A stretch of 64,000 nucleotides of DNA. Origin: a virus. Every line of letters starts with the position of its first letter. The first letter of the stretch is position 1. The stretch is from the IMG/VR virus record IMGVR_UViG_3300008119_000006, one strand, 5' to 3'. The translations under genes were made by a program, and so were the position numbers. Below are positions 1-64,000 of the stretch, piece after piece. A model generated the notes under the pieces. It was not told the DNA's origin. It made no database searches and saw only the letters and a list, made by a program, of their open reading frames with translations.

Positions 1-77
1 ATCCAAAGATGAGTAACTGGTGGCCTGTATCCGATGAGGAATGGGAACAATTGAACTACCCAAACGGTAAATAATAC

Positions 78-115
78 AGGGGGCTCTTGACAGCCCCCTC
101 TTTTTGAGTTATAAT
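78..115 (+). promoter_or_regulatory. Intrinsic terminator hairpin overlapping a sigma70 promoter
   Basis: AGGGGGCT-cttgac-AGCCCCCT followed by a T-tract; TTGACA (87-92), 17-nt spacer, TATAAT (110-115). Confidence 0.7.
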
Positions 116-364
116 TATATTATGAAAAACTGGAACAAAACTAAACCCTCTCGACCTGGTTATATTGCCACTACAACTGGCGGTAAAGCCGTTCTCAAAA
201 AGGTTCGTTCAAAAACGAATCAAGACATCTATTATACCTACTCAAATTGGGCAACCAATGAGATTGAAGGCATCACTTTCATTCCTGTAGTCAAAGCTAT
301 ACCTACAGGTGAAACACAAGTTATTCACTATATGCGTAAAGATAATTTGGAGTATGTGAAATGA
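104..364 (+). CDS. Hypothetical phage protein (true start probably ATG 122)
   Basis: ORF downstream of promoter, coupled to next ORF. Confidence 0.6.
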   Translation: MSYNYIMKNWNKTKPSRPGYIATTTGGKAVLKKVRSKTNQDIYYTYSNWATNEIEGITFIPVVKAIPTGETQVIHYMRKDNLEYVK

Positions 365-567
365 GTAAATTAATTGAACTTCAAACATTGGGCAATCCAA
401 AATATTTGTTTGATCCAAGAAATAAGTATCACATAAACCTATTCAGATGTTTTTTGAATGAAAAAAGATGGGGTGCTCCTTGTCCATTTCTTTTAGAAGA
501 ACCATATCTAAACATACCTGATATGTTGAAGGACAAATATATTAAATTTCAATTAGGACTAAAATGA
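361..567 (+). CDS. Hypothetical phage protein
   Basis: ORF overlapping both neighbours. Confidence 0.6.
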   Translation: MSKLIELQTLGNPKYLFDPRNKYHINLFRCFLNEKRWGAPCPFLLEEPYLNIPDMLKDKYIKFQLGLK

Positions 568-737
568 TTGATTGGATAATGTACTCCGGTTGTAATATTA
601 CACTTAAATTAAATCCGTTTCATTGGAGGCTTTCTTGTGCATACAATAAGACCAATGAGGTGTGGGAACAAGATGCCTTATTGATTGAGTTATTGCCAAT
701 CACCATTCGTGTTTGGTTTGACAATGGTGAGTGGTAG
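564..737 (+). CDS. Small hypothetical protein (57 aa, not in ORF track)
   Basis: ATGA overlap with upstream stop; MIDWIMYSGCNITLKLNPFHW... Confidence 0.5.
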   Translation: MIDWIMYSGCNITLKLNPFHWRLSCAYNKTNEVWEQDALLIELLPITIRVWFDNGEW

Positions 738-841
738 TACAAAGATTTCACCAGGTGAAATTGATATAGTTCATAAATAAGGTTATGTGAGCATTTACAG
801 AGCGCTACGATTATTGGGTCAATTTATTAAGGAGAGACCTA

Positions 842-1381
842 ATGAAGTTAAGTATAGTTGGTTGTCCCGATAAAGAACGCTTTAGACCTTATGTCAAGCG
901 AGCTGCTCAGTTTTACGCTCAGGAACTAATATCTGAAAAAATGTTAGAAAACATCTTTGTTCGGATAAAGTTTAGTAAAGATTTACCTGCTTATGGTTAT
1001 GCTTCGGTAGAAGATTATAATGATAGTGGTAAACCTAGAGAATTTGAAATTGAGTTACATTCTGGCATTGGTGGTTATGATATTCTCAAAACATTAGCAC
1101 ATGAAATGGTTCATGTTAAACAATATGTTTATGGTGAAACCAATGAAAGATTATCTCGTTGGAAAGGCCAAAGAGTGGATTCTGATACCATTGATTATTG
1201 GGTTCAGCCTTGGGAAATAGAAGCACACGGATATGAAGCTGGTTTATTTACCAAATTTGCTATCAAAGAAAAACTTTGGGAAGTATTTGAAGGTGTTAGT
1301 AATCCAGATTCAGAAATTAAAATAGAACCTATAGGTTGGAAAAATATACCACAAATAACTATTGACAATCAACCTATATAA
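842..1381 (+). CDS. Zn metallopeptidase-like (SprT-like) protein
   Basis: LAHEMVHVKQY HExxH motif plus downstream PWEIEA; GGAG RBS. Confidence 0.7.
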   Translation: MKLSIVGCPDKERFRPYVKRAAQFYAQELISEKMLENIFVRIKFSKDLPAYGYASVEDYNDSGKPREFEIELHSGIGGYDILKTLAHEMVHVKQYVYGETNERLSRWKGQRVDSDTIDYWVQPWEIEAHGYEAGLFTKFAIKEKLWEVFEGVSNPDSEIKIEPIGWKNIPQITIDNQPI

Positions 1382-1390
1382 TGTTATAGT
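1362..1390 (+). promoter_or_regulatory. sigma70-type promoter for the tRNA locus
   Basis: TTGACA, 17-nt spacer, TATAGT just upstream of the tRNA-like gene. Confidence 0.7.
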
Positions 1391-1399
1391 ATTACATAT

Positions 1400-1469
1400 G
1401 CGGTCGGGGTATAGAACCAGAGTAGGTGTCCAACTTACTCATCTAGTGCGAATCTAGACCACCGCTCCA
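1400..1469 (+). tRNA. Non-canonical tRNA-Gly(TCC)-like RNA
   Basis: Acceptor GCGGTCG/CCACCGC with U73 and encoded CCA; anticodon arm GAGTAGG-TGTCCAA-CTTACTC; T-arm TCTAG-TGCGAAT-CTAGA; minimal D-arm GGT-ATAGA-ACC. Confidence 0.75.
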
Positions 1470-1488
1470 CTTTTTCAAGGACTATATC

Positions 1489-1662
1489 ATGGCAGTTTCG
1501 AAATCAAAAAAGAAAAATCCGATGTTAACGAAAAATGGTAAACCAAGATTAGGTCCATTAAACATTTCTCAATTAACAAAGATGTTAGACGGTGCTCGTA
1601 AGAAAAATGTTGCTAAGATTAAAAGAGCTATTGCAAAACGTTTAAAAACACAAACTATATAG
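1489..1662 (+). CDS. Small basic protein (57 aa) between tRNAs
   Basis: AAGGA RBS; MAVSKSKKKNPMLTKNGKPRLGPLN... Confidence 0.6.
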   Translation: MAVSKSKKKNPMLTKNGKPRLGPLNISQLTKMLDGARKKNVAKIKRAIAKRLKTQTI

Positions 1663-1666
1663 TTAT

Positions 1667-1741
1667 AGCGGGGTAGCTCAGAGGTAGAGCATTGGACTCA
1701 TAATCCAGGGGCCGTAGGTTCGATTCCTTCCCCCGCAACCA
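1667..1741 (+). tRNA. tRNA-Met(CAT), initiator-like 1:72 mismatch
   Basis: Cloverleaf, CTCATAA loop, GGTTCGATTCC T-arm, ACCA end. Confidence 0.9.
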
Positions 1742-1754
1742 ACAAGGAGATATT

Positions 1755-1877
1755 ATGACTGAACCAAAAAAGCCAGCAGTAACATTACCTAAAGCAAAAA
1801 CTCCATCAGCACCAAAACCAAAACAAACATTTGTTCCTAAGATGACTGTTATGCGAAAGGCAGGTAGAGGCAGATGA
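1755..1877 (+). CDS. Small Pro/Lys-rich peptide (40 aa)
   Basis: AAGGAG RBS; MTEPKKPAVTLPKAKTPSAPKPK...RKAGRGR. Confidence 0.5.
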   Translation: MTEPKKPAVTLPKAKTPSAPKPKQTFVPKMTVMRKAGRGR

Positions 1878-2025
1878 CATCCGATTTAGAAAAGTACCGT
1901 CAACAAGCCATGGAGTTATGGTTTAAAAATGGAGGTTCATGCACTGGTGCTGAACCACCTGAACCAAAAGACATTGATGATGCAATCGCTGAAGATGAAG
2001 AATTCAAACGAATAGAAAAACAAAA

Positions 2026-2115
2026 TTAGGTCATTTTAACTATAGTTTCTAATGCCATAAGAGTTAAACTGCCAATCAATACAATCGCAAATATTAATTG
2101 CGGTAATTTATTCAT
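2026..2115 (-). CDS. 29-aa single-TM peptide
   Basis: GGAGG RBS on minus strand; MNKLPQLIFAIVLIGSLTLMALETIVKMT. Confidence 0.55.
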   Translation of the reverse strand: MNKLPQLIFAIVLIGSLTLMALETIVKMT

Positions 2116-2135
2116 AATACCTCCATTTCAGTTTA

Positions 2136-2219
2136 TTATTTAAACGCTCCTGATTCAATCACCATTAAAGAAAAACAAAATATAAGAATAAGCACGAAAA
2201 CTATTGGTTGCATATTCAT
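2136..2219 (-). CDS. 27-aa single-TM peptide
   Basis: Starts immediately after the stop of the 2220-2663 gene; MNMQPIVFVLILIFCFSLMVIESGAFK. Confidence 0.5.
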   Translation of the reverse strand: MNMQPIVFVLILIFCFSLMVIESGAFK

Positions 2220-2663
2220 TTATAATTTATACAACTTAAAAAAGTATGTTACTAAAGCCGCAGCCGTCATACACCACCAAAAAACCTGAATTTGTTTCTG
2301 CCTATCTTTATCCATGTATTTTAATTCATCGGCTCTATCTTTTTCCATTTTTGCTTTGGTTGCTTCAACTTCAGCCCAAGCAGTTTTACCATATTTTTTA
2401 GTAGCTTCTTGTTTTAACTGGTCAATTTTTTGTTGATGAGCTTTTTGTTTTTGATATTTTTCGTAAGCTCTAAACTCGGCCAATGTGGCTAAGTAATCTT
2501 GTTCGGCTTTGGCCTTCATTCTGTTGATATGTTGTTGTTGAACAGCTTTTTCCATATCAGCCTGTTGGTCGCTAACCACAGAGCCTAGTTGTTTGCCTGC
2601 ACCTTGAGCAGCTTTGAGAGTATTAACGGCACCTTGAGCGCCGGCAACGATAGAGTCGGACAT
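2220..2663 (-). CDS. Coiled-coil protein with C-terminal TM helix
   Basis: ORF track 2220-2708, likely start MSDSIV; hydrophobic C-terminus. Confidence 0.7.
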   Translation of the reverse strand: MSDSIVAGAQGAVNTLKAAQGAGKQLGSVVSDQQADMEKAVQQQHINRMKAKAEQDYLATLAEFRAYEKYQKQKAHQQKIDQLKQEATKKYGKTAWAEVEATKAKMEKDRADELKYMDKDRQKQIQVFWWCMTAAALVTYFFKLYKL

Positions 2664-2716
2664 TTGATTTCTTTTAGTTGTGTTATTGGAAATGATAAAG
2701 AATACCAAATGTCAGA

Positions 2717-2745
2717 TTGACAGGAAGGAGAGAATAACGTATAAT
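2717..2745 (+). promoter_or_regulatory. sigma70 promoter of the DNA polymerase operon
   Basis: TTGACA, 17-nt spacer, TATAAT. Confidence 0.75.
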
Positions 2746-2762
2746 CACATCAACTACATACT

Positions 2763-2770
2763 TATTTATA
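2763..2770 (-). promoter_or_regulatory. T4-type late promoter TATAAATA driving the minus-strand operon
   Basis: TATTTATA on + strand, upstream of the minus-strand genes. Confidence 0.6.
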
Positions 2771-2786
2771 ACCTGGAGATAACTAA

Positions 2787-3098
2787 ATGAAAATATTAGC
2801 TATGAAACTCGTTACCGGAGAAGAAATTCTTGGTGAAATTGAATCAGAATCAGAAACCGAATTCGTTTTAGAAAACCCTGTTGGTATTGCCATTGTTCGT
2901 GACCCCAAGACCGGTCAACCTAACGTTGGTTTTGCACCTTTCCCACTACATGCCGAACAAAAGAAGGGGTCTACGCTTGCCATTGCTAAGAAGAATGTAG
3001 TATACTCCTATGTTCCAGCAGAAGATTTTGTTAATAATTATAACAGCGTCTTTGGTTCTGGTATCGTAATATCAAAACAACAAATCATTACAGGCTAA
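2787..3098 (+). CDS. Sm-like-fold conserved T4-like protein
   Basis: KLVTGEEILGE...LENP...PF pattern; typical position before gp43. Confidence 0.6.
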   Translation: MKILAMKLVTGEEILGEIESESETEFVLENPVGIAIVRDPKTGQPNVGFAPFPLHAEQKKGSTLAIAKKNVVYSYVPAEDFVNNYNSVFGSGIVISKQQIITG

Positions 3099-3099
3099 C

Positions 3100-5637
3100 T
3101 TGAGCAACTTCTATACTAATGTACAAAGCTTCGGCAATAATATTCTTTATCGAGGCATTCAAAATGGTAAGGCGATAAGAGAGAGAATTGAATACTCTCC
3201 ATCGCTTTATATTCCATCTAAAAAAATCACCAAGTTTACCTCGTTAAACGGTGATTATCTTGACCAAAAAATCTTTGGCGATATTAGTGCAGCAAGAGAT
3301 TATGTTAAACAATTTGAAGGTGTGCCTGGTACACCAACAATCTATGGCCAAACTCGTTTTGAATATGCCTTTATTGCCGACCAACACAGCGGTATGGTCG
3401 ATTATGATTTTACTAAAGTTCAAATTGCCGTAATCGATATTGAGGTTGGTTCTGAGAATGGATTTCCTGACCCGTATCAAGCAAATGAACCTATCACCGC
3501 CATTTGTATTAAATTTCTAAATCAATCACCTTTTGTTTTCGGTTGTGGCGAATATGAAGTACAAGGTAATGAAGTATACATTCGTTGTAAAGATGAATAT
3601 AATCTCTGTAAGCAATTTATGGAGTTTTGGAAAGACAAATACCCCGATATCATTACTGGTTGGAATACAAAGTTCTTTGATATACCATATCTCATCAATC
3701 GATTCCGTAAAATTCTTGGCGAACCAGAGACCAAGAAACTATCTCCGTGGGGTTATATCTCTGAGCGGAATACTACAATCAATGGCCGGCAATTGACTGC
3801 CTATGGTTTACTTGGTGTCGAATCTCTCGATTATATTGAACTGTACAAATGGTATGCTCCTGGTGGAAAGTCACAAGAGTCCTATCGCCTCGATGCCATT
3901 GCTCAAGTTGAATTGGGTGAAGGCAAAATCTCCTATGATGAGTATGATAACCTACACTCACTCTATCGTTTGAACTATCAAAAATTTATTGAGTATAACA
4001 TTAAAGACGTTGAACTCATTATTAAACTTGAAGAAAAATTAAAGTTACTTGAATTAGGAGTAACTCTTGCATATGATACCAAGACAAACTTTGAGGACGT
4101 CTTTGCACAAACTCGTATGTGGGATTCATTGACTTATGCTTATCTCTTTGAGAAAGGTATTATTGTTCCACCACGAATCACCAAGAGTAAAGATTCGGCA
4201 TTTGAAGGTGCCTATGTTAAAGAGGTTCAAGTTGGTGCTCATGATTGGGTTGCTTCGTTTGACTTGAACTCTTTGTATCCGCATTTGATGATGCAATACA
4301 ATATCAGTCCTGAAACATTGATTGAACCAGAAAACTATACAGATGAGATGCGTGAGATTCTTTCTGGTGGTGTTGATGTGAATAAGTTGTTGGCCAAGAA
4401 AGTTGATTTATCTAAACTTGAAAATGCAACAATCACTCCTAACGGTCAATTCTTTCGTACAGACTTCCAAGGTTTCTTACCTAAGATGATGGAAGAAATG
4501 TATACTGACCGTAAGAAGTTTAAAAACTTAATGTTAAAAGCAAAACAGGAATATGAAAATGAAAAAGATTCAAACAAACTTTATGAAATCGAAAAACGAA
4601 TTGCTAAGTACAATAACATCCAGTTGGCCAAGAAAGTTTCCCTCAACTCAGCTTACGGCGCTTTGGGTTCTCAGTACTTTCGCTTTTACGATTTACGCAT
4701 GGCACTTGGTGTTACAACTGCTGGGCAATTAAGTATTCGTTGGATTGAAGCCAAGATAAACACTTGGATGAATAAAATTTTGGAGACCAAAAATGTTGAC
4801 TATGTTATTGCTTCTGATACTGATTCAATTTACCTACGAATGGGAGAATTGGTTAATAAATTTATTAAGGATACATCAGATAAACAAAAAGTAATTTTAC
4901 TCATGGATAAAATCTGTGAAGATAAGATGCAACCTTTTATCGATAATAGTTATGGTGAACTTGCAGAGTATGTTCATGCTTATCAACAAAAGATGGAGAT
5001 GAAACGAGAAGGTCTTTCCGACAAAGGTATTTGGACTGCCAAGAAACGATATATCCTTAATGTGTATAATAACGAAGGCGTACAATACAATGAACCACAA
5101 TTGAAGGTAATGGGTCTTGAGATGGTGAAGTCATCAACACCATCCGTTATTCGTGGCAAGATGTATGATTTGATTAAACTATTGGTAACTGGTACGGAAA
5201 ATGATGTACATAAATTTATTGCCGAGTTCAGAGAAGAATTTAAAAAGTTACCATCGGAAGATGTTTCCTTTCCCCGTGGCATCAACGGATTGGCTAAATA
5301 CTCCGATTCATTAAACATTTATAAACTTGGTACTCCTATTCATGTTAAGGGTGCCATACTGTATAACAACTTTCTAAAACAAAATAATCTTACCAAAAAA
5401 TATCCACTCATCCAAGAAGGCGAAAAAATTAAATTTGCCTATCTGAAGATGCCAAACCATTTTAAAGATACTGTCATTTCATTTCCTACAAGACTGCCAA
5501 AAGAGATGGGGCTTGACAACTACATTGATTATGATTTACAATTTGATAAGGCTTTCTTAGAGCCTATCAAAGTTATTTTAGATTGTATGAAATGGACAAC
5601 TGAAAAGGTAAGTTCACTCGAGGACTTTTTCTCATGA
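3100..5637 (+). CDS. 43: Family B DNA polymerase (T4 gp43)
   Basis: DIE ExoI, SFDLNSLYP, KVSLNSAYG, SDTDS, KKRY motifs. Confidence 0.98.
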   Translation: MSNFYTNVQSFGNNILYRGIQNGKAIRERIEYSPSLYIPSKKITKFTSLNGDYLDQKIFGDISAARDYVKQFEGVPGTPTIYGQTRFEYAFIADQHSGMVDYDFTKVQIAVIDIEVGSENGFPDPYQANEPITAICIKFLNQSPFVFGCGEYEVQGNEVYIRCKDEYNLCKQFMEFWKDKYPDIITGWNTKFFDIPYLINRFRKILGEPETKKLSPWGYISERNTTINGRQLTAYGLLGVESLDYIELYKWYAPGGKSQESYRLDAIAQVELGEGKISYDEYDNLHSLYRLNYQKFIEYNIKDVELIIKLEEKLKLLELGVTLAYDTKTNFEDVFAQTRMWDSLTYAYLFEKGIIVPPRITKSKDSAFEGAYVKEVQVGAHDWVASFDLNSLYPHLMMQYNISPETLIEPENYTDEMREILSGGVDVNKLLAKKVDLSKLENATITPNGQFFRTDFQGFLPKMMEEMYTDRKKFKNLMLKAKQEYENEKDSNKLYEIEKRIAKYNNIQLAKKVSLNSAYGALGSQYFRFYDLRMALGVTTAGQLSIRWIEAKINTWMNKILETKNVDYVIASDTDSIYLRMGELVNKFIKDTSDKQKVILLMDKICEDKMQPFIDNSYGELAEYVHAYQQKMEMKREGLSDKGIWTAKKRYILNVYNNEGVQYNEPQLKVMGLEMVKSSTPSVIRGKMYDLIKLLVTGTENDVHKFIAEFREEFKKLPSEDVSFPRGINGLAKYSDSLNIYKLGTPIHVKGAILYNNFLKQNNLTKKYPLIQEGEKIKFAYLKMPNHFKDTVISFPTRLPKEMGLDNYIDYDLQFDKAFLEPIKVILDCMKWTTEKVSSLEDFFS

Positions 5638-6599
5638 TATTCTTAACACTATTATCAGCACTACTACTATCAGGTATTGCAGCCTATTATTCCATTATTG
5701 GTTTGGCTGCAATCTTTACTGGTGCATTTTGGCCAATCGTTTTTATGGGCTCGGTTTTAGAAATGAGCAAGTTGGTGACTACATCATGGTTGTATCGTAA
5801 TTGGAAAACCTGCCCACTTTTATTAAAATCATATTTGACATTTGCCGTTGTCATTCTGATGATTATCACCTCTATGGGTATTTTTGGTTACCTCTCAAAA
5901 GCACACATTGATTCTACCATGGACGCTGGTGCCAATTCAGTAGAAATAAGAACACTTAAACAACAAGAAAAGATTGCTAATGAACGATTAGAATATTTAC
6001 TGAAACGTGCAGGCAATCCCGAAACGGCAACGGCCAATGTTGATAGACAAATTCAACAAACACAAAAAGAACTATCGGACATTAATAAACGAAAATTACC
6101 ATTATTGAAAGAAGAAAATAAACTTGTGGCAGAAGTTGGCCCCATCAAATATATTGGTGACATGGTATATGGCACAGATGATGCCAATGCTATCGATAAA
6201 GCGGTTCGTTTGGTAATCATGTTAATTATGGTTGTATTTGACCCGTTAGCTGTGTTATTATTGATAGCAGCAAATATGTCTATGAGTAGAAGTTCAGTTG
6301 GTAAACCAATCGTTAAAGATGGTGAAATTGTTGGAGTAACTGCACAAGATATTCCTGTGTTTGTTCCTGAAAAAGAAAAACCAAAAGAAACAGATAAGGT
6401 TGAAATAGATAAACAAAATATTGTTCAAATTGAGGAGAATATTCCAGAACAAGAACCAATTATAATTGATGAGGCTTCTGGTGAAAGTATTCCTCCAATA
6501 TCAAAAAGCAAACGTGGATTTCCAAATCGGAAGTCTAAGATAGATAGTATGTATGTAGATGATGCTGAGTTGGCATTTCGTAAAAAGGAAAATAAATGA
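5634..6599 (+). CDS. Multi-TM membrane protein with coiled coil
   Basis: Three N-terminal TM helices, coiled coil, further TM (VFDPLAV). Confidence 0.7.
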   Translation: MIFLTLLSALLLSGIAAYYSIIGLAAIFTGAFWPIVFMGSVLEMSKLVTTSWLYRNWKTCPLLLKSYLTFAVVILMIITSMGIFGYLSKAHIDSTMDAGANSVEIRTLKQQEKIANERLEYLLKRAGNPETATANVDRQIQQTQKELSDINKRKLPLLKEENKLVAEVGPIKYIGDMVYGTDDANAIDKAVRLVIMLIMVVFDPLAVLLLIAANMSMSRSSVGKPIVKDGEIVGVTAQDIPVFVPEKEKPKETDKVEIDKQNIVQIEENIPEQEPIIIDEASGESIPPISKSKRGFPNRKSKIDSMYVDDAELAFRKKENK

Positions 6600-7672
6600 G
6601 TATACTTGACAAGATTAAAAAGAACAGCAGTATTAAAGATTCGGCTATTCTGTCCAAATCAAAGTTCTTTACTGATAAAGATATGATTCCCACTTCTGTG
6701 CCAATTATCAATGTGGCACTTTCTGGTCGTTTAGATGGCGGCTTAACTCCTGGTCTCACCATGTGGGCAGGTCCATCTAAACATTTTAAAACTGCCTTCT
6801 CATTGTTGATGGCAAAATCTTATTTGGACAAATATAAAGATGCGGCTCTTTTATTCTACGATAGTGAGTTTGGTACTCCTCAAAGTTATTTTGACAGCTT
6901 TGGCATCGATACTAATCGTGTCTTGCATACACCACTTACCGATATTGAGCAGCTTAAGTTCGACATTATGCAGCAACTTACACAGTTGGAGCGTGGCGAC
7001 AGATTAATTATTATTATTGATTCGATTGGCAATTTGGCATCAAAGAAAGAAGTGGAAGATGCCTTGGCAGAAAAATCTGTTGCTGATATGTCAAGAGCAA
7101 AACAAGTGAAGTCATTGTTTAGAATGGTGACACCACATCTATCACTCAAAGATATTCCAATGGTTGTAGTAAATCACACTTACATGGAAATTGGAATGTT
7201 CCCTAAAGCAATCGTTGGTGGCGGAACAGGTTCATATTATTCTGCCGATAATATCTTTATTATTGGTCGCCAACAAGAAAAAGAAGGTACTGAGGTTATC
7301 GGTTACAACTTTATCATCAATGTAGAAAAGAGTAGATATGTTAGAGAGAAATCTAAGATTCCTGTTACGGTTCGTCACGATGGTGGTATTAGTAGGTGGA
7401 GTGGGTTACTGGACATTGCATTGGACTCTGGCCATGTTGTTAAGCCATCTAATGGTTGGTACTCAAAAGTGGACGCAGATGGTGTTATAGAAGATAAAAA
7501 ATACCGTATCAAAGAAACTGATACGTCTGATTTTTGGTTACCAATTCTTAAACAAAAAACTTTTCAAGATTTTGTACAAAACACTTACCAGATTGCCTCA
7601 GGTAATATTATGCAAGATGATGTTACTCAAGCGTTTGATGTGGAGACCACGAACGGAGTAGAAGATGATTGA
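6596..7672 (+). CDS. uvsX: UvsX RecA-like recombinase
   Basis: AGPSKHFKT P-loop, YDSEFG, IIDSIGNLASKKE. Confidence 0.97.
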   Translation: MSILDKIKKNSSIKDSAILSKSKFFTDKDMIPTSVPIINVALSGRLDGGLTPGLTMWAGPSKHFKTAFSLLMAKSYLDKYKDAALLFYDSEFGTPQSYFDSFGIDTNRVLHTPLTDIEQLKFDIMQQLTQLERGDRLIIIIDSIGNLASKKEVEDALAEKSVADMSRAKQVKSLFRMVTPHLSLKDIPMVVVNHTYMEIGMFPKAIVGGGTGSYYSADNIFIIGRQQEKEGTEVIGYNFIINVEKSRYVREKSKIPVTVRHDGGISRWSGLLDIALDSGHVVKPSNGWYSKVDADGVIEDKKYRIKETDTSDFWLPILKQKTFQDFVQNTYQIASGNIMQDDVTQAFDVETTNGVEDD

Positions 7673-7985
7673 AGGCCTTGATTATTGTTTTATTTACCCT
7701 AAAGATGATGAATCTGCGGTACACATTCGTTTCTTAGACGGACCATACAAAGATACCGTTTTTAAATATGGTAAAGTAAAGTTTGATGAAAAAAATGACC
7801 AGGTCTATTTACTTTTTGCTTACGATGTGTTAGAATCCACAGTAGATAAGCCAAGAAAATTGGAAAAAGATGACAAGTTTAAAAATTACATTGGTGATTT
7901 ACTTGTAGAAATTATGAGCGGTAATATGGAACAGGATATAATTGATGAAGCTGGAACAAGCGATACTGAAGAACCTAGTTTGTAA
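7665..7985 (+). CDS. gp40-position conserved protein (head vertex assembly chaperone-like)
   Basis: Size and synteny between uvsX and 41 as in T4. Confidence 0.45.
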   Translation: MIEGLDYCFIYPKDDESAVHIRFLDGPYKDTVFKYGKVKFDEKNDQVYLLFAYDVLESTVDKPRKLEKDDKFKNYIGDLLVEIMSGNMEQDIIDEAGTSDTEEPSL

Positions 7986-9330
7986 TGAAGAATATTTAAG
8001 AAAAGTATTACCATTTTTAAAGCCAGACTATTTCTCGGACAGAACCGAGAGAACCTTATATAATGAAATTACATCATTCACGGAAACTTATAATCATTCG
8101 CCTACGACTGAAGCAATTAGTATTGCCATCAAAGAAAAGAGAAATCTTACGGATGATGAAGTTAAGGGATGTGAAACTTATCTCCAAGAAATTGAGAGTA
8201 ATATCAAACCAGAAGCCGAGATTCAATGGCTTGTTGATAAAACCGAAAAGTTCTGCCAGGAGAAAGCCATATACAACGCAGTATTGGGGTCCATTTCAAT
8301 TCTCGATGGTAAAGACAAAGTTCACGACAAAGGTTCGATTCCCAAGATATTATCGGATGCTTTAGCAGTAAGCTTTGATAACTCCGTTGGCCATGATTAC
8401 TTACAGGACTCAGATGCTCGATATGAATTCTATCACAGAAAAGAGGAACGAATTCCATTCGACCTCGATTACTTCAACAAAATTACCAAAGGTGGTTTAC
8501 CAGCTAAAACACTTAATATTGCTTTGGCGGGGACTGGTGTTGGTAAAAGCTTATTCATGTGTCATGTCGCTGCGGGCGCCATGGTTCAAGGCAAGAATGT
8601 ATTGTATATCACATTAGAGATGGCAGAAGAAAAGATTGCAGAACGAATTGATGCAAATTTACTCAATGTTACGCTCGATGATTTGATTGACCTTCCAAAA
8701 GATATGTATGATAAGAAGGTCGCCAAAGTCCGTGAAAAGACTTATGGTAAACTTATCATCAAAGAATATCCAACTGCATCGGCATCCACAACTCATTTTA
8801 GGACATTACTCAATGAACTTAATCTTAAACGTAGTTTTAAACCTGATATTATTTTTATTGATTATCTTAACATATGTTGCTCTTCTCGTATTAAAGCCGG
8901 TGCGAATATTAATTCCTATACCTATGTTAAATCGATTGCAGAAGAACTTAGAGGGCTTGCGGTTGAGTATAATGTTCCTATTGTTTCTGCCACGCAGACT
9001 ACTCGCTCAGGATTTACAAGTAGCGATCCAGGTCTTGAGGACACCAGCGAATCATTCGGACTCCCAGCCACCGCAGACTTAATGTTTGCTTTGATTACAA
9101 GTGAAGATTTAGAAGAACTCGGCCAAATCATGGTAAAACAATTGAAGAATCGATATAATGACCCAACATATTATAAACGATTTACAATTGGTGTCGATAG
9201 AGCTAAGATGAGATTGTATGATGTTGAACAATCTGCACAACAAGGTATTGCTGATGCCGGTAAAGCACCAATCGGTGCCTTTAATAAAATTCAACCACAA
9301 AAGAAATCGTTTGATGGATTTAAAGTATGA
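7945..9330 (+). CDS. 41: Replicative DnaB-like helicase (T4 gp41)
   Basis: AGTGVGKS Walker A, ITLEM, IFIDYLNI, SATQTTR, QLKNRY. Confidence 0.97.
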   Translation: MKLEQAILKNLVCNEEYLRKVLPFLKPDYFSDRTERTLYNEITSFTETYNHSPTTEAISIAIKEKRNLTDDEVKGCETYLQEIESNIKPEAEIQWLVDKTEKFCQEKAIYNAVLGSISILDGKDKVHDKGSIPKILSDALAVSFDNSVGHDYLQDSDARYEFYHRKEERIPFDLDYFNKITKGGLPAKTLNIALAGTGVGKSLFMCHVAAGAMVQGKNVLYITLEMAEEKIAERIDANLLNVTLDDLIDLPKDMYDKKVAKVREKTYGKLIIKEYPTASASTTHFRTLLNELNLKRSFKPDIIFIDYLNICCSSRIKAGANINSYTYVKSIAEELRGLAVEYNVPIVSATQTTRSGFTSSDPGLEDTSESFGLPATADLMFALITSEDLEELGQIMVKQLKNRYNDPTYYKRFTIGVDRAKMRLYDVEQSAQQGIADAGKAPIGAFNKIQPQKKSFDGFKV

Positions 9331-9530
9331 TGGAAACTAGAACAAGGACTTTGGTTAAGACCATCATTTATAGGATTTGGGTCTTATGCTCAACCTATGT
9401 GATGTTATTGATAACAGGACAGAGTTTGACACAGGCTCTTGTTCCTACCATTATTATAAATTGTGTCTGGATGACATCGTATTATTTGTATGATAGACTT
9501 TGGACTCGTATTAAATGGGGTAGAGTATGA
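9327..9530 (+). CDS. DUF2061-like small membrane protein
   Basis: RTLVKTIIYRI...YYLYDRLW...WG pattern. Confidence 0.7.
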   Translation: MMETRTRTLVKTIIYRIWVLCSTYVMLLITGQSLTQALVPTIIINCVWMTSYYLYDRLWTRIKWGRV

Positions 9531-10636
9531 TATTAGAAAGAGTTGATGCTCTCCATGTCGCAAAGGCATTCCATGATTACTTTAGTAATATTGGAAGTAC
9601 CGAAGAATATATGCGTGATGAAAAATTGAAATCGGTTGCCGAAATTCCAGCATCATTATTTCCACCAGAAGATGATTTGTTCTCCGATTTCACCATGCAC
9701 CCAAATGATATGGATATTGAGGTGTGTGAAATACCCAATACTCAATTCGAAACATTACTTGCCATTACCTCTTCTCATGTCAATAAAGCACCAGTTGGTA
9801 GAAACATACAATTGGCAGTTAAGGAGAAGAACTCAGGAAAGATTCTAGGATTCATTCGGTTGGGATCACCTGTCATCTATATGAAACCTAGAAATGAACT
9901 CTTAGGACAGGTCTGGATCCAACAGGAAGATACTGCCAAACGATTCAATGCTTCTACTATTATGGGTTTTGTAATTGTACCATCTCAACCATTTGGTTTT
10001 AATTACCTAGGTGGCAAACTTCTATCTGCCATTTGTACCAGTCATACAGTAAGAGAAATCTGTAATAAGAAATACGATATGAATGTTTGCCTATTTGAAA
10101 CTACCAGTTTGTATGGAAGTACCAAGTCTGTATCACAATATGATGGCATGAAACCTTATATTCGTTTTAGAGGTTTGACCGAATCAGATATCGTACCAAT
10201 GATGCACGGTGAACGATATACAGATTTGAAGGCATTTGTGGAAAGTAAAGTTGGAGATTTATTGGCGGGAGATACATCAAGTACCAGTAGAAAACTAAGA
10301 ACTTTTACCAAGATGATTGCCTTAACAAAAGCCGCTCTAAAGGGAACATCTGAAGGCGATGCTTTCAACCTAACGATTGAGAACGCCAAAAAGTTGACAG
10401 AGAAAAAAAGATATTATACATCTGATTATGGATTCAAAAATTCAGTTGATTACATGAACTGTAAAACCGATAAACTTTTACCTGGTGAAAATTATGCCAA
10501 ACATGAACTGGCCAATATCATTGAGTGGTGGCGGAGCAAAGCTATAAATAGATACGAAACCCTTAAAACTGAGGGTAGATTAAGAACAGAATTAGAAATC
10601 TGGACTTCAGGCAAAGACATTCAAATCATTAGGTGA
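9527..10636 (+). CDS. DruA/DUF4338-like protein
   Basis: VP.QPFGFNYLGGKLL and ETTSLYG..SQYD motifs recalled from the DruA/DUF4338 family. Confidence 0.6.
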   Translation: MILERVDALHVAKAFHDYFSNIGSTEEYMRDEKLKSVAEIPASLFPPEDDLFSDFTMHPNDMDIEVCEIPNTQFETLLAITSSHVNKAPVGRNIQLAVKEKNSGKILGFIRLGSPVIYMKPRNELLGQVWIQQEDTAKRFNASTIMGFVIVPSQPFGFNYLGGKLLSAICTSHTVREICNKKYDMNVCLFETTSLYGSTKSVSQYDGMKPYIRFRGLTESDIVPMMHGERYTDLKAFVESKVGDLLAGDTSSTSRKLRTFTKMIALTKAALKGTSEGDAFNLTIENAKKLTEKKRYYTSDYGFKNSVDYMNCKTDKLLPGENYAKHELANIIEWWRSKAINRYETLKTEGRLRTELEIWTSGKDIQIIR

Positions 10637-10639
10637 ATC

Positions 10640-12054
10640 ATGGCTACAGGAAATACTACTGAAGTTAAATCAGAAAAAGGATCAATTTGGATTTTTGAAA
10701 GGGTGTTACAAGATGATGTGAATTATAAAAATTTAACACCCACAACTCAGTTTGTTGATAAAAAAACTCAAGATAAAATTATAAAGAGTTGGTCCGAATA
10801 TGATGAAGAACCTACGAAAAAAAAAGAGAATGATAAAATTAGAAGTGAAAATGAAATTTTAAAACAAAACGGTAAACAGCCAAAACCACTTAAAACAAGA
10901 AAATGGTCTACTTGGTTAAACATTCGTTTAGATAAAAAATATGCTGAATTGGCTGAAATTTGGGATCCTCAAAATAAACAAAAAGACCAATCAGTTGAAG
11001 GATATGATTGGTCTTCCGTGCCTTTAGATTGGCAAAAATCTTTTTATGCACAACAAGAAGCTATGCTAGAAAAATTTTCAGCCAGCAATTTTAAAGTTAT
11101 GAAATTTGGTCGTGCCGATGAACCTTTTGGTAAATTTATAGAAGGTTTAGTTAAACCATTAGGTATACAAAAGAAAGATACATGGAATCCAGCTGATATT
11201 TGGATTGTAGACAGATATAAAGAAAATAACAACTAAACAAAGTATTAAGGTCTTTGTATGCCAGCAAAACAATCATTGGCGTATCACTTAAATTAACTAA
11301 AGAAAAAGCGGATTATATTGATGTTAACGTGGTATTGAATGCTGCTGGGCTGGACGAAGCTGCAACAAATAAAAGATTTCAAGAAATAGAAGATTTATTA
11401 GGTGAAATAGATAATATACGTTGTGATTTATCAATACAACCTTTTTCAAAAATTTATACAACACCCAAAGCATATTTAGAAAAAACTACAAAGATGCAAA
11501 AGTTGTTAAAATTACCAACTTATCCTATAAATCCAATGTCTTTTGGTACACAAGAAACATCAATTCAAATTAAAGAAAGTGATGATAAAATTTATTTTTT
11601 AACCATCAAAGCTACACAAACAAGTGAATATTCAAATTTAAAATATGAACCTACAGAAAAAGGTAAAAGTTCTGCTAAGTTAGGTAAAGCTGGTGTTAAA
11701 CAAGTTGATGAGTTATTTAAAAAGTATGGAATAAAATTTGAGAATGATAATAGTAAATATCCAAAAGTGTATAATAGTGAAGTTGATACAATAGTAAACA
11801 CTTTTTCACAAAGAAAAAATACATCCGGAATATCTTTCATTACTGGAGAATCATCATCTTCTAATTTTTTAAAGAATATTAAAGAAGTTTATGCTTCCGA
11901 TCCTGTAACAGCTCAATCGAAACTAATGCAATTAAATTTATTCTCAGAAATTTTATCATTAAAAGATATTGAGGTTAGAAAACTTATGACAGATATTGTA
12001 TACATTGCTAAAAAAGAAGGAAAAAGTTATGGTCCTTTTGGAAAGGTATATTAA
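10640..12054 (+). pseudogene. WNPADIW-type putative PD-(D/E)xK-like nuclease, split by a frameshift/deletion near 11230
   Basis: ORF 10640-11236 ends just after WNPADIW; a second frame opens at 11230 with QLNKVLRSLYASKTIIGVSLK. Confidence 0.55.
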
Positions 12055-12332
12055 TGGCACTCATTGACTTTGACAAACTAGCATCACAATACGATGATGA
12101 TAATGACTTTGGATTCTCAGCTGTATCCGAAGAAGAATATAATTCAGTCATCAATAAGACCGCACAGACGGCTGACGATTATAAAGCACGATTGAAAGAA
12201 GTTGAAAAGATTATTATTCCTTTTCTTACCAAACTCCATTCTACTGGAGATAAAGAATACATATATTGGCCAAATCGTAAACCAATTATCGAAAAACAAA
12301 TTGAAAGAATATTAAAACTAACGAAAGATTAA
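12054..12332 (+). CDS. Conserved T4-like hypothetical protein
   Basis: DFGFSAVSEEE...IIPFL..L...KEYIYWPNR. Confidence 0.7.
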   Translation: MALIDFDKLASQYDDDNDFGFSAVSEEEYNSVINKTAQTADDYKARLKEVEKIIIPFLTKLHSTGDKEYIYWPNRKPIIEKQIERILKLTKD

Positions 12333-12334
12333 TT

Positions 12335-13048
12335 ATGACTGCAACCGTGATTATACCGACCACAGGTGTTCCTGAGGTTCGTGATGCTATCAATTCTGTA
12401 TTAAATCAAACTTATCTCACTACTTGTTATGTGGTCGTTGATGGTGAAGAAAATTATGACAAAGCCAAAGCAATTGTTGATGATTATACACACGATGAAC
12501 GCTTTCGTGTTTGTTATTTACCAATCAATGTTGGTGCCAAAGGATTCTATGGCCACCGTGTGTATGCCGCATTTACACATTTGGTAGATACTGATTATGT
12601 AATGTATCTTGACCAAGATAATTGGTTGACCAGCCGCCATGTTCAAAATTGTGTTGAAACTATTGAAAGAAGAAACCTTGATTGGTGTTATTCACTAAGA
12701 CAAGTACACAATAAAGCAGGAGATTTTGTTTGCTTTGATGATTGTGAATCACTAGGTAAATGGCAAACATATCATGGTACGAATCACATTGATACAAACT
12801 CCTATTGCCTAAAGACTGAAATTGCTGTAAAATTGGCCTCTGCGTGGCACGGTGGTTGGGGCCAAGATAGAGTATTTCTTGGTGTAGTAACACAACACTT
12901 TCCTAAGTGGGATTGTACAAATGAATATACTGTGCATTATCGCACAGATGGTGGTAAAGGTTCTGTAACAACAGATTTCTTTATTAATGGTAACGAAGTA
13001 ATGTTGAAAAAATATGATGGGAAATATCCATGGCGTCAAAGAACTTAA
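12335..13048 (+). CDS. GT-A (GT2) glycosyltransferase
   Basis: TVIIPT, VVVDG, YLDQDN DxD motif. Confidence 0.85.
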   Translation: MTATVIIPTTGVPEVRDAINSVLNQTYLTTCYVVVDGEENYDKAKAIVDDYTHDERFRVCYLPINVGAKGFYGHRVYAAFTHLVDTDYVMYLDQDNWLTSRHVQNCVETIERRNLDWCYSLRQVHNKAGDFVCFDDCESLGKWQTYHGTNHIDTNSYCLKTEIAVKLASAWHGGWGQDRVFLGVVTQHFPKWDCTNEYTVHYRTDGGKGSVTTDFFINGNEVMLKKYDGKYPWRQRT

Positions 13049-13866
13049 TCATTGGTGGTTTTACAAACTACGGAATCAGTCAATTAAAACCTTGGGTACT
13101 ATCAGCAAAAGTTCATGCTGGTGATAATGATGTTGTTTTGGTTTATGGTAACGCCTCTGATGAAACCTTAGATTGGTTGATTGAACAAGGTGTTGTTATT
13201 GTTCCTATGCTAGAGGTTCCGAATGTGCCAATCCATGTATTACGGTTTCTATCAATCTATGAATATCTCCACAGATATTGGCAAGATTATGAGTATGTGA
13301 TTACCACAGATGTCAAAGATGTTTACTTTCAAACTGACCCATTTAAATTTCTAGTTAATCGTAAATTGGTTATTGCTTCTGAAGGTTTGAAATATAAAGA
13401 TGAATCGTGGGGTAACGAAAATCTATTTCAAGCTTATGGTCCATATGTTTATGAACAATTTAAAGAAAATGAAATCTTTAATGTTGGAACATTCGGTGGC
13501 CAATCTGAATATGTAAAAGATATGGTGTTTCATATCTTCACTAACGGCATCAACCGACCAATTCCTATTTGTGACCAAGCCGTATTCAATGTGTTACTCA
13601 ATACACAACCATTCAAAGATATTGCATCAAAAACAATTCAATGGGCAGCTGAACTAGGCACTATTATGGATCCATCAAAGATTGATGGTTTTAGACCTAA
13701 TCTTCTTTTTGCTGAGCCCGTTTGGGAAAATGGTTTACTGAAAGATGTCACAGGACATATCTTCCCTATTGTACATCAGTATGATAGAGTACCAGAAATT
13801 AAAGCGTTTGTCCAAAAGAAATTTGGCCAAGAAGATGAATCACAGTACTTTATTTACAGGACATAA
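13030..13866 (+). CDS. GT-A-like glycosyltransferase
   Basis: TDVKDVYFQ, NVGTFGG, DQAVFN, VHQYDR. Confidence 0.75.
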   Translation: MASKNLIIGGFTNYGISQLKPWVLSAKVHAGDNDVVLVYGNASDETLDWLIEQGVVIVPMLEVPNVPIHVLRFLSIYEYLHRYWQDYEYVITTDVKDVYFQTDPFKFLVNRKLVIASEGLKYKDESWGNENLFQAYGPYVYEQFKENEIFNVGTFGGQSEYVKDMVFHIFTNGINRPIPICDQAVFNVLLNTQPFKDIASKTIQWAAELGTIMDPSKIDGFRPNLLFAEPVWENGLLKDVTGHIFPIVHQYDRVPEIKAFVQKKFGQEDESQYFIYRT

Positions 13867-13867
13867 T

Positions 13868-14461
13868 ATGCAGGATTTTACTTTTGTTTATCGTACTGAT
13901 AACGGATCATTTGGTGCAATACAACCTAACACCGGCATTTATAGTCCTGCAATTGAACCATCAGGTCGTGGATTAGGCGAAATGGTTGCCAATAAGAATA
14001 AACCAGTTGTTTTAGAAATTGGTTGTGATTCAGGAGAAACAACACAATTTTTATTGGAATCAAATCCAGAATTAACAATTCATTGTGTTGACCCATATAC
14101 TGATTTTGAAGATTGGAATGGTTCTCATGTTACAAATAGAGAATCGATGTATCAAAGTGTACTACAACGCTTTGCGCCTTATGGTGAACGATTTAAACAG
14201 TATCGTCAAATATCGAATGACGCTTTAGATAATTTTGAAGATGGCCAATTTGATTTAATTTTCATCGATGGTCTACACACTTATGAACAAGTGTCGTGGG
14301 ATTGTGAAAACTATTATTCAAAAGTTAAAAAGGGTGGTGTATTTGCTGGCCATGATTTTGATGCCATTCCTGCCGTAAAACAAGCAGTAGAAGCATTTGC
14401 AGCAAAAATGAATAAAGTTATTATGGCTACTAATCATGATGTTTGGTATTGGATAAAGTGA
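13868..14461 (+). CDS. Class I SAM methyltransferase (Methyltransf_24-like)
   Basis: LEIGCDSG, VDPY, DLIFIDGLHTY, GHD. Confidence 0.85.
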   Translation: MQDFTFVYRTDNGSFGAIQPNTGIYSPAIEPSGRGLGEMVANKNKPVVLEIGCDSGETTQFLLESNPELTIHCVDPYTDFEDWNGSHVTNRESMYQSVLQRFAPYGERFKQYRQISNDALDNFEDGQFDLIFIDGLHTYEQVSWDCENYYSKVKKGGVFAGHDFDAIPAVKQAVEAFAAKMNKVIMATNHDVWYWIK

Positions 14462-15237
14462 AAACATTAATTGTAGGACAAAACAGTTTTATTGGTAAAC
14501 ATTTATTCCATAGTATCAAGAATGTGGATATTATTTCCTATTCCGATATTGACAATATTAATATGTCAGAGTATAATACTATATTAAATTGTGCCATCTC
14601 ACCGGAGATGAAGTTTGATGATTATAGAGAATATCGAGATATAGATTACAAAGTGGCCTGTAAGGCACGACTATACAACTGCCATTTTATAATGTTGAGT
14701 ACAAGAAAAGTTTATGGTAATTCCACAGAATTAAAAACATATAATGAAGAATCAGAATTAAATCCTTTTGATAAGTATAGTGAGAATAAACTCCGTTCAG
14801 AACAAAATATTTTAAAAGTAAATCCAACATCTACCATACTACGAGGTTCTAATGTAATTGGATTTGAATATGGCAGAAAGTCTTTTATGGGTTACTGTAT
14901 GACACAATTAAAGAACAATGATGAAATACTATATGAGATGGATCCAGATTTGAAACGAGATTTTATCGATATAGATAATGTATGTAAAACACTAAAAAAA
15001 GTAATTGAAGTAAAACCACAAGGGATTTATAATCTAAGTTCTAATATTGGTTTCAGTATTGGTGATGTATCAAAGTTGTTAATTAAAGGTTATGGTTCAG
15101 GTAAGATGGTTGTTGATATCACCAAACAAGGTGAACAGTTTATCTTAGACAATACTAAATTGGAGGCTGCTCTAAATACAAGTATAGGACCATTTGACTT
15201 TGATAATATCATTTTTGAAATTGGAAAAAAATTATGA
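14458..15237 (+). CDS. NAD-dependent epimerase/dehydratase
   Basis: GQNSFIG, STRKVYG, YSENK (YxxxK), RDFIDI. Confidence 0.8.
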   Translation: MKTLIVGQNSFIGKHLFHSIKNVDIISYSDIDNINMSEYNTILNCAISPEMKFDDYREYRDIDYKVACKARLYNCHFIMLSTRKVYGNSTELKTYNEESELNPFDKYSENKLRSEQNILKVNPTSTILRGSNVIGFEYGRKSFMGYCMTQLKNNDEILYEMDPDLKRDFIDIDNVCKTLKKVIEVKPQGIYNLSSNIGFSIGDVSKLLIKGYGSGKMVVDITKQGEQFILDNTKLEAALNTSIGPFDFDNIIFEIGKKL

Positions 15238-15713
15238 AAATTGGATTTAATTGTTCGTCATTCGACCTTCTTCATGCTGGCCATGTTACCATGTTGAAGA
15301 TGGAAAAACAACTTTGTGACTATCTCATTGTCGCACTTCAAGTAGACCCCACCATTGACCGACCAGGCGTCAAAAATAAACCATCACAATCAGTATATGA
15401 ACGATATGTACAATTACAAGGTTGTAAGTATGTTGATGAAATTTTGGTATACAGTACCGAAGCTGATTTATTAAATCTAATTCAAACTCAAACAATGCAC
15501 ATTCGTTTTTTAAGTGAAGAATATCTTAACCGTGACTTTACTGGTAAACAATATTGTTTAGATAATGATATTGAAATACACTATCATAAACGCCAACACA
15601 CATACAGTTCTTCAGAATTAAGAAAGCGTGTTTATGAATTGGAGAAGAAAAAAAATGAAGAACAATTTAAAGTAGAAGTACCACAACATTCACCCACATT
15701 GATAAAACCATGA
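15234..15713 (+). CDS. Cytidylyltransferase (TagD/RfaE-like)
   Basis: FDLLHAGH, CKYVDE, YSSSELR. Confidence 0.88.
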   Translation: MKIGFNCSSFDLLHAGHVTMLKMEKQLCDYLIVALQVDPTIDRPGVKNKPSQSVYERYVQLQGCKYVDEILVYSTEADLLNLIQTQTMHIRFLSEEYLNRDFTGKQYCLDNDIEIHYHKRQHTYSSSELRKRVYELEKKKNEEQFKVEVPQHSPTLIKP

Positions 15714-16534
15714 ATAATGACGTAAGTATTGTAACATTCTTTTTTGATACTGGTCGTGGTGATTGGACACCTGATAAAGGTTTTCCACATTACTTACATC
15801 GCACAGTAGACACTTATTTTGAACGCTTTGGTTACATGGCGCAGTTAGATAATGAAATGATTATCTACACATCGCCGGAGTTTGTTGACCGTGTAATGGC
15901 CTTACGAAAAGGTAAAGAAGATAAGACCAAGGTTATTCCTTTTGACTATCATGGTCAATTTGCAGAACAGAAGAAAAAGTACTATGATATTCAAAGAATG
16001 GAATCATATGCTAGTAGAGTTAATCCTTCACAAAGATTAAATCCAGAATATTGGAATCCTGATTACATACAGTTGATGTACCTCAAGTCATTCTTTATTA
16101 AGTGGGCTTTGGATAATAATCTAATTACCAATGACTATGTTGCTCAGATTGATTTCGGTTATTGTAGGACACCTGATAAGATTCCTTCAAGTAAGAAATG
16201 GTCTTATGACTTTGGTAAAGACAAATTACAATTATTTGGTTACAGGCCATTTTTAAAAGGTCAACCAATTGAAGATGTAATCTTTAATAATATTGTTTAC
16301 ATTCTTGGCGCAAAGCAAGTTGGACATAGAGATTTATGGCCAGAAGTAAATCGATTAATTGTAGAGAGTATGGATGAATTGTTATCAAAGAATTTAATTG
16401 ATGATGACCAAACATTATGGTTAATGGCTTCATTAAAGAAACCAGAAATGTTTAATCTGAATATTATTCCTGACCACCAATTAGGTCACGATTCGTTTGT
16501 TTTGTTTAATAACTTTAATGATACTGTAAAATGA
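15710..16534 (+). CDS. HtrL/YibB (WlaTC) family glycosyltransferase
   Basis: IVTFFFDTGRG, PEYWNPDY, IDFGY, DDDQT. Confidence 0.8.
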   Translation: MNNDVSIVTFFFDTGRGDWTPDKGFPHYLHRTVDTYFERFGYMAQLDNEMIIYTSPEFVDRVMALRKGKEDKTKVIPFDYHGQFAEQKKKYYDIQRMESYASRVNPSQRLNPEYWNPDYIQLMYLKSFFIKWALDNNLITNDYVAQIDFGYCRTPDKIPSSKKWSYDFGKDKLQLFGYRPFLKGQPIEDVIFNNIVYILGAKQVGHRDLWPEVNRLIVESMDELLSKNLIDDDQTLWLMASLKKPEMFNLNIIPDHQLGHDSFVLFNNFNDTVK

Positions 16535-17274
16535 AATTATATCTTGTCGGCACAGCCAACCTTGGCGACTTTTTAAATGGTATGCCTGTATTATCAGGCC
16601 TGAGTAAAAAATTTGGTAAGTATGATTTAATCATCAAATCACCAATGCGTAAGTTTAACGGCATCAAAGAATTCTTGATGTACCAAGATTTGTTCTCTAG
16701 TGTGGAATTTGATGACGAAGTATTCATGTATGGTGAAGTGGTTCAATTAAGTTCATGGCCAATTCGTGAAGATAAAAAAGATCCTAATCGACCAATTGAA
16801 ACTTGCCGTTATGAAAACTGGATGAATGACAAGTATGGTGTTGATTTTCAAGTTGACGATGACTTTATTGTAAAGACACCAGAGTTCGATATTGAAATTA
16901 AAGATACCTACTATGTTGGTGACCGTTGGGCAGTAGGTGATATTGATGCTCGTAGAGAAACCCACATTCTATCACACCTCACTCAATATGAGTTCATTGA
17001 TTTCAATCGACCAATGTTAGAAAATGCGTATATCATTAAAAATTTAAAGAAACCATTTATTACCAATTTAACTGGTGTCGGAATGCTTGCCGACCTATGT
17101 AATGTTCCTTTATACTGTGTGTGGAAAGCAGAAGATTGGAAGCCAGAATGGCGAGTTGGTGATGATGTTCTTTGGGATGAAAATAAGAATATCGATAAAG
17201 TATTTGAGAAACATTTCTACTTAGACCGTAAAGGCAAATTAGTTCATGCAAAAGATTTGGAGGCCTTACTATGA
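16531..17274 (+). CDS. GT9-like glycosyltransferase (putative)
   Basis: N-terminal NLGD motif; FITNLTGVGMLA. Confidence 0.5.
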   Translation: MKLYLVGTANLGDFLNGMPVLSGLSKKFGKYDLIIKSPMRKFNGIKEFLMYQDLFSSVEFDDEVFMYGEVVQLSSWPIREDKKDPNRPIETCRYENWMNDKYGVDFQVDDDFIVKTPEFDIEIKDTYYVGDRWAVGDIDARRETHILSHLTQYEFIDFNRPMLENAYIIKNLKKPFITNLTGVGMLADLCNVPLYCVWKAEDWKPEWRVGDDVLWDENKNIDKVFEKHFYLDRKGKLVHAKDLEALL

Positions 17275-17948
17275 ATGAAGATACAGCAGTTGTAGTAACT
17301 GCCTATTGTGATGGCCAGAATCCTGAAGAAAAAAGGAAAATGGCCAAGACTTTGGTAAAAAGTTTAAAAGAAAAAGGTCATTATGTTTGTATGACCACAC
17401 ATTCAGTTTTAGATGAAGAAACTCAAAGTTATTGTGACGCCTATCTCTATGATAAGAATAATCCATGGCAGATTAATGGACAACCAACAAGACCAAACCA
17501 CGCTGTCGCAGAATTAATTCTGATGCACACAGCCAATGACTTTGTACAAAAATATGGTTTCAAAAATGTTTTTAAGATGACCTTTGATTTGAGTCCTAAT
17601 CTTGATGTACATGAAATTATCAATCGTAGTAAATCAAAAAATAAAAGATTGGTTACTTGTAGAAACAACACCGATTTAGGAACATTGTGTTTCTTTTCTG
17701 ATGTTGGTTTTTTAAGAGAAACCTTTCAGATGGACCAAATACATAGAATTAGTCCAGCAACAAACTACTCAGTTGAACCTACATGGTATCAATTAGTATT
17801 AGAAAAAGGATTGATAGATGAAACTTGTGATGAATATCCTTTATATCATGATTTTCTAAACATTCCACATGATGAACCCATGCACTATTCTGAAGTAGAT
17901 GATGTGCATTTGACCAACAAGATGCACGAATATAATTTTAATCTATGA
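17271..17948 (+). CDS. Putative glycosyltransferase-like protein
   Basis: Island context; AVVVTAY N-terminal strand, FKMTFD. Confidence 0.45.
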   Translation: MNEDTAVVVTAYCDGQNPEEKRKMAKTLVKSLKEKGHYVCMTTHSVLDEETQSYCDAYLYDKNNPWQINGQPTRPNHAVAELILMHTANDFVQKYGFKNVFKMTFDLSPNLDVHEIINRSKSKNKRLVTCRNNTDLGTLCFFSDVGFLRETFQMDQIHRISPATNYSVEPTWYQLVLEKGLIDETCDEYPLYHDFLNIPHDEPMHYSEVDDVHLTNKMHEYNFNL

Positions 17949-18436
17949 ATATTTTAACATACAAGGGTAGAGATTACCCACACTTTCAAGCCGAAGGTAA
18001 CGCATCACAATTTGCTATTCCATTTGCCAAACATTTTTGTAAAGGTTATGGAATAGATGTTGGTTGTAATCGTCAAGACTGGTGTTTTCCTGGTGCTATT
18101 GGTGTTGATTTAAATTTCAATGACGGTAATACAGCATACAATTTTGAATATAAAGATTTAGATTATGTTTACTCTAGTCATTGTTTGGAACATCTTCCAG
18201 ACTGGGTTACTGCTTTGGATTATTGGACAGCAAATCTAAAACCAGGCGGTGTACTGTTCTTGTATTTGCCTCACTATAATCAAGAATATTGGAGACCATT
18301 CAACAACAGAAAACATATCCATATGTTCTCTACTGAAAGTATTAGAGATTACATGATTGACCGTGGTTATATTAATATTTTTAATTCAGGCCGTGATATG
18401 AACGATTCGTTTATGATTGTAGGAGAGAAAAAATGA
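17945..18436 (+). CDS. Class I SAM methyltransferase
   Basis: IDVGC, DYVYSSHCLEH, LKPGG. Confidence 0.85.
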   Translation: MNILTYKGRDYPHFQAEGNASQFAIPFAKHFCKGYGIDVGCNRQDWCFPGAIGVDLNFNDGNTAYNFEYKDLDYVYSSHCLEHLPDWVTALDYWTANLKPGGVLFLYLPHYNQEYWRPFNNRKHIHMFSTESIRDYMIDRGYINIFNSGRDMNDSFMIVGEKK

Positions 18437-19140
18437 TTTTTAATATCGAAACGGGAGTATTTGGCGGTCCTGCTAGAAGTGGTGATTTGATTGCTATTGC
18501 CAATGTGGTTGCACATATGCGTAAACAGAATCCAGAAATTAAGTTTCACATGAAACAAGGTTCAATTAATTCAACCGACTATTGTGGTAAGATGTATAAT
18601 TTTCTTTTGGAACATACTGACTACTTTTCAGAAACTCCAGGTGAACAGTCTTTGCCATGGAGAAAAGTAAATATATTTGATTTCCGTGATATCTCTGGTG
18701 ACCAAGTTATTATTAAAAATGACAAAGAACAAAAGAAGAAAATTGTTGTGTGTCCAGTCCTCGATGCACCATATAATCAATATCGTAATTGGCCAGAGTC
18801 CACATTTCAGAGTATCATTGGCAAATTTGGCGAAGAACAATATAAAGATTATGAAAAGGTGATATGTGTTTCTCCAAATATAGCACTCAGACCAATTGAT
18901 GACTGGCAAATATCCACGGATTATGATACCAATCTAAATCATATTTTAGAGGCAGAAATCTTTGTTGGTGGTGATACCGCTACGTCCCACTTGGCAGGTT
19001 CGCTTGACAATGGACCTAAGGTTATGTTATACTTCTATTCCAGTCGAGCATTGGTTCATTCTTTCCCAATGCACTACCTAAATGGTAGAGGCAAACTTAT
19101 TACATATTGGTTAGATTTTGAAGGTACTACTTGGAGTTGA
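18433..19140 (+). CDS. GT9-like (heptosyltransferase-like) protein
   Basis: SGDLI, RNWP, FVGGDTATSHLAG. Confidence 0.6.
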   Translation: MIFNIETGVFGGPARSGDLIAIANVVAHMRKQNPEIKFHMKQGSINSTDYCGKMYNFLLEHTDYFSETPGEQSLPWRKVNIFDFRDISGDQVIIKNDKEQKKKIVVCPVLDAPYNQYRNWPESTFQSIIGKFGEEQYKDYEKVICVSPNIALRPIDDWQISTDYDTNLNHILEAEIFVGGDTATSHLAGSLDNGPKVMLYFYSSRALVHSFPMHYLNGRGKLITYWLDFEGTTWS

Positions 19141-19142
19141 AA

Positions 19143-20180
19143 ATGAGTAAAAACGTATTGATTACTGGCGGTGCCGGTTTTATTGCACATCATGTTATTG
19201 ACAAGATGCTTAAAGAAACAGATTGGAATATTACTTGTCTGGATCGTTTGGACATTTCTGGAAACTTAAATCGTTTACATGATATGTTACAAGACCATGA
19301 CCCAAAAATTATTTCTTCCCGTTTGCGTATTGTGTTCCACGACCTCAAAGCCGAACTAAATGAAATGATTGTCAAAGACATTGGTCAGATTGATATCGTT
19401 TTACATTTGGCTGCCGGCAGTCATGTAGACCGAAGCATTGAATATCCACTAGAGTTTGTACAAGATAATACTGTTGGTACAGTTAATATGTTAGACTATG
19501 CTCGTAAACATTTACCTAACTTAGAACGATTTGTATATTTCTCAACTGATGAAATTTTTGGTGTGGCACCTCCTGGTGTGGCATACAAAGAATATGACCG
19601 ATACAATTCAACAAACCCGTATTCAGCAAGTAAGGCTGCAGCAGAAGAATTCTGTGTTGCTTATGAGAACACTTACAAGATGCCTATTGTAGTTACACAC
19701 ACAATGAATGTGTTTGGTGAACGTCAACATCCTGAGAAGTTTATTCCAATGTGTATTCAGCGTGCTCGTGATGGTGAGAAAGTATACATTCATGCCAATG
19801 CTGATTGTACTGAAGCAGGTACTCGTATGTACATTCATGCCAAAGATGTAGCAGAAGGTCTAATGTTTATTCTTAATAATTTACCTAAAGATTATAAACA
19901 TACTGGTGATTATGGTTGGGCTCATTGTCCTAAATTCAATCTTGTTGGCACAGAAGAAATTGATAACTTGTCTTTGGCTAAGATGATTGCTGAAGCACAA
20001 GGCAAAGAACTTAATTATGAAATGGTTGATTTCCACGGCAGTAGACCTGGCCACGATTTACGATATGCACTTGATGGTGGCCTATTGAAATCTTTAGGAT
20101 GGGAACCAAAGATTAAGTTGAGTGAGCGTATTAAAGAAATGACACTTTGGACATTGGAGAACAAGCGTTGGCTTCACTAG
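19143..20180 (+). CDS. rfbB: dTDP-glucose 4,6-dehydratase-like
   Basis: TGGAGFI, LAAGSHVDRSI, STDE, PYSASKA, RPGHDLRY. Confidence 0.9.
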   Translation: MSKNVLITGGAGFIAHHVIDKMLKETDWNITCLDRLDISGNLNRLHDMLQDHDPKIISSRLRIVFHDLKAELNEMIVKDIGQIDIVLHLAAGSHVDRSIEYPLEFVQDNTVGTVNMLDYARKHLPNLERFVYFSTDEIFGVAPPGVAYKEYDRYNSTNPYSASKAAAEEFCVAYENTYKMPIVVTHTMNVFGERQHPEKFIPMCIQRARDGEKVYIHANADCTEAGTRMYIHAKDVAEGLMFILNNLPKDYKHTGDYGWAHCPKFNLVGTEEIDNLSLAKMIAEAQGKELNYEMVDFHGSRPGHDLRYALDGGLLKSLGWEPKIKLSERIKEMTLWTLENKRWLH

Positions 20181-20932
20181 GAATATTCCATTGGAATAAA
20201 AACAATAAATCGGGGCTTGATGCCTCGATTGCTTCATTCCGTAAATTTCATCCAGACATTCCATATTTCGTATCAGTTGATGGTGGTAGCGTAGACCAAT
20301 ACGACATATGTAAAAAACATAATGCAATCTATTTGCAGAATGTTTCCACTCTTGGTTATCCTTCTCAACATTGGGGATACAATAAATTTCAGATTTATGA
20401 ATTTATGAAGCGCATCATGATGGCCGCTATTGCTATGGGTACTACACACTTTATGTTTTGTGAAGATGATGTTATCTGTTTAGATAAAATTGAATTTGAT
20501 GAATCTTGGGAAATTGCTTCATACGATACTCGTTATGTTGATGGAGTATTTGTTGGCCATAATGCGTTTAGTTATATACATGATGAAATACAAGATGAGA
20601 TTAGGAGGGTTTCTGGTGTAAAACCTAATCACCCATACTATGGTGCTGGTGCCGGTACAATTATGAATACTGCAACATTTATTGAAAACTTTTACAAGTA
20701 TATGAATTTTTTATCTGTAAATTTTGACAAGTTTCATGCTATTCAACACCAGTTTGGTTGGAATGATTATTTCTTACAGATGTTATTCTTTGTTGCAGGT
20801 AAACCGTATTCAATTAATCCTCGTTTACACAATATTCATCCTGAAGATCCAAATACTGATTTAAATGCTATTAAAGAAAAAGGTTTCTATATTGCACATA
20901 ATTATAAGAATTTTTATGAAGGTAGACAATGA
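20147..20932 (+). CDS. GT-A-like glycosyltransferase (start uncertain)
   Basis: VSVDGG, FCEDDV; island context. Confidence 0.6.
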   Translation: MDIGEQALASLGIFHWNKNNKSGLDASIASFRKFHPDIPYFVSVDGGSVDQYDICKKHNAIYLQNVSTLGYPSQHWGYNKFQIYEFMKRIMMAAIAMGTTHFMFCEDDVICLDKIEFDESWEIASYDTRYVDGVFVGHNAFSYIHDEIQDEIRRVSGVKPNHPYYGAGAGTIMNTATFIENFYKYMNFLSVNFDKFHAIQHQFGWNDYFLQMLFFVAGKPYSINPRLHNIHPEDPNTDLNAIKEKGFYIAHNYKNFYEGRQ

Positions 20933-21717
20933 AAATTAGATTATACAACCACCACTATCTAACCGATGATGGTTCATGGGTTTATATCTTTATGGACCAA
21001 ATGAAGCAATTAGAAGATTTTGGTTTGTATGATGAAATGGAAGTTCTTAGTTATACGGCATTAGGTAATCAAGAACAAATTAAATTGTTCAAAGACCTTT
21101 GTGCTTTGTATCCCAAAATTGAGATTCATGAAATTCATAATGATGTAACTGGTGAAGAATTAAAGGACTTCTCTAGCGCAAAAGGCCAAGAACAAAAGAA
21201 ATTTGTATTTGAAATTCCAACAATTAAAAGAATGTGGTTAGATGCACAAACACAAGATTTTTATGGATTGTATTTTCACGGCAAAGGTGTTACAGCATTT
21301 AACAATGCCTTTAAAGTTGGTGACGTTGCCAAGTTTAAGAACTATTACTACTGGAGAAAATATCTAGAGTATGGTTTTATTGAACGATGGAAAACTTGTG
21401 TTGAAGCTCTAGAACGATACGAAACTGCGGGTATCAATTTAAATCACGATCCATTCCTACATTATAGTGGTAACTTCTGGTGGTTGAGAAGTGACTACAT
21501 GAGAACATTGGATGACATTGAAGATTCACAATGGTGGAAAGAGAATAAACAACCATATCATTTGGACAGAATGATTGCTGAATTTTGGCCGTTATCTAAA
21601 GCTAATAAAATATTCAATATAGATAGTCCACCACTAAGGCTTTGTTCACCAAATCCTGGTTTATATTCTGAAACATATATGAGAAAATATTATGATAGAG
21701 AACTTACAAGAAATTAA
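20929..21717 (+). CDS. Putative glycosyltransferase (HxKG / GNFWW type)
   Basis: YFHGKG, HYSGNFWW, R..AEFW motifs typical of viral sugar islands. Confidence 0.55.
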   Translation: MKIRLYNHHYLTDDGSWVYIFMDQMKQLEDFGLYDEMEVLSYTALGNQEQIKLFKDLCALYPKIEIHEIHNDVTGEELKDFSSAKGQEQKKFVFEIPTIKRMWLDAQTQDFYGLYFHGKGVTAFNNAFKVGDVAKFKNYYYWRKYLEYGFIERWKTCVEALERYETAGINLNHDPFLHYSGNFWWLRSDYMRTLDDIEDSQWWKENKQPYHLDRMIAEFWPLSKANKIFNIDSPPLRLCSPNPGLYSETYMRKYYDRELTRN

Positions 21718-22882
21718 AAGGTGTTTAGCGTGTGACCATGATAATTTGAAGATGGTCTTAGATTTAAATAACCAGCCCCTCGCCAATTCTTACAAAAACA
21801 GTAAAGACGCTGTTGAGGATTCTTTTCCATTGGCGATTAAGGTGTGTCAAGTTTGCCACCATGTTCAACTGACACATATTGTTAATCCAGATTTAATTTA
21901 TAAAAATTATTTATATGTGAGTGGTACAACAAAAACTTATGTTGATTACATGGATTGGTATGCTAAATTTTGTATTGAAAAACTTGGCCATACACCATCT
22001 TCAGTATTGGATATTGGTTGTAACGATGGTTCACAATTGGATAAATTTAAAGCTCTTAATGTTGATACCTATGGTGTTGATCCAGCTGAAAATTTATATG
22101 AAACATCTTCAAAAAATCACAAAGTAACTTGTGGTTATTTTGATGATAAGTACAACCGCAGTCATGACATTATTACAATACAAAATGCTTTTGCGCACAA
22201 TCCAAATCCTTTAGAGTTGTTAAAAAACTGTAAAAAGAATTTGGAGATTGACGGACTATTGTTTATTCAAACATCACAAGCAGACATGATTTTGAATAAT
22301 GAGTTTGATACAATCTATCACGAACACATTTCATATTATAATATTAAATCGATGATGTTCTTGTGTAATCGTGTTGGATTGAATTTAATTGATGTGGTAA
22401 AAACACCGATTCACGGAACAAGTTATATCTTTATTATTAGTGCTGACAGGTCTGCACCAAATACAATCAAGAATTTAGTTGAAATGGAAACTGCTGCTGG
22501 ACTATACGACAATTTCACTTATACAAAATACACTTCAAATTGTATTGAAAAAGTTGCCAATTTTGCCGAGAGAGTTGAATACTGGCGTGACCAAGGTTAT
22601 AAGATTGTTGGTTATGGAGCCCCAGCAAAAGGAAACACATTCTTAAACTTTGCCAGAATACCACTTGATATTATTATTGATGACAATAAGTTGAAACAAG
22701 GTTTGTTTACACCTGGTTCATCCATTGAAATTGTTGGTTCTGAAATTCTTGGTACATATACTGAGGATGATAAAGTATTATTTATTCCTTTGGCTTGGAA
22801 TTTCTTCAAAGAAATCAAACAAAGAATTTTATCAGTCCGAAACAATCCAAATGATGTATTTCTGAACATCCAAGACCTATAA
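21692..22882 (+). CDS. NDP-hexose C-methyltransferase-like
   Basis: CxxC...QPLAN...CxxC..VQL Zn domain, LDIGCNDG, YHEH, YGAPAKG, LAWNF. Confidence 0.88.
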   Translation: MIENLQEIKRCLACDHDNLKMVLDLNNQPLANSYKNSKDAVEDSFPLAIKVCQVCHHVQLTHIVNPDLIYKNYLYVSGTTKTYVDYMDWYAKFCIEKLGHTPSSVLDIGCNDGSQLDKFKALNVDTYGVDPAENLYETSSKNHKVTCGYFDDKYNRSHDIITIQNAFAHNPNPLELLKNCKKNLEIDGLLFIQTSQADMILNNEFDTIYHEHISYYNIKSMMFLCNRVGLNLIDVVKTPIHGTSYIFIISADRSAPNTIKNLVEMETAAGLYDNFTYTKYTSNCIEKVANFAERVEYWRDQGYKIVGYGAPAKGNTFLNFARIPLDIIIDDNKLKQGLFTPGSSIEIVGSEILGTYTEDDKVLFIPLAWNFFKEIKQRILSVRNNPNDVFLNIQDL

Positions 22883-22953
22883 AAGCCAACAATTTTTGTA
22901 CTATGTATCGAAGCCAATCTTTCCACAGGTTGGCCATAGTACTTTAAAACTTG

Positions 22954-22961
22954 GATAAATA
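22954..22961 (+). promoter_or_regulatory. Late-promoter-like GATAAATA
   Basis: One mismatch to T4 TATAAATA, intergenic before the head-protein cluster; same motif at 28793-28800. Confidence 0.5.
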
Positions 22962-23005
22962 AGTAGACCGGCAACCAAAGTGTGTTGCAATCTGGAAGGA
23001 AAATA

Positions 23006-24196
23006 ATGCAATCGTTTTTATCATTCTTAAAAGAAGAAGCCAGCGAAGGTTCTGAACTTAAGCATATTCATCATGCTGAGGACCGTCCTTTAATGCACGG
23101 CCATGCTGGTTTTGAACACGCTCATGCGGCTTTAACTAAAGCTCATGAACATATGACCGGTGGCCACAAGAATACAAATTTAACAATGAAATACGATGGT
23201 TCTCCATCGATTGTATTTGGTCATCATCCTAAGAATGGTAAGTTCTTTGTGGCAACCAAGTCTGCCTTCAATAAGAATCCTAAGATTAACCATACAGAAA
23301 AAGATATTGATAGGAACCATGGTCACGCTCCGGGTTTAGCACATACTCTTAAACACGCTCTCAAACATCTACCAAAAGTAACACCTAAAACTGGTGTATT
23401 CCAAGGTGACTTGATGCACCACGCCGATACCAAAACCCTACACGAAGGTTATATTGTAGAAGCCAAAGGCGATGTTTCTTTTACTCCCAATACAATCACT
23501 TATACCGCCAAAGGTAAAGAAGCAGACAAGATTAAAAAGTCTAAGGTTGGCGTAGTGGTTCATACACAATACAGCCATGACTTAAAACACAATACTCCTC
23601 ATGTAGATACAAGCAAATTTAAAGAGCATCCGGATGTTCATATTCACGGTGCAGAACATGATACAAGCAAAGTAAAACATTCTGCTGAGAATGAAAAACA
23701 CTTCCAAAAACACATGGCGGCCGCCAAAGATATTCACGATACTCATGGTCACAAAATGTACGATGCCGTTCATCCAAAACATAGCGGAGAACACGGACAT
23801 CTTGCTACATACATAAACAAGACAGTAAGACATGATGAAGTTCCAAGTGTTAAGGGATTCAAAGAACACTTACATGGAGAACATGAAAAACAAGCCGCAA
23901 AAGTTAAGACCGATAAAGCCAAATCTGAAAAAACTGGTGAAGGCAAGAAACAAGTTGCTCACGTTGAGAAACATAAAGAACATTATGGAAACCTATTTTC
24001 GATGCATCATCATTTACATCAAGCCAAAAATGCTTTAGTTAAATCCCTAGAAACGCATGAGGGACACTATCAGCACCACATCGCAGGTAAGAAGTCTAAA
24101 CCTGAAGGTTTCGTAGTTCACCACGATAATCAACCAACCAAATTGGTTAACCGTGCTGAGTTTGCTAAACAGAATCTTTTAAAAGTTCGTAAATGA
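23006..24196 (+). CDS. His-rich ligase-fold (DUF6267-like) protein
   Basis: KYDG (motif I), QGDL, EGFVV, KLV motifs of covalent nucleotidyltransferases; capsid-targeting-like N-terminus. Confidence 0.65.
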   Translation: MQSFLSFLKEEASEGSELKHIHHAEDRPLMHGHAGFEHAHAALTKAHEHMTGGHKNTNLTMKYDGSPSIVFGHHPKNGKFFVATKSAFNKNPKINHTEKDIDRNHGHAPGLAHTLKHALKHLPKVTPKTGVFQGDLMHHADTKTLHEGYIVEAKGDVSFTPNTITYTAKGKEADKIKKSKVGVVVHTQYSHDLKHNTPHVDTSKFKEHPDVHIHGAEHDTSKVKHSAENEKHFQKHMAAAKDIHDTHGHKMYDAVHPKHSGEHGHLATYINKTVRHDEVPSVKGFKEHLHGEHEKQAAKVKTDKAKSEKTGEGKKQVAHVEKHKEHYGNLFSMHHHLHQAKNALVKSLETHEGHYQHHIAGKKSKPEGFVVHHDNQPTKLVNRAEFAKQNLLKVRK

Positions 24197-26085
24197 AATC
24201 GTTTTTAGAATTAGTCGAAGAATCAAAACAAGGTGAGAAACACCATGTGTTCACTTTTGGCCGGATGAATCCGCCAACTGCAGGACATTTAAAATTAATT
24301 GACAAAGTGAAAGAAGTTGCAAAACAACACAATGCCAGCCATACAGTTGTTACTTCACATTCACAAGATGCCAAAAAGAATCCTTTAAGTGCTAAAGAAA
24401 AAGTTAAACACTTGCAGAAATATTCTCCTGGTACACACTTTCAAGCTTCTACAAAAGAACATCCTACATTCTTACATCACGCAGAAAAGTTACACAAACA
24501 AGGTGTAACTCATTTACATATGGTTGTTGGTTCTGACCGTGTAAAAGAGATGAAAGAAAAGTTACACAAATACAATGGCACACACAAAGGTGCTTTACAT
24601 AACTTTAAAAAGATTACTGTACATTCTGCCGGCCATCGAGATCCTGATGCAGAAGGTACCGAAGGTGTGTCTGGTACCAAGATGAGAGAACACGCAAAAA
24701 ATAAAAACTTTGGTGAGTTCCGTAAAGGTGTTCCTGCTCATGTATCAGATACTCATGCAAAAGAATTAATGCATGACACTCGTAAAGGTATGGGATTACA
24801 TGAGTCCTATAATCGTGGACTATTCAAAGCAATCTTTGTAACTGGTGGTCCAGGATCCGGTAAAGATATCATTATTCGTGAAGCTATTGCTGAAGGTCGT
24901 ATTGTAGAATTCAATTTTACGCAAGCTTGTGATATTTTAAACGACAAACATAAATTAGCAACCAAATCTATGAATCCTCGTTATGAATCTGTTCGTAATC
25001 GTGGTCCATTAATCATTAACGGACCAGCTGATGACCTTGAGAAGATTTCACACATTAAAGAAGAATTGGAAGAACTTGGTTACGAAACAATGATGATTTT
25101 TGTTAGTACCAGCAACGAAACCAGTCAAGAACGTAATTCTTTATTGTCCCGTATGATGGTAGAATCTGTACGCAATGATAAGTGGCAAAAGTCACAGGAA
25201 AACATTATACAGTTCACAAAATTGTATAATAACTTGGTAACCTTTGATAATACTGGTGACCTCGAAAGTAAAGAGCAGGATATACATGAAGTTTACAACC
25301 AAACCAAAAACTTCTTGGATAACAACGTTTTAAATGAAATCTCCATTGATTGGATGAACAGAAACAATAAACTAAATACAGGTAATAAATTATTATTTGG
25401 AGAACAAAATGTTAAAGGCACTTCTAAGTCTATTCAGCAAAAAACAGTCGGAAGATACAATCCTTTCCTCCGAGCAAAAGGACCAGCAGACATTAAGCCA
25501 GACAACTCAGGATCTCTCGTTAGTGGAAAAGACCAAGTCCAAGGTGACACCGGTCCAAGAAAAAACACAGGTATTGGAAGTTCAGTCACAGGCGGTGGAT
25601 GGAGTGGCGCCTACGAAGAAAGTCAGCCCACGCTCAAAATCAACTCCGAGCCCAAAGAGACCAACTTCCAGCAGGACAAAGACAAAGAAAAAGTAAAAAA
25701 ACGTGGTGATAAATCACTAAGCGCTGGTCGTGTTGCAAGACCTAGTGGAGTAGGTCAAGAATACGATACCAGAGCCGGTGGTCAAGGCGCCGCAGCAGGT
25801 GCCGGACTTGGCCAGAACCTTTACGGTGAAACACAAGAATATAGTAACGCAAGTCAGAATGGTACAGCAATGCTTGGTGCTAAGTTAGAACCAAATCCAT
25901 TGGCTGAAAAGAAGAAGAAAAAACTGACATTTAAAGAGTATAACGGATTCCAAAATGATGTTGAATCTGGTGTTGGTGGTGTATTAGGTGGTGGGGATAA
26001 TAAAGAATATATGGACACATATAAAGATCCAAACCGAAACATAGGCATTGAAATTAAAAAGAAAAAGAAAAAAGGAGCAATTTAA
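24193..26085 (+). CDS. HxGH-class nucleotidyltransferase fused to a P-loop kinase-like domain and low-complexity tail
   Basis: FGRMNPPTAGH, KNPL, VVGSDR, SGTKMR; then VTGGPGSGKD. Confidence 0.8.
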   Translation: MKSFLELVEESKQGEKHHVFTFGRMNPPTAGHLKLIDKVKEVAKQHNASHTVVTSHSQDAKKNPLSAKEKVKHLQKYSPGTHFQASTKEHPTFLHHAEKLHKQGVTHLHMVVGSDRVKEMKEKLHKYNGTHKGALHNFKKITVHSAGHRDPDAEGTEGVSGTKMREHAKNKNFGEFRKGVPAHVSDTHAKELMHDTRKGMGLHESYNRGLFKAIFVTGGPGSGKDIIIREAIAEGRIVEFNFTQACDILNDKHKLATKSMNPRYESVRNRGPLIINGPADDLEKISHIKEELEELGYETMMIFVSTSNETSQERNSLLSRMMVESVRNDKWQKSQENIIQFTKLYNNLVTFDNTGDLESKEQDIHEVYNQTKNFLDNNVLNEISIDWMNRNNKLNTGNKLLFGEQNVKGTSKSIQQKTVGRYNPFLRAKGPADIKPDNSGSLVSGKDQVQGDTGPRKNTGIGSSVTGGGWSGAYEESQPTLKINSEPKETNFQQDKDKEKVKKRGDKSLSAGRVARPSGVGQEYDTRAGGQGAAAGAGLGQNLYGETQEYSNASQNGTAMLGAKLEPNPLAEKKKKKLTFKEYNGFQNDVESGVGGVLGGGDNKEYMDTYKDPNRNIGIEIKKKKKKGAI

Positions 26086-26086
26086 A

Positions 26087-27361
26087 ATGTTCGCAAAAAA
26101 CAAAGTAAGCCAATCTATGATTGATGCTGTTAATTCAGTAATCAGCGAAGGTAAAGTAGAAGAAGCATCCGAAAAGGTGCCTACACCTACAGGCATGAAA
26201 GTCTATGGTTCTAGTTACGGTAATTCTAAGAAAGCTCGTGCGGACCAAACCAAACATTCTGTTGATGATGTTAAAGGTCCTAAAACAAAAGAATTGATGC
26301 AGAAGGACAAAGAAGATTACATGAAAACAAAAGGCAAGTACGATGAAGCCGCCAAGCCAGACTTTTTAGATTTTGATAAAGATGGCGATAAAAAAGAGCC
26401 TATGAAATCCGCATTAGCTGCCAAAAAGAAAGTTGCTGAAGAACTCAAAGGTAACCAACACAAAATTGACGCCAATAAAAATAATAAAATTGATGCTCAT
26501 GATTTTAAAATTCTCCGTGGTGAGAAAAAAGTCAGCGAAGAATCCGAGAAAGAAGATTCATGTGAAGATGAAGCCAAACAAGAAGTAAAAAAACATGAAA
26601 AAAAATTACATGGTAAAAAAGGTGAAGTTTCTCAGCACGTAGCTAAACTGCATAAAGAAAATGTATTTTACAGATTTGCTAAAGAACTACAAGAAAACAA
26701 AACAGCTGGTACAGAACCAACATTCACCGACAACAACGTAGGTGAAATGGCCACTCCAAAAAAAAATCAAGATATAGCTGACAAGGCATATTTGAAACAT
26801 AAACCGGGTACTGTTAAAGGTACGTTGACACAACTTGGTCGTTTTGTCCGTGGCAAACCAGAAATCAAAGAAGATGTTGTTGATGAATCTGTTCAAACTC
26901 AACCATCAAAGACTGCAGACAAGATTACAACAGATACATTAGCTGGTCGTGTTGCTGGCGGTAAATTAAACTCTTTCAAAAACTACAAAGTAGATTTGAC
27001 AACTAGTGGTACTGAAGCCGTACCTAAAGAGTTTGACGTTGGTGTTGATGCAAAAGATAAACAAAAACATATGGGTGATGCTGGTAAACCATTCGATATT
27101 AAAATGGATGACAAATTATCAACTCCTCCACAAAAATATTTTTCATCAGACAAAAAAACTACAAGTGAAGCTGTAGAAGAAGTTGATGAGGTAGTAATTC
27201 ATGGTATGCCAGGTTTCAAAAAAATCAAAGGTGCTGATGAAAAAGGTAATGTTACCGATAAGTCTGGTGCAGTTCATACTCCAATGAGCCGTGCCAAGGC
27301 TGCAGCAAAATTATCATTTGCAAAACTAAAAAAAGAAATGTTGGGTAAGATTTCTAACTAA
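26087..27361 (+). CDS. Lys/Glu-rich putative head internal protein with EF-hand-like loops
   Basis: DFDKDGDKKE and DANKNNKIDAHD motifs. Confidence 0.6.
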   Translation: MFAKNKVSQSMIDAVNSVISEGKVEEASEKVPTPTGMKVYGSSYGNSKKARADQTKHSVDDVKGPKTKELMQKDKEDYMKTKGKYDEAAKPDFLDFDKDGDKKEPMKSALAAKKKVAEELKGNQHKIDANKNNKIDAHDFKILRGEKKVSEESEKEDSCEDEAKQEVKKHEKKLHGKKGEVSQHVAKLHKENVFYRFAKELQENKTAGTEPTFTDNNVGEMATPKKNQDIADKAYLKHKPGTVKGTLTQLGRFVRGKPEIKEDVVDESVQTQPSKTADKITTDTLAGRVAGGKLNSFKNYKVDLTTSGTEAVPKEFDVGVDAKDKQKHMGDAGKPFDIKMDDKLSTPPQKYFSSDKKTTSEAVEEVDEVVIHGMPGFKKIKGADEKGNVTDKSGAVHTPMSRAKAAAKLSFAKLKKEMLGKISN

Positions 27362-27370
27362 GAGATTTAT

Positions 27371-28801
27371 ATGAAAAAATTTAAAGACATTAAAGCAATC
27401 AAAACAAATCCTGAACCTGCAAAAGGAAAAAACGTAGATCCTGACCAACTTGGCCAATATTCTGCTAAGTATCAAGTTTCTGAAAGCACGGCTTCGTTAA
27501 ATCAATACCTTTCTGCTAGAGGTATCAATCCTCAATTTGTTTCTACTGCCACAAAAATTGCGCATGCCAAATCAGCACAATTTTTAAAGTGGAAACAAGA
27601 CCATATGCAAAGGCGAGAGGATGTGCAGACAGCAGAGTTGACACCTGAGGAAACAGTAAATGAAATAAGCATGGATAATATATCTCCAATGATGCAAGCC
27701 CATGTAAAAGCTGGCCGTAAGAGTAATGTTAATATGGGCACTCGTATGGCATCACCAAAACCTGCATTTAAACCTAAACCTAAACCAAAAAAGGTTGGAT
27801 TTTTTAAGAGGCTTTTTGCTGGTGAAGAAGTTCAATTAGAAGCAAGTAAAGCAAGTAAACCTACTGCATTAGAAAGATTTCGTGCAGCTGCTGCAGTTAG
27901 AGAAAAAAAACACAATGACATTGAAAAAGAACGTCAAGAAAGATTACATCAAGAACCTTCTAAATCCAATGTGCCTAACCGTGAAGCAAAAAAAGATTAT
28001 ATGTCAGCTGCTATCGACCGTTTAGAAAAACATTTGAATAACGAAGAAGTTGAACTTGATGAAATGATTAATGAAGTTCTAGGTAAAGATGCTTCTGCTG
28101 GAGATTGGATTCACGACTTTGTTCATTCAAAGAATCCTAAATTTGCTGGCAAATCTACAGCTGAGCGTAAAAAGATGGCTCTTGGTGCTTACTATGGTAA
28201 ACAAAATGAAGAAAATATTGAAGAAGATGTAAAAGACATTTTAAGGGCGGTTAGAGGAAGCAAAGAATTAGTACACAAAGTTTCTGTCAATGGCCAAGTA
28301 AAAACTATACATAAAAACAAAGATAGTGCAAAATCTGCTGCAACAACAATAAAGAGCAAATTTCCACATTTAAAAGTAACAATTAATTCTGTACATGAAG
28401 ATATGTGGCAAGACCCACAAGCAGCAACTCAAACTCCTGCTGATGGTGCCAATGGTGGTAACCAAGTGGCTGACAGAAAACGTCAAATGTCTAAATCTGC
28501 TCGTATGATTAAAGATTTATACAAGAGAAAAGGTGTGGTCAAAGAAGATATGTATGACCATGAAAAAGAAGATAAGTCTGTGGCCACCTATGGTAAAAAA
28601 CCTAAGATGAGCCAGACAGACAAAAAAGACAGTCTTGGTGAGAACAAACCACAAGCTGCAGCAACATTAAGTGGTGGTACCACCCTAACTGGTGTTAAAA
28701 GGGACAGTATTGAAATTGATCCAATAATGAGAAATCGTCCTGGTCAGCCTAATATTGATAAGAAATCTGGTAAAAAAGAAAATAATAAGAACGATAAATA
28801 G
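27371..28801 (+). CDS. Modular Lys/Glu-rich putative head internal protein
   Basis: Low complexity; WIHDFVHSKNPKFAGKS...MALGAYY module. Confidence 0.6.
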   Translation: MKKFKDIKAIKTNPEPAKGKNVDPDQLGQYSAKYQVSESTASLNQYLSARGINPQFVSTATKIAHAKSAQFLKWKQDHMQRREDVQTAELTPEETVNEISMDNISPMMQAHVKAGRKSNVNMGTRMASPKPAFKPKPKPKKVGFFKRLFAGEEVQLEASKASKPTALERFRAAAAVREKKHNDIEKERQERLHQEPSKSNVPNREAKKDYMSAAIDRLEKHLNNEEVELDEMINEVLGKDASAGDWIHDFVHSKNPKFAGKSTAERKKMALGAYYGKQNEENIEEDVKDILRAVRGSKELVHKVSVNGQVKTIHKNKDSAKSAATTIKSKFPHLKVTINSVHEDMWQDPQAATQTPADGANGGNQVADRKRQMSKSARMIKDLYKRKGVVKEDMYDHEKEDKSVATYGKKPKMSQTDKKDSLGENKPQAAATLSGGTTLTGVKRDSIEIDPIMRNRPGQPNIDKKSGKKENNKNDK

Positions 28802-28832
28802 TAAGATAACCCGAGGTTAAAAGGAGAAAAAA

Positions 28833-29480
28833 ATGTCATTTTGGGGAAATTTAGACTTTGCGAATAATCGGCCAATGATGCCGAATTCCCGTGAAGTGGT
28901 GTCTGTTGCGACAGGTACAACCGCCAATCTCACTCTAGGCGGATCGAGAGTATTGGTGTTTACTGCAAACGTATCAAGTGCAGTTCAGCCAGGTGTTCAT
29001 GTCTATGGCGACAACGATCCTAATAGTGTTATTTCTAAAATTGCTAAGGATGCATCAAATTTTGATGTTTCTGATGTTGCCTTTTGGAGAGCAAACAATA
29101 CTGTAGCTTCTGTTTCTGGTAATACTGTTGTTTTAAATAACATTATTACTGCAAACTTTGGTGCTGGCAAATTAGTCTATTTCGCCAATACACTACTTCA
29201 CGATTCAACTACTACTTACGCCAACTATGCAAACGACATAATCTTGGTAACAGGAAGTCGCATGTCCAATACTCAAGGTACTGTATATGGTTACGGTAGT
29301 ACTGTTGCTAATACCAAGCTTGGAAGTGTAAATCAAGGTTGGAACAAAATTACTCGTAAGATTAATAATGACGGCGCAATTCGTTTCCTAAAAGAAACTA
29401 TTGTTTGCTTGGCAAATCCAATTGCTTCCAATATTCAATCAGGTAATACAAGTTCTAACGCTGTATTTGGCGGTCTGTAA
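28833..29480 (+). CDS. Putative virion structural protein
   Basis: MSFWG start, Asn/Thr/Val-rich, GW...R...ETIV end; late-like promoter upstream. Confidence 0.55.
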   Translation: MSFWGNLDFANNRPMMPNSREVVSVATGTTANLTLGGSRVLVFTANVSSAVQPGVHVYGDNDPNSVISKIAKDASNFDVSDVAFWRANNTVASVSGNTVVLNNIITANFGAGKLVYFANTLLHDSTTTYANYANDIILVTGSRMSNTQGTVYGYGSTVANTKLGSVNQGWNKITRKINNDGAIRFLKETIVCLANPIASNIQSGNTSSNAVFGGL

Positions 29481-29484
29481 TTTT

Positions 29485-29516
29485 AAAAGGATGGGTACCT
29501 ACGGGTACCCATTTTA
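29485..29516 (+). terminator. Intrinsic terminator
   Basis: ATGGGTACC-tacg-GGTACCCAT followed by TTT. Confidence 0.75.
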
Positions 29517-29519
29517 ATT

Positions 29520-29906
29520 ATGATTGATGACTTGAATGAAGATAACTTTATGATATACGCAATGAAGTGTTATAATGCACCAAATTATGTTATGTCGGAG
29601 TTTGAAGGAGATATTAAAAGAACCAAATATCTAAAACGATTGTTTCGTAGATATAAGGCATCCAAAATACTCAAAGAACGATTGATATTAAATCATATCA
29701 TTCTGTTAAATAATGTTTTTGGTCCAGAAGTGACCGCAAGAATATTATTTTACAGGATAGATGAAAAAGATTATGATGTTTTGAAAACTTTTCTACTATA
29801 CTTAAACATAATGCCTGATGCCGTATGGGGTGTTAATGGTAAAAATATAAAGACGGCTGATGTACCAGTCGATATGAATGTCGCAGAGATATTAAGAAAA
29901 ATATGA
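29520..29906 (+). CDS. Conserved T4-like hypothetical protein
   Basis: LNEDNF..YAMKCY..P...KYLKRLF...ERLILNHII.L.NVFG. Confidence 0.75.
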   Translation: MIDDLNEDNFMIYAMKCYNAPNYVMSEFEGDIKRTKYLKRLFRRYKASKILKERLILNHIILLNNVFGPEVTARILFYRIDEKDYDVLKTFLLYLNIMPDAVWGVNGKNIKTADVPVDMNVAEILRKI

Positions 29907-30145
29907 AAACATTTAAAACATATATCAAAGAAGCTACCGACAAAAAAGATACTATTTCGGTGGACATTCCATTAATGATTCGTTTGCTTGAACTAGCCCG
30001 TGAAGATGTTAAGACGGATGTGGAACTACACCAAATTGTTGAAAGACTTATCAATATTCGTAATAAAGGTGTATTGAATATGAACCATTACCACTATATT
30101 GCCGGTACTCGTATTGCCAACAATCATATTCGTAAAAATAAATGA
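29903..30145 (+). CDS. Small putative head-packaged protein
   Basis: MKTFKTYIKE N-terminus; DIPLMIRLLELARED. Confidence 0.65.
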   Translation: MKTFKTYIKEATDKKDTISVDIPLMIRLLELAREDVKTDVELHQIVERLINIRNKGVLNMNHYHYIAGTRIANNHIRKNK

Positions 30146-30603
30146 AATCATTTAAACAATTTATATCCGAAGACCATGTTGCAAAATTGGAAAAAGGTCT
30201 AAAAAAATTAGACAGCCACAGTTACGAAACAATTAATAAACTGATGATGTCCATCAGTAAAGACCATAATATTTCTGGTGAAGAATTACACAACGATTTT
30301 AAATCCAAACACGGTAAAACTCCTGATGATTGGATTAAAGAATTAAATGATTTAAAAGAAGATTTGCGAAAATGGTTTAAGCAAAAATGGGTTCGTATGG
30401 ACACCAAAGGCAATATTAAGGGTGATTGCGCTAGAGAACCAGGCGAAGGCAAACCAAAATGTTTACCTCAGGCCAAAGCTCACGCAATAGGTAAAGATGC
30501 ACGTGCTTCTGCTGCTCAAAGAAAGCGCAGAGAAGATCCTAATCCAGAACGCCGTGGTGCACCAATCAATGTTAAAACTGAAAGTATGGATAACAAACAA
30601 TGA
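30142..30603 (+). CDS. Putative head-packaged protein
   Basis: MKSFKQFISE N-terminus; LRKWFKQKWV...C...PKCLP module. Confidence 0.65.
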   Translation: MKSFKQFISEDHVAKLEKGLKKLDSHSYETINKLMMSISKDHNISGEELHNDFKSKHGKTPDDWIKELNDLKEDLRKWFKQKWVRMDTKGNIKGDCAREPGEGKPKCLPQAKAHAIGKDARASAAQRKRREDPNPERRGAPINVKTESMDNKQ

Positions 30604-31385
30604 AAACATTTAAACAATTTTTAGAAATTATATCTGAGAAAAATGTTCCAACAAGTCCAGAAAAATGGGCTAGAGCCAAGGCTGCTGCTAAATCCAAGTT
30701 TGCAGTATACCCATCAGCTTATGCAAACGGTTGGGCATCAAAAAAATACAAAGCAATGGGTGGTGGATGGAAATCTGTTAGTGAGAATCATGTCGCTATT
30801 GCCATGGGTAAAGAAATGGATGATGAAGGCAGTATGATTATGAATCAATTGGACCAAATGGAGCGTTCAATTAACATGATGCGAGATGTAGTTAAAGACG
30901 AAGATATGCAAATACCAGCTTGGGTTCAATCTAAGGTAACACTAGCTGCCGATTACATTGAAACCGCTGCTGGGTATATGTCTAGTAAAAACGAAGGAGT
31001 TGAATATCTCTTTGATGTTATTGAAGAGATGGTAGAAGCCGCAGCTCAAGAATACAATATAGATGCAGAATTACTTTGGGAAAGATTAGAATCAATAAGT
31101 GATGAAGAACTCATTGAAGAATCGGCCGCTTGGCAAAGAAAAGCAGGCAAAGATCCTAAAGGTGGTTTGAATCGTAAAGGTATTGCTTCTTATCGTAGAG
31201 AGAATCCAGGTTCAAAATTGTCTATGGCGGTGACAACACCACCATCAAAATTAAAGCCTGGTTCTAAAGCTGCTAATCGTAGAAAATCATTCTGTGCTCG
31301 TATGGGCGGTATGCAAGGTGCTATGAAAAAACCTAATGGTGAACCTACTCGTAAAGCCTTAGCATTAAGAAAGTGGAATTGTTAA
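30600..31385 (+). CDS. Multi-module putative head-packaged basic protein (DUF5872/DUF6321-like modules)
   Basis: KFAVYPSAYANGW..K.YK..GGGW and AAWQRKAGK...RRKSFCARM...RKWNC modules. Confidence 0.65.
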   Translation: MKTFKQFLEIISEKNVPTSPEKWARAKAAAKSKFAVYPSAYANGWASKKYKAMGGGWKSVSENHVAIAMGKEMDDEGSMIMNQLDQMERSINMMRDVVKDEDMQIPAWVQSKVTLAADYIETAAGYMSSKNEGVEYLFDVIEEMVEAAAQEYNIDAELLWERLESISDEELIEESAAWQRKAGKDPKGGLNRKGIASYRRENPGSKLSMAVTTPPSKLKPGSKAANRRKSFCARMGGMQGAMKKPNGEPTRKALALRKWNC

Positions 31386-31633
31386 TGAAATCATTTAAAG
31401 AATTAAGAGAAGCTTGTTGGACCGGTTATACAGCCCGAGGCTTAAAGAAAAAAGGTAATCGCATGGTACCTAATTGTGTACCAGTCAAAGAAGATGGCGT
31501 AGGTGGTATTGCTGTTTCTGGTCCAACTAATGTTACTGGTCCACAAAGTGGTACTGATCCTGTTTCTGCTACTGCTGTTGATATGAAGAAAAAGAAACGT
31601 TACGCAATGATTTCCAGGAAAGCACCTAATTGA
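31385..31633 (+). CDS. Small putative head-packaged protein
   Basis: MKSFKELRE; CWTGY...KKKG.RMVPNCVP module. Confidence 0.65.
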   Translation: MKSFKELREACWTGYTARGLKKKGNRMVPNCVPVKEDGVGGIAVSGPTNVTGPQSGTDPVSATAVDMKKKKRYAMISRKAPN

Positions 31634-31636
31634 TAT

Positions 31637-32107
31637 ATGTTTGATTGGCTTTTAATACTATTACCTATTTGGGTACCTGGAGCAATAATCATAACTGGTG
31701 TTGCCCTTTTTGTTCTTCTAAAGTTTACTACATTTATTCCTTTAATGTACAGACTACCAGCTAAAATTGTTGGTACAATATTATCGATAGTTTTATTTGC
31801 TGGAGGTTTTTATCTTCAAGGTCGACAAGATATACTAGTAAACGCAAAGGCAGAAATTGATAAAGTAGTAACTCAACAACAAGATATTACAAATAGTGTA
31901 TCCAATGATTTAAAAAAGCAACTAACTGAAACGAAAAGTAACAATGAAAAAATTATACAATCTATTAACACTAAAGATGACGCTTTGTGTAACTTGCCTA
32001 GTTCTTTTACAAGCGTGCTCAATCACGCCGCTAAAGATACCGTTCCCAACACCACCACAGGAACTAATGGAACCGGTACCAAACCTACTAACTCTACCGG
32101 AAGGTAA
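31637..32107 (+). CDS. Rz-like inner-membrane spanin
   Basis: N-terminal TMs, coiled coil, single Cys; overlaps a lipoprotein in another frame. Confidence 0.65.
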   Translation: MFDWLLILLPIWVPGAIIITGVALFVLLKFTTFIPLMYRLPAKIVGTILSIVLFAGGFYLQGRQDILVNAKAEIDKVVTQQQDITNSVSNDLKKQLTETKSNNEKIIQSINTKDDALCNLPSSFTSVLNHAAKDTVPNTTTGTNGTGTKPTNSTGR

Positions 32108-32228
32108 AGTAGAACTATCAACTGCTGAAACCATTATTGTTAAAAATTATGGTCTCTACCATGAATTGAAAGCCAAACATGAGGCATTTCAGAATTGGGC
32201 TAGACAGCAGAAAGCTTTAAACCCATGA
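31944..32228 (+). CDS. Rz1-like outer-membrane lipoprotein spanin
   Basis: LLQAC lipobox, Pro-rich PTPPQELMEP, overlapped within Rz. Confidence 0.7.
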   Translation: MKKLYNLLTLKMTLCVTCLVLLQACSITPLKIPFPTPPQELMEPVPNLLTLPEGKVELSTAETIIVKNYGLYHELKAKHEAFQNWARQQKALNP

Positions 32229-32572
32229 AAAAACTGTTAATTCTTTTATGCATGATACCTAATCTTGTATTTTCTCAAGAGGTAATGAACGAAACTCGCA
32301 CAATTTCTTGTGTAAACAAAGAGAACATATACAATCTCGTAGGTGAGTTTGATGAAATTCCGTTTATTCGTGCATTGAATTCTCTTGTGTTAGGTGTTCC
32401 AATTTTCAACTCACTGGTAATTTTTGTCAATTCAAAAACAGGATCATTTTCAGTTGTAGAAAAAGTAGAAGAACAAAAATATTGTATTTTGGCAGTAGGT
32501 GTTCGTTTTGAACCTATGCCAGCAGAAGCACTAAAAGAATATAATGAATTTGTTGAGAAGAAGAAACTATGA
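32225..32572 (+). CDS. Secreted hypothetical protein
   Basis: Signal peptide MKKLLILLCMIP. Confidence 0.6.
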   Translation: MKKLLILLCMIPNLVFSQEVMNETRTISCVNKENIYNLVGEFDEIPFIRALNSLVLGVPIFNSLVIFVNSKTGSFSVVEKVEEQKYCILAVGVRFEPMPAEALKEYNEFVEKKKL

Positions 32573-32946
32573 AAAAATTATTAGTTATTTTATCTGTTAG
32601 TTTAATAACAGGATGTTCAACACTACAAGATTTGTGGGTAGCCAGTTATGACACCAATGAATATGCTTTGGTTAATAAGATTAGAACTATTGCTCAAACA
32701 TCAAAAATTTGTGATGAATCTACTGTAAAGAATTTATATCTCACCACGGTAGAATTAAAAAACTTCAGCCAGTATCTTCCAAGAAATCGACAGAATAATG
32801 AGTTAAATGCTGATTTATTAAGACTAGTTACAGAATTATACGATAAAGAACCGCCTATAGGTCAAGTTTACTGCAAGGCAAAACTAAATATCATAGAGAA
32901 AACGGCAGAACGAATTCAACAAGTTACCGGGAGTAAACCCAAATGA
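32569..32946 (+). CDS. Lipoprotein
   Basis: MKKLLVILSVSLITGC lipobox. Confidence 0.7.
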   Translation: MKKLLVILSVSLITGCSTLQDLWVASYDTNEYALVNKIRTIAQTSKICDESTVKNLYLTTVELKNFSQYLPRNRQNNELNADLLRLVTELYDKEPPIGQVYCKAKLNIIEKTAERIQQVTGSKPK

Positions 32947-33152
32947 ATGACTTATTACAAGTATCACAATTAGCACAATCATATCAACAACAATACGAGT
33001 TAGGTCAGCTTTCTGCAGCCGATTTTAAAGAATTGATTAATGATTTAAACATTGTTGGAAAAATAAACGAAAATGCAGCGGCCTTACAGAGAAATCAAGA
33101 CATTTATAAAACATTAGTTACTGCAGTTGAATTGGCCGGAGCCATAGCATAA
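32943..33152 (+). CDS. Hypothetical protein
   Basis: Coupled ORF in lysis cassette. Confidence 0.6.
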   Translation: MNDLLQVSQLAQSYQQQYELGQLSAADFKELINDLNIVGKINENAAALQRNQDIYKTLVTAVELAGAIA

Positions 33153-33739
33153 TGGAATTAACCAAAGAACAATTAAAGCAATTACTGCCAAATAACCCAT
33201 ATATTGACCAATGGTATGAGGCTCTCTCACAATTGTTGGCTTTCATTGCTCAATGTGCTCATGAATCTGGTGGGTTCACAGCTCTCAAAGAAAATTTGAA
33301 TTACAAGGCTGCCACATTACGCAAGATATTTGGTAAGTATTTCCCTAATGATGAGATTGCCAATCAATACGCAAGCCTTCCAAACAAACAGGAAGCGATT
33401 GCCAATAAGGTCTACGCTAATCGTATGGGTAATGGAGATGAAGCGTCTGGTGATGGTTTCCGTTACTGTGGTCGTGGTCTAATTCAACTGACCGGTAAGA
33501 GTAATTACCAATCGTTTGCAGATAGTCTGGAAATGAATGTTGAAGATGTGCCAGAATATCTACAAACATTTGAAGGTGCTGCACAATCAGCTTGCTGGTT
33601 TTGGGAATCAAATAATCTCAATCAATGGGCTGATAAAGAAGATATCTTAACATTAACTAAACGTATCAATGGTGGTACGATTGGACTTGATGATAGAATT
33701 AAACATTATGAACACGCTAAACATATTTTGGGGGCATAA
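33152..33739 (+). CDS. Glycoside hydrolase family 19 endolysin
   Basis: AFIAQCAHESG, ENLNY, YANRMGNG, GRGLIQLTG..NY, TKRINGG..GL.DR. Confidence 0.92.
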   Translation: MELTKEQLKQLLPNNPYIDQWYEALSQLLAFIAQCAHESGGFTALKENLNYKAATLRKIFGKYFPNDEIANQYASLPNKQEAIANKVYANRMGNGDEASGDGFRYCGRGLIQLTGKSNYQSFADSLEMNVEDVPEYLQTFEGAAQSACWFWESNNLNQWADKEDILTLTKRINGGTIGLDDRIKHYEHAKHILGA

Positions 33740-34125
33740 TGGCAGAAGATTGGATGCAAAAGCGCTGGCGTCCTGCCATGGGTTGGATGTATATGGTTGT
33801 CTGTATGTTTGATATGGTTATATTTCCTGTTTTATGGAGTATACTTCAAGCTGTAAATCATGGTCAGGTACACAACCAATGGCAACCACTAACATTACAA
33901 GGTGCAGGATTATTTCACCTTGCTATGGGTGCAGTTCTTGGTATTGCTGCTTTTGGTAGAACACAAGAGAAAGTGGCTAGTACTACTGCAAACAATATGC
34001 AGACGCCTGTACCAAGTTTTAGTGGTGTAACATCTCCTGCTTTTGTTGCAACACCACCTACACCAACGCCAACAACCATGGGTGGAAAATTTGCTCCACC
34101 ACCAGCATCACAACCTGAACTATAA
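33739..34125 (+). CDS. Putative holin (3TM-holin-like)
   Basis: WRPAMGW, TM segments, LGI...GRTQEK; adjacent to endolysin. Confidence 0.65.
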   Translation: MAEDWMQKRWRPAMGWMYMVVCMFDMVIFPVLWSILQAVNHGQVHNQWQPLTLQGAGLFHLAMGAVLGIAAFGRTQEKVASTTANNMQTPVPSFSGVTSPAFVATPPTPTPTTMGGKFAPPPASQPEL

Positions 34126-34133
34126 GGACAATC

Positions 34134-34253
34134 ATGTTAGATACAATTTTTTGGATTGCAATCGGCGCATTTGTAGGTTGGAATTTTCCACAACCATTTT
34201 GGGCTAAAGCAATTCAAGCAAAAATCCAGGCTATGATAACCAAAGGAAAATAA
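34134..34253 (+). CDS. Small membrane peptide (39 aa)
   Basis: AAGGA RBS; MLDTIFWIAIGAFVGWNFPQPFWAK. Confidence 0.6.
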   Translation: MLDTIFWIAIGAFVGWNFPQPFWAKAIQAKIQAMITKGK

Positions 34254-34254
34254 A

Positions 34255-34431
34255 ATGAAACAGTTATTAATTTCATTGGGTTTAGTGTTTTGTTTTTCAC
34301 AAGTTTCTTATGCTGAAGCCGTGGTAAAGAAAGTCTGCCGTGTAGATGAAAAAACCAAAAAGGAAGTGTGTAAGAATGTTAAAACACACAAGAAACTAGA
34401 AGGTACAAAAGTACCAGATAAGAAGAAATAA
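34255..34431 (+). CDS. Small secreted basic protein (58 aa)
   Basis: Signal peptide plus KKVC...EVCK. Confidence 0.55.
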   Translation: MKQLLISLGLVFCFSQVSYAEAVVKKVCRVDEKTKKEVCKNVKTHKKLEGTKVPDKKK

Positions 34432-34432
34432 A

Positions 34433-34852
34433 ATGGCAGACGATATCTCAGAAATCAAAGTTGATGTTGGTGTTTTAAAGACACAAGTATTGACTTTATC
34501 TGCTCTTTGTAATAAAATGGATCAGGTCATAGAAAAACTGGTGGATCAACACGACCGCCATATTGCAAAGGTTTACACAAACATGGATAATCGTAGACTA
34601 GAAACGGAAGCCGATATCAAAGAGATACATCAGCGAATAGATACCGTTTTGGACAAAATGGAAACTTCCAACAAAGAAATTATGGAAGAATTCAAATCTC
34701 TCCGTAAAGATATGAGTGACCATAACAAACAAGAGAAGGATGCTCTAGATGCCTTACTCAAATGGAAGTGGATGTTAGCCGGTGGTATTATTGCTATCTC
34801 ATGGTTGATTTCACACGTAAATCCTGATACAATAGTCAAGTTTATTAAATAA
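34433..34852 (+). CDS. Coiled-coil protein with C-terminal TM
   Basis: Heptad repeats, KWKWMLAGGII. Confidence 0.65.
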   Translation: MADDISEIKVDVGVLKTQVLTLSALCNKMDQVIEKLVDQHDRHIAKVYTNMDNRRLETEADIKEIHQRIDTVLDKMETSNKEIMEEFKSLRKDMSDHNKQEKDALDALLKWKWMLAGGIIAISWLISHVNPDTIVKFIK

Positions 34853-34870
34853 TTAATTGGTTTCTATATT

Positions 34871-35887
34871 ATGAGTGTTTTTATTGACAGGACTTTCCTG
34901 TTGCGCATGTCACCTAAGTTGCCAAGGTTCGCCAAGAAAAAAGACGACCTCTATAACTTCAGGTGTCCTTTGTGTGGCGATTCCCAAAAGAATAAAACTA
35001 AATCCCGTGGTTTTGTATACCGCAAACAAAATGACTATTTTTATATGTGTCATAATTGTGGCGTATCAACTACATTTTATAATTTTTTAAAATTAGTAGA
35101 CGAAAGCCTAGTAAAAGAGTATCAACTTGAAAGATATAAAAATGGAGAAACAGGAAACAACAACTATCCCAAGCCTGACTTTGAAGATTTCAAGACAGAG
35201 AAACCGTCATTTAAGAAAGCGTTGGAACTTCCATCAATCGACAGTTTACCAGAGGCGCATTTTGCTAAGGGCTATGTTCATGACAGACGGATTCCAAAGA
35301 CCTTTCACTCGCAACTATACTATGCGGAAGATTTCGCAGCCTTCATACAAAGTCTTGGGATTGAGAACACAAACCTTAAAGAGAAAGACCGCCGGCTCGT
35401 CATACCGTTTTATGATAAAGAAAAGAACTTGGTCGCACTTCAGGGGCGAGCGTTAGGCGAATCCAAGCTTAGATACATAACATTGAAGCTACATGATGAT
35501 AATAAAAAAGTGTTTGGCATGGATAGAGCTAACACAGAGTTAATGGTTTATGTTACTGAAGGTCCAATTGATTCAATGTTTTTAGATAACGCAATAGCAA
35601 CAGCAGACTCCAATTTAGAATCGGTCACCGATTGCGTGGACAAGTCCAATGTGGTTCTGGTGTTCGATAATGAACCTCGTAACAAAGAAATAGTCGCAAA
35701 GATGGAACACGCCATAGATAACCATTTTAATGTTGTTATATGGCCAGAATATATTAAAGAAAAAGATATTAACGATATGGTGTTGGACTCTGATTTTTCA
35801 TTGGATGAAATTCAAGATATTGTAAATAAAAATACCTTCATAAATCTTAGAGCAAAGATGGAATTCGTGAATTGGAAGAAAGTTTAG
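34871..35887 (+). CDS. 61: DNA primase (T4 gp61)
   Basis: CPLCGDS...CHNCG Zn ribbon, QGR, EGPIDS and DNEPRN TOPRIM motifs. Confidence 0.96.
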   Translation: MSVFIDRTFLLRMSPKLPRFAKKKDDLYNFRCPLCGDSQKNKTKSRGFVYRKQNDYFYMCHNCGVSTTFYNFLKLVDESLVKEYQLERYKNGETGNNNYPKPDFEDFKTEKPSFKKALELPSIDSLPEAHFAKGYVHDRRIPKTFHSQLYYAEDFAAFIQSLGIENTNLKEKDRRLVIPFYDKEKNLVALQGRALGESKLRYITLKLHDDNKKVFGMDRANTELMVYVTEGPIDSMFLDNAIATADSNLESVTDCVDKSNVVLVFDNEPRNKEIVAKMEHAIDNHFNVVIWPEYIKEKDINDMVLDSDFSLDEIQDIVNKNTFINLRAKMEFVNWKKV

Positions 35888-35940
35888 CATATCACATCAG
35901 ATTTAGAATTAAATTCAACAACAATAACAACAAGGTGAAT

Positions 35941-37731
35941 ATGGAATATCTAGGAATTAAAATTGATTTAGAAAAAGATAAACTTTTTGACGAATTAGGC
36001 ATCAAACGATTAAAAGAAAGTTACATGAGGGAAGATGAAGAAAGTCCACAACACCGATTCGCCTTTGTATCAAAAACCTTTGGGAGCAATCCAGACCATG
36101 CACAAAGATTATATGAATACAGCAGTAAGCATTGGCTCAGTTATTCTACTCCCATTCTCAGTTTTGGTCGTAGTAAGCGTGGGATGCCTATATCATGTTT
36201 CCTTAATTATATTGAAGATACTGCAGAGGGATTAGTTGATAATCTATCAGAAACTAATTGGCTGTCTATGTTGGGTGGCGGAGTCGGTATCGGCTTTGGT
36301 ATTCGTTCTGCTGATGACAAGTCTACAGGTGTTATGCCACATCTCAAAATTTATGATGCGAGTTCTTTGGCATATCGGCAAGGCCGTACTCGCAGGGGTT
36401 CGTATGCTGCTTACTTAGATATAAGTCATCCAGATATTATATCTTTCCTCGAAATGCGAAAGCCGACAGGCGACCAAAATCAACGTTGTTTGAACTTACA
36501 CCATGGTATTAATATCACCGATGAGTTCATGCACATCATTGAACAATCTATGTTGGATCCCGAATTTGATGATTCTTGGAAGTTAGTTGATCCAGCATCA
36601 AACGAAGTTCGTGAAACTGTATCAGCGAAAATGTTATGGCAAATGATTCTCGAATTGCGTATGCACACAGGTGAACCATACATTCATTACATCGATACAA
36701 GCAACAATAAATTACCACAACACTTAAAAGATTTGGGATTAAAAGTACATCAATCAAATCTTTGTTCTGAAATTATTTTACCCACCAATGAACAGCGAAC
36801 AGCAGTATGTTGTTTATCGAGTTTAAATTTGGAGACATATGATGAATGGAAAGATAACAAACTATTTCTTAAAGACGTTGCTGAGATGCTTGATAACGTG
36901 CTCAATTACTTCATTGATAATGCTCCTGACAGTATCAGTCGTGCTAGATACTCCGCTCAACGAGAGCGCTCTATTGGCATTGGTGCTCTCGGGTTTCATG
37001 CTTATCTACAGCGTAACGGAATCGCTTTTGAAGGTGTTATGGCCAAAGTTGCCAACAACCGTATTTTCAAATCTATTCGAGAGGGACTAGATGTTGCGAA
37101 TAAAGAACTTGGACTGGAAAGAGGTGAGGCTCCTGATGCGGTGGGAACTGGCAATCGTTTTAGTCACCTTATGGCTATTGCACCAAACGCATCCTCTTCA
37201 ATTATCATGGGTAATACTAGCCCTAGCATTGAGCCTTACCGTGCTAACGCTTATCGACAAGATACTCTTTCGGGATCCTTCTTAAATAAGAATCGTTGGT
37301 TAAATGAATTAATTACTAAACTATCACATGATAAATCGGCCGAATGGTACGATGATGTTTGGTCATCCATTATTGCTAATGATGGTTCTGTTCAACATTT
37401 GGATTGGATGTCACAACACGATAAAGATGTATTTAAAACATCCATGGAAATTGACCAACGATGGGTTATTGAATTGGCTGGTGATAGACAACAATATATT
37501 GACCAAGCACAATCACTAAATCTATTCTTTAGGCCAGATGCACACATTAAATATATTCACGCCATTCATTTTATGGCATGGAAAAAAGGACTGAAAACAC
37601 TTTACTACTGCCGTTCTGAAAAGATTGGTAAGGCAGATAAAGTATCTAAGAAGATTGAGAGAAATGTTATCAAAGAGCTAGATATGACACAAATTGCTCA
37701 AGGTAACGATTGTATAGCTTGCGAAGGATAA
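35941..37731 (+). CDS. nrdA: Ribonucleotide reductase class I alpha subunit (no ATP cone)
   Basis: PISCF, SNLCSEI, AVCCL, IAPNASSS, DQAQS, TLYY, C-terminal CIACEG. Confidence 0.96.
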   Translation: MEYLGIKIDLEKDKLFDELGIKRLKESYMREDEESPQHRFAFVSKTFGSNPDHAQRLYEYSSKHWLSYSTPILSFGRSKRGMPISCFLNYIEDTAEGLVDNLSETNWLSMLGGGVGIGFGIRSADDKSTGVMPHLKIYDASSLAYRQGRTRRGSYAAYLDISHPDIISFLEMRKPTGDQNQRCLNLHHGINITDEFMHIIEQSMLDPEFDDSWKLVDPASNEVRETVSAKMLWQMILELRMHTGEPYIHYIDTSNNKLPQHLKDLGLKVHQSNLCSEIILPTNEQRTAVCCLSSLNLETYDEWKDNKLFLKDVAEMLDNVLNYFIDNAPDSISRARYSAQRERSIGIGALGFHAYLQRNGIAFEGVMAKVANNRIFKSIREGLDVANKELGLERGEAPDAVGTGNRFSHLMAIAPNASSSIIMGNTSPSIEPYRANAYRQDTLSGSFLNKNRWLNELITKLSHDKSAEWYDDVWSSIIANDGSVQHLDWMSQHDKDVFKTSMEIDQRWVIELAGDRQQYIDQAQSLNLFFRPDAHIKYIHAIHFMAWKKGLKTLYYCRSEKIGKADKVSKKIERNVIKELDMTQIAQGNDCIACEG

Positions 37732-38115
37732 ATGGCATATTCAGAAAAAGTATTGGATCACTATGAGAATCCAAGAAATGTAGGTAAGATAGAAATAGAT
37801 GATACCGTAGGTACTGGTATGGTCGGTGCTCCTGCTTGTGGTGATGTGATGAAATTACAAATTAAGGTAATTGATGGTATCATCACAGATGCTAAATTTA
37901 AAACGTATGGTTGTGGTTCTGCTATTGCTAGTAGTTCACTTGTTACCGAATGGGTTAAAGGCAAAACACTTGAACAAGCTGGTCAAATTAAAAACTCCCA
38001 AATTGCTGAAGAGTTGGCTTTACCTCCCGTTAAAATACATTGTTCAATTCTTGCGGAAGATGCGATTAAAGCAGCAATAAAAGATTACGAACTTAAATGT
38101 TCATGTAAGGTATAA
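37732..38115 (+). CDS. iscU: Fe-S cluster scaffold IscU
   Basis: DHYENPRNVG, APACGD, YGCGSAIAS, LPPVKIHCS. Confidence 0.96.
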   Translation: MAYSEKVLDHYENPRNVGKIEIDDTVGTGMVGAPACGDVMKLQIKVIDGIITDAKFKTYGCGSAIASSSLVTEWVKGKTLEQAGQIKNSQIAEELALPPVKIHCSILAEDAIKAAIKDYELKCSCKV

Positions 38116-38116
38116 A

Positions 38117-38440
38117 ATGGTTAAAGTAACCGATAATGCATTTAGTAAAATAAAAGATTTGATTGTAGAAGAAAAGAATCCTAATATGGCATTAAGAATG
38201 TCTGTAAAAGGTGGAGGTTGTTCGGGGTTTCAATATGAGTTTAGTTTTGATGAAACCCAAGAAGAAGATGATTTTGTGATTGAAAAAGATGATGTTAAAG
38301 TATTTGTTGATTCTATGTCAGCACAATATTTAATGGAAGCAACATTAGATTATAAAGAAGAAAAATTTAATTCACAATTTGTTATAACAAACCCCGAAGT
38401 TAAAGGTACCTGCGGTTGCGGTTCCTCATTTAACATATAG
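38117..38440 (+). CDS. erpA: A-type Fe-S carrier (ErpA/IscA family)
   Basis: GGGCSGFQY and TCGCGSSF. Confidence 0.92.
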   Translation: MVKVTDNAFSKIKDLIVEEKNPNMALRMSVKGGGCSGFQYEFSFDETQEEDDFVIEKDDVKVFVDSMSAQYLMEATLDYKEEKFNSQFVITNPEVKGTCGCGSSFNI

Positions 38441-38451
38441 TAGAGAGAAGA

Positions 38452-39438
38452 ATGATTAAGAAAACAGAATCAAGGATGACCGATGAACGTTCATATTTTA
38501 AACCTTTTAATTATGCTTGGGCTTATGATGCATGGCTTAAGCATGAGCAATCTCACTGGTTACACTCTGAAGTACCAATGCTCGAAGATGTTAAAGATTG
38601 GAAGAAAAAACTCACCAAAGAAGAAAAACAATTTCTCACACACATCTTCCGATTCTTTACCCAAGGAGACATTGACGTTGCTGGCGGTTATGTTAATAAT
38701 TATCTGCCTTATTTCCCTCAGCCTGAAATACGAATGATGTTGTTGGGCTTTGCTGCTCGTGAAGCACTTCATGTGGCCGCATATTCACATTTGATTGAAA
38801 CTCTTGGTTTACCAGAAACAACATACAATGAGTTTATGGAATATGCCGAGATGAAAGAGAAGCATGATTATGTATTGAATATTGCTGAACAAAATACAAC
38901 CAAAGAAAACACAGCAGCACACATTGCTACATTCTCTGCCTTCACCGAAGGTATGCAATTGTTCTCATCATTTATTATGTTGTTGAACTTCCCACGCCAC
39001 GGTAAGATGAAAGGTATGGGTCAAATTGTTACTTGGTCTATTGTTGACGAAACTCAACACACCGAGAATATGATTAAATTATTCCGCACATACATAGAAG
39101 AAAATCGTGAAATTTGGAACGATGAACTAAAAGGTCGTTTATATACCATTGCTGAACGCATGGTAGAATTAGAAGATAAGTTTATTGACTTGGCTTTTCA
39201 AATGGGGCCAATGGAAGATTTAACAGCAGAAGATGTTAAGAAGTATATTCGTTATATTGCCGACCGAAGATTAATTTCTTTGGGACTCAAAGGCCAGTTT
39301 AAAGTGAAAAGAAATCCACTACCATGGGTAGAAGAAATGATTAATGCACCAACACACACAAATTTCTTTGAGAACAGAGCAACCGATTATGCTAAAGGTT
39401 CTTTATCAGGAGATTGGGGTGATGTTTGGGCTCACTAA
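38452..39438 (+). CDS. nrdB: Ribonucleotide reductase beta subunit
   Basis: FFTQGD, REALH..AY, TEGMQLF, DETQH, NFFE. Confidence 0.96.
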   Translation: MIKKTESRMTDERSYFKPFNYAWAYDAWLKHEQSHWLHSEVPMLEDVKDWKKKLTKEEKQFLTHIFRFFTQGDIDVAGGYVNNYLPYFPQPEIRMMLLGFAAREALHVAAYSHLIETLGLPETTYNEFMEYAEMKEKHDYVLNIAEQNTTKENTAAHIATFSAFTEGMQLFSSFIMLLNFPRHGKMKGMGQIVTWSIVDETQHTENMIKLFRTYIEENREIWNDELKGRLYTIAERMVELEDKFIDLAFQMGPMEDLTAEDVKKYIRYIADRRLISLGLKGQFKVKRNPLPWVEEMINAPTHTNFFENRATDYAKGSLSGDWGDVWAH

Positions 39439-39447
39439 AGGTTCAAC

Positions 39448-39633
39448 ATGACACAAAAACAACTATCAGGAGAATGCTTAAGTTGTGAATCAACTTATAG
39501 CGTAGCGTTTATGGAAGAAATGGTTTCCCAAGATTTACCAGAACATTGCCCATTCTGTGGTGAACAAATCGAAGAATTATCCGAGGACTATATAGAGGAT
39601 GATGACGATTTGGATAATGGAGAATGGGACTAA
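39448..39633 (+). CDS. Small Zn-ribbon protein with acidic tail
   Basis: CLSC...CPFCG. Confidence 0.7.
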   Translation: MTQKQLSGECLSCESTYSVAFMEEMVSQDLPEHCPFCGEQIEELSEDYIEDDDDLDNGEWD

Positions 39634-40061
39634 ACTGGCAATATAATAATACTGATTTTACGGAAGACTTGATTGGTAATAATTACGGATTCGTTTATTT
39701 AATTACAAATACCACGAATAACAAAAAATACATAGGTAAGAAATTCTTTTATTCTTCCAAAACCAAACAAGTCAAAGGTAAGAAAAAACGGTATAAAGCA
39801 TCAAGTGGATGGCAAACTTACTATGGAAGTAGTGCCGAACTGGCTAAAGATGTGTTACTATTGGGACATGAATCATTCACCCGTGAAATCTTACATCTTT
39901 GCCAGTCCAAAGGCGAATGTGGTTATCTCGAAGCAAAAGAGCAATTTATCCGTGGGGTCATGGAAACAGATGATTACTACAATTCATGGATAATGGTAAG
40001 AGTAAGAAAATCACACATCAAGGATTACAATGTTAGACTATCTCAAAAAACTCAAGGATGA
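39624..40061 (+). CDS. GIY-YIG-like nuclease
   Basis: GFVYLITN...KKYIGKK, YYGSS, F.REIL, YN. Confidence 0.75.
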   Translation: MGLNWQYNNTDFTEDLIGNNYGFVYLITNTTNNKKYIGKKFFYSSKTKQVKGKKKRYKASSGWQTYYGSSAELAKDVLLLGHESFTREILHLCQSKGECGYLEAKEQFIRGVMETDDYYNSWIMVRVRKSHIKDYNVRLSQKTQG

Positions 40062-40383
40062 TCCTGAAGGACCATTCGATGCAATCTTTTTTATGCCGAC
40101 TGAAGAAGAAGGCCAAGTTCACATTGAAGCAAATCAATTAAAAGATCCGGGTGAACCAATTGGTGGAAATTATTTGGGTCACACTTACGAAGTTATTTTA
40201 TTTAAAGATGATGCTGTTGAAGATAAGTTGTACAATATTGACCGATTCGAAGCAATCTTCTTGGACCCATATGAATATATCTCCAATCTCTTACCACAAG
40301 AATGGTTTGGTATGGTTGTGAGAAAGACTACCACTTCTGGTGCCTTTGTACAACGTATATTTGACAAACTGCAAGAATCGTGA
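40030..40383 (+). CDS. Hypothetical protein
   Basis: Coupled ORF. Confidence 0.6.
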   Translation: MLDYLKKLKDDPEGPFDAIFFMPTEEEGQVHIEANQLKDPGEPIGGNYLGHTYEVILFKDDAVEDKLYNIDRFEAIFLDPYEYISNLLPQEWFGMVVRKTTTSGAFVQRIFDKLQES

Positions 40384-40389
40384 TATAAT
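40361..40389 (+). promoter_or_regulatory. sigma70 promoter upstream of rnh
   Basis: TTGACA, 17-nt spacer, TATAAT. Confidence 0.7.
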
Positions 40390-40417
40390 ATAATTTTGAA
40401 ACTATTGAAAGTTTGGT

Positions 40418-41257
40418 ATGATTCTCGTAGACTTAAATCAGGTATTACTTGCCGGCCTGATGGCACAAATTGCCAACCAAAAAGGTAAATTAGATGAGCA
40501 TTTAATCCGTCACATGGTATTAAATATCATCCGTAATCATGTGAAAAATTTTAGAGCAGAATATGGTGAAGTGGTATTGTGTTGTGACAACCGTAAATAT
40601 TGGCGCAAAGAATATTTCCCATTTTATAAAGCAAGCCGTAAGAAAAATCGTGATAAGTCCAACTTAGACTGGCATTTGATTTTTGATATGCTTGCCAAAT
40701 TTAAACAAGAACTCAAAGATAATTTCCCATACAAAGTGTTAGATGTTGAAGGCGCTGAAGCCGATGATATCATTGGTACATTGGCACCACGACAATCCGC
40801 ACATGAAAAAGTTTTGATTTTATCGAGTGATGGTGACTTCTTACAATTACAGAATTACCCAAATGTTAAACAATATAATCCATCACAGAAGAAATATGTG
40901 ATATCGGAGAAACCGATCCTAGAACTCAAGGAGAAGATTATTCGTGGAGATAAGGGTGACGGTATACCAAATGTACTTTCTTCTTCCGATTGTTTTGTCC
41001 GTGACCTCCGTCAAACTCCTATTACACAGAAGGTATTAGACAAATTAATGAGCGAGAGTTACCTAGAACAAAATGATACCGTCAAGGCTAACTTTATCCG
41101 TAATTCCACACTAATCGACCTCTCTTTTATCCCCACCGAGATTAGAGAGAAGATTATAAATACCTATGAAGAAACAAAGCCGGCTAAAGGCAAATTGCTA
41201 AATTATTTTATTGAGCATAAACTAAAGAACTTAATGGACGTAATTGAGGAATTCTGA
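40418..41257 (+). CDS. rnh: T4 RNase H / 5'-3' exonuclease
   Basis: YWRK..FP.YKA.R, EADDII, SSDGDF.QL, GDKGDGIPN. Confidence 0.95.
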   Translation: MILVDLNQVLLAGLMAQIANQKGKLDEHLIRHMVLNIIRNHVKNFRAEYGEVVLCCDNRKYWRKEYFPFYKASRKKNRDKSNLDWHLIFDMLAKFKQELKDNFPYKVLDVEGAEADDIIGTLAPRQSAHEKVLILSSDGDFLQLQNYPNVKQYNPSQKKYVISEKPILELKEKIIRGDKGDGIPNVLSSSDCFVRDLRQTPITQKVLDKLMSESYLEQNDTVKANFIRNSTLIDLSFIPTEIREKIINTYEETKPAKGKLLNYFIEHKLKNLMDVIEEF

Positions 41258-41682
41258 TGAAACACATCTATGAAGTTTTTGATGAATTTGAAATGGCTGA
41301 ATCCAAAAAAGAAAGAATGAATGTTATTGGAAGAAATTTGTCAAAACTGTTAGTAGAAGTTTTACAATTAACATATCATCCGGACTATCAATTCTTGATA
41401 AAAGAAATGCCAGAAAATTATGTTTTACCTACTGACCAATTACCGGGTTTAGGTAGAGTGCAATTATCAACCGAAATTCGTAAATTGTATTTGTTTAAAA
41501 AAGGCGATGATACTGCTGAGAGATTGACAGAAAGAAAGCGAAACGAATTATTAATACAATTATTAGAATCGCTTGAACCCCGTGAAGCAGAAGTTGTTAT
41601 TGGTATTTTTAGAAAAGACCAAGGTGTAAAAGGTCTTGATTATAAATTTGTAAAAGAGGCATTTCCACAACTATTACCTTAA
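41257..41682 (+). CDS. Conserved T4-like hypothetical protein
   Basis: IQLLESL..EAE....KD...VKEAFP.LLP pattern. Confidence 0.7.
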   Translation: MKHIYEVFDEFEMAESKKERMNVIGRNLSKLLVEVLQLTYHPDYQFLIKEMPENYVLPTDQLPGLGRVQLSTEIRKLYLFKKGDDTAERLTERKRNELLIQLLESLEPREAEVVIGIFRKDQGVKGLDYKFVKEAFPQLLP

Positions 41683-42050
41683 TGCAAAAAGATAGAATAA
41701 CTATAATTACAGGAACATTTGATCCTTTATCTGCTAATGATTTACTCTACATTAAAAAATGTCACCACAAAGGTGATTGGCTTGTTGTTGGTGTCCATAC
41801 TGATTGGTGGATGCAATGGGCTGAAGGTGGTTTTGTCCAGAACTATGAAACAAGAACAAATATTATTAAAGCAATTAAATATGTTGATGAAGTTTTTTCA
41901 TTCAATGATTCCGATGGTACAGTCTGTCAACTTCTCAAAATTGTTAAAATTTGTTATCCTAATGCCGATATTACCTATATTTCGCCAGAGGATATGCATA
42001 ATATGCCCGAAACTAAAATTAAAGGCATAACTTTTGAAACCATGAAATAG
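41682..42050 (+). CDS. Degenerate cytidylyltransferase-like protein
   Basis: TGTFDPL, LVVGV, IKYVDEV but lacks HxGH. Confidence 0.65.
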   Translation: MQKDRITIITGTFDPLSANDLLYIKKCHHKGDWLVVGVHTDWWMQWAEGGFVQNYETRTNIIKAIKYVDEVFSFNDSDGTVCQLLKIVKICYPNADITYISPEDMHNMPETKIKGITFETMK

Positions 42051-42292
42051 GAGATAGTAGTGACCAAATTTGTAGCTAAGTTTCGTAAGAACCAAGACTA
42101 TAACGAAGATTACAGTTATATGCCAAAGCGAAAACACAAGAATGAACATTCAGAGATTAAAAAGATGAAGAATCGGAATGTAGAAGAACTGTTGAGTGAA
42201 CTTGAAGATACAAGTTTACCAAAAGAAAACAGAAAATATTAACTTTTACAGCATAAGTAAGTATGCTGCCGTTTTAAGAATAGGATTATATT

Positions 42293-42865
42293 ATGGAGTT
42301 ATGGGGTGATTATATTAATAATCAAGGTAAACACTTATCGAAGTGGACTTGGTATATTCCTGCCTATGAAAGACATTTCTCAAAGTTAAAAAATCAATCA
42401 AACACTTTTTTAGAAATCGGTGTTTGGCAAGGTGGTTCTCTCGAATTATGGAGAAACTATTTTGGTCCTTTAACTAAAGTTATTGGAATTGATATTGATT
42501 CGAATTGTGCTCACCTTGCAACTCAAGGAACCAATATTCGTATTGGCAGTCAATCAGATACAACCTTCTTACAATCAATCGTTAATGAATTTGGTGTGCC
42601 AGATATTATTTTAGATGATGGTAGTCACAAAGCAAAAGATATTATTGCTTCATTCGATTTCTTTTATCCTTTAATGCCAAAAAACGGTGTATATTTTATT
42701 GAAGATGTACACGGCAAATGGGACACCGCAGAACAGTCTGTTGTATTAAATCACATTTTGAAAAAATATGGATGGGACAATACTTTTGCCATTTCCTTAT
42801 ATGATAGCATGATTTGTGTTGAAAAATGTGAATATGGCTGGAAAGAAAATGTTGCCAGACCATAA
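42293..42865 (+). CDS. Class I SAM methyltransferase
   Basis: LEIGVWQGGS, GIDID, IILDDGSH, YFIED. Confidence 0.85.
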   Translation: MELWGDYINNQGKHLSKWTWYIPAYERHFSKLKNQSNTFLEIGVWQGGSLELWRNYFGPLTKVIGIDIDSNCAHLATQGTNIRIGSQSDTTFLQSIVNEFGVPDIILDDGSHKAKDIIASFDFFYPLMPKNGVYFIEDVHGKWDTAEQSVVLNHILKKYGWDNTFAISLYDSMICVEKCEYGWKENVARP

Positions 42866-42923
42866 TGTTGTTTAGGTACAACAAAACCGCTTGACATCCT
42901 CTTGAGTTTGTAGTACAATGGTT
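42866..42923 (+). promoter_or_regulatory. Palindrome-linked early promoter
   Basis: TGTTG-N8-CAACA (42866-83), TTGACA, 17-nt spacer, TACAATGGTT. Confidence 0.75.
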
Positions 42924-42946
42924 TCTTCCTCTGGAGAAATTCATTT

Positions 42947-43288
42947 ATGATATACGGCTACATTCCAAAATCTAAACCAAAGAAGTTGACTAAAGCTCAA
43001 CAAGACCAAAAAACAGCGTGGTTGGCTGTCATCAATAAATTATCGTCAAAACGATATTCCCACTCTCCCTCGATTAAAATAAGTTTGCCAGTTAAACAAA
43101 TGGCTACTTACCACAGAGAAACTCCAAAAGTTGCGTCCTTGGATACCGGATTTATCGCTTGTACAAAGAAATTCGGAAATTCATATACAGGCGATAAAAT
43201 GAAAGGTGTGGCTACGATGCACAAATCAAATGCTGTGCCGGTTTTCACAGATGCAGAAGCAAAAGAAATTTCCAGCATGCGGAGATGA
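42947..43288 (+). CDS. Conserved T4-like basic protein
   Basis: YTG..MKGVATMHKSNAVPVF...ISSMRR. Confidence 0.7.
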   Translation: MIYGYIPKSKPKKLTKAQQDQKTAWLAVINKLSSKRYSHSPSIKISLPVKQMATYHRETPKVASLDTGFIACTKKFGNSYTGDKMKGVATMHKSNAVPVFTDAEAKEISSMRR

Positions 43289-43818
43289 TAAAAAATGAAT
43301 CCTAAAGGTTGGAGTGATGAAGATTGGGACGAATATGAGGAATATTTGCTCAGTTTGACTGCCAAAGAACTCGAAATTGAGTTAAAATTGCTTGAAACGC
43401 TCGGAAAAGCAAAAAAAGAAGGCAAAAATATTGTACCGAGCGAAACTTTTTATGAAATGTGAGTAAATTATGTTGCAACAATGGGAAGAAACACAGATAC
43501 ATAGAGGAATTGATGAAATTATGCACAATTTGCGTCATATTCCAGCTGATGATGTTGCGTATTTCTTGGTAAAGTTCAATCCGAATCTTGCCGAAGAGCT
43601 TGTAGCTGCAATTGAGCAGCGAATTTTCGATAAAAACGAAGGAAAAAAATATGAATGATAAATCTTATTATATTTGGCTTGATGCCAAAGCAGATGATGA
43701 TGAAATTCCTGCGTGGAAACGTTTAGATATTGTAATTCGCAAGTGGGCTGTGATTTCTGGATTGGAAAAAGACCTTTCCGACTACCAAAAACGCAAGGAA
43801 TTATACGAATAATCATCA

Positions 43819-43885
43819 TGTTGCTAAAAAACAACGCTTTTCCTGAAACCACTTGACGGTAAGCGATATATAGCGTATAATGGTT
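43819..43885 (+). promoter_or_regulatory. Palindrome-linked early promoter
   Basis: TGTTG-N8-CAACG, TTGACG, 17-nt spacer, TATAATGGTT. Confidence 0.75.
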
Positions 43886-43904
43886 CTATTAACTCGGAGA
43901 TTAT

Positions 43905-46064
43905 ATGGAACTTATTCAATCAAAATCATTACTTGCCAAACTTATGGCAACAGAAAATCTTATCGTTGAACAACGCAACGTATCAACTGCGTCATTCGAT
44001 GTCAAAAACCGTATATTGACGGTACCTGTATTAGACAAAAATATTTCTGGTTATCTTTATGACCTTTTCATGGGTCATGAGGTTGGCCATGCACTTTATA
44101 CTCCTCTCGATGGTTTAATCAAAGCCCACGAAGAAAAGATTCCAGCATCTGTAATGAATGTTTTGGAAGATGTTCGTATTGAGAAAAAAGTTAAAAACAA
44201 ATATCCTGGTATTCGTTCCAGCTTTGTTCGTGCATATCGTGAACTAATTGAAAAAGATTTCTTTGGTACCAACGGCACCGACCTTAATGATTTAAACTTT
44301 ATTGACCGTACCAATCTTTACACCAAAGGTGGTACAACACAAGGTATTAAATTTACCGACTATGAGCAAACCCTGATTCACCTTATTGAAGGAACCGAGA
44401 CCTATGATGATGTGATGAAGGTTGCTCGCCTTGTTTGCGACTATATGAAAAAGCAAGCCGAAGAACACAAGAAAAATCATCCTACCGAATTTGAAGAAGA
44501 TGAAGATGGTGACTATGAAGGTATCGATGCTGATGGTTATGATGATTCTGATGAATTTGATGAAGAAGAAGAAACTCGCAAAGATAATAAAAATTCTGGC
44601 GAAGAAAATCCTAACGCAAAAGAAGATGACCAAGATCCTGATGTAGATTCGGGCAATGAAGCTGGCGGCACTCAAGTTTCCGAAGAAGAATCTCTCGAAA
44701 TTAAATCCTATACTGATGAAGCATATCGTAAAAACGAAAGTAAACTATTTGCGACCGATGGCCGCACTCATTACTATGCCAATATTCCTAATATTAAATT
44801 AGAAGATGCAATTGTAAATCACAAATCTTTATGGAAACGTTTTCGTGAAGATGCCAAAAATGAATCAAAGCATTATAGAAGTGATGATTTTACCGGCCTC
44901 GACACAGAGAAATTTATGAAGTTGCGTAATGATTCCAAAAAAGTTGTTGGCTATCTTGCCAAAGAATTTGAATTGCGTAAAAATGCTGACCAATTGAAAC
45001 GTGCTTCTATTGCCAAAACTGGCGATTTGAACATGAGTAAGATTTATTCTTACCAGTTGACTGATGACATTTTCAAAAAGATGACAGTAGTGCCTGGTGC
45101 CAAATCACATGGTCTTGTAATGTTCCTCGATTGGTCTGGTTCTATGTCTGGCCACATGGAAAATACTGTAAAGCAATTAATTAATTTAGTAATGTTCTGT
45201 AAGAAAGTAAACATTCCTTATGATGTGTATGCTTTCTCTGCCGAACATGATGAACCATACAAACAAGCCTTAGTTGAAGGTGATGTTGTATTGCGTCAAT
45301 TTAAATTGTTGAATCTGTTATCAAGTAAGATGACTGCGGCTGAATTTACCTATGCCGGTTCTGCCTTAGTACAGATGTCAGAATATCGCTGTGGCTGGAG
45401 ACCAAACTGGTTGCAAAAAGGCGGCACACCATTGAATGAAGCCGTTATCTCTGCCATGAAGATTGTTCCTGAATTTCAAAAACAATATAAGTTACAAATT
45501 GTGAATACCGTATTCTTAACTGATGGTGAAGGCCATGGTCTTTCTGATGTTTTTTATAGAGATAACAAGGGTAATTTAAGAGATGGTTCAACCAATCAAG
45601 AAATTGATTATGATAGTATTAACTGGCGAGCAAAACGCCAAATGGTGTTGCGTGATCCAATTACCAAGAATCAAGAAATTATTGAGATTAACCGTGGTCG
45701 TGAATTAACTGCATCATATATAAAGATGTTGAAGTTGAGAACTAATTGTAACATTGTTGGTTTCTATGTATTGGCTGGTCGTGAGTTGGGTCGTGAACTG
45801 CATCATTTTTATCCTAATAACTATATGTTACATGATAAAATCAAAGCAGAGTTCCGTAAAAACAAATCATTGACTGTTACCAATGCCGGTTTCGATGAAT
45901 ACTATTTGTTGAAAACAGAAGCACTAGATACAGATGAAGATGTAACCTTTGAAGTGAAAGAGAATGCCACCACCCGTGGTCTGGTTTCAGCATTTAGTAA
46001 GTACGCTGGTAACCGTTTGAATAACCGTGTTGTATTAAATCGTTTTATAGGATTAATATCATGA
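43905..46064 (+). CDS. CobT-like VWA protein with N-terminal HExxH peptidase-like domain
   Basis: HEVGHALYT, NVLEDVRIE, acidic linker, DWSGSM MIDAS, GGTPL, LTDGE. Confidence 0.85.
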   Translation: MELIQSKSLLAKLMATENLIVEQRNVSTASFDVKNRILTVPVLDKNISGYLYDLFMGHEVGHALYTPLDGLIKAHEEKIPASVMNVLEDVRIEKKVKNKYPGIRSSFVRAYRELIEKDFFGTNGTDLNDLNFIDRTNLYTKGGTTQGIKFTDYEQTLIHLIEGTETYDDVMKVARLVCDYMKKQAEEHKKNHPTEFEEDEDGDYEGIDADGYDDSDEFDEEEETRKDNKNSGEENPNAKEDDQDPDVDSGNEAGGTQVSEEESLEIKSYTDEAYRKNESKLFATDGRTHYYANIPNIKLEDAIVNHKSLWKRFREDAKNESKHYRSDDFTGLDTEKFMKLRNDSKKVVGYLAKEFELRKNADQLKRASIAKTGDLNMSKIYSYQLTDDIFKKMTVVPGAKSHGLVMFLDWSGSMSGHMENTVKQLINLVMFCKKVNIPYDVYAFSAEHDEPYKQALVEGDVVLRQFKLLNLLSSKMTAAEFTYAGSALVQMSEYRCGWRPNWLQKGGTPLNEAVISAMKIVPEFQKQYKLQIVNTVFLTDGEGHGLSDVFYRDNKGNLRDGSTNQEIDYDSINWRAKRQMVLRDPITKNQEIIEINRGRELTASYIKMLKLRTNCNIVGFYVLAGRELGRELHHFYPNNYMLHDKIKAEFRKNKSLTVTNAGFDEYYLLKTEALDTDEDVTFEVKENATTRGLVSAFSKYAGNRLNNRVVLNRFIGLIS

Positions 46065-46726
46065 AAGATATAGCAACTTTTGTTGGTGAAGCTGGTAAAA
46101 TTATGGCCGTGATTTATGAAGGCGAAGGCTTTTGGAAAGTAAATTATGGAACATCCGAAGCACCAGCTTCTTTCAGTAAAGTGTTTATGACGGAATCTGA
46201 AGCAACTCAGTTTGCAGCAGACTATACAAACAAAAATTCTAAACCTACCTTATTGAGTGAGCAAAATGGAACTATCTAAATTTATGAATGGCGATAAGAA
46301 AGCCATTGTAGAAAGGTCGGAGTATAATTATACTATTGTATATTATCTGAATGACAAGGTAATTAAAAAAGAAGTTACTGCTGATTATCAAAAAGCTGAA
46401 GATTTGGCAGAAGATTATGTTTTGGCCGAAGAAAAGAAGGGGCCAAGTTTTTTAGTGGAGAAATGGAACAATGTCTAATATGGTTGCTGAAGATGAGTTT
46501 AATCCTAAGAAGATTGCTGATGAAATGATTAAACGTTGCCTTGATGCCAGAGAATGGCACATCAAGTGTTATGTGCAAGAAGAATGGTTTATTAACGGCG
46601 TTGTACCGTTTACAATTAGTATGAAAGATGGCTTATATACTTGCAAAGTAATTGCTTCCACGAAATTGGCAGCACTTAAAAAAGTGGAAGAATATATGCC
46701 TGTAATTAAATTTATTGAAGATCCAA

Positions 46727-47002
46727 ATGAACGATAAAATTAAAGAAACATTAATTATAACTCAAGAGGAATGTGCCGAAGTTATTCAGGCAGTTTCTAA
46801 GGTAATGAGATTTGGTTTTGATTCTTGTTATCCAACTGAAGATTCTGCTTCTACTAAAGAGTGTTTGACAATGGAAATGGGACAATTACTTTGTATGATT
46901 GGTATTTTGGTAGAACAAGGTGTTATTGATGAAGAAGCCATGGTTGCAGCAATGGAACACAAAAGGATAAAGTTGGAAACTTGGTCAAGCATTTTTAAAT
47001 AA
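46727..47002 (+). CDS. MazG-like nucleotide pyrophosphohydrolase
   Basis: QEECAEVIQAVSK..RFG...EMGQ (expected Asp replaced). Confidence 0.6.
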   Translation: MNDKIKETLIITQEECAEVIQAVSKVMRFGFDSCYPTEDSASTKECLTMEMGQLLCMIGILVEQGVIDEEAMVAAMEHKRIKLETWSSIFK

Positions 47003-47120
47003 TGGAAATTAAAGAATTAATAAACCGGTTACATACAATCAAAATGTGGACCAAACAAGATTCACAAGCTAGAATTTTATTAGATGAATTGATTAATCAT
47101 TTTAAATCGCAGTTACCTCA

Positions 47121-47972
47121 ATGACAAAAAAAATATTAGTAACTGGATCCGAAGGATATATCGGACAACACCTTTGTTCGCTTTTAGAACAACGTGATTT
47201 TGATGTACACAAATTAGATTCATATATTGAAGAACCTGGTGCTTATAAGTTTAAGGTAGATTTAAGAAAACCTCAGGACATTAAAAGTTCTGGTGTTATG
47301 TATAATGATTATGATACAATTATCCACTTGGCAGCTTTAGTGCAAGTAGGACAATCAGTAGAATATCCTACTGCTTACTATAATACAAATATCAATGGTA
47401 CAAATTGGTTGAGGAATATTGTATCACATAAGAAGTTTATTTTTGCCTCAACTGGTGCGGCTGAAGGTATGGCATCTCCTTATGCTATCTCAAAAAGAGT
47501 GGCAGAGCAGATGTTAATTGAACAAGAACCAAATTGTACTATCTTTCGATTCTACAATGTAATTGGTTCTGATGGTTTTGAACCTACTAATCCCGATGGA
47601 CTATTTTATAATTTAGTACAAGCAATAGAAACAGGTAAAATTACTATATATGGTGATGATTACGACACAAAAGATGGTACAGCAGTTCGTGAGTATGTTC
47701 ATGTAATGGATGTTTGCCGTGCTTTGATAGAAGCTATTGATAATCCATCTAAAAGTCGTTTTGAAAACTTGGCATACAATGATACAAGAACGGTCAAAGA
47801 GATTGTCCAAACTTTTATCAAAGTGAACAAAGTAAATTGTCAAGTTGAATATGCACCAAGACGGCCTGGTGATTTGGAATCTTGTTACTTAGAGAACCCG
47901 TCGCCGTTTATGAAAAGAAACTATACTTACGAAGAAATGCTAAAATGGAAACCCTTAAATTTACCGGAATGA
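47121..47972 (+). CDS. galE: UDP-glucose 4-epimerase-like
   Basis: TGSEGYIG, HLAA.VQVGQSV, YAISK, RFYNVIG, DGTAVREYVHV, RRPGD. Confidence 0.8.
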   Translation: MTKKILVTGSEGYIGQHLCSLLEQRDFDVHKLDSYIEEPGAYKFKVDLRKPQDIKSSGVMYNDYDTIIHLAALVQVGQSVEYPTAYYNTNINGTNWLRNIVSHKKFIFASTGAAEGMASPYAISKRVAEQMLIEQEPNCTIFRFYNVIGSDGFEPTNPDGLFYNLVQAIETGKITIYGDDYDTKDGTAVREYVHVMDVCRALIEAIDNPSKSRFENLAYNDTRTVKEIVQTFIKVNKVNCQVEYAPRRPGDLESCYLENPSPFMKRNYTYEEMLKWKPLNLPE

Positions 47973-48166
47973 TTATCTTCCTAGTAGGTGTTTATGCACT
48001 TATGAATGATGATGATTACCATAAAGAGTTTGACAAACCACACATAGTCCGTTATAATTGTGATAAGTTAATTGCTGGTTGGCATCCAGATGTTCCACCT
48101 GAAGTGATAAAAAAATGTCGTGACCCAAATGAAAGGACTGTCCGTGTTACAACCTATAAAGACTAA
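47945..48166 (+). CDS. Small membrane-anchored protein
   Basis: N-terminal TM; YNC....GWHPDVP.EV..KCR. Confidence 0.55.
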   Translation: METLKFTGMIIFLVGVYALMNDDDYHKEFDKPHIVRYNCDKLIAGWHPDVPPEVIKKCRDPNERTVRVTTYKD

Positions 48167-48410
48167 AATTCTCATTCAATTGGAGAATATGGAAAAAGAA
48201 CAAGTACTAAATTCTGGTATCGTTTTGACTACAAAAGACCAACACGAAGCCCAGCGAGCAAAAGTGCTGGCTGTTGGTCCTGCTGTAGAATACGTTAAAG
48301 TTGGTGATAGTATTATTCCTAATTGGAATGCTGCAGAACCTACAAAATTTGAAAAAGAAGATTACTTCCTTGTTAAAGAGGAAGAAGTCGTAATGATTGT
48401 TGAGGAGTAA
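48129..48410 (+). CDS. groES: GroES-like co-chaperonin
   Basis: LQPI..KILI, SGIVL, KVLAVGP...VKVGD. Confidence 0.85.
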   Translation: MKGLSVLQPIKTKILIQLENMEKEQVLNSGIVLTTKDQHEAQRAKVLAVGPAVEYVKVGDSIIPNWNAAEPTKFEKEDYFLVKEEEVVMIVEE

Positions 48411-48594
48411 TTATGGTAACCACTTATGATGAGATGTATATTGCCGTATTAAGAAAAGAACGTGAACACCTGTTGAGTTTACACGACCCGCACGCAGAAG
48501 GTACAGGTCATTTTAATACGGCAGCAGGTGTATTACTTCAACGAATTAAAGAAATTCAGGTCAAGAATGAAAAGTGGTCAGTTGAAGTTAATGA

Positions 48595-48708
48595 TTAACG
48601 ATACAAGGCTTGTGATTCTTTGATTTTACCATTGCGAGCTAAGTTAGCGGCATACTTGGCTTGACCAATTACACAGAGAAAAAAGTAGATAGATTTAAGT
48701 AGTTTCAT
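48595..48708 (-). CDS. 37-aa peptide on the minus strand (not in ORF track)
   Basis: TAAGGA RBS; MKLLKSIYFFLCVIGQAKYAANLARNGKIKESQALYR. Confidence 0.5.
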   Translation of the reverse strand: MKLLKSIYFFLCVIGQAKYAANLARNGKIKESQALYR

Positions 48709-49384
48709 TTTAATTCCTTATTAGTAGTTTCACTATTAGTGTTTATACTAGTATATAGGACAATAAGTATGACAGGAGAATGACATGACCACATTTACTA
48801 GTGAAGATAGAGAAGAAGCAGAGAAGCGCCAAAAAATTATGAATGACCTTCAAAACAAAGACCAAATGGAATTACCATTGGATTGGGAAGAAACTTCCTC
48901 TGCATGGCCATTTAAAGAAGAAGATATTTTAGAAGAACACGAAGTGCCAGATTTCAAAACTGAAGAATAAAAATGCGAAACGTAAAAACGAAACTTACCA
49001 TCCTAACCGCTCTCACGCTTCTGGTTTTTGCCAGCGCTTCCGGAGCTATTAGCCGTTATATTCCCACAATAACCGAGGATACGATTACTTGTCGGCCTCA
49101 AAAGGGTTCCTCTGAGGATCTGTGGACTTGCACAGACTATTATGGTAACCGATTTAAAAATTTACAAATCACTATTTTTATTAAATGATATTCTATAATA
49201 TCCTCGGATTATTCTTCACGTTTATGTGGAATACTTCTATGCTCGGCGGAACAATCTATCTCATTACAAAAGAAGATTGGTCTCCGTGGACCTTAGTGGC
49301 CACTCTCTTTTTCTTTATTCGTTGGAAAGAATGGACTCCGAAAGAACCAAAACAACCTGAAGCTTCTAAGATAATCACTCTTTA

Positions 49385-49864
49385 ATGACTGGAAAACCAG
49401 GTAAAAAATCGAATCTAGCCAAAGGCAGACATAGTTTCGATGCGGAGATAGGTGGAACTCTGGTACCTTTCCTTAACAGGAATATATCAGAATATCCCAC
49501 AGAGGCAGGCGCAGTTAAATTTGAACTGGTACCTGTAACTCAGCAAAAAGACATAATGATTAATCATGCTAGGATGTATGCCCAGCAAGAATATGATAGA
49601 ATTATGGAACTGGTTTCTGTATTACAAAAACAGGCTGATGATATTAAACGCAGATTGAATGTCACGGATGCTGTTCATGCCGCTGTGTACCAGTTTTCTC
49701 CAGTCATGGGTCATGTATATTGGTTAGTATGGGATAAGAGAAAACAACATATACTCTTAACACAGAATGGTCCAAAGGATTGGTCAAGTGGTGCTCCTGA
49801 AGATTATGAATATCAGACACAGGTGAAGTATATGGGTGACCACACATGGATGGAGATACAATAG
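49385..49864 (+). CDS. DUF2452-like protein
   Basis: YPTEAG..KF, A.YQF.PVMG..Y, P..W, D.TW. Confidence 0.6.
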   Translation: MTGKPGKKSNLAKGRHSFDAEIGGTLVPFLNRNISEYPTEAGAVKFELVPVTQQKDIMINHARMYAQQEYDRIMELVSVLQKQADDIKRRLNVTDAVHAAVYQFSPVMGHVYWLVWDKRKQHILLTQNGPKDWSSGAPEDYEYQTQVKYMGDHTWMEIQ

Positions 49865-50033
49865 AGTATGGTTCTAAATAAGACATACAATAGAACCGCT
49901 AAGTGGGACGTAGAAAATAATCGGTGGCGGATCGGAGAAACCACTCTCTACCAATGGTACACTAATGAAGAAAAATCTGCCTCTCCAATCTACTCAAACC
50001 TTACCGAAGCCCTCCAATGGATCATCCAACACG

Positions 50034-50789
50034 ATGAAAACCTATCGTAGTATCTTTATCTCAGATGTACATTTAGGTACCAGAGATTGTCAGGCCGATA
50101 AACTGAATAATTTTCTTAAACATAATACCTGTGATACTCTCTACCTTATTGGTGATATCATTGATGCTTGGAAGATTACTCAAAACAAATGGCGGTGGCA
50201 ACAATCTCATTCCAATGTAGTTCGTAGAATCCTTGGTCATGCAAAGAGAGGTACCAGAGTAATCTATGTTGCTGGTAACCACGATGAATTTCTACGACCT
50301 ATGATACCCTATGGATTCTCTTTTGGTACCATAGAGATACACAATCAAACTGAACATATCGATGCCAATGGTAAACGCTTTCTGGTTACTCATGGTGACC
50401 TATTTGATGGTATCTCTAAGTTGGCTCCGTGGTTGACTTTCCTTGGTGATAAACTGTATGATATGATACTCGGATGGAACTCGAAATTCAATTCTTTTCG
50501 TAGACGCTTTGGATTAGGTTATTGGTCATTGAGTAAGTACCTCAAATATAAAGTAAAATCCTCCGTAGACTTTCTGTTAGGCTTTGAGAAGAATATCTCT
50601 GAATACTGTAAGAAACGTGGCTTTGACGGAGTTATCTGTGGACATATACACCATGCTGAGATAAAAGAGATAGACGGCATTCTCTATATGAATGACGGTG
50701 ATTGGGTAGAATCGTGTACCGCTCTGGTAGAACACCATGACGGGACATGGGAGATTATCCATTGGACTAAAGAACAGGACGCATCGTAA
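50034..50789 (+). CDS. LpxH-like metallophosphoesterase (UDP-2,3-diacylglucosamine diphosphatase family)
   Basis: ISDVHLG, GDIID, GNHD, HGD.FD, CGHIH, NDGDWVES. Confidence 0.85.
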   Translation: MKTYRSIFISDVHLGTRDCQADKLNNFLKHNTCDTLYLIGDIIDAWKITQNKWRWQQSHSNVVRRILGHAKRGTRVIYVAGNHDEFLRPMIPYGFSFGTIEIHNQTEHIDANGKRFLVTHGDLFDGISKLAPWLTFLGDKLYDMILGWNSKFNSFRRRFGLGYWSLSKYLKYKVKSSVDFLLGFEKNISEYCKKRGFDGVICGHIHHAEIKEIDGILYMNDGDWVESCTALVEHHDGTWEIIHWTKEQDAS

Positions 50790-51100
50790 TCCTTCTTGGC
50801 CGGTCCTAAAAAAAAATTTCGAAATACTGATTCCGGCCTAAAAAAAACTTTTTGGATTTAAAGTGTTTGACCTGGTACGGACTTTTTTTTACCTATACGG
50901 ATCAACTGCTTGCCGGCGCTTTCTCTCAGCGCCTCTCTGAGCTGCTCTATACCCCCTCTGCGTCTCCTGTCTGGTTTCCATGCGTCCTGCCTTATCCCCT
51001 GTACGCCTCGCCGTGCGTCCCGAAGCGTCCCAATAATACTTGACCACCCCGCTACAGTATTATCCTCAATAAAATCAACCACTTACCGCATCAAAAATTA
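50790..51100. other. GC-rich, pyrimidine-skewed non-coding block (possible terminus/pac/origin)
   Basis: A/T homopolymer runs, repeated CCGG(T/C)C(C)TAAAAAAAA, then C/T-rich tract; no credible ORF. Confidence 0.45.
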
Positions 51101-51104
51101 ACGG

Positions 51105-51132
51105 TTGACAATTTCGGTGGTTCGTGTATACT
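51105..51132 (+). promoter_or_regulatory. sigma70 promoter opening the early region
   Basis: TTGACA, 16-nt spacer, TATACT. Confidence 0.7.
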
Positions 51133-51200
51133 AGTAAAATCAAGTCTGCGCAACGATATTGCGCTTTATTATTATCTGAAAGTATTATATTATTATTATT

Positions 51201-51548
51201 ATGAATAACGATATTAAAGCATTATCCAATATGAGTATCGCTGAATTAAAGCAATTATTATCTTGCGTTAATCAAGATATTAAGTCCATTAAGCGTGCTG
51301 AGAAAATTGCTGCTGATAATGTACCTACTGAATTTGAAATATGTAACGATATTGCTAAACGATTTACTAATAAACAATATCCAAAACCAGTAGAAAATGC
51401 TAAACTAAAAGCAGATATTCAAATTCAGCAAGATATTCTAGAGTATCTCAATAGTGGTAATCATATTATCACTGCTCGACCAAGAAAATCGAGAAAATAT
51501 AGTAATAAACCATTTACAGTATCATTAACCAAAATCGTATCACTTTAA
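51201..51548 (+). CDS. Early hypothetical protein
   Basis: First ORF after promoter. Confidence 0.6.
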   Translation: MNNDIKALSNMSIAELKQLLSCVNQDIKSIKRAEKIAADNVPTEFEICNDIAKRFTNKQYPKPVENAKLKADIQIQQDILEYLNSGNHIITARPRKSRKYSNKPFTVSLTKIVSL

Positions 51549-51564
51549 ACTAAAAGGAAATTAT

Positions 51565-51783
51565 ATGTTATTAATCGACACTATTCAAGCATTATCATTA
51601 AAAGATAAAAGAGCATTAGTTAAAACAATCCGCTCTATTATCTCAGAAGAAGTAAAAGAGCAAAAAGTATTAAAAGTATTTTCTAAAGTAGCAAAAGAAA
51701 ATGCTAAGAAGGAAAAAGTATTAGCGCAGATTAAAGCGGCAGAAGATAAACTTGCCAAATTAACTGCAAAACTAGCAGTATAA
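51565..51783 (+). CDS. Basic coiled-coil early protein
   Basis: AAGGA RBS. Confidence 0.6.
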   Translation: MLLIDTIQALSLKDKRALVKTIRSIISEEVKEQKVLKVFSKVAKENAKKEKVLAQIKAAEDKLAKLTAKLAV

Positions 51784-51866
51784 TGTTTATAATATGCTTT
51801 GAGAGTATCAGAGCATATTAGTAAGTATTATTACCACTTATAAACAATTAAACTAAAAAGGAAATT

Positions 51867-52124
51867 ATGTTAATAGAAAAAACTGATAATTATGTAGTAT
51901 TGCAATCGTTTGCGTCCCGTACTGAAAATGAATATGAAGTATATGATTTAAATGAGAATATGCTCGGGTATTTTGTAGAGCGCTCTGATAATGATTATGA
52001 AGTATATTCGTTAGATTGCGCAGAATTCGGAAATATATCGCATGAAGAATTCAACCAAATTGATTATGTTGATGATTTTGCTAATGCTGTTAATCTTATT
52101 GTGAGTAACGCTTATGCTGAATAA
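51867..52124 (+). CDS. Acidic early protein
   Basis: AAGGA RBS; internal repeat NEYEVY/NDYEVY. Confidence 0.6.
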   Translation: MLIEKTDNYVVLQSFASRTENEYEVYDLNENMLGYFVERSDNDYEVYSLDCAEFGNISHEEFNQIDYVDDFANAVNLIVSNAYAE

Positions 52125-53370
52125 TGCCTTAGATATTAAAATTGTTGCCATTCGCAATGATATTACACAATTAAAAGATGAGTTTTATATAGACCATCCA
52201 GAGTATGTTGCGATATTGAATACCGCTTATACTGCTCTAGATGATTTAGTTTACCTTAAAATAATAAAGTAATACCATATTGATGATTTATAATAATCAT
52301 TATGTCGCTCAGAGGTGCATAGTGATTATTAGTAAGTTATTGATTATATTGAATATTTTATTGTGATAATCTTAGATAGTGCTCGGATAATCTGTTTGGA
52401 TTAACTAGGACGCACTAGGATAATCTGGTATTCAAACTAAGACTTAATCGAAGCACTATACCGGCGACATTATGGCGACATATTATTAATTATTATAAAG
52501 GAAGTTATTATGAGTAAAAAGCATTACATTATCGTAGCAAAATCATTATTTGAATCAAAAGCAGATTTTCTATTATGTTCTAATCTGGCAGTCCAGTTTA
52601 AGAATGATAATAGATTATTCGACATTAACCGTTTTCTAACAGCGTGTGGACATTAATATGATAAATGATATTGTAGTAAGCATTATTTGTATGTTATTAT
52701 CTCGTTTTTCTTATGATTTTACATGGGAACAGCGAGATAGAATCCAAGATATTCTATCAGAAAATCAACCAATTTAAGGTATCATTATGTCATGGGAAGA
52801 TAAGCAGTATATTAAGATTGTGTTATTAAGCAGTAGTTTATTATTATTAGGAGTATGTTTATGAGTTTATCTAAAGCAGATATGGTAGCATTATTAGAAA
52901 AAGCGCAGGAGTTAATCGATACGGTCATTACTGAATATCCAGATGATAATGATTTGGACGATATGGATTCACCATTATCTTATCTGATTAACGCTTCTGG
53001 TGATATATCAGATGCACTTAATCTAATAGAATAGTGGTATTATAGTGGATATTGATTAGTATCCATTAGTAATATTATTAGGAGTTTGTTTATGAAATTT
53101 ATTGTATTGTGTTTGGTTATATCATTATCTTACCATTTTTCTGATATCAATAGTCAATTTATGGTAATGAGTGGTAATTTACATATTGAAAGGTCATTAT
53201 GAGTGGTACGAAGCGGTTAATCGAAGAATTTAATTATTACTTTGATAATAATAATAGTGGTGTGGAAATCTCTGGTATTAAGTATTCAGCATCGGAGATA
53301 TTGTTTAATCTTAATCCAAATGCGTATCAAAGTGAATTTGATACTTGGTTGGATATACAGGAGAGTAATA

Positions 53371-53577
53371 ATGAGTAAATTTATTGCAGATAATACACGG
53401 GTAATTGGTTTATTTCAAAATGAAGCGGTTATCGGTAAGGTAGAATCCAGTAGAATGTATGGTAAGCGTATTGTATATACGGTCAAACTGGATAATCCAA
53501 TATCATTAAGGTGGCGTACCGATCCAGTATATACTATAATGCTGGGTAAAGGTGAAATTAAGGCGGCGCCATTATGA
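53371..53577 (+). CDS. Small SH3-like hypothetical protein
   Basis: GGAG RBS; GKVESSRMYG...YTVKLD.P. Confidence 0.5.
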   Translation: MSKFIADNTRVIGLFQNEAVIGKVESSRMYGKRIVYTVKLDNPISLRWRTDPVYTIMLGKGEIKAAPL

Positions 53578-53686
53578 TAAGGAAATTATATTATCTTACC
53601 ATTTTATTTTGTTTGTGGGCATTAACATTATGTGCATTAAATTTATATTATTCGGTAATGTATTTTAATTATTATCTCAAATAGTC

Positions 53687-53784
53687 CGTTGTGCCCATAC
53701 AACACATTATGGTTTTTCGGCAGAGAAACCGTATTGGAATATGCCATATTGATTGTGGTCTATTCTAATGCCTGTATAATGGTT
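53687..53784 (+). promoter_or_regulatory. Palindrome-linked early promoter
   Basis: CGTTG-N8-CAACA, then CCTGTATAATGGTT. Confidence 0.65.
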
Positions 53785-53829
53785 TTTTCAGTAGCAAATC
53801 TTGATTGAAATTTTTAAGAATAGGAAATT

Positions 53830-54606
53830 ATGAATTTATTATCAGTCGGTAATCCCAAGACTTTAAAGGGAATGGCACAAGGTTACAATACCTTTATTTT
53901 GCATCTTGCGCCATATACATTATCTGGACATAATACTTGTCCTAAGGCGTCAGCAGGTTGCGCTGCCGCTTGTTTGAATACGGCAGGCAGAGGTGGTATG
54001 TTTAAGCGTGGTGAGGTAACGAATACTATTCAGCAGGCGAGAATCCGTAAAACTAAAATGTTTTATGATAATCGTGAACAGTTTATGGCATTATTGGTAA
54101 AAGATATTGAATTGGCAATTAAACAATCTGCCAAAGCAGGTCTTATTCCAGTATTCCGTTTGAATGGTACTAGTGATTTATCATGGGAAAAGTATTCAGT
54201 AACCCGTAACGGTGTAGTATTTACTAACATATTTGCAGCTTTTGATAATGTCCAGTTTTATGATTATACTAAGGTGCTTGGTCGTAAAGTAAAACATATT
54301 CCTAATTATCACCTTACATTCTCTATGGCAGATGGTAATTACATGGATTGTAAACAGGCGGTTAATGAAGGTCTTAATATTGCTGTGGTATTTGGTATTA
54401 AGAAAGGCACAGCAATGCCAGAGAAATTCTTTAATTCTAACCTGACCGTATTTAATGGTGATGAAAGTGATTTACGCTTTCTTGATCCAAAAGGTTGTGT
54501 GGTTGGTTTATATGCCAAAGGCAAGGCAAAGAAGGATACTAGCGGTTTCGTAAAATATCCTGTTGGTGAGTATTCATTTACTATCAAATTAGATAAGGCG
54601 GCATAA
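53830..54606 (+). CDS. GP88-like (radical-SAM-like) protein
   Basis: CPKASAGCAAAC, RLNGTSD, QFYDYTK, NYHLTFS, GD.SDLRF.D. Confidence 0.7.
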   Translation: MNLLSVGNPKTLKGMAQGYNTFILHLAPYTLSGHNTCPKASAGCAAACLNTAGRGGMFKRGEVTNTIQQARIRKTKMFYDNREQFMALLVKDIELAIKQSAKAGLIPVFRLNGTSDLSWEKYSVTRNGVVFTNIFAAFDNVQFYDYTKVLGRKVKHIPNYHLTFSMADGNYMDCKQAVNEGLNIAVVFGIKKGTAMPEKFFNSNLTVFNGDESDLRFLDPKGCVVGLYAKGKAKKDTSGFVKYPVGEYSFTIKLDKAA

Positions 54607-55321
54607 TATGAATTTATTTAAATTAATTGATGAAGTTACCGAATTGACCGAGAATTATATTGGTACAATGGAAAAAGTACCTGCTGTCAAATTAGGTCTT
54701 GATAATAGGTCAGGTAGTTTGTTTGTATCACCTGATTGTATTGCTGTATATAAAGGTAATGACCGTGCCTTACAGTATTATGGTGGTTTTGAATATGTTG
54801 ATACACAATATCGGCATGAAATGGGTGATTTTGTATTCTATTCAGCGGAAGATGATAGAGTCCAAGGTCATTTAGAAACTTATTTGAATGCTGAGGTAGA
54901 ATAATGGTAACTAGTTTTAGACCTGAATGGCGGGATAATGCCATTGAAGCATTGGTAAATGATGATTTAAATTCATTTATGACAATGCGTGAAGAATGTG
55001 GTGATGAATCGGTATTGGCACAAATACTATATTCTGGTTTCAAAGGTTATCAGAATTACTTTGATGAAGAATTAGAAACGGAATTGCGTGAGCGTGATAT
55101 CTCAACAGTATTTGGAGATAATGATGATTAGTCAAACTGTATTAATCGTATTATTTGCCTTAACTGGTACATTAACAGTAATTGCAGGCATTGGATTTAT
55201 TAAACTATTTAAGGAACCGATTAAATGAATACATGGGATTTTGTGGTAAGTGAATTAAAATCACTCCAACAAGGTTTTGAGGATCATCAGGCAATCACGG
55301 AATTGTTTGTGGAACAAAAAC

Positions 55322-55445
55322 TGTTGCGTGGATACAACATTGTTAAGAGTAAAACCAAGTAAAGCTTGACAAAAATTATTTTCGCTTTTCGTTGTTTCCA
55401 TACAACAAACCTATTGTGGTATTCATTGGTACCTGTATAATGGTT
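55322..55445 (+). promoter_or_regulatory. Tandem palindromes plus early promoter
   Basis: TGTTG-N8-CAACA (55322-39), CGTTG-N8-CAACA (55390-407), GGTACCTGTATAATGGTT. Confidence 0.7.
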
Positions 55446-55468
55446 TCATTAATTGATTAGGAGATATT

Positions 55469-55753
55469 ATGTTGAAATTTGAAGGAATTGCTACTGTTGG
55501 TGATATTATTCGTGCATATGATTTTAAACCATGTGCAGGTCGTGATGATGCATTTATTGAAGGTGTGGTGATTGATACCAATTCTTATGAGTCCGGTTTT
55601 AGTTCATACAAAATAAAAGTAACGGTTGATAAGTTTAAAAAATACGAAACCAAAGCTACTGCTAGAAACCGTGTTGAGCAGATTGCTTTTGTACCACATC
55701 AAACCAGTTTTAGCGAATTCGATTTTAGAGTAATTAATTTAAGTAAAGTTTAA
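55469..55753 (+). CDS. Early hypothetical protein
   Basis: AGGAG RBS after promoter. Confidence 0.65.
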   Translation: MLKFEGIATVGDIIRAYDFKPCAGRDDAFIEGVVIDTNSYESGFSSYKIKVTVDKFKKYETKATARNRVEQIAFVPHQTSFSEFDFRVINLSKV

Positions 55754-56311
55754 TGTTAAATGAGGCATCCTGTCGGGTATAAGACCTCATCTTTTTGAAA
55801 GTATATTATGAGTAATAATATGAATTATCGTTTAAAAGAAATTGCAATGTGCCAAGCATTAGAGAATTTTCAGGCACCAGCTAATTTTCGTTCTACTTAT
55901 AAGGCAGTACCAATTGCTTTGTATGAAGAAGTAAAACAATTTATTGATTTCACCAAGTATTATGTTTGCTTCCGTGGTCCTCGTTTTAATCGTAGTTATT
56001 CTACCCGTAAGCGTGATGCTAAGGCGTTTGATGTATATCAACGCAGTGACCGTGATACCAGAGAAATTCGTATTGAGCGTGATGCCTTTAATCGTGGTGT
56101 CCGTTGGGCAAACAATAGGAGCCATTAATGAGTAATGTATATGTGGTGAGTTCTGGTCGTTTTGATGAAATGACAGGTAATACCAATTGGTTGACATTGC
56201 GAGCTTTTACTGTCTATGCAGATGCTGAGGCATGGATTGCTTCAGAGATTAAGCGTGACCCAAGCTTCAATGAAGATTTGGATTTTTATGACATTGATGG
56301 AGTATCATTAT

Positions 56312-56635
56312 ATGGTAGCTTATAAAGATTTAGATACTGGTTTGCAAGAGTATGTGGCGCACCTACAGGCAGATTATGATAGTAAAGGTGGCAACCAGTT
56401 CATAGAGTTTTATTATGAGCGTGGTCGTAAATATGCTCATGTCATTATGAAGCATATTGGCCAGTTTAGTATTGGTCAACGCAGTTCACATTCTTGGATT
56501 ATGCTTGATAATGACAAACAGTTTAAGCAAGGTGAAATTCTAAAGTCAGCAAGTTGGAAAGCACCTGCTCGTAACTTTGGTCGTGGCAATGTATTAACTG
56601 GTGAATTTAAACATATTAGATGGGCGGGTGTATGA
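56312..56635 (+). CDS. Conserved phage hypothetical protein
   Basis: GRKY...G.ILK.ASWKAPA...RGNV motif. Confidence 0.65.
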   Translation: MVAYKDLDTGLQEYVAHLQADYDSKGGNQFIEFYYERGRKYAHVIMKHIGQFSIGQRSSHSWIMLDNDKQFKQGEILKSASWKAPARNFGRGNVLTGEFKHIRWAGV

Positions 56636-56870
56636 GTGATTTTGATGATATGAATGTTGAAGAATTACAATCGTATTTCTCTGATTTTCATAAAGATTAT
56701 TATGGTTTTCGTCCTCGTTTTGCAACACCAGAACAATGGCGTAACCGTGATTGGTTGATTGAAAGTATTAATGGCATACATGATGCTTTTGATGCTATGA
56801 AGAAAACACCAGAAGGCCGTGCTCAGTTGCGTGCTGAAGGTTGGGTTATTGAAGAAAGTGAGATTGTATA

Positions 56871-57320
56871 ATGGGTACTAGGTCATTAACATTTGTATAT
56901 GAAGAATATAATCATGTGCAGAAACCAGTTTGCAATATGTACCGACAATATGATGGTTATCCAACCGGTCATGGTGCTGAGTTGGCAGAGTTTTTGAGTG
57001 GTGGTCGTTTAGTAAATGGTTTGATTGAAACCAAAACTGTTGAAGAAGTTGTTTTTAATGGTATGAGTTGTTTAGCAGCATCGATGGTTGCTTATTTCAA
57101 GCAAACACCTGGTGGTTTCTACATTTACCCTACTGATATGACCGATTGTGGTCAAGATTATGAATATCACATCTATGATAGTGGTAAAGGTTTGTATATT
57201 GAAGTGGTTGATTGTGGTTGTAATATGTTTGGTGTCACCATGAGTGATAAACATGATTTTGTATTCAAAGGCAATCTAAAAGAGTTTACTGAATTTTGTA
57301 AAGAAAAGGAATTAGCATGA
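56871..57320 (+). CDS. Conserved phage hypothetical protein
   Basis: MGTRSLT...YRQYDGYP.GHG..L...EYHI. Confidence 0.65.
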   Translation: MGTRSLTFVYEEYNHVQKPVCNMYRQYDGYPTGHGAELAEFLSGGRLVNGLIETKTVEEVVFNGMSCLAASMVAYFKQTPGGFYIYPTDMTDCGQDYEYHIYDSGKGLYIEVVDCGCNMFGVTMSDKHDFVFKGNLKEFTEFCKEKELA

Positions 57321-57849
57321 GTTATGATTCAGATTTTGAAAGAATTTACATGGTTGAATTTCAATCAGGTAGAATTATTCATGTTGGCCAATATACAGTT
57401 GAAGATGTAAAAGAATATTGTGCTGATGAGCATGAGGGTGAAGTTATTAAATCCATCTATGAAGAAGTTTATACTAATGATGGTGAAGATGAATAAAAGC
57501 AATTATCAAATCGATTGGGAAAGATTGGCAAAGTATAATATTGTGGTCAATACACAGCCAAAAAACCCATTAGATGATGTTGTGAAGAATGATGAGTTGG
57601 TTTTATGGATGAAAGAATATCCTGATGCCATGGAAGCCATTAATAAAATAAAGGATAGAAAATGAATTATTATCTTGTTGAATTTATGGATGATTCGGTT
57701 CATCCTCAATATGAAGAAGTGTCCGCTATTTCAGCAGAGGAAGCAGTTCATTCAATTAAATTAGGTTGGCCTAACGCCAAGATTTGGAATGTTTGGACTG
57801 AAACTGGTGAAAACGACCAATGGAAAGATGATGATGACGGGAGATGTTA

Positions 57850-58182
57850 ATGAGTGATTATACGCCTGATAGATGGCTTGTAGTAAAGATTACAACCGAT
57901 AAAGAAATGCTATATAAGGTATTTGCTTGTTGGTATGGCGGACTTGGTGGCTCTGATTCGTGGCAATTCAATAGCGGTATTGTTAAAGTTGAATTGGCAG
58001 ATAACTATTATGAATTTCATGGTCACTCTGGATCGGTATATCGTTGTCATAAGAATTGTTATGGCACCAATGGTTATGGCGGCAGTGTGTTAGCGAACTT
58101 TATTGATAAGGCAGATTATAAAATTGAAATACTGCCTGAGAATACAAATTGGAAAGAATTAAAATATGCCCGTGAGGTATAG
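57850..58182 (+). CDS. Conserved phage hypothetical protein
   Basis: YTPD.W....YKVFA.W.GG..GSDSW..NSG...F.G.SGSVY.C. Confidence 0.65.
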   Translation: MSDYTPDRWLVVKITTDKEMLYKVFACWYGGLGGSDSWQFNSGIVKVELADNYYEFHGHSGSVYRCHKNCYGTNGYGGSVLANFIDKADYKIEILPENTNWKELKYAREV

Positions 58183-58455
58183 TACCAACTGGATGGGACC
58201 AATTAATAAGCAATGGTATGAAGAGCGAGGCCTTGAGCTTTGGACTTATGCTGCCGGTCGTATTGATTGTCGTGGTGAAGATTTAGGACCATACGGTGAT
58301 GAAATTGGCTTATCACCAATGCTTGTTGAAGATTGGGGTAGATTTAGTGACTGGTTGAATACCTTTGAGACCGATTTTATGTGGTCATTGGAAGAATTGG
58401 TTGAGTTGTATGAAAGAGAAAATCCAAAAATTACTTGGGCTGAAGGATATGAATA

Positions 58456-58863
58456 ATGAGTATTAGTGCATATAAAGAAGTAACAGAGTGGGACAATTCA
58501 GAGTTTGTGGTGCCGAACCATACTTACCTATTTGATGGTAAGTCCAATATTTTGGCATATGCGAAGGCGAGCAATAATGAATTGGTGATATTACATAAAC
58601 CATTACCAATGGATACCCGTAGGCGTAAGTTTATCAAGGTGAAACATGAGGCATTGGACTCATATGGCGCAACGGTGGTGCTTGATGTGCCTAACCTTGA
58701 GAATACGCCTCATTGGTCAGTTAAAAGCGATTCAGGCAAGACCTATACGGTCACCTTAGAATCTGGTAAGTATCAATGTAATTGTATCGGGTATGCCTAT
58801 CGTGGTAAATGTAAGCATTCGGAAAGTGTTGCTTCGGCACAACAGCCAGCAGATATTACTTGA
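58456..58863 (+). CDS. SWIM zinc-finger protein
   Basis: YTVT....CNC.G..YRGKCKH. Confidence 0.75.
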   Translation: MSISAYKEVTEWDNSEFVVPNHTYLFDGKSNILAYAKASNNELVILHKPLPMDTRRRKFIKVKHEALDSYGATVVLDVPNLENTPHWSVKSDSGKTYTVTLESGKYQCNCIGYAYRGKCKHSESVASAQQPADIT

Positions 58864-58891
58864 CATATAATGTGGTACCTGTATAATGGTT
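58827..58891 (+). promoter_or_regulatory. Palindrome-linked promoter for tRNA-Tyr
   Basis: TGTTG-N8-CAACA, TTGACA, 16-nt spacer, TATAATGGTT. Confidence 0.75.
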
Positions 58892-58900
58892 GATTAAATT

Positions 58901-58986
58901 GGGTAAGCGGTAAAGTTGGAGAGTTACAGCAGACTGTAAATCTGTTGCCTATGGCTGAGTTGGTTCGAATCCATCCTTACCCACCA
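58901..58986 (+). tRNA. tRNA-Tyr(GTA)
   Basis: GCAGA-CTGTAAA-TCTGT anticodon arm, long variable arm, GGTTCGAATCC, ACCA. Confidence 0.92.
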
Positions 58987-59414
58987 GTATTTGTTATGTT
59001 TAATTGGAGAGTGTATGAAAAAAATTAAACTAAAAACTGCTATTGATGCCATTGTTGATTCAGAAATGACAACAATTCGTAAACTAAAAAAGCGTGACTT
59101 ACTTGGCTTATGCCGTGATTTACTTGAAGAGCGTTGTTTGGAAATGTCAGACGATGCATTGATTGATTTTTATAATGAGGTGACTAATGAAATTGCCGTA
59201 TAAAGATATATTTGTTGGTGAAGTTGATGAGTTCATTACTAATCCATTTTCAGGCGAAGGCATTATGCTGACAGCCGAAGAAGTTGCCGTGTATGACACA
59301 TTAAAAGGTTGTGAGTTGTTTGGTGATTACGATGGTGTAAGAAAAGGCATCAATTGGTTTATTGAGAATAACGCAGAAGCGTATATGGTTTTATTGGATT
59401 AATTTTGTTATTAT

Positions 59415-59489
59415 GCACCCATCGTCTAACGGTTAGGACATCGCCCTTTCACGGCGGGAATAAGAGTTCGATTCTCCTTGGGTGTACCA
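59415..59489 (+). tRNA. tRNA-Glu(TTC)
   Basis: TCGCC-CTTTCAC-GGCGG arm, GTTCGATTC, CCA end. Confidence 0.92.
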
Positions 59490-59506
59490 TATTTTGAAAG
59501 GTAGTT

Positions 59507-60670
59507 ATGAATAAAAATGCAAAGCAGTTTATCGTAGCGTGTGAGCAAGTGTTTGGTAGTGAAACAATTATTACCCGTGACGGCATTACACAGATTTGTA
59601 ATGAATCTGGTGCACCGTATCCCTATTGGTTGGTTACTAAGGCACAATATCGTTATGACCGTGGTCAATACAAAGTACCACCATCAGGTGAAAAGATTGT
59701 AAAGAAATCTGAAACTATTGTAAAGAATCCTGAACCTGAAGTTGAAATGGCATATCAGACCAACACAGCACAAGTGCTAGAGTTTCGTCAGCCAAAACTG
59801 ATTGATGATTCTGAACCTGCTGTGCCACAAAAATGGCCTGATTATGTACCATTTGGTTTCTACAAAGATATGAAGAATATCATTAGTAGCAAATCATTCT
59901 ATCCGATATTCGTTACTGGTTTGTCAGGCAACGGCAAGACCTTGATGGTCGAGCAAGTGTGTGCTGAATTAAATAGGGAGTGTATTCGTGTTAATATTTC
60001 AGTTGAAACTGATGAGAGCGACCTACTTGGTGGTCCTACCTTGGTCAATGGTAATGTGGTCAATCGTGATGGTCCTGTTCTTATTGCAATGAAGCGTGGC
60101 GCAGTATTGTTGATTGACGAAGTAGACCGTGGTTCTAATAAGTTGATGTGTTTGCAAGGCATCATGGAAGGCAAACCACACTACAATAAGAAATCTGGTG
60201 AGATGGTATATCCAAAGAATGGCTTTACTATCATCGCAACGGCAAACACCAAAGGTCGTGGTAGTGACGAAGGCAAATATCTGTCCCAAATCCTTGACGA
60301 TGCTTTCTTAGAAAGATTCCCAATTACGGTAGAACAGGAATATCCTGATGCCAAAACTGAGAAGAAAATTCTATCACCATTGCTTGATGATAAAGATTTT
60401 GTTGAGAACCTATGCCAATGGGCTGATGTGGTTCGTAAATCGTACCAAGAAGGTGCTACTGATGAGATTATCTCCACTCGCCGATTGGTACATATTGCCA
60501 AGGCATATGGTATCTTTAAAGATAGAATGAAAGCCATTACATTGTGTGTGAATCGTTTTGACGAAGAAACCAAAATGGCATTCTTAGACCTGTATTCTAA
60601 GGTCGATAGTTCGGTAGAATCACCTGCTAATACAGCATTCAATTCTACCACAACCGAGGTTGCCAATTAA
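59507..60670 (+). CDS. cobS: CobS/MoxR-like AAA+ ATPase
   Basis: GLSGNGKT, LLIDEVD, ATANTKG.G, AFLERF, ISTRRL. Confidence 0.88.
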   Translation: MNKNAKQFIVACEQVFGSETIITRDGITQICNESGAPYPYWLVTKAQYRYDRGQYKVPPSGEKIVKKSETIVKNPEPEVEMAYQTNTAQVLEFRQPKLIDDSEPAVPQKWPDYVPFGFYKDMKNIISSKSFYPIFVTGLSGNGKTLMVEQVCAELNRECIRVNISVETDESDLLGGPTLVNGNVVNRDGPVLIAMKRGAVLLIDEVDRGSNKLMCLQGIMEGKPHYNKKSGEMVYPKNGFTIIATANTKGRGSDEGKYLSQILDDAFLERFPITVEQEYPDAKTEKKILSPLLDDKDFVENLCQWADVVRKSYQEGATDEIISTRRLVHIAKAYGIFKDRMKAITLCVNRFDEETKMAFLDLYSKVDSSVESPANTAFNSTTTEVAN

Positions 60671-60792
60671 CCACAGATGTGATACCATGGTTAAAATGGT
60701 AAGGGTGTTGCCATCCTTCGGGTACCATGAACCCCGTAAAACTCGCAGTCTACTTTTGCTGGTTTTTGACTATAAAATAAAACCAGCTTTTT
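60671..60792 (+). ncRNA. Structured intergenic RNA/leader candidate
   Basis: Nested stems plus GCTGGTTTT/AAAACCAGC hairpin with U-tract. Confidence 0.4.
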
Positions 60793-60820
60793 ATTATGTT
60801 TAATTTGAAGGAGTATTACA

Positions 60821-61159
60821 ATGGCTTTAACAGTTCGCAAGGGTAAGATTAATCGTCATGAGAAAATCACCCAAGTATTATTAAGTGGCAAACCAGTATC
60901 ACCTCAGGAAATTGCTGATGTATTCAAAGGCACAAACCAAGAGGCAGTATTGTATCGCCTATCAACCAACATTTACAATATTCGTAAAGACGGTGGTATT
61001 GTAAAAGTTATCAAACAAGGCCGTAAAGTTACCGGTTATCAATTGGTTAATAATGACCAGTTCGATGCCAATGGTCGTTTCAAAAGCAATCAACAGTTAC
61101 AGACCAAAGCATCACCTGTAAAACCTGTTGTAGTCCAACAACCAACAGTAACGGCTTAA
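60821..61159 (+). CDS. Putative winged-HTH DNA-binding protein
   Basis: SPQEIADVF...YRLSTNIYNIRK.G...GYQL. Confidence 0.6.
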   Translation: MALTVRKGKINRHEKITQVLLSGKPVSPQEIADVFKGTNQEAVLYRLSTNIYNIRKDGGIVKVIKQGRKVTGYQLVNNDQFDANGRFKSNQQLQTKASPVKPVVVQQPTVTA

Positions 61160-61167
61160 TAGTTTTA

Positions 61168-61331
61168 TGCCATTGCAGCTCGCTGTGAAGCGCCGTAAGT
61201 CGGTGGCACCTTATTAAAGCATATTGTAAGCCATGGGTAATGCAAAGCCTGAGTAACTACCGCAATAGTCTGGTTAATCCGGATGACTCCAGTGAGTGGT
61301 AGCAAATAGTGCAGTATGCTTTAATGAGGTG
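61168..61331 (+). ncRNA. Structured ncRNA candidate closed by a 22-bp stem
   Basis: 61207-61228 pairs with 61310-61331 (three G-U pairs), internal multi-stem domain, upstream GNRA hairpin. Confidence 0.55.
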
Positions 61332-61995
61332 AGGATATAATATGAAAATTGAAATTGAAGTAATTGAAGAAAATGAAGATGGTTCGGCTGATGCTACTAT
61401 TAACTTTGATAAAGAAGCACTCGCATTGTTGATTCAATGGGGTTTGGTTGCCATGTTAAAAGAATCAGTTAATAATGATTTTTACAATCCAAAGAAAAAG
61501 GTAAAAAAATGAGTGATAGATTTGATTTTGAACAACAGATTCAAAAGTGTTGGTTGGTTACTGATGACATCTATGATTTGTCTGAGGCCATTCTCGAGCG
61601 TGATTTAAGCCATGACCAGATTACCAATGTATTATTTGGTCTGAAAGAAATCAACGAAATTAGATTCAACAAGTTGTGGGAATTATTTGAAGATGTACAT
61701 ATGTCGTTGGTTCGTGAGAATCGTATGTTGAATGAAGAATGTGCTGCATTGCGAGAGCAATTATTAGAAAAAGAAAAGAAGAAAAAATGAAATACATTGC
61801 CAAGCCAAAGTTATTTAATAATACAGGCATGAAAGAATTTGATGATGCTCGTGAGGCAGTCCTATACTTGAACCAGGTGCTGTCTGATAGTGTCGTGAAG
61901 CCTGAGTTGGACTATGTGTTCATTGCACCTAAGGCGTCACCTAAGCAGTTGAAACACGCTATTGAGGAGTATGTTGGTATTGGTAAGTTAATTTG

Positions 61996-62050
61996 TGTTG
62001 CTTAGGAACAACATACCACTTGACACCATCCGTGGTTGTGTTACAATGGT
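61996..62050 (+). promoter_or_regulatory. Palindrome-linked early promoter
   Basis: TGTTG-N8-CAACA, TTGACA, 16-nt spacer, TACAATGGT. Confidence 0.75.
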
Positions 62051-62541
62051 ATTTTAGTTGATTAGGAAAATTTATGGATTCTATTTCAAGAAGTGATATT
62101 ATTTTGATGTTATCAGTAAAAGGTTATTTTACTACTGATTCATTAATGAAGAAGTCCGATGAAGAATTGGATAATTTGTATATTGAATATATTGTATTAG
62201 AGGAAGATTATATATGATTAATGTAATTATTGGATTTGTTTTAGGTTTCTTTGTTGCTACAATCGGATTTAGTGGTCTAGCACAAGCATTAGATGAAGGC
62301 ATTGAAACATTAAAAACTATATCAGTTAAAGTGGATACAGGCAAATGACAAATAAGATTGCCGTAAGAATGAACGGTTATCCGTTTGCTTTCTTTAATAC
62401 CGAACAAGAAGCAAATAGGTTTGTTGAAATATTTAAAGTTGAACAGGCTATTAAACTGTCGCAACTTGATTATATTGACCATTCCGTTGCTGTATCAGAG
62501 TTACATGAAGCAAGAGAAGTAATTAACCATATTATGGAGTT

Positions 62542-62772
62542 ATGATGAAAAAAACATTAGTAGTATTATCTTTGTTATCGTTGACCGCTTGTGGTACAAC
62601 ATACACAATTAAAGGTTATACAGGTCCTGAAGTTATGGGTCGAAATGAAGTTATTAATGCTGCAAGAGAATGTGTTCGTGCCAAGATGCGGCCTACAACC
62701 GAATATGTAACACAAAAGGTTGATGGTAGCAAAGTGTTGGTACCCGTTGATGTTCGTTGCGATGCTTATTGA
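62542..62772 (+). CDS. Lipoprotein
   Basis: MKKTLVVLSLLSLTAC lipobox. Confidence 0.7.
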   Translation: MMKKTLVVLSLLSLTACGTTYTIKGYTGPEVMGRNEVINAARECVRAKMRPTTEYVTQKVDGSKVLVPVDVRCDAY

Positions 62773-63311
62773 GATTAAACATGGAATTATTTGAGAATTT
62801 ATCTTCTATTGGTATTACTACCAGAGTATTACAGTTTGCTATTTTGGCAGGCATTATAATCTTTTTGGTCGGTATGTATTGGCGTTTTGTTGTGACTGGC
62901 GTAGGCATTTTGTTTTGCGTTACTGTATTTGCCATGTCATCAGGAAATAGTTCTACTGAATCAAAGCCTGCGGTCATTGCACCAGAAGATGTTGTGCCAG
63001 CAGAGTTTATTGAAGATTGTATTAAATACAATTTAAATGCAACCAAATCAAGTTGTGAAAATCATTGGCGGGAGAATGGCAATGGCAAAGATTGATGATG
63101 GTATGTTAGAACATTTATCTGAAGATATTGATAATGCTTTAATTAAATGGCTGACTACATATGAAGTGCCTGGATTAAATTTAACTGCCGTTATGCTGGC
63201 AAGATTAACACACTTGGCCAAACAAGGAAATTATACTGATGATTTTCTTAGATTATTAGAAGCACCTAAAGATATTGTTGAAAACGAAAAAATAAAACCA
63301 CAGGTACATTA

Positions 63312-64000
63312 ATGAAAATTGCATTAGCCTCAGATATCCATTTAGAATTTGGGGACCTTTTCTTAAAGAATGAGGAAAATGCTGACGTTCTTGTTTTGAG
63401 TGGTGATATTTGCACAGCAAAACAATTTAAACACAAGCCAAAAGAAAGAATGATGGTTAAAGATTTCTTTAAGCGGTGTGCATTTCAATTTCCTCATGTT
63501 GTGTATATCATGGGTAATCACGAGCACTATAATTTTGATATTGCTAACACCTACGATAGGTTAAAAGCTGAATTGGCCGATTTGCCAAACATTCATTTGC
63601 TTGAGAAAGAAACATGGGAACACAATAGTGTGACCTTTGTTGCTGGTACATTATGGACTGATATGAACAAAGATGATCCATTGACCTTGTGGCATTGCGG
63701 CAAAGGTATGAGTGATTTTAGTGTGATTACAAATAGTAATCGTATGGTTCAACACAAGAGAAATGTTTACCATGAGAGTGAGCGAAATGAAGATGGTACT
63801 TTAATTGTTAAAGCTGTGGATCATTATCAATCGCCGTCTAAGTGGTCAGTAGAAGATTCTGTGGAAGACCATAAGAAAATGTTAGACTTCATTAACATTG
63901 TAACACAAGATAAGACAAAATGTTATGTAGCAGTAACACATCATGCGCCATCACCAATTAGTATTGCTGAGTGTTACAAAGGTGATACACTAATGAATGG
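63312..64000 (+). CDS. Calcineurin-like metallophosphoesterase (runs off window)
   Basis: SDIHLEF, LSGDI, MGNHEHY, TLWTD, THHAP. Confidence 0.85.
   Translation, partial: MKIALASDIHLEFGDLFLKNEENADVLVLSGDICTAKQFKHKPKERMMVKDFFKRCAFQFPHVVYIMGNHEHYNFDIANTYDRLKAELADLPNIHLLEKETWEHNSVTFVAGTLWTDMNKDDPLTLWHCGKGMSDFSVITNSNRMVQHKRNVYHESERNEDGTLIVKAVDHYQSPSKWSVEDSVEDHKKMLDFINIVTQDKTKCYVAVTHHAPSPISIAECYKGDTLMN

Follow-up and report, generated by a model that had tools for sequence, protein, structure and literature searches.

We identify, in the window analysed here (the whole 64,000-nt stretch of viral DNA from IMG/VR record IMGVR_UViG_3300008119_000006), a compact tRNA-Gly-like RNA that, judging from its conservation and covariation, is a real RNA under selection. 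It belongs to a family of about 60 distinct variants, types A to D, whose conservation extends over hundreds of environmental contigs of abundant uncultured T4-like water phages and which is not described in the published literature that we searched. The explanation that we favor, at roughly even chances, is that of an expressed and selected RNA derived from tRNA-Gly, which would be charged with glycine, kept off the ribosome, and probably used to feed a DruA-type GNAT.

A compact tRNA-Gly-like gene with its own promoter

All the sequence features listed in a preliminary description of this DNA were found in place (Table 1), among them a dedicated TTGACA-17-TATAGT promoter, which matches the sigma-70 consensus at 11 of 12 positions, is the top promoter-like site within 1200-2100, and ends its -10 hexamer 9 nt before the first base of the compact RNA. 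In related loci the two hexamers and their spacing are preserved while the spacer sequence is variable, and mean identity across these loci is 85% in the promoter block versus 74% in the upstream ORF. The cloverleaf drawn for the RNA is its minimum-free-energy fold (-25.5 kcal/mol; z-score -3.2; 0 of 200 shuffles as stable) and contains all four helices, including a 7-bp acceptor stem and a 5-bp T stem, around a core that is compact throughout, with an acceptor/D linker of 1 nt, a D loop of 5 nt, an anticodon stem of 7 bp and a variable region of 1 nt. The anticodon, UCC, occupies 1429-1431 and is preceded by a G at position 33, and positions 32 and 38 are able to pair, which would leave a pentaloop, GUCCA. 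The C-C mismatch of the acceptor stem is retained in nearly all type A variants (U-C in one), and the adjacent pair 5:68 switches between U-A and A-U among them.

ARAGORN makes no call for 1400-1469, and the Rfam tRNA model RF00005 gives no match to it even at E<=10. No terminator was found between the compact RNA and the 57-aa ORF that follows, so the two are probably co-transcribed. The ORF has no Pfam match; ribosomal protein S21, which adjoins the tRNA of phage HTVC008M (see below), was considered as its identity and ruled out, as the two share no similarity. In other loci a tRNA-Gly occupies the place of this ORF, and in the window ARAGORN found no canonical tRNA-Gly.

Table 1. Coordinates of the compact RNA, its parts, and associated features in the window
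Feature	Position	Strand	Description
Sigma-70-type promoter	1362..1390	+	TTGACA 1362-1367, 17-nt spacer, TATAGT 1385-1390, TG extension
Compact tRNA-Gly-like RNA, type A	1400..1469	+	70 nt including encoded CCA; cloverleaf MFE fold
Acceptor stem, 5' strand	1400..1406	+	Pairs with 1459-1465; single C-C mismatch at 6:67
Linker G	1407	+	Sole base between acceptor and D stems
Reduced D arm	1408..1418	+	3-bp stem; 5-nt loop AUAGA without G18G19
Extended anticodon arm	1420..1440	+	7-bp stem 1420-1426/1434-1440; loop UGUCCAA 1427-1433
T arm	1442..1458	+	5-bp stem; loop UGCGAAU, G replacing the U that becomes Psi55
Acceptor 3' strand and tail	1459..1469	+	Strand 1459-1465, U73 1466, encoded CCA 1467-1469; invariant in all variants
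57-aa lysine-rich ORF	1489..1662	+	Own Shine-Dalgarno sequence; start conserved in many loci
Canonical tRNA-Met(CAU)	1667..1741	+	Next gene of the tRNA cluster; 63.9 bits
DruA/DUF4338-type protein, GNAT-fold core	9527..10636	+	Replication module, behind gp41-like helicase; PF14236 34.7 bits

Conservation and covariation across the family

The 15 distinct type A variants are 84-100% identical. Over 24 type A loci, mean identity to the window is 94% for the element, 74% for the upstream ORF and 70% for the downstream DNA. One related contig carries an element 100% identical to that of the window inside a 745-nt alignment, over element and flanks, of 80% identity, and the element stays 84-93% identical even in loci whose flanks cannot be aligned to the window's. 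Changes within the helices are compensatory: type A shows double changes at five pairs and a paired state in 95% of cells, with compensation in the acceptor, anticodon and T stems (double compensatory changes in 3 of the 5 T-stem pairs), while in type B double changes affect 11 of 22 pairs, all four helices covary, and the D-stem pair 10:15 is A-U in 25 variants versus G-C in 13. In neither type did any of 500 shuffles match the observed covariation score or paired fraction. Covariation extends across types to positions 32:38, which are U-A in type A, G-C in type D, A-U or G-C in type B, and C-G in type C. It is this combination, ~94% identity against 70-74% in the flanks together with compensatory helix changes, that points to a selected RNA.

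Megablast and blastn searches of GenBank phages with the window and with type A and type B RNAs returned no relative of the compact RNA, the only phage matches to the window being the tRNA-Met and a short polB stretch. About half of the matches from a 16-mer exact-match scan are due to chance and lie in unrelated contigs.

Glycine identity is kept where decoding features are not

The bacterial GlyRS identity set that the preliminary description had recognized, with its encoded CCA, is not only present in the window but fixed throughout the family: G1-C72, C2-G71, G3-C70, U73, C35, C36 and CCA are invariant in the ~60 variants, and these are the bacterial GlyRS determinants listed in PMC9976931. 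Position 34, by contrast, drifts between A, U and G even among close relatives; among the 38 distinct type B 67-mers the anticodon reads ACC in 31 and UCC in 7, and a single 68-mer has GCC. The canonical open 7-nt anticodon loop, which has U33 and a purine at position 37, is not retained: type B mostly has C at 37, and position 33 is invariably G in type A. Across type A the D loop AUAGA and the T loop UGCGAAU are constant, and the elbow formed by G18G19 and T54-Psi55-C56 is missing.

Canonical tRNA-Gly(UCC) genes, with a TTCRA T loop in 33 of 33 variants, often directly adjoin the compact gene in related phages, and one related contig holds type A, type B and canonical tRNA-Gly together. No Gly-type tRNA gene besides the compact RNA turned up in G001 (82% complete), the large relative closest to the window, an observation that would fit a translational role. 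Two features proved less specific than they might appear. A UGC T loop was rejected as a Gly-only signature, as it recurs in numerous initiator-like tRNA-Met genes of this clade. The U-A-rich T stem, which the preliminary description had connected with EF-Tu contacts, is indeed present but weak as evidence, and was rejected as a specific anti-EF-Tu signature because canonical phage tRNA-Gly, including that of neighboring genes, has an equally A-U-rich T stem; other type A variants have C-G/U-A there. The broader reading of an RNA built to be charged but not to translate is favored by the comparative evidence and partly supported: it gains from the fixed identity set, the drift of position 34, the absent elbow and the retention of canonical tRNA-Gly, and loses from the existence of compact tRNAs that translate and of UGC loops in tRNA-Met.

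Aberrant tRNA-Gly genes in cultured Pelagibacter phages

An aberrant tRNA-Gly(ACC) is found in the cultured Pelagibacter (SAR11) phages HTVC008M (KC465899.1:91140-91213) and Mosig (MT647606.1:7779-7852), both of which also carry DruA genes, whereas the related Melnitz has neither. In HTVC008M, where it passes the Rfam tRNA model (49.5 bits) and ARAGORN, it is the only tRNA and is without annotation in the GenBank record. These tRNAs resemble the compact RNA in their acceptor end, U73, CCA, C35 and C36, share the D-arm motif UAUAGAA with the window RNA, have A34 as do most type B variants, and combine T loops with G55 and C56 with a D loop without GG; they differ from it in their normal dimensions (74 nt, 5-bp anticodon stem, 4-nt variable region).

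A DruA-type GNAT as candidate partner

The AF2 model of the DruA-like protein of the window (pLDDT 94) has as its top structural match the phage Mu protein Mom (PDB 8bv8; Z 10.6, 183 residues aligned). Mom again ranked first in a repeat search of 48,161 chains (Z 10.3, 171 residues aligned), and the next GNATs fall less than 1 Z unit below it, a tie margin, but align over only ~140 residues. From this predicted fold we infer that the DruA-like protein may be the best candidate user of the glycyl-RNA. At the sequence level, hhalign detected no similarity between the family profiles of DruA and Mom (probability 0.3%) and gave probabilities below 1% for DruA against Mu Mom and against a 30-sequence Mom alignment, no counterparts of the catalytic R111 and S124 of Mom could be mapped, and phmmer and hmmsearch of the DruA sequence against the PDB returned nothing relevant. 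No true Mom (PF25680) was detected in five related contigs, of which four have a completeness of at least 90%, and the Mom profile has no match in the six frames of the window. Fem transferases (PF02388) were likewise found in 0 of 5 large related contigs under conditions where control genomes do match, and Pfam assigned no other obvious aminoacyl-tRNA-dependent enzyme among 28 window ORFs, several ORFs of the sugar cluster being left without assignment. A literature search on DruA with GNAT or on DUF4338 function produced nothing useful.

DruA genes are present in 17 of 17 related contigs and the compact RNA in 16 of 17, and in the related contigs for which coordinates were returned the RNA gene sits between the two DruA paralogues. 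This co-occurrence is largely a clade property; a strict one was rejected on six DruA-positive cyanophages without the compact RNA, four of which (S-SSM7, DSL-LC02, S-SCSM2R and S-T4) have canonical tRNA-Gly(UCC) only, and two of which (S-PRM1 and S-SM2) are not matched by the RNA model at all.

Phage Mu Mom moves glycine from Gly-tRNAGly to modify dA in DNA (PMC13219725; bioRxiv 10.1101/2023.03.24.534169; PDB 8bv8; PF25680), and as a phage GNAT with a non-ribosomal use of glycine, whose solved structure is also the one nearest to the DruA-like protein of the window, it offers a close enzymatic parallel. The two systems differ in that Mu relies on any isoacceptor of the host and has no tRNA gene of its own, whereas the clade of the window encodes the RNA and has no PF25680 gene. 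A second parallel comes from the ssrA genomic islands of Dehalococcoides, in which a tRNA-Gly-like 'pseudo-tRNA' is embedded in mom homologues (PMC3146451); there, a mobile element holds a conserved tRNA-Gly-like locus in physical linkage with a gene of Mom type. Compared by description only, that locus measures 76 nt and lies inside the mom coding sequence of a bacterial island, while the window RNA is compact, stands by itself, and has the DruA-type gene 8 kb away.

Proposed function and relation to known tRNA-dependent systems

In the model that we favor, host RNA polymerase would transcribe the compact RNA from its own strong early-type promoter, and the transcript would be trimmed to a 70-nt molecule with a CCA end. 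Charging with glycine by a bacterial-type host GlyRS is proposed because all acceptor and anticodon identity elements are retained; in addition, the 3-bp D and 7-bp anticodon stems sum to the usual ~10 bp, so the distance from anticodon to CCA is probably kept. The missing D/T elbow and the abnormal anticodon loop would then exclude the glycyl-RNA from decoding and set apart a private pool of activated glycine, whose most likely consumer would be the DruA-type GNAT acyltransferase(s) of the replication module, which may transfer glycine onto DNA in a Mom-like manner. That the compact RNA serves specifically as the private glycyl carrier of DruA-type GNATs installing a glycine-derived DNA hypermodification is a more speculative step, taken by analogy, which we regard as possible rather than probable. 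The donor for a non-ribosomal reaction put forward in the preliminary description thus acquires a plausible user in the DruA-type GNAT nearest to Mom, although Fem is absent and the link to Mom does not extend to sequence.

Such dedicated donors have a precedent in staphylococci. As described in PMC7826273, the NP1-NP3 tRNAGly of S. aureus and S. epidermidis are glycyl donors for FmhB/FemA/FemB and carry a TGC/TGT T loop without pseudouridine, and non-proteogenic tRNAs are stated there to be known only in staphylococci. They resemble the phage RNA in keeping GlyRS identity and in their UGC/UGU T loop, owing to which Psi55 is absent from both; they are also extra tRNA-Gly paralogues beside translating ones, as is the compact RNA in many related phages, though neither the window nor G001 has a canonical tRNA-Gly. 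Of the losses that the preliminary description had attributed to them, the UGC T loop was thereby verified, and that of the D-loop GG was not borne out in the text consulted. The phage-encoded family is remodeled much further, since the staphylococcal tRNAs have a normal cloverleaf size and U33 as against the 3-bp D stem, 7-bp anticodon stem and 1-nt variable region of the phage RNA, and they are host-encoded and used by Fem transferases, which are absent here.

If these RNAs do supply phage GNATs with glycine, the newly found chemistry of Mom (PMC13219725) would extend to a different enzyme family; if the glycine is moreover used for a DNA hypermodification, the phages would possess a second, Mom-independent system of tRNA-dependent DNA modification with its own non-decoding tRNA, active in a myophage group that ranks among the most abundant of fresh and marine waters, SAR11 phages included. 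The odd tRNA-Gly(ACC) that is the only tRNA of HTVC008M would then be explained, and an activity would be suggested for the defence protein DruA/DUF4338, as a first lead on the biochemistry of DruA from Druantia type I. A comparison of HTVC008M or Mosig, with both features, and Melnitz, with neither, makes the donor idea directly testable.

Alternative explanations

The compact RNA could instead be an unusual but working elongator tRNA-Gly that supplements GGA/GGN decoding during infection, in the manner of tRNAPyl or mt-tRNASer(UCN), a reading that we consider unlikely. Its gene does sit in a phage tRNA cluster, but a canonical tRNA-Gly(UCC) of the same anticodon is often adjacent, even if the compact RNA is the sole Gly-type tRNA gene found in G001 and the aberrant tRNA-Gly(ACC) the sole tRNA of HTVC008M. 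Combined D and anticodon stem length is preserved (3+7 bp) and odd T loops occur in other tRNAs of the clade; the G18G19/Psi55 elbow is nevertheless absent, G33 is invariant in type A and position 37 a pyrimidine in type B, and A34 dominates in a drifting position 34 beside fixed C35 and C36. Positions 32:38 can form a Watson-Crick pair, and such pairs tune GC-rich anticodons, yet here they covary like a true helix pair, G-C included. Compact cores as such are compatible with translation, as tRNAPyl and mammalian mt-tRNASer(UCN) demonstrate (PMC7609411): both share with the window RNA a 1-nt acceptor/D linker and a 5-nt D loop, along with a lengthened anticodon stem and a variable region of reduced size, and tRNAPyl also lacks G18G19 and T-Psi-C. 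They are decoding tRNAs, with U33 and a purine at position 37, and differ from it further in their amino-acid identities, in an anticodon stem of 6 bp versus 7-8 bp in the compact RNA, and in a variable region of 3 nt versus 1 nt (PMC7609411).

That the RNA acts as a decoy or resistant stand-in, either for toxins reading the acceptor end of tRNA-Gly or for anticodon nucleases, appears to us quite improbable. TacT-type GNAT toxins acetylate Gly-tRNAGly via U73 and G71 (PMC9976931, citing Yashiro 2021) and FaRel2-type toxSAS pyrophosphorylate the CCA end of tRNAGly and tRNAThr (PMC11245113), so that the acceptor stem, U73 and CCA invariant in the family are the features that such toxins select, and a strong early-type promoter would suit a decoy as well. 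An acceptor-end sponge, on the other hand, would have no need of invariant C35 and C36 unless charging were required, and the locus indicates no defence target. No such toxins are known from the presumed hosts, which we count against a decoy. The anticodon-nuclease decoy offered as an option in the preliminary description found no specific support, and one specific nuclease is an unlikely target because the anticodon loop differs between types.

That the element is nothing more than a tRNA-like processing signal acting in cis, at which RNase P/RNase Z would cut to free the downstream mRNA or tRNAs, with no function in trans, is very unlikely. The element always heads a transcription unit and no terminator precedes the 57-aa ORF and tRNA-Met, as this would predict, but an acceptor/T minihelix would suffice for the purpose, whereas the anticodon arm, C35, C36 and U73 are invariant and 84-93% identity is kept where the flanks fail to align with the window's.

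Finally, a decaying tRNA-Gly pseudogene, for which rejection by standard tRNA finders might speak, merits practically no credence, given a conservation far above that of the flanks, helix covariation and a conserved promoter; the preliminary description had argued against decay from stems that all pair save for one C-C mismatch, and the homolog covariation that it proposed as a check agrees, with compensatory changes in types A and B at a level reached by 0 of 500 shuffles. Being invisible to ARAGORN and Rfam, compact genes of this kind are missed by phage tRNA censuses and by the host predictions built on them.

A compact RNA with its own promoter and a conserved cloverleaf

The DNA at 1362-1469 reads as given in the preliminary description, and the promoter proposed there (TTGACA-17-TATAGT) is borne out as the top promoter-like site of the neighbourhood, with 11 of 12 matches. 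With 9 nt separating the -10 hexamer from G1400, the leader should comprise only a few bases. The cloverleaf is the minimum-free-energy structure of the 70-nt RNA (-25.5 kcal/mol, z-score -3.2), a stability matched by 0/200 shuffles. On the window ARAGORN calls only tRNA-Met, tRNA-Tyr and tRNA-Glu, leaving the compact RNA uncalled, and the Rfam tRNA model does not match it even at E<=10; Rfam holds no family for this RNA, and we found none described in the literature searched.

Features of the compact RNA, its surroundings and its relatives
Feature	Location	Strand	Description
Sigma-type promoter	1362-1390	+	TTGACA, 17-nt spacer, TATAGT, TG extension; 11/12 matches
Acceptor stem	within 1400-1469	+	7 bp, single C-C mismatch
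Linker	within 1400-1469	+	single G
D arm	within 1400-1469	+	3-bp stem, loop AUAGA
Anticodon arm	within 1400-1469	+	7-bp stem, loop UGUCCAA
Variable region	within 1400-1469	+	1 nucleotide
T arm	within 1400-1469	+	5-bp stem, loop UGCGAAU
3' end	within 1400-1469	+	U73, then encoded CCA
Conserved ORF	1489-1662		57 aa, basic, lysine-rich; directly 3' of compact RNA
Type C RNA	locus L049		69 nt
Type D RNA	L251:1501-1567		67 nt
tRNA-Gly(ACC), Pelagibacter phage HTVC008M	KC465899.1:91140-91213 (L209:1501-1574)		74 nt
Similar RNA, Pelagibacter phage Mosig	MT647606.1:7779-7852 (L248:1501-1574)	minus	74 nt, anticodon ACC

With the upstream ORF (842-1381) as query, 589 related viral loci were retrieved and 80 of them fetched. 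The window's own variant, type A, is present in ~35 loci at 84-100% identity (15 distinct variants). Mean identity to the window is 94% for the element, 85% for the promoter block, 74% for the upstream ORF and 70% for the downstream DNA, and at several loci the flanks are unrelated yet the element remains >84% identical, which argues that it is conserved independently of context. A covariance model built from type A (R1) recovered a diverged 67-nt type B, which a pattern scan enlarged to 38 distinct 67-mers and some 68-mers. Collecting homologs from related phages, as had been proposed, thus yielded conserved compact variants of types A-D.

The compensatory changes sought as a further check were likewise found. 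In the type A alignment 95% of cells are paired, dropping to 28-45% in slid controls, with double-sided changes in five pairs (acceptor 5:68, U-A to A-U; anticodon stem 23:39; three T-stem pairs). Type B is also 95% paired, with double changes in 11 of 22 pairs spanning all four helices (at D-stem pair 10:15, 25 variants have A-U and 13 have G-C), and 0/500 shuffles attain any of the five observed measures. Across the types, positions 32 and 38 act like a genuine pair: type A has U-A, type B either A-U or G-C, type C C-G and type D G-C. What looks like an anticodon loop could accordingly be a pentaloop. The D and anticodon stems together (3+7 or 3+8 bp) approximate the usual 4+5 bp plus the 26:44 layer, a sum suggesting that the dimensions of the L shape are probably kept; the same stem-length design has been described for tRNAPyl and mt-tRNASer(UCN), which the compact phage RNA resembles in this respect (PMC7609411). 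The element is almost certainly a real, expressed-looking and strongly selected tRNA-Gly derivative.

The glycine identity set is retained and several hallmarks of decoding tRNAs are lost

G1-C72, C2-G71, G3-C70, U73, C35 and C36, exactly the set listed as glycine determinants of bacterial GlyRS (PMC9976931), are invariant across every type, as is CCA, so that the GlyRS identity set attributed to the window's RNA holds for the whole family. Position 34 varies (in type B 67-mers A in 31/38 and U in 7/38; G in one 68-mer). Type A has G at position 33, position 37 is C in most of type B, the D-loop GG is absent from all members, and the T loop has G55-C56 in types A to C, and G55-A56 in type D, where tRNAs carry Psi55-C56. 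Taken as a whole, with the identity set fixed, this fits selection for synthetase recognition rather than for a particular codon. The case for lost translation hallmarks made in the preliminary description stands in part: the losses at the D-loop GG, position 33 and the T loop are conserved in type A, but an odd T loop alone is not diagnostic, because such loops also occur in other tRNA genes of the clade (Met, and several for Asp, Ile, Glu and His), with UGC T loops in a dozen or more initiator-like tRNA-Met(CAU) variants. The A-U-rich T stem fails as a distinguishing mark, being common to the compact RNA and canonical phage tRNA-Gly.

T loops that depart from the standard are frequent in these phages. 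Initiator-like tRNA-Met(CAU) genes with A1 opposite A72 and UGC for UUC lie at L002:3695-3768, L052:6171-6244 and L251:1574-1648 of related phage contigs, and some such UGC genes have D loops without GG; the window's tRNA-Met (1667-1741) is canonical. AUCGU or AUCGA T loops, with A54 replacing T54, are seen in several genes for tRNA-Asp, Ile, Glu and His, and UUUGA T loops in some for Arg, Pro and Trp.

The compact RNA sits within the phage tRNA cluster, and at many loci a canonical 74-nt tRNA-Gly(UCC) starts a few bases after it; one locus (L038) holds type A, type B and canonical tRNA-Gly together, and another (L065) has type B and 19 tRNAs, Gly(UCC) and Gly(GCC) among them. The canonical tRNA-Gly(UCC) of these loci keeps the TTCRA T loop in 33/33 distinct genes, and two Gly-type gene classes are therefore maintained in parallel. 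No canonical tRNA-Gly was found in the window, and its nearest large relative (G001, 82% complete), in which the element is identical, has tRNA genes for Met, Thr and Met only. No terminator was found between the compact RNA and the 57-aa ORF, after which tRNA-Met follows; this ORF matches no family, and it is not S21. Its slot is filled by canonical tRNA-Gly in other relatives.

An odd yet translating tRNA-Gly is an unlikely explanation: compact tRNAs are able to decode (PMC7609411), but the combination of G33 or C37, paired 32:38, free 34, a missing elbow and a neighbouring canonical gene that would make it redundant speaks against it. A decoy, or a substitute target, for toxins that recognise the acceptor end of tRNA-Gly is somewhat less probable again; a role as a processing signal only is improbable, and a pseudogene can practically be discounted. 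The best reading is a glycine-charged, non-decoding role. The more specific model, in which DruA-type GNATs would use the charged RNA as glycine donor, is an inference, and we give the chain roughly an even chance of holding in full.

A DruA-like protein as candidate partner of the compact RNA

The DUF4338 gene at 9527-10636 matches Pfam DruA (34.7 bits, above threshold), and the AlphaFold2 model of its product (50-sequence alignment, pLDDT 94) has GNAT acyltransferases and malonyl-CoA decarboxylases as Foldseek neighbours. A second look with VIA-align ranked Mom of phage Mu (8bv8) first (Z 10.6, rmsd 4.2, 183 aligned), as did a VIA-align search of 48,161 chains independent of Foldseek (Z 10.3, rmsd 3.8, 171/202 aligned); generic GNATs are <1 Z unit behind, yet with only ~140 residues aligned, and FemA ranks seventh (Z 9.0). 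Mom moves glycine from Gly-tRNAGly onto adenine N6 in dsDNA, and every E. coli isoacceptor serves it (PMC13219725; bioRxiv 10.1101/2023.03.24.534169); in Dehalococcoides islands, mom homologues with a tRNA-Gly-like locus inside them were reported in 2011 (PMC3146451). The likeness to Mom is one of fold, with no detectable sequence similarity between DruA and Mom. Neither the clade nor the window has a true Mom gene (PF25680), and FemAB is likewise absent from the clade. A DruA-like homologue of Synechococcus phage S-SCSM2R (PQ898602.1:133706-134827, L205) carries the GenBank label 'methylcarbamoylase mom', whereas the family has no sequence match to Pfam Mom.

DruA genes occur in 17/17 related large contigs tested, mostly as two paralogues, and the compact RNA in 16 of these, between the two paralogues wherever coordinates were returned, a co-occurrence that is largely one clade's property. 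DruA-like genes are found in 31 GenBank phages, and the six complete DruA-positive cyanophages checked have canonical tRNA-Gly(UCC) only, or no R1 match; DruA thus does not need the compact RNA, just as Mom needs no private tRNA. Cyanophage S-SSM7 has an isolated canonical tRNA-Gly(UCC) gene that does not encode CCA (GU071098.1:151563-151633, L210); its DruA-like gene is 3.2 kb upstream of this tRNA, and the main tRNA cluster ~65 kb off.

Among cultured phages, R1 matches the tRNA-Gly(ACC) of HTVC008M, whose D loop lacks GG and shares the motif UAUAGAA with the compact RNA, and which has T loop AGCGUUA, U73 and CCA. This aberrant RNA is the sole HTVC008M tRNA by Rfam and is unannotated in the GenBank record; its immediate downstream neighbour is the phage's S21 gene, rpsU. 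Its counterpart in Mosig (T loop GGCAGUA) is missed by ARAGORN and Rfam alike, and no counterpart occurs in the related Methylophilales phage Melnitz. DruA and the aberrant RNA are both present in HTVC008M and Mosig and both absent from Melnitz.

The phage carrying the element

Since the window encodes a gp43-type family B DNA polymerase (~50% identical to cyanomyovirus polymerases), UvsX and a gp41-like helicase, and a search of GenBank phages returned no close relative, it is, by gene content, an uncultured T4-like phage. Public metagenome proteins include 6,340 homologues (E<=1e-5) of its DruA-like protein alone, so the clade is abundant. A sugar-modifying gene run within the replication region (12335-22882) encodes a GT2 glycosyltransferase, several SAM methyltransferases including a C-methyltransferase, NAD epimerases/dehydratases, a cytidylyltransferase and HtrL/YibB; six of its ORFs (225-278 aa) have no Pfam match, and one of them could be another transferase. 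After a DUF6267 protein (22982-24196, 320 bits) comes a protein of 630 aa (24193-26085) that has a cytidylyltransferase-like domain and weakly matches a zeta-toxin-like kinase.
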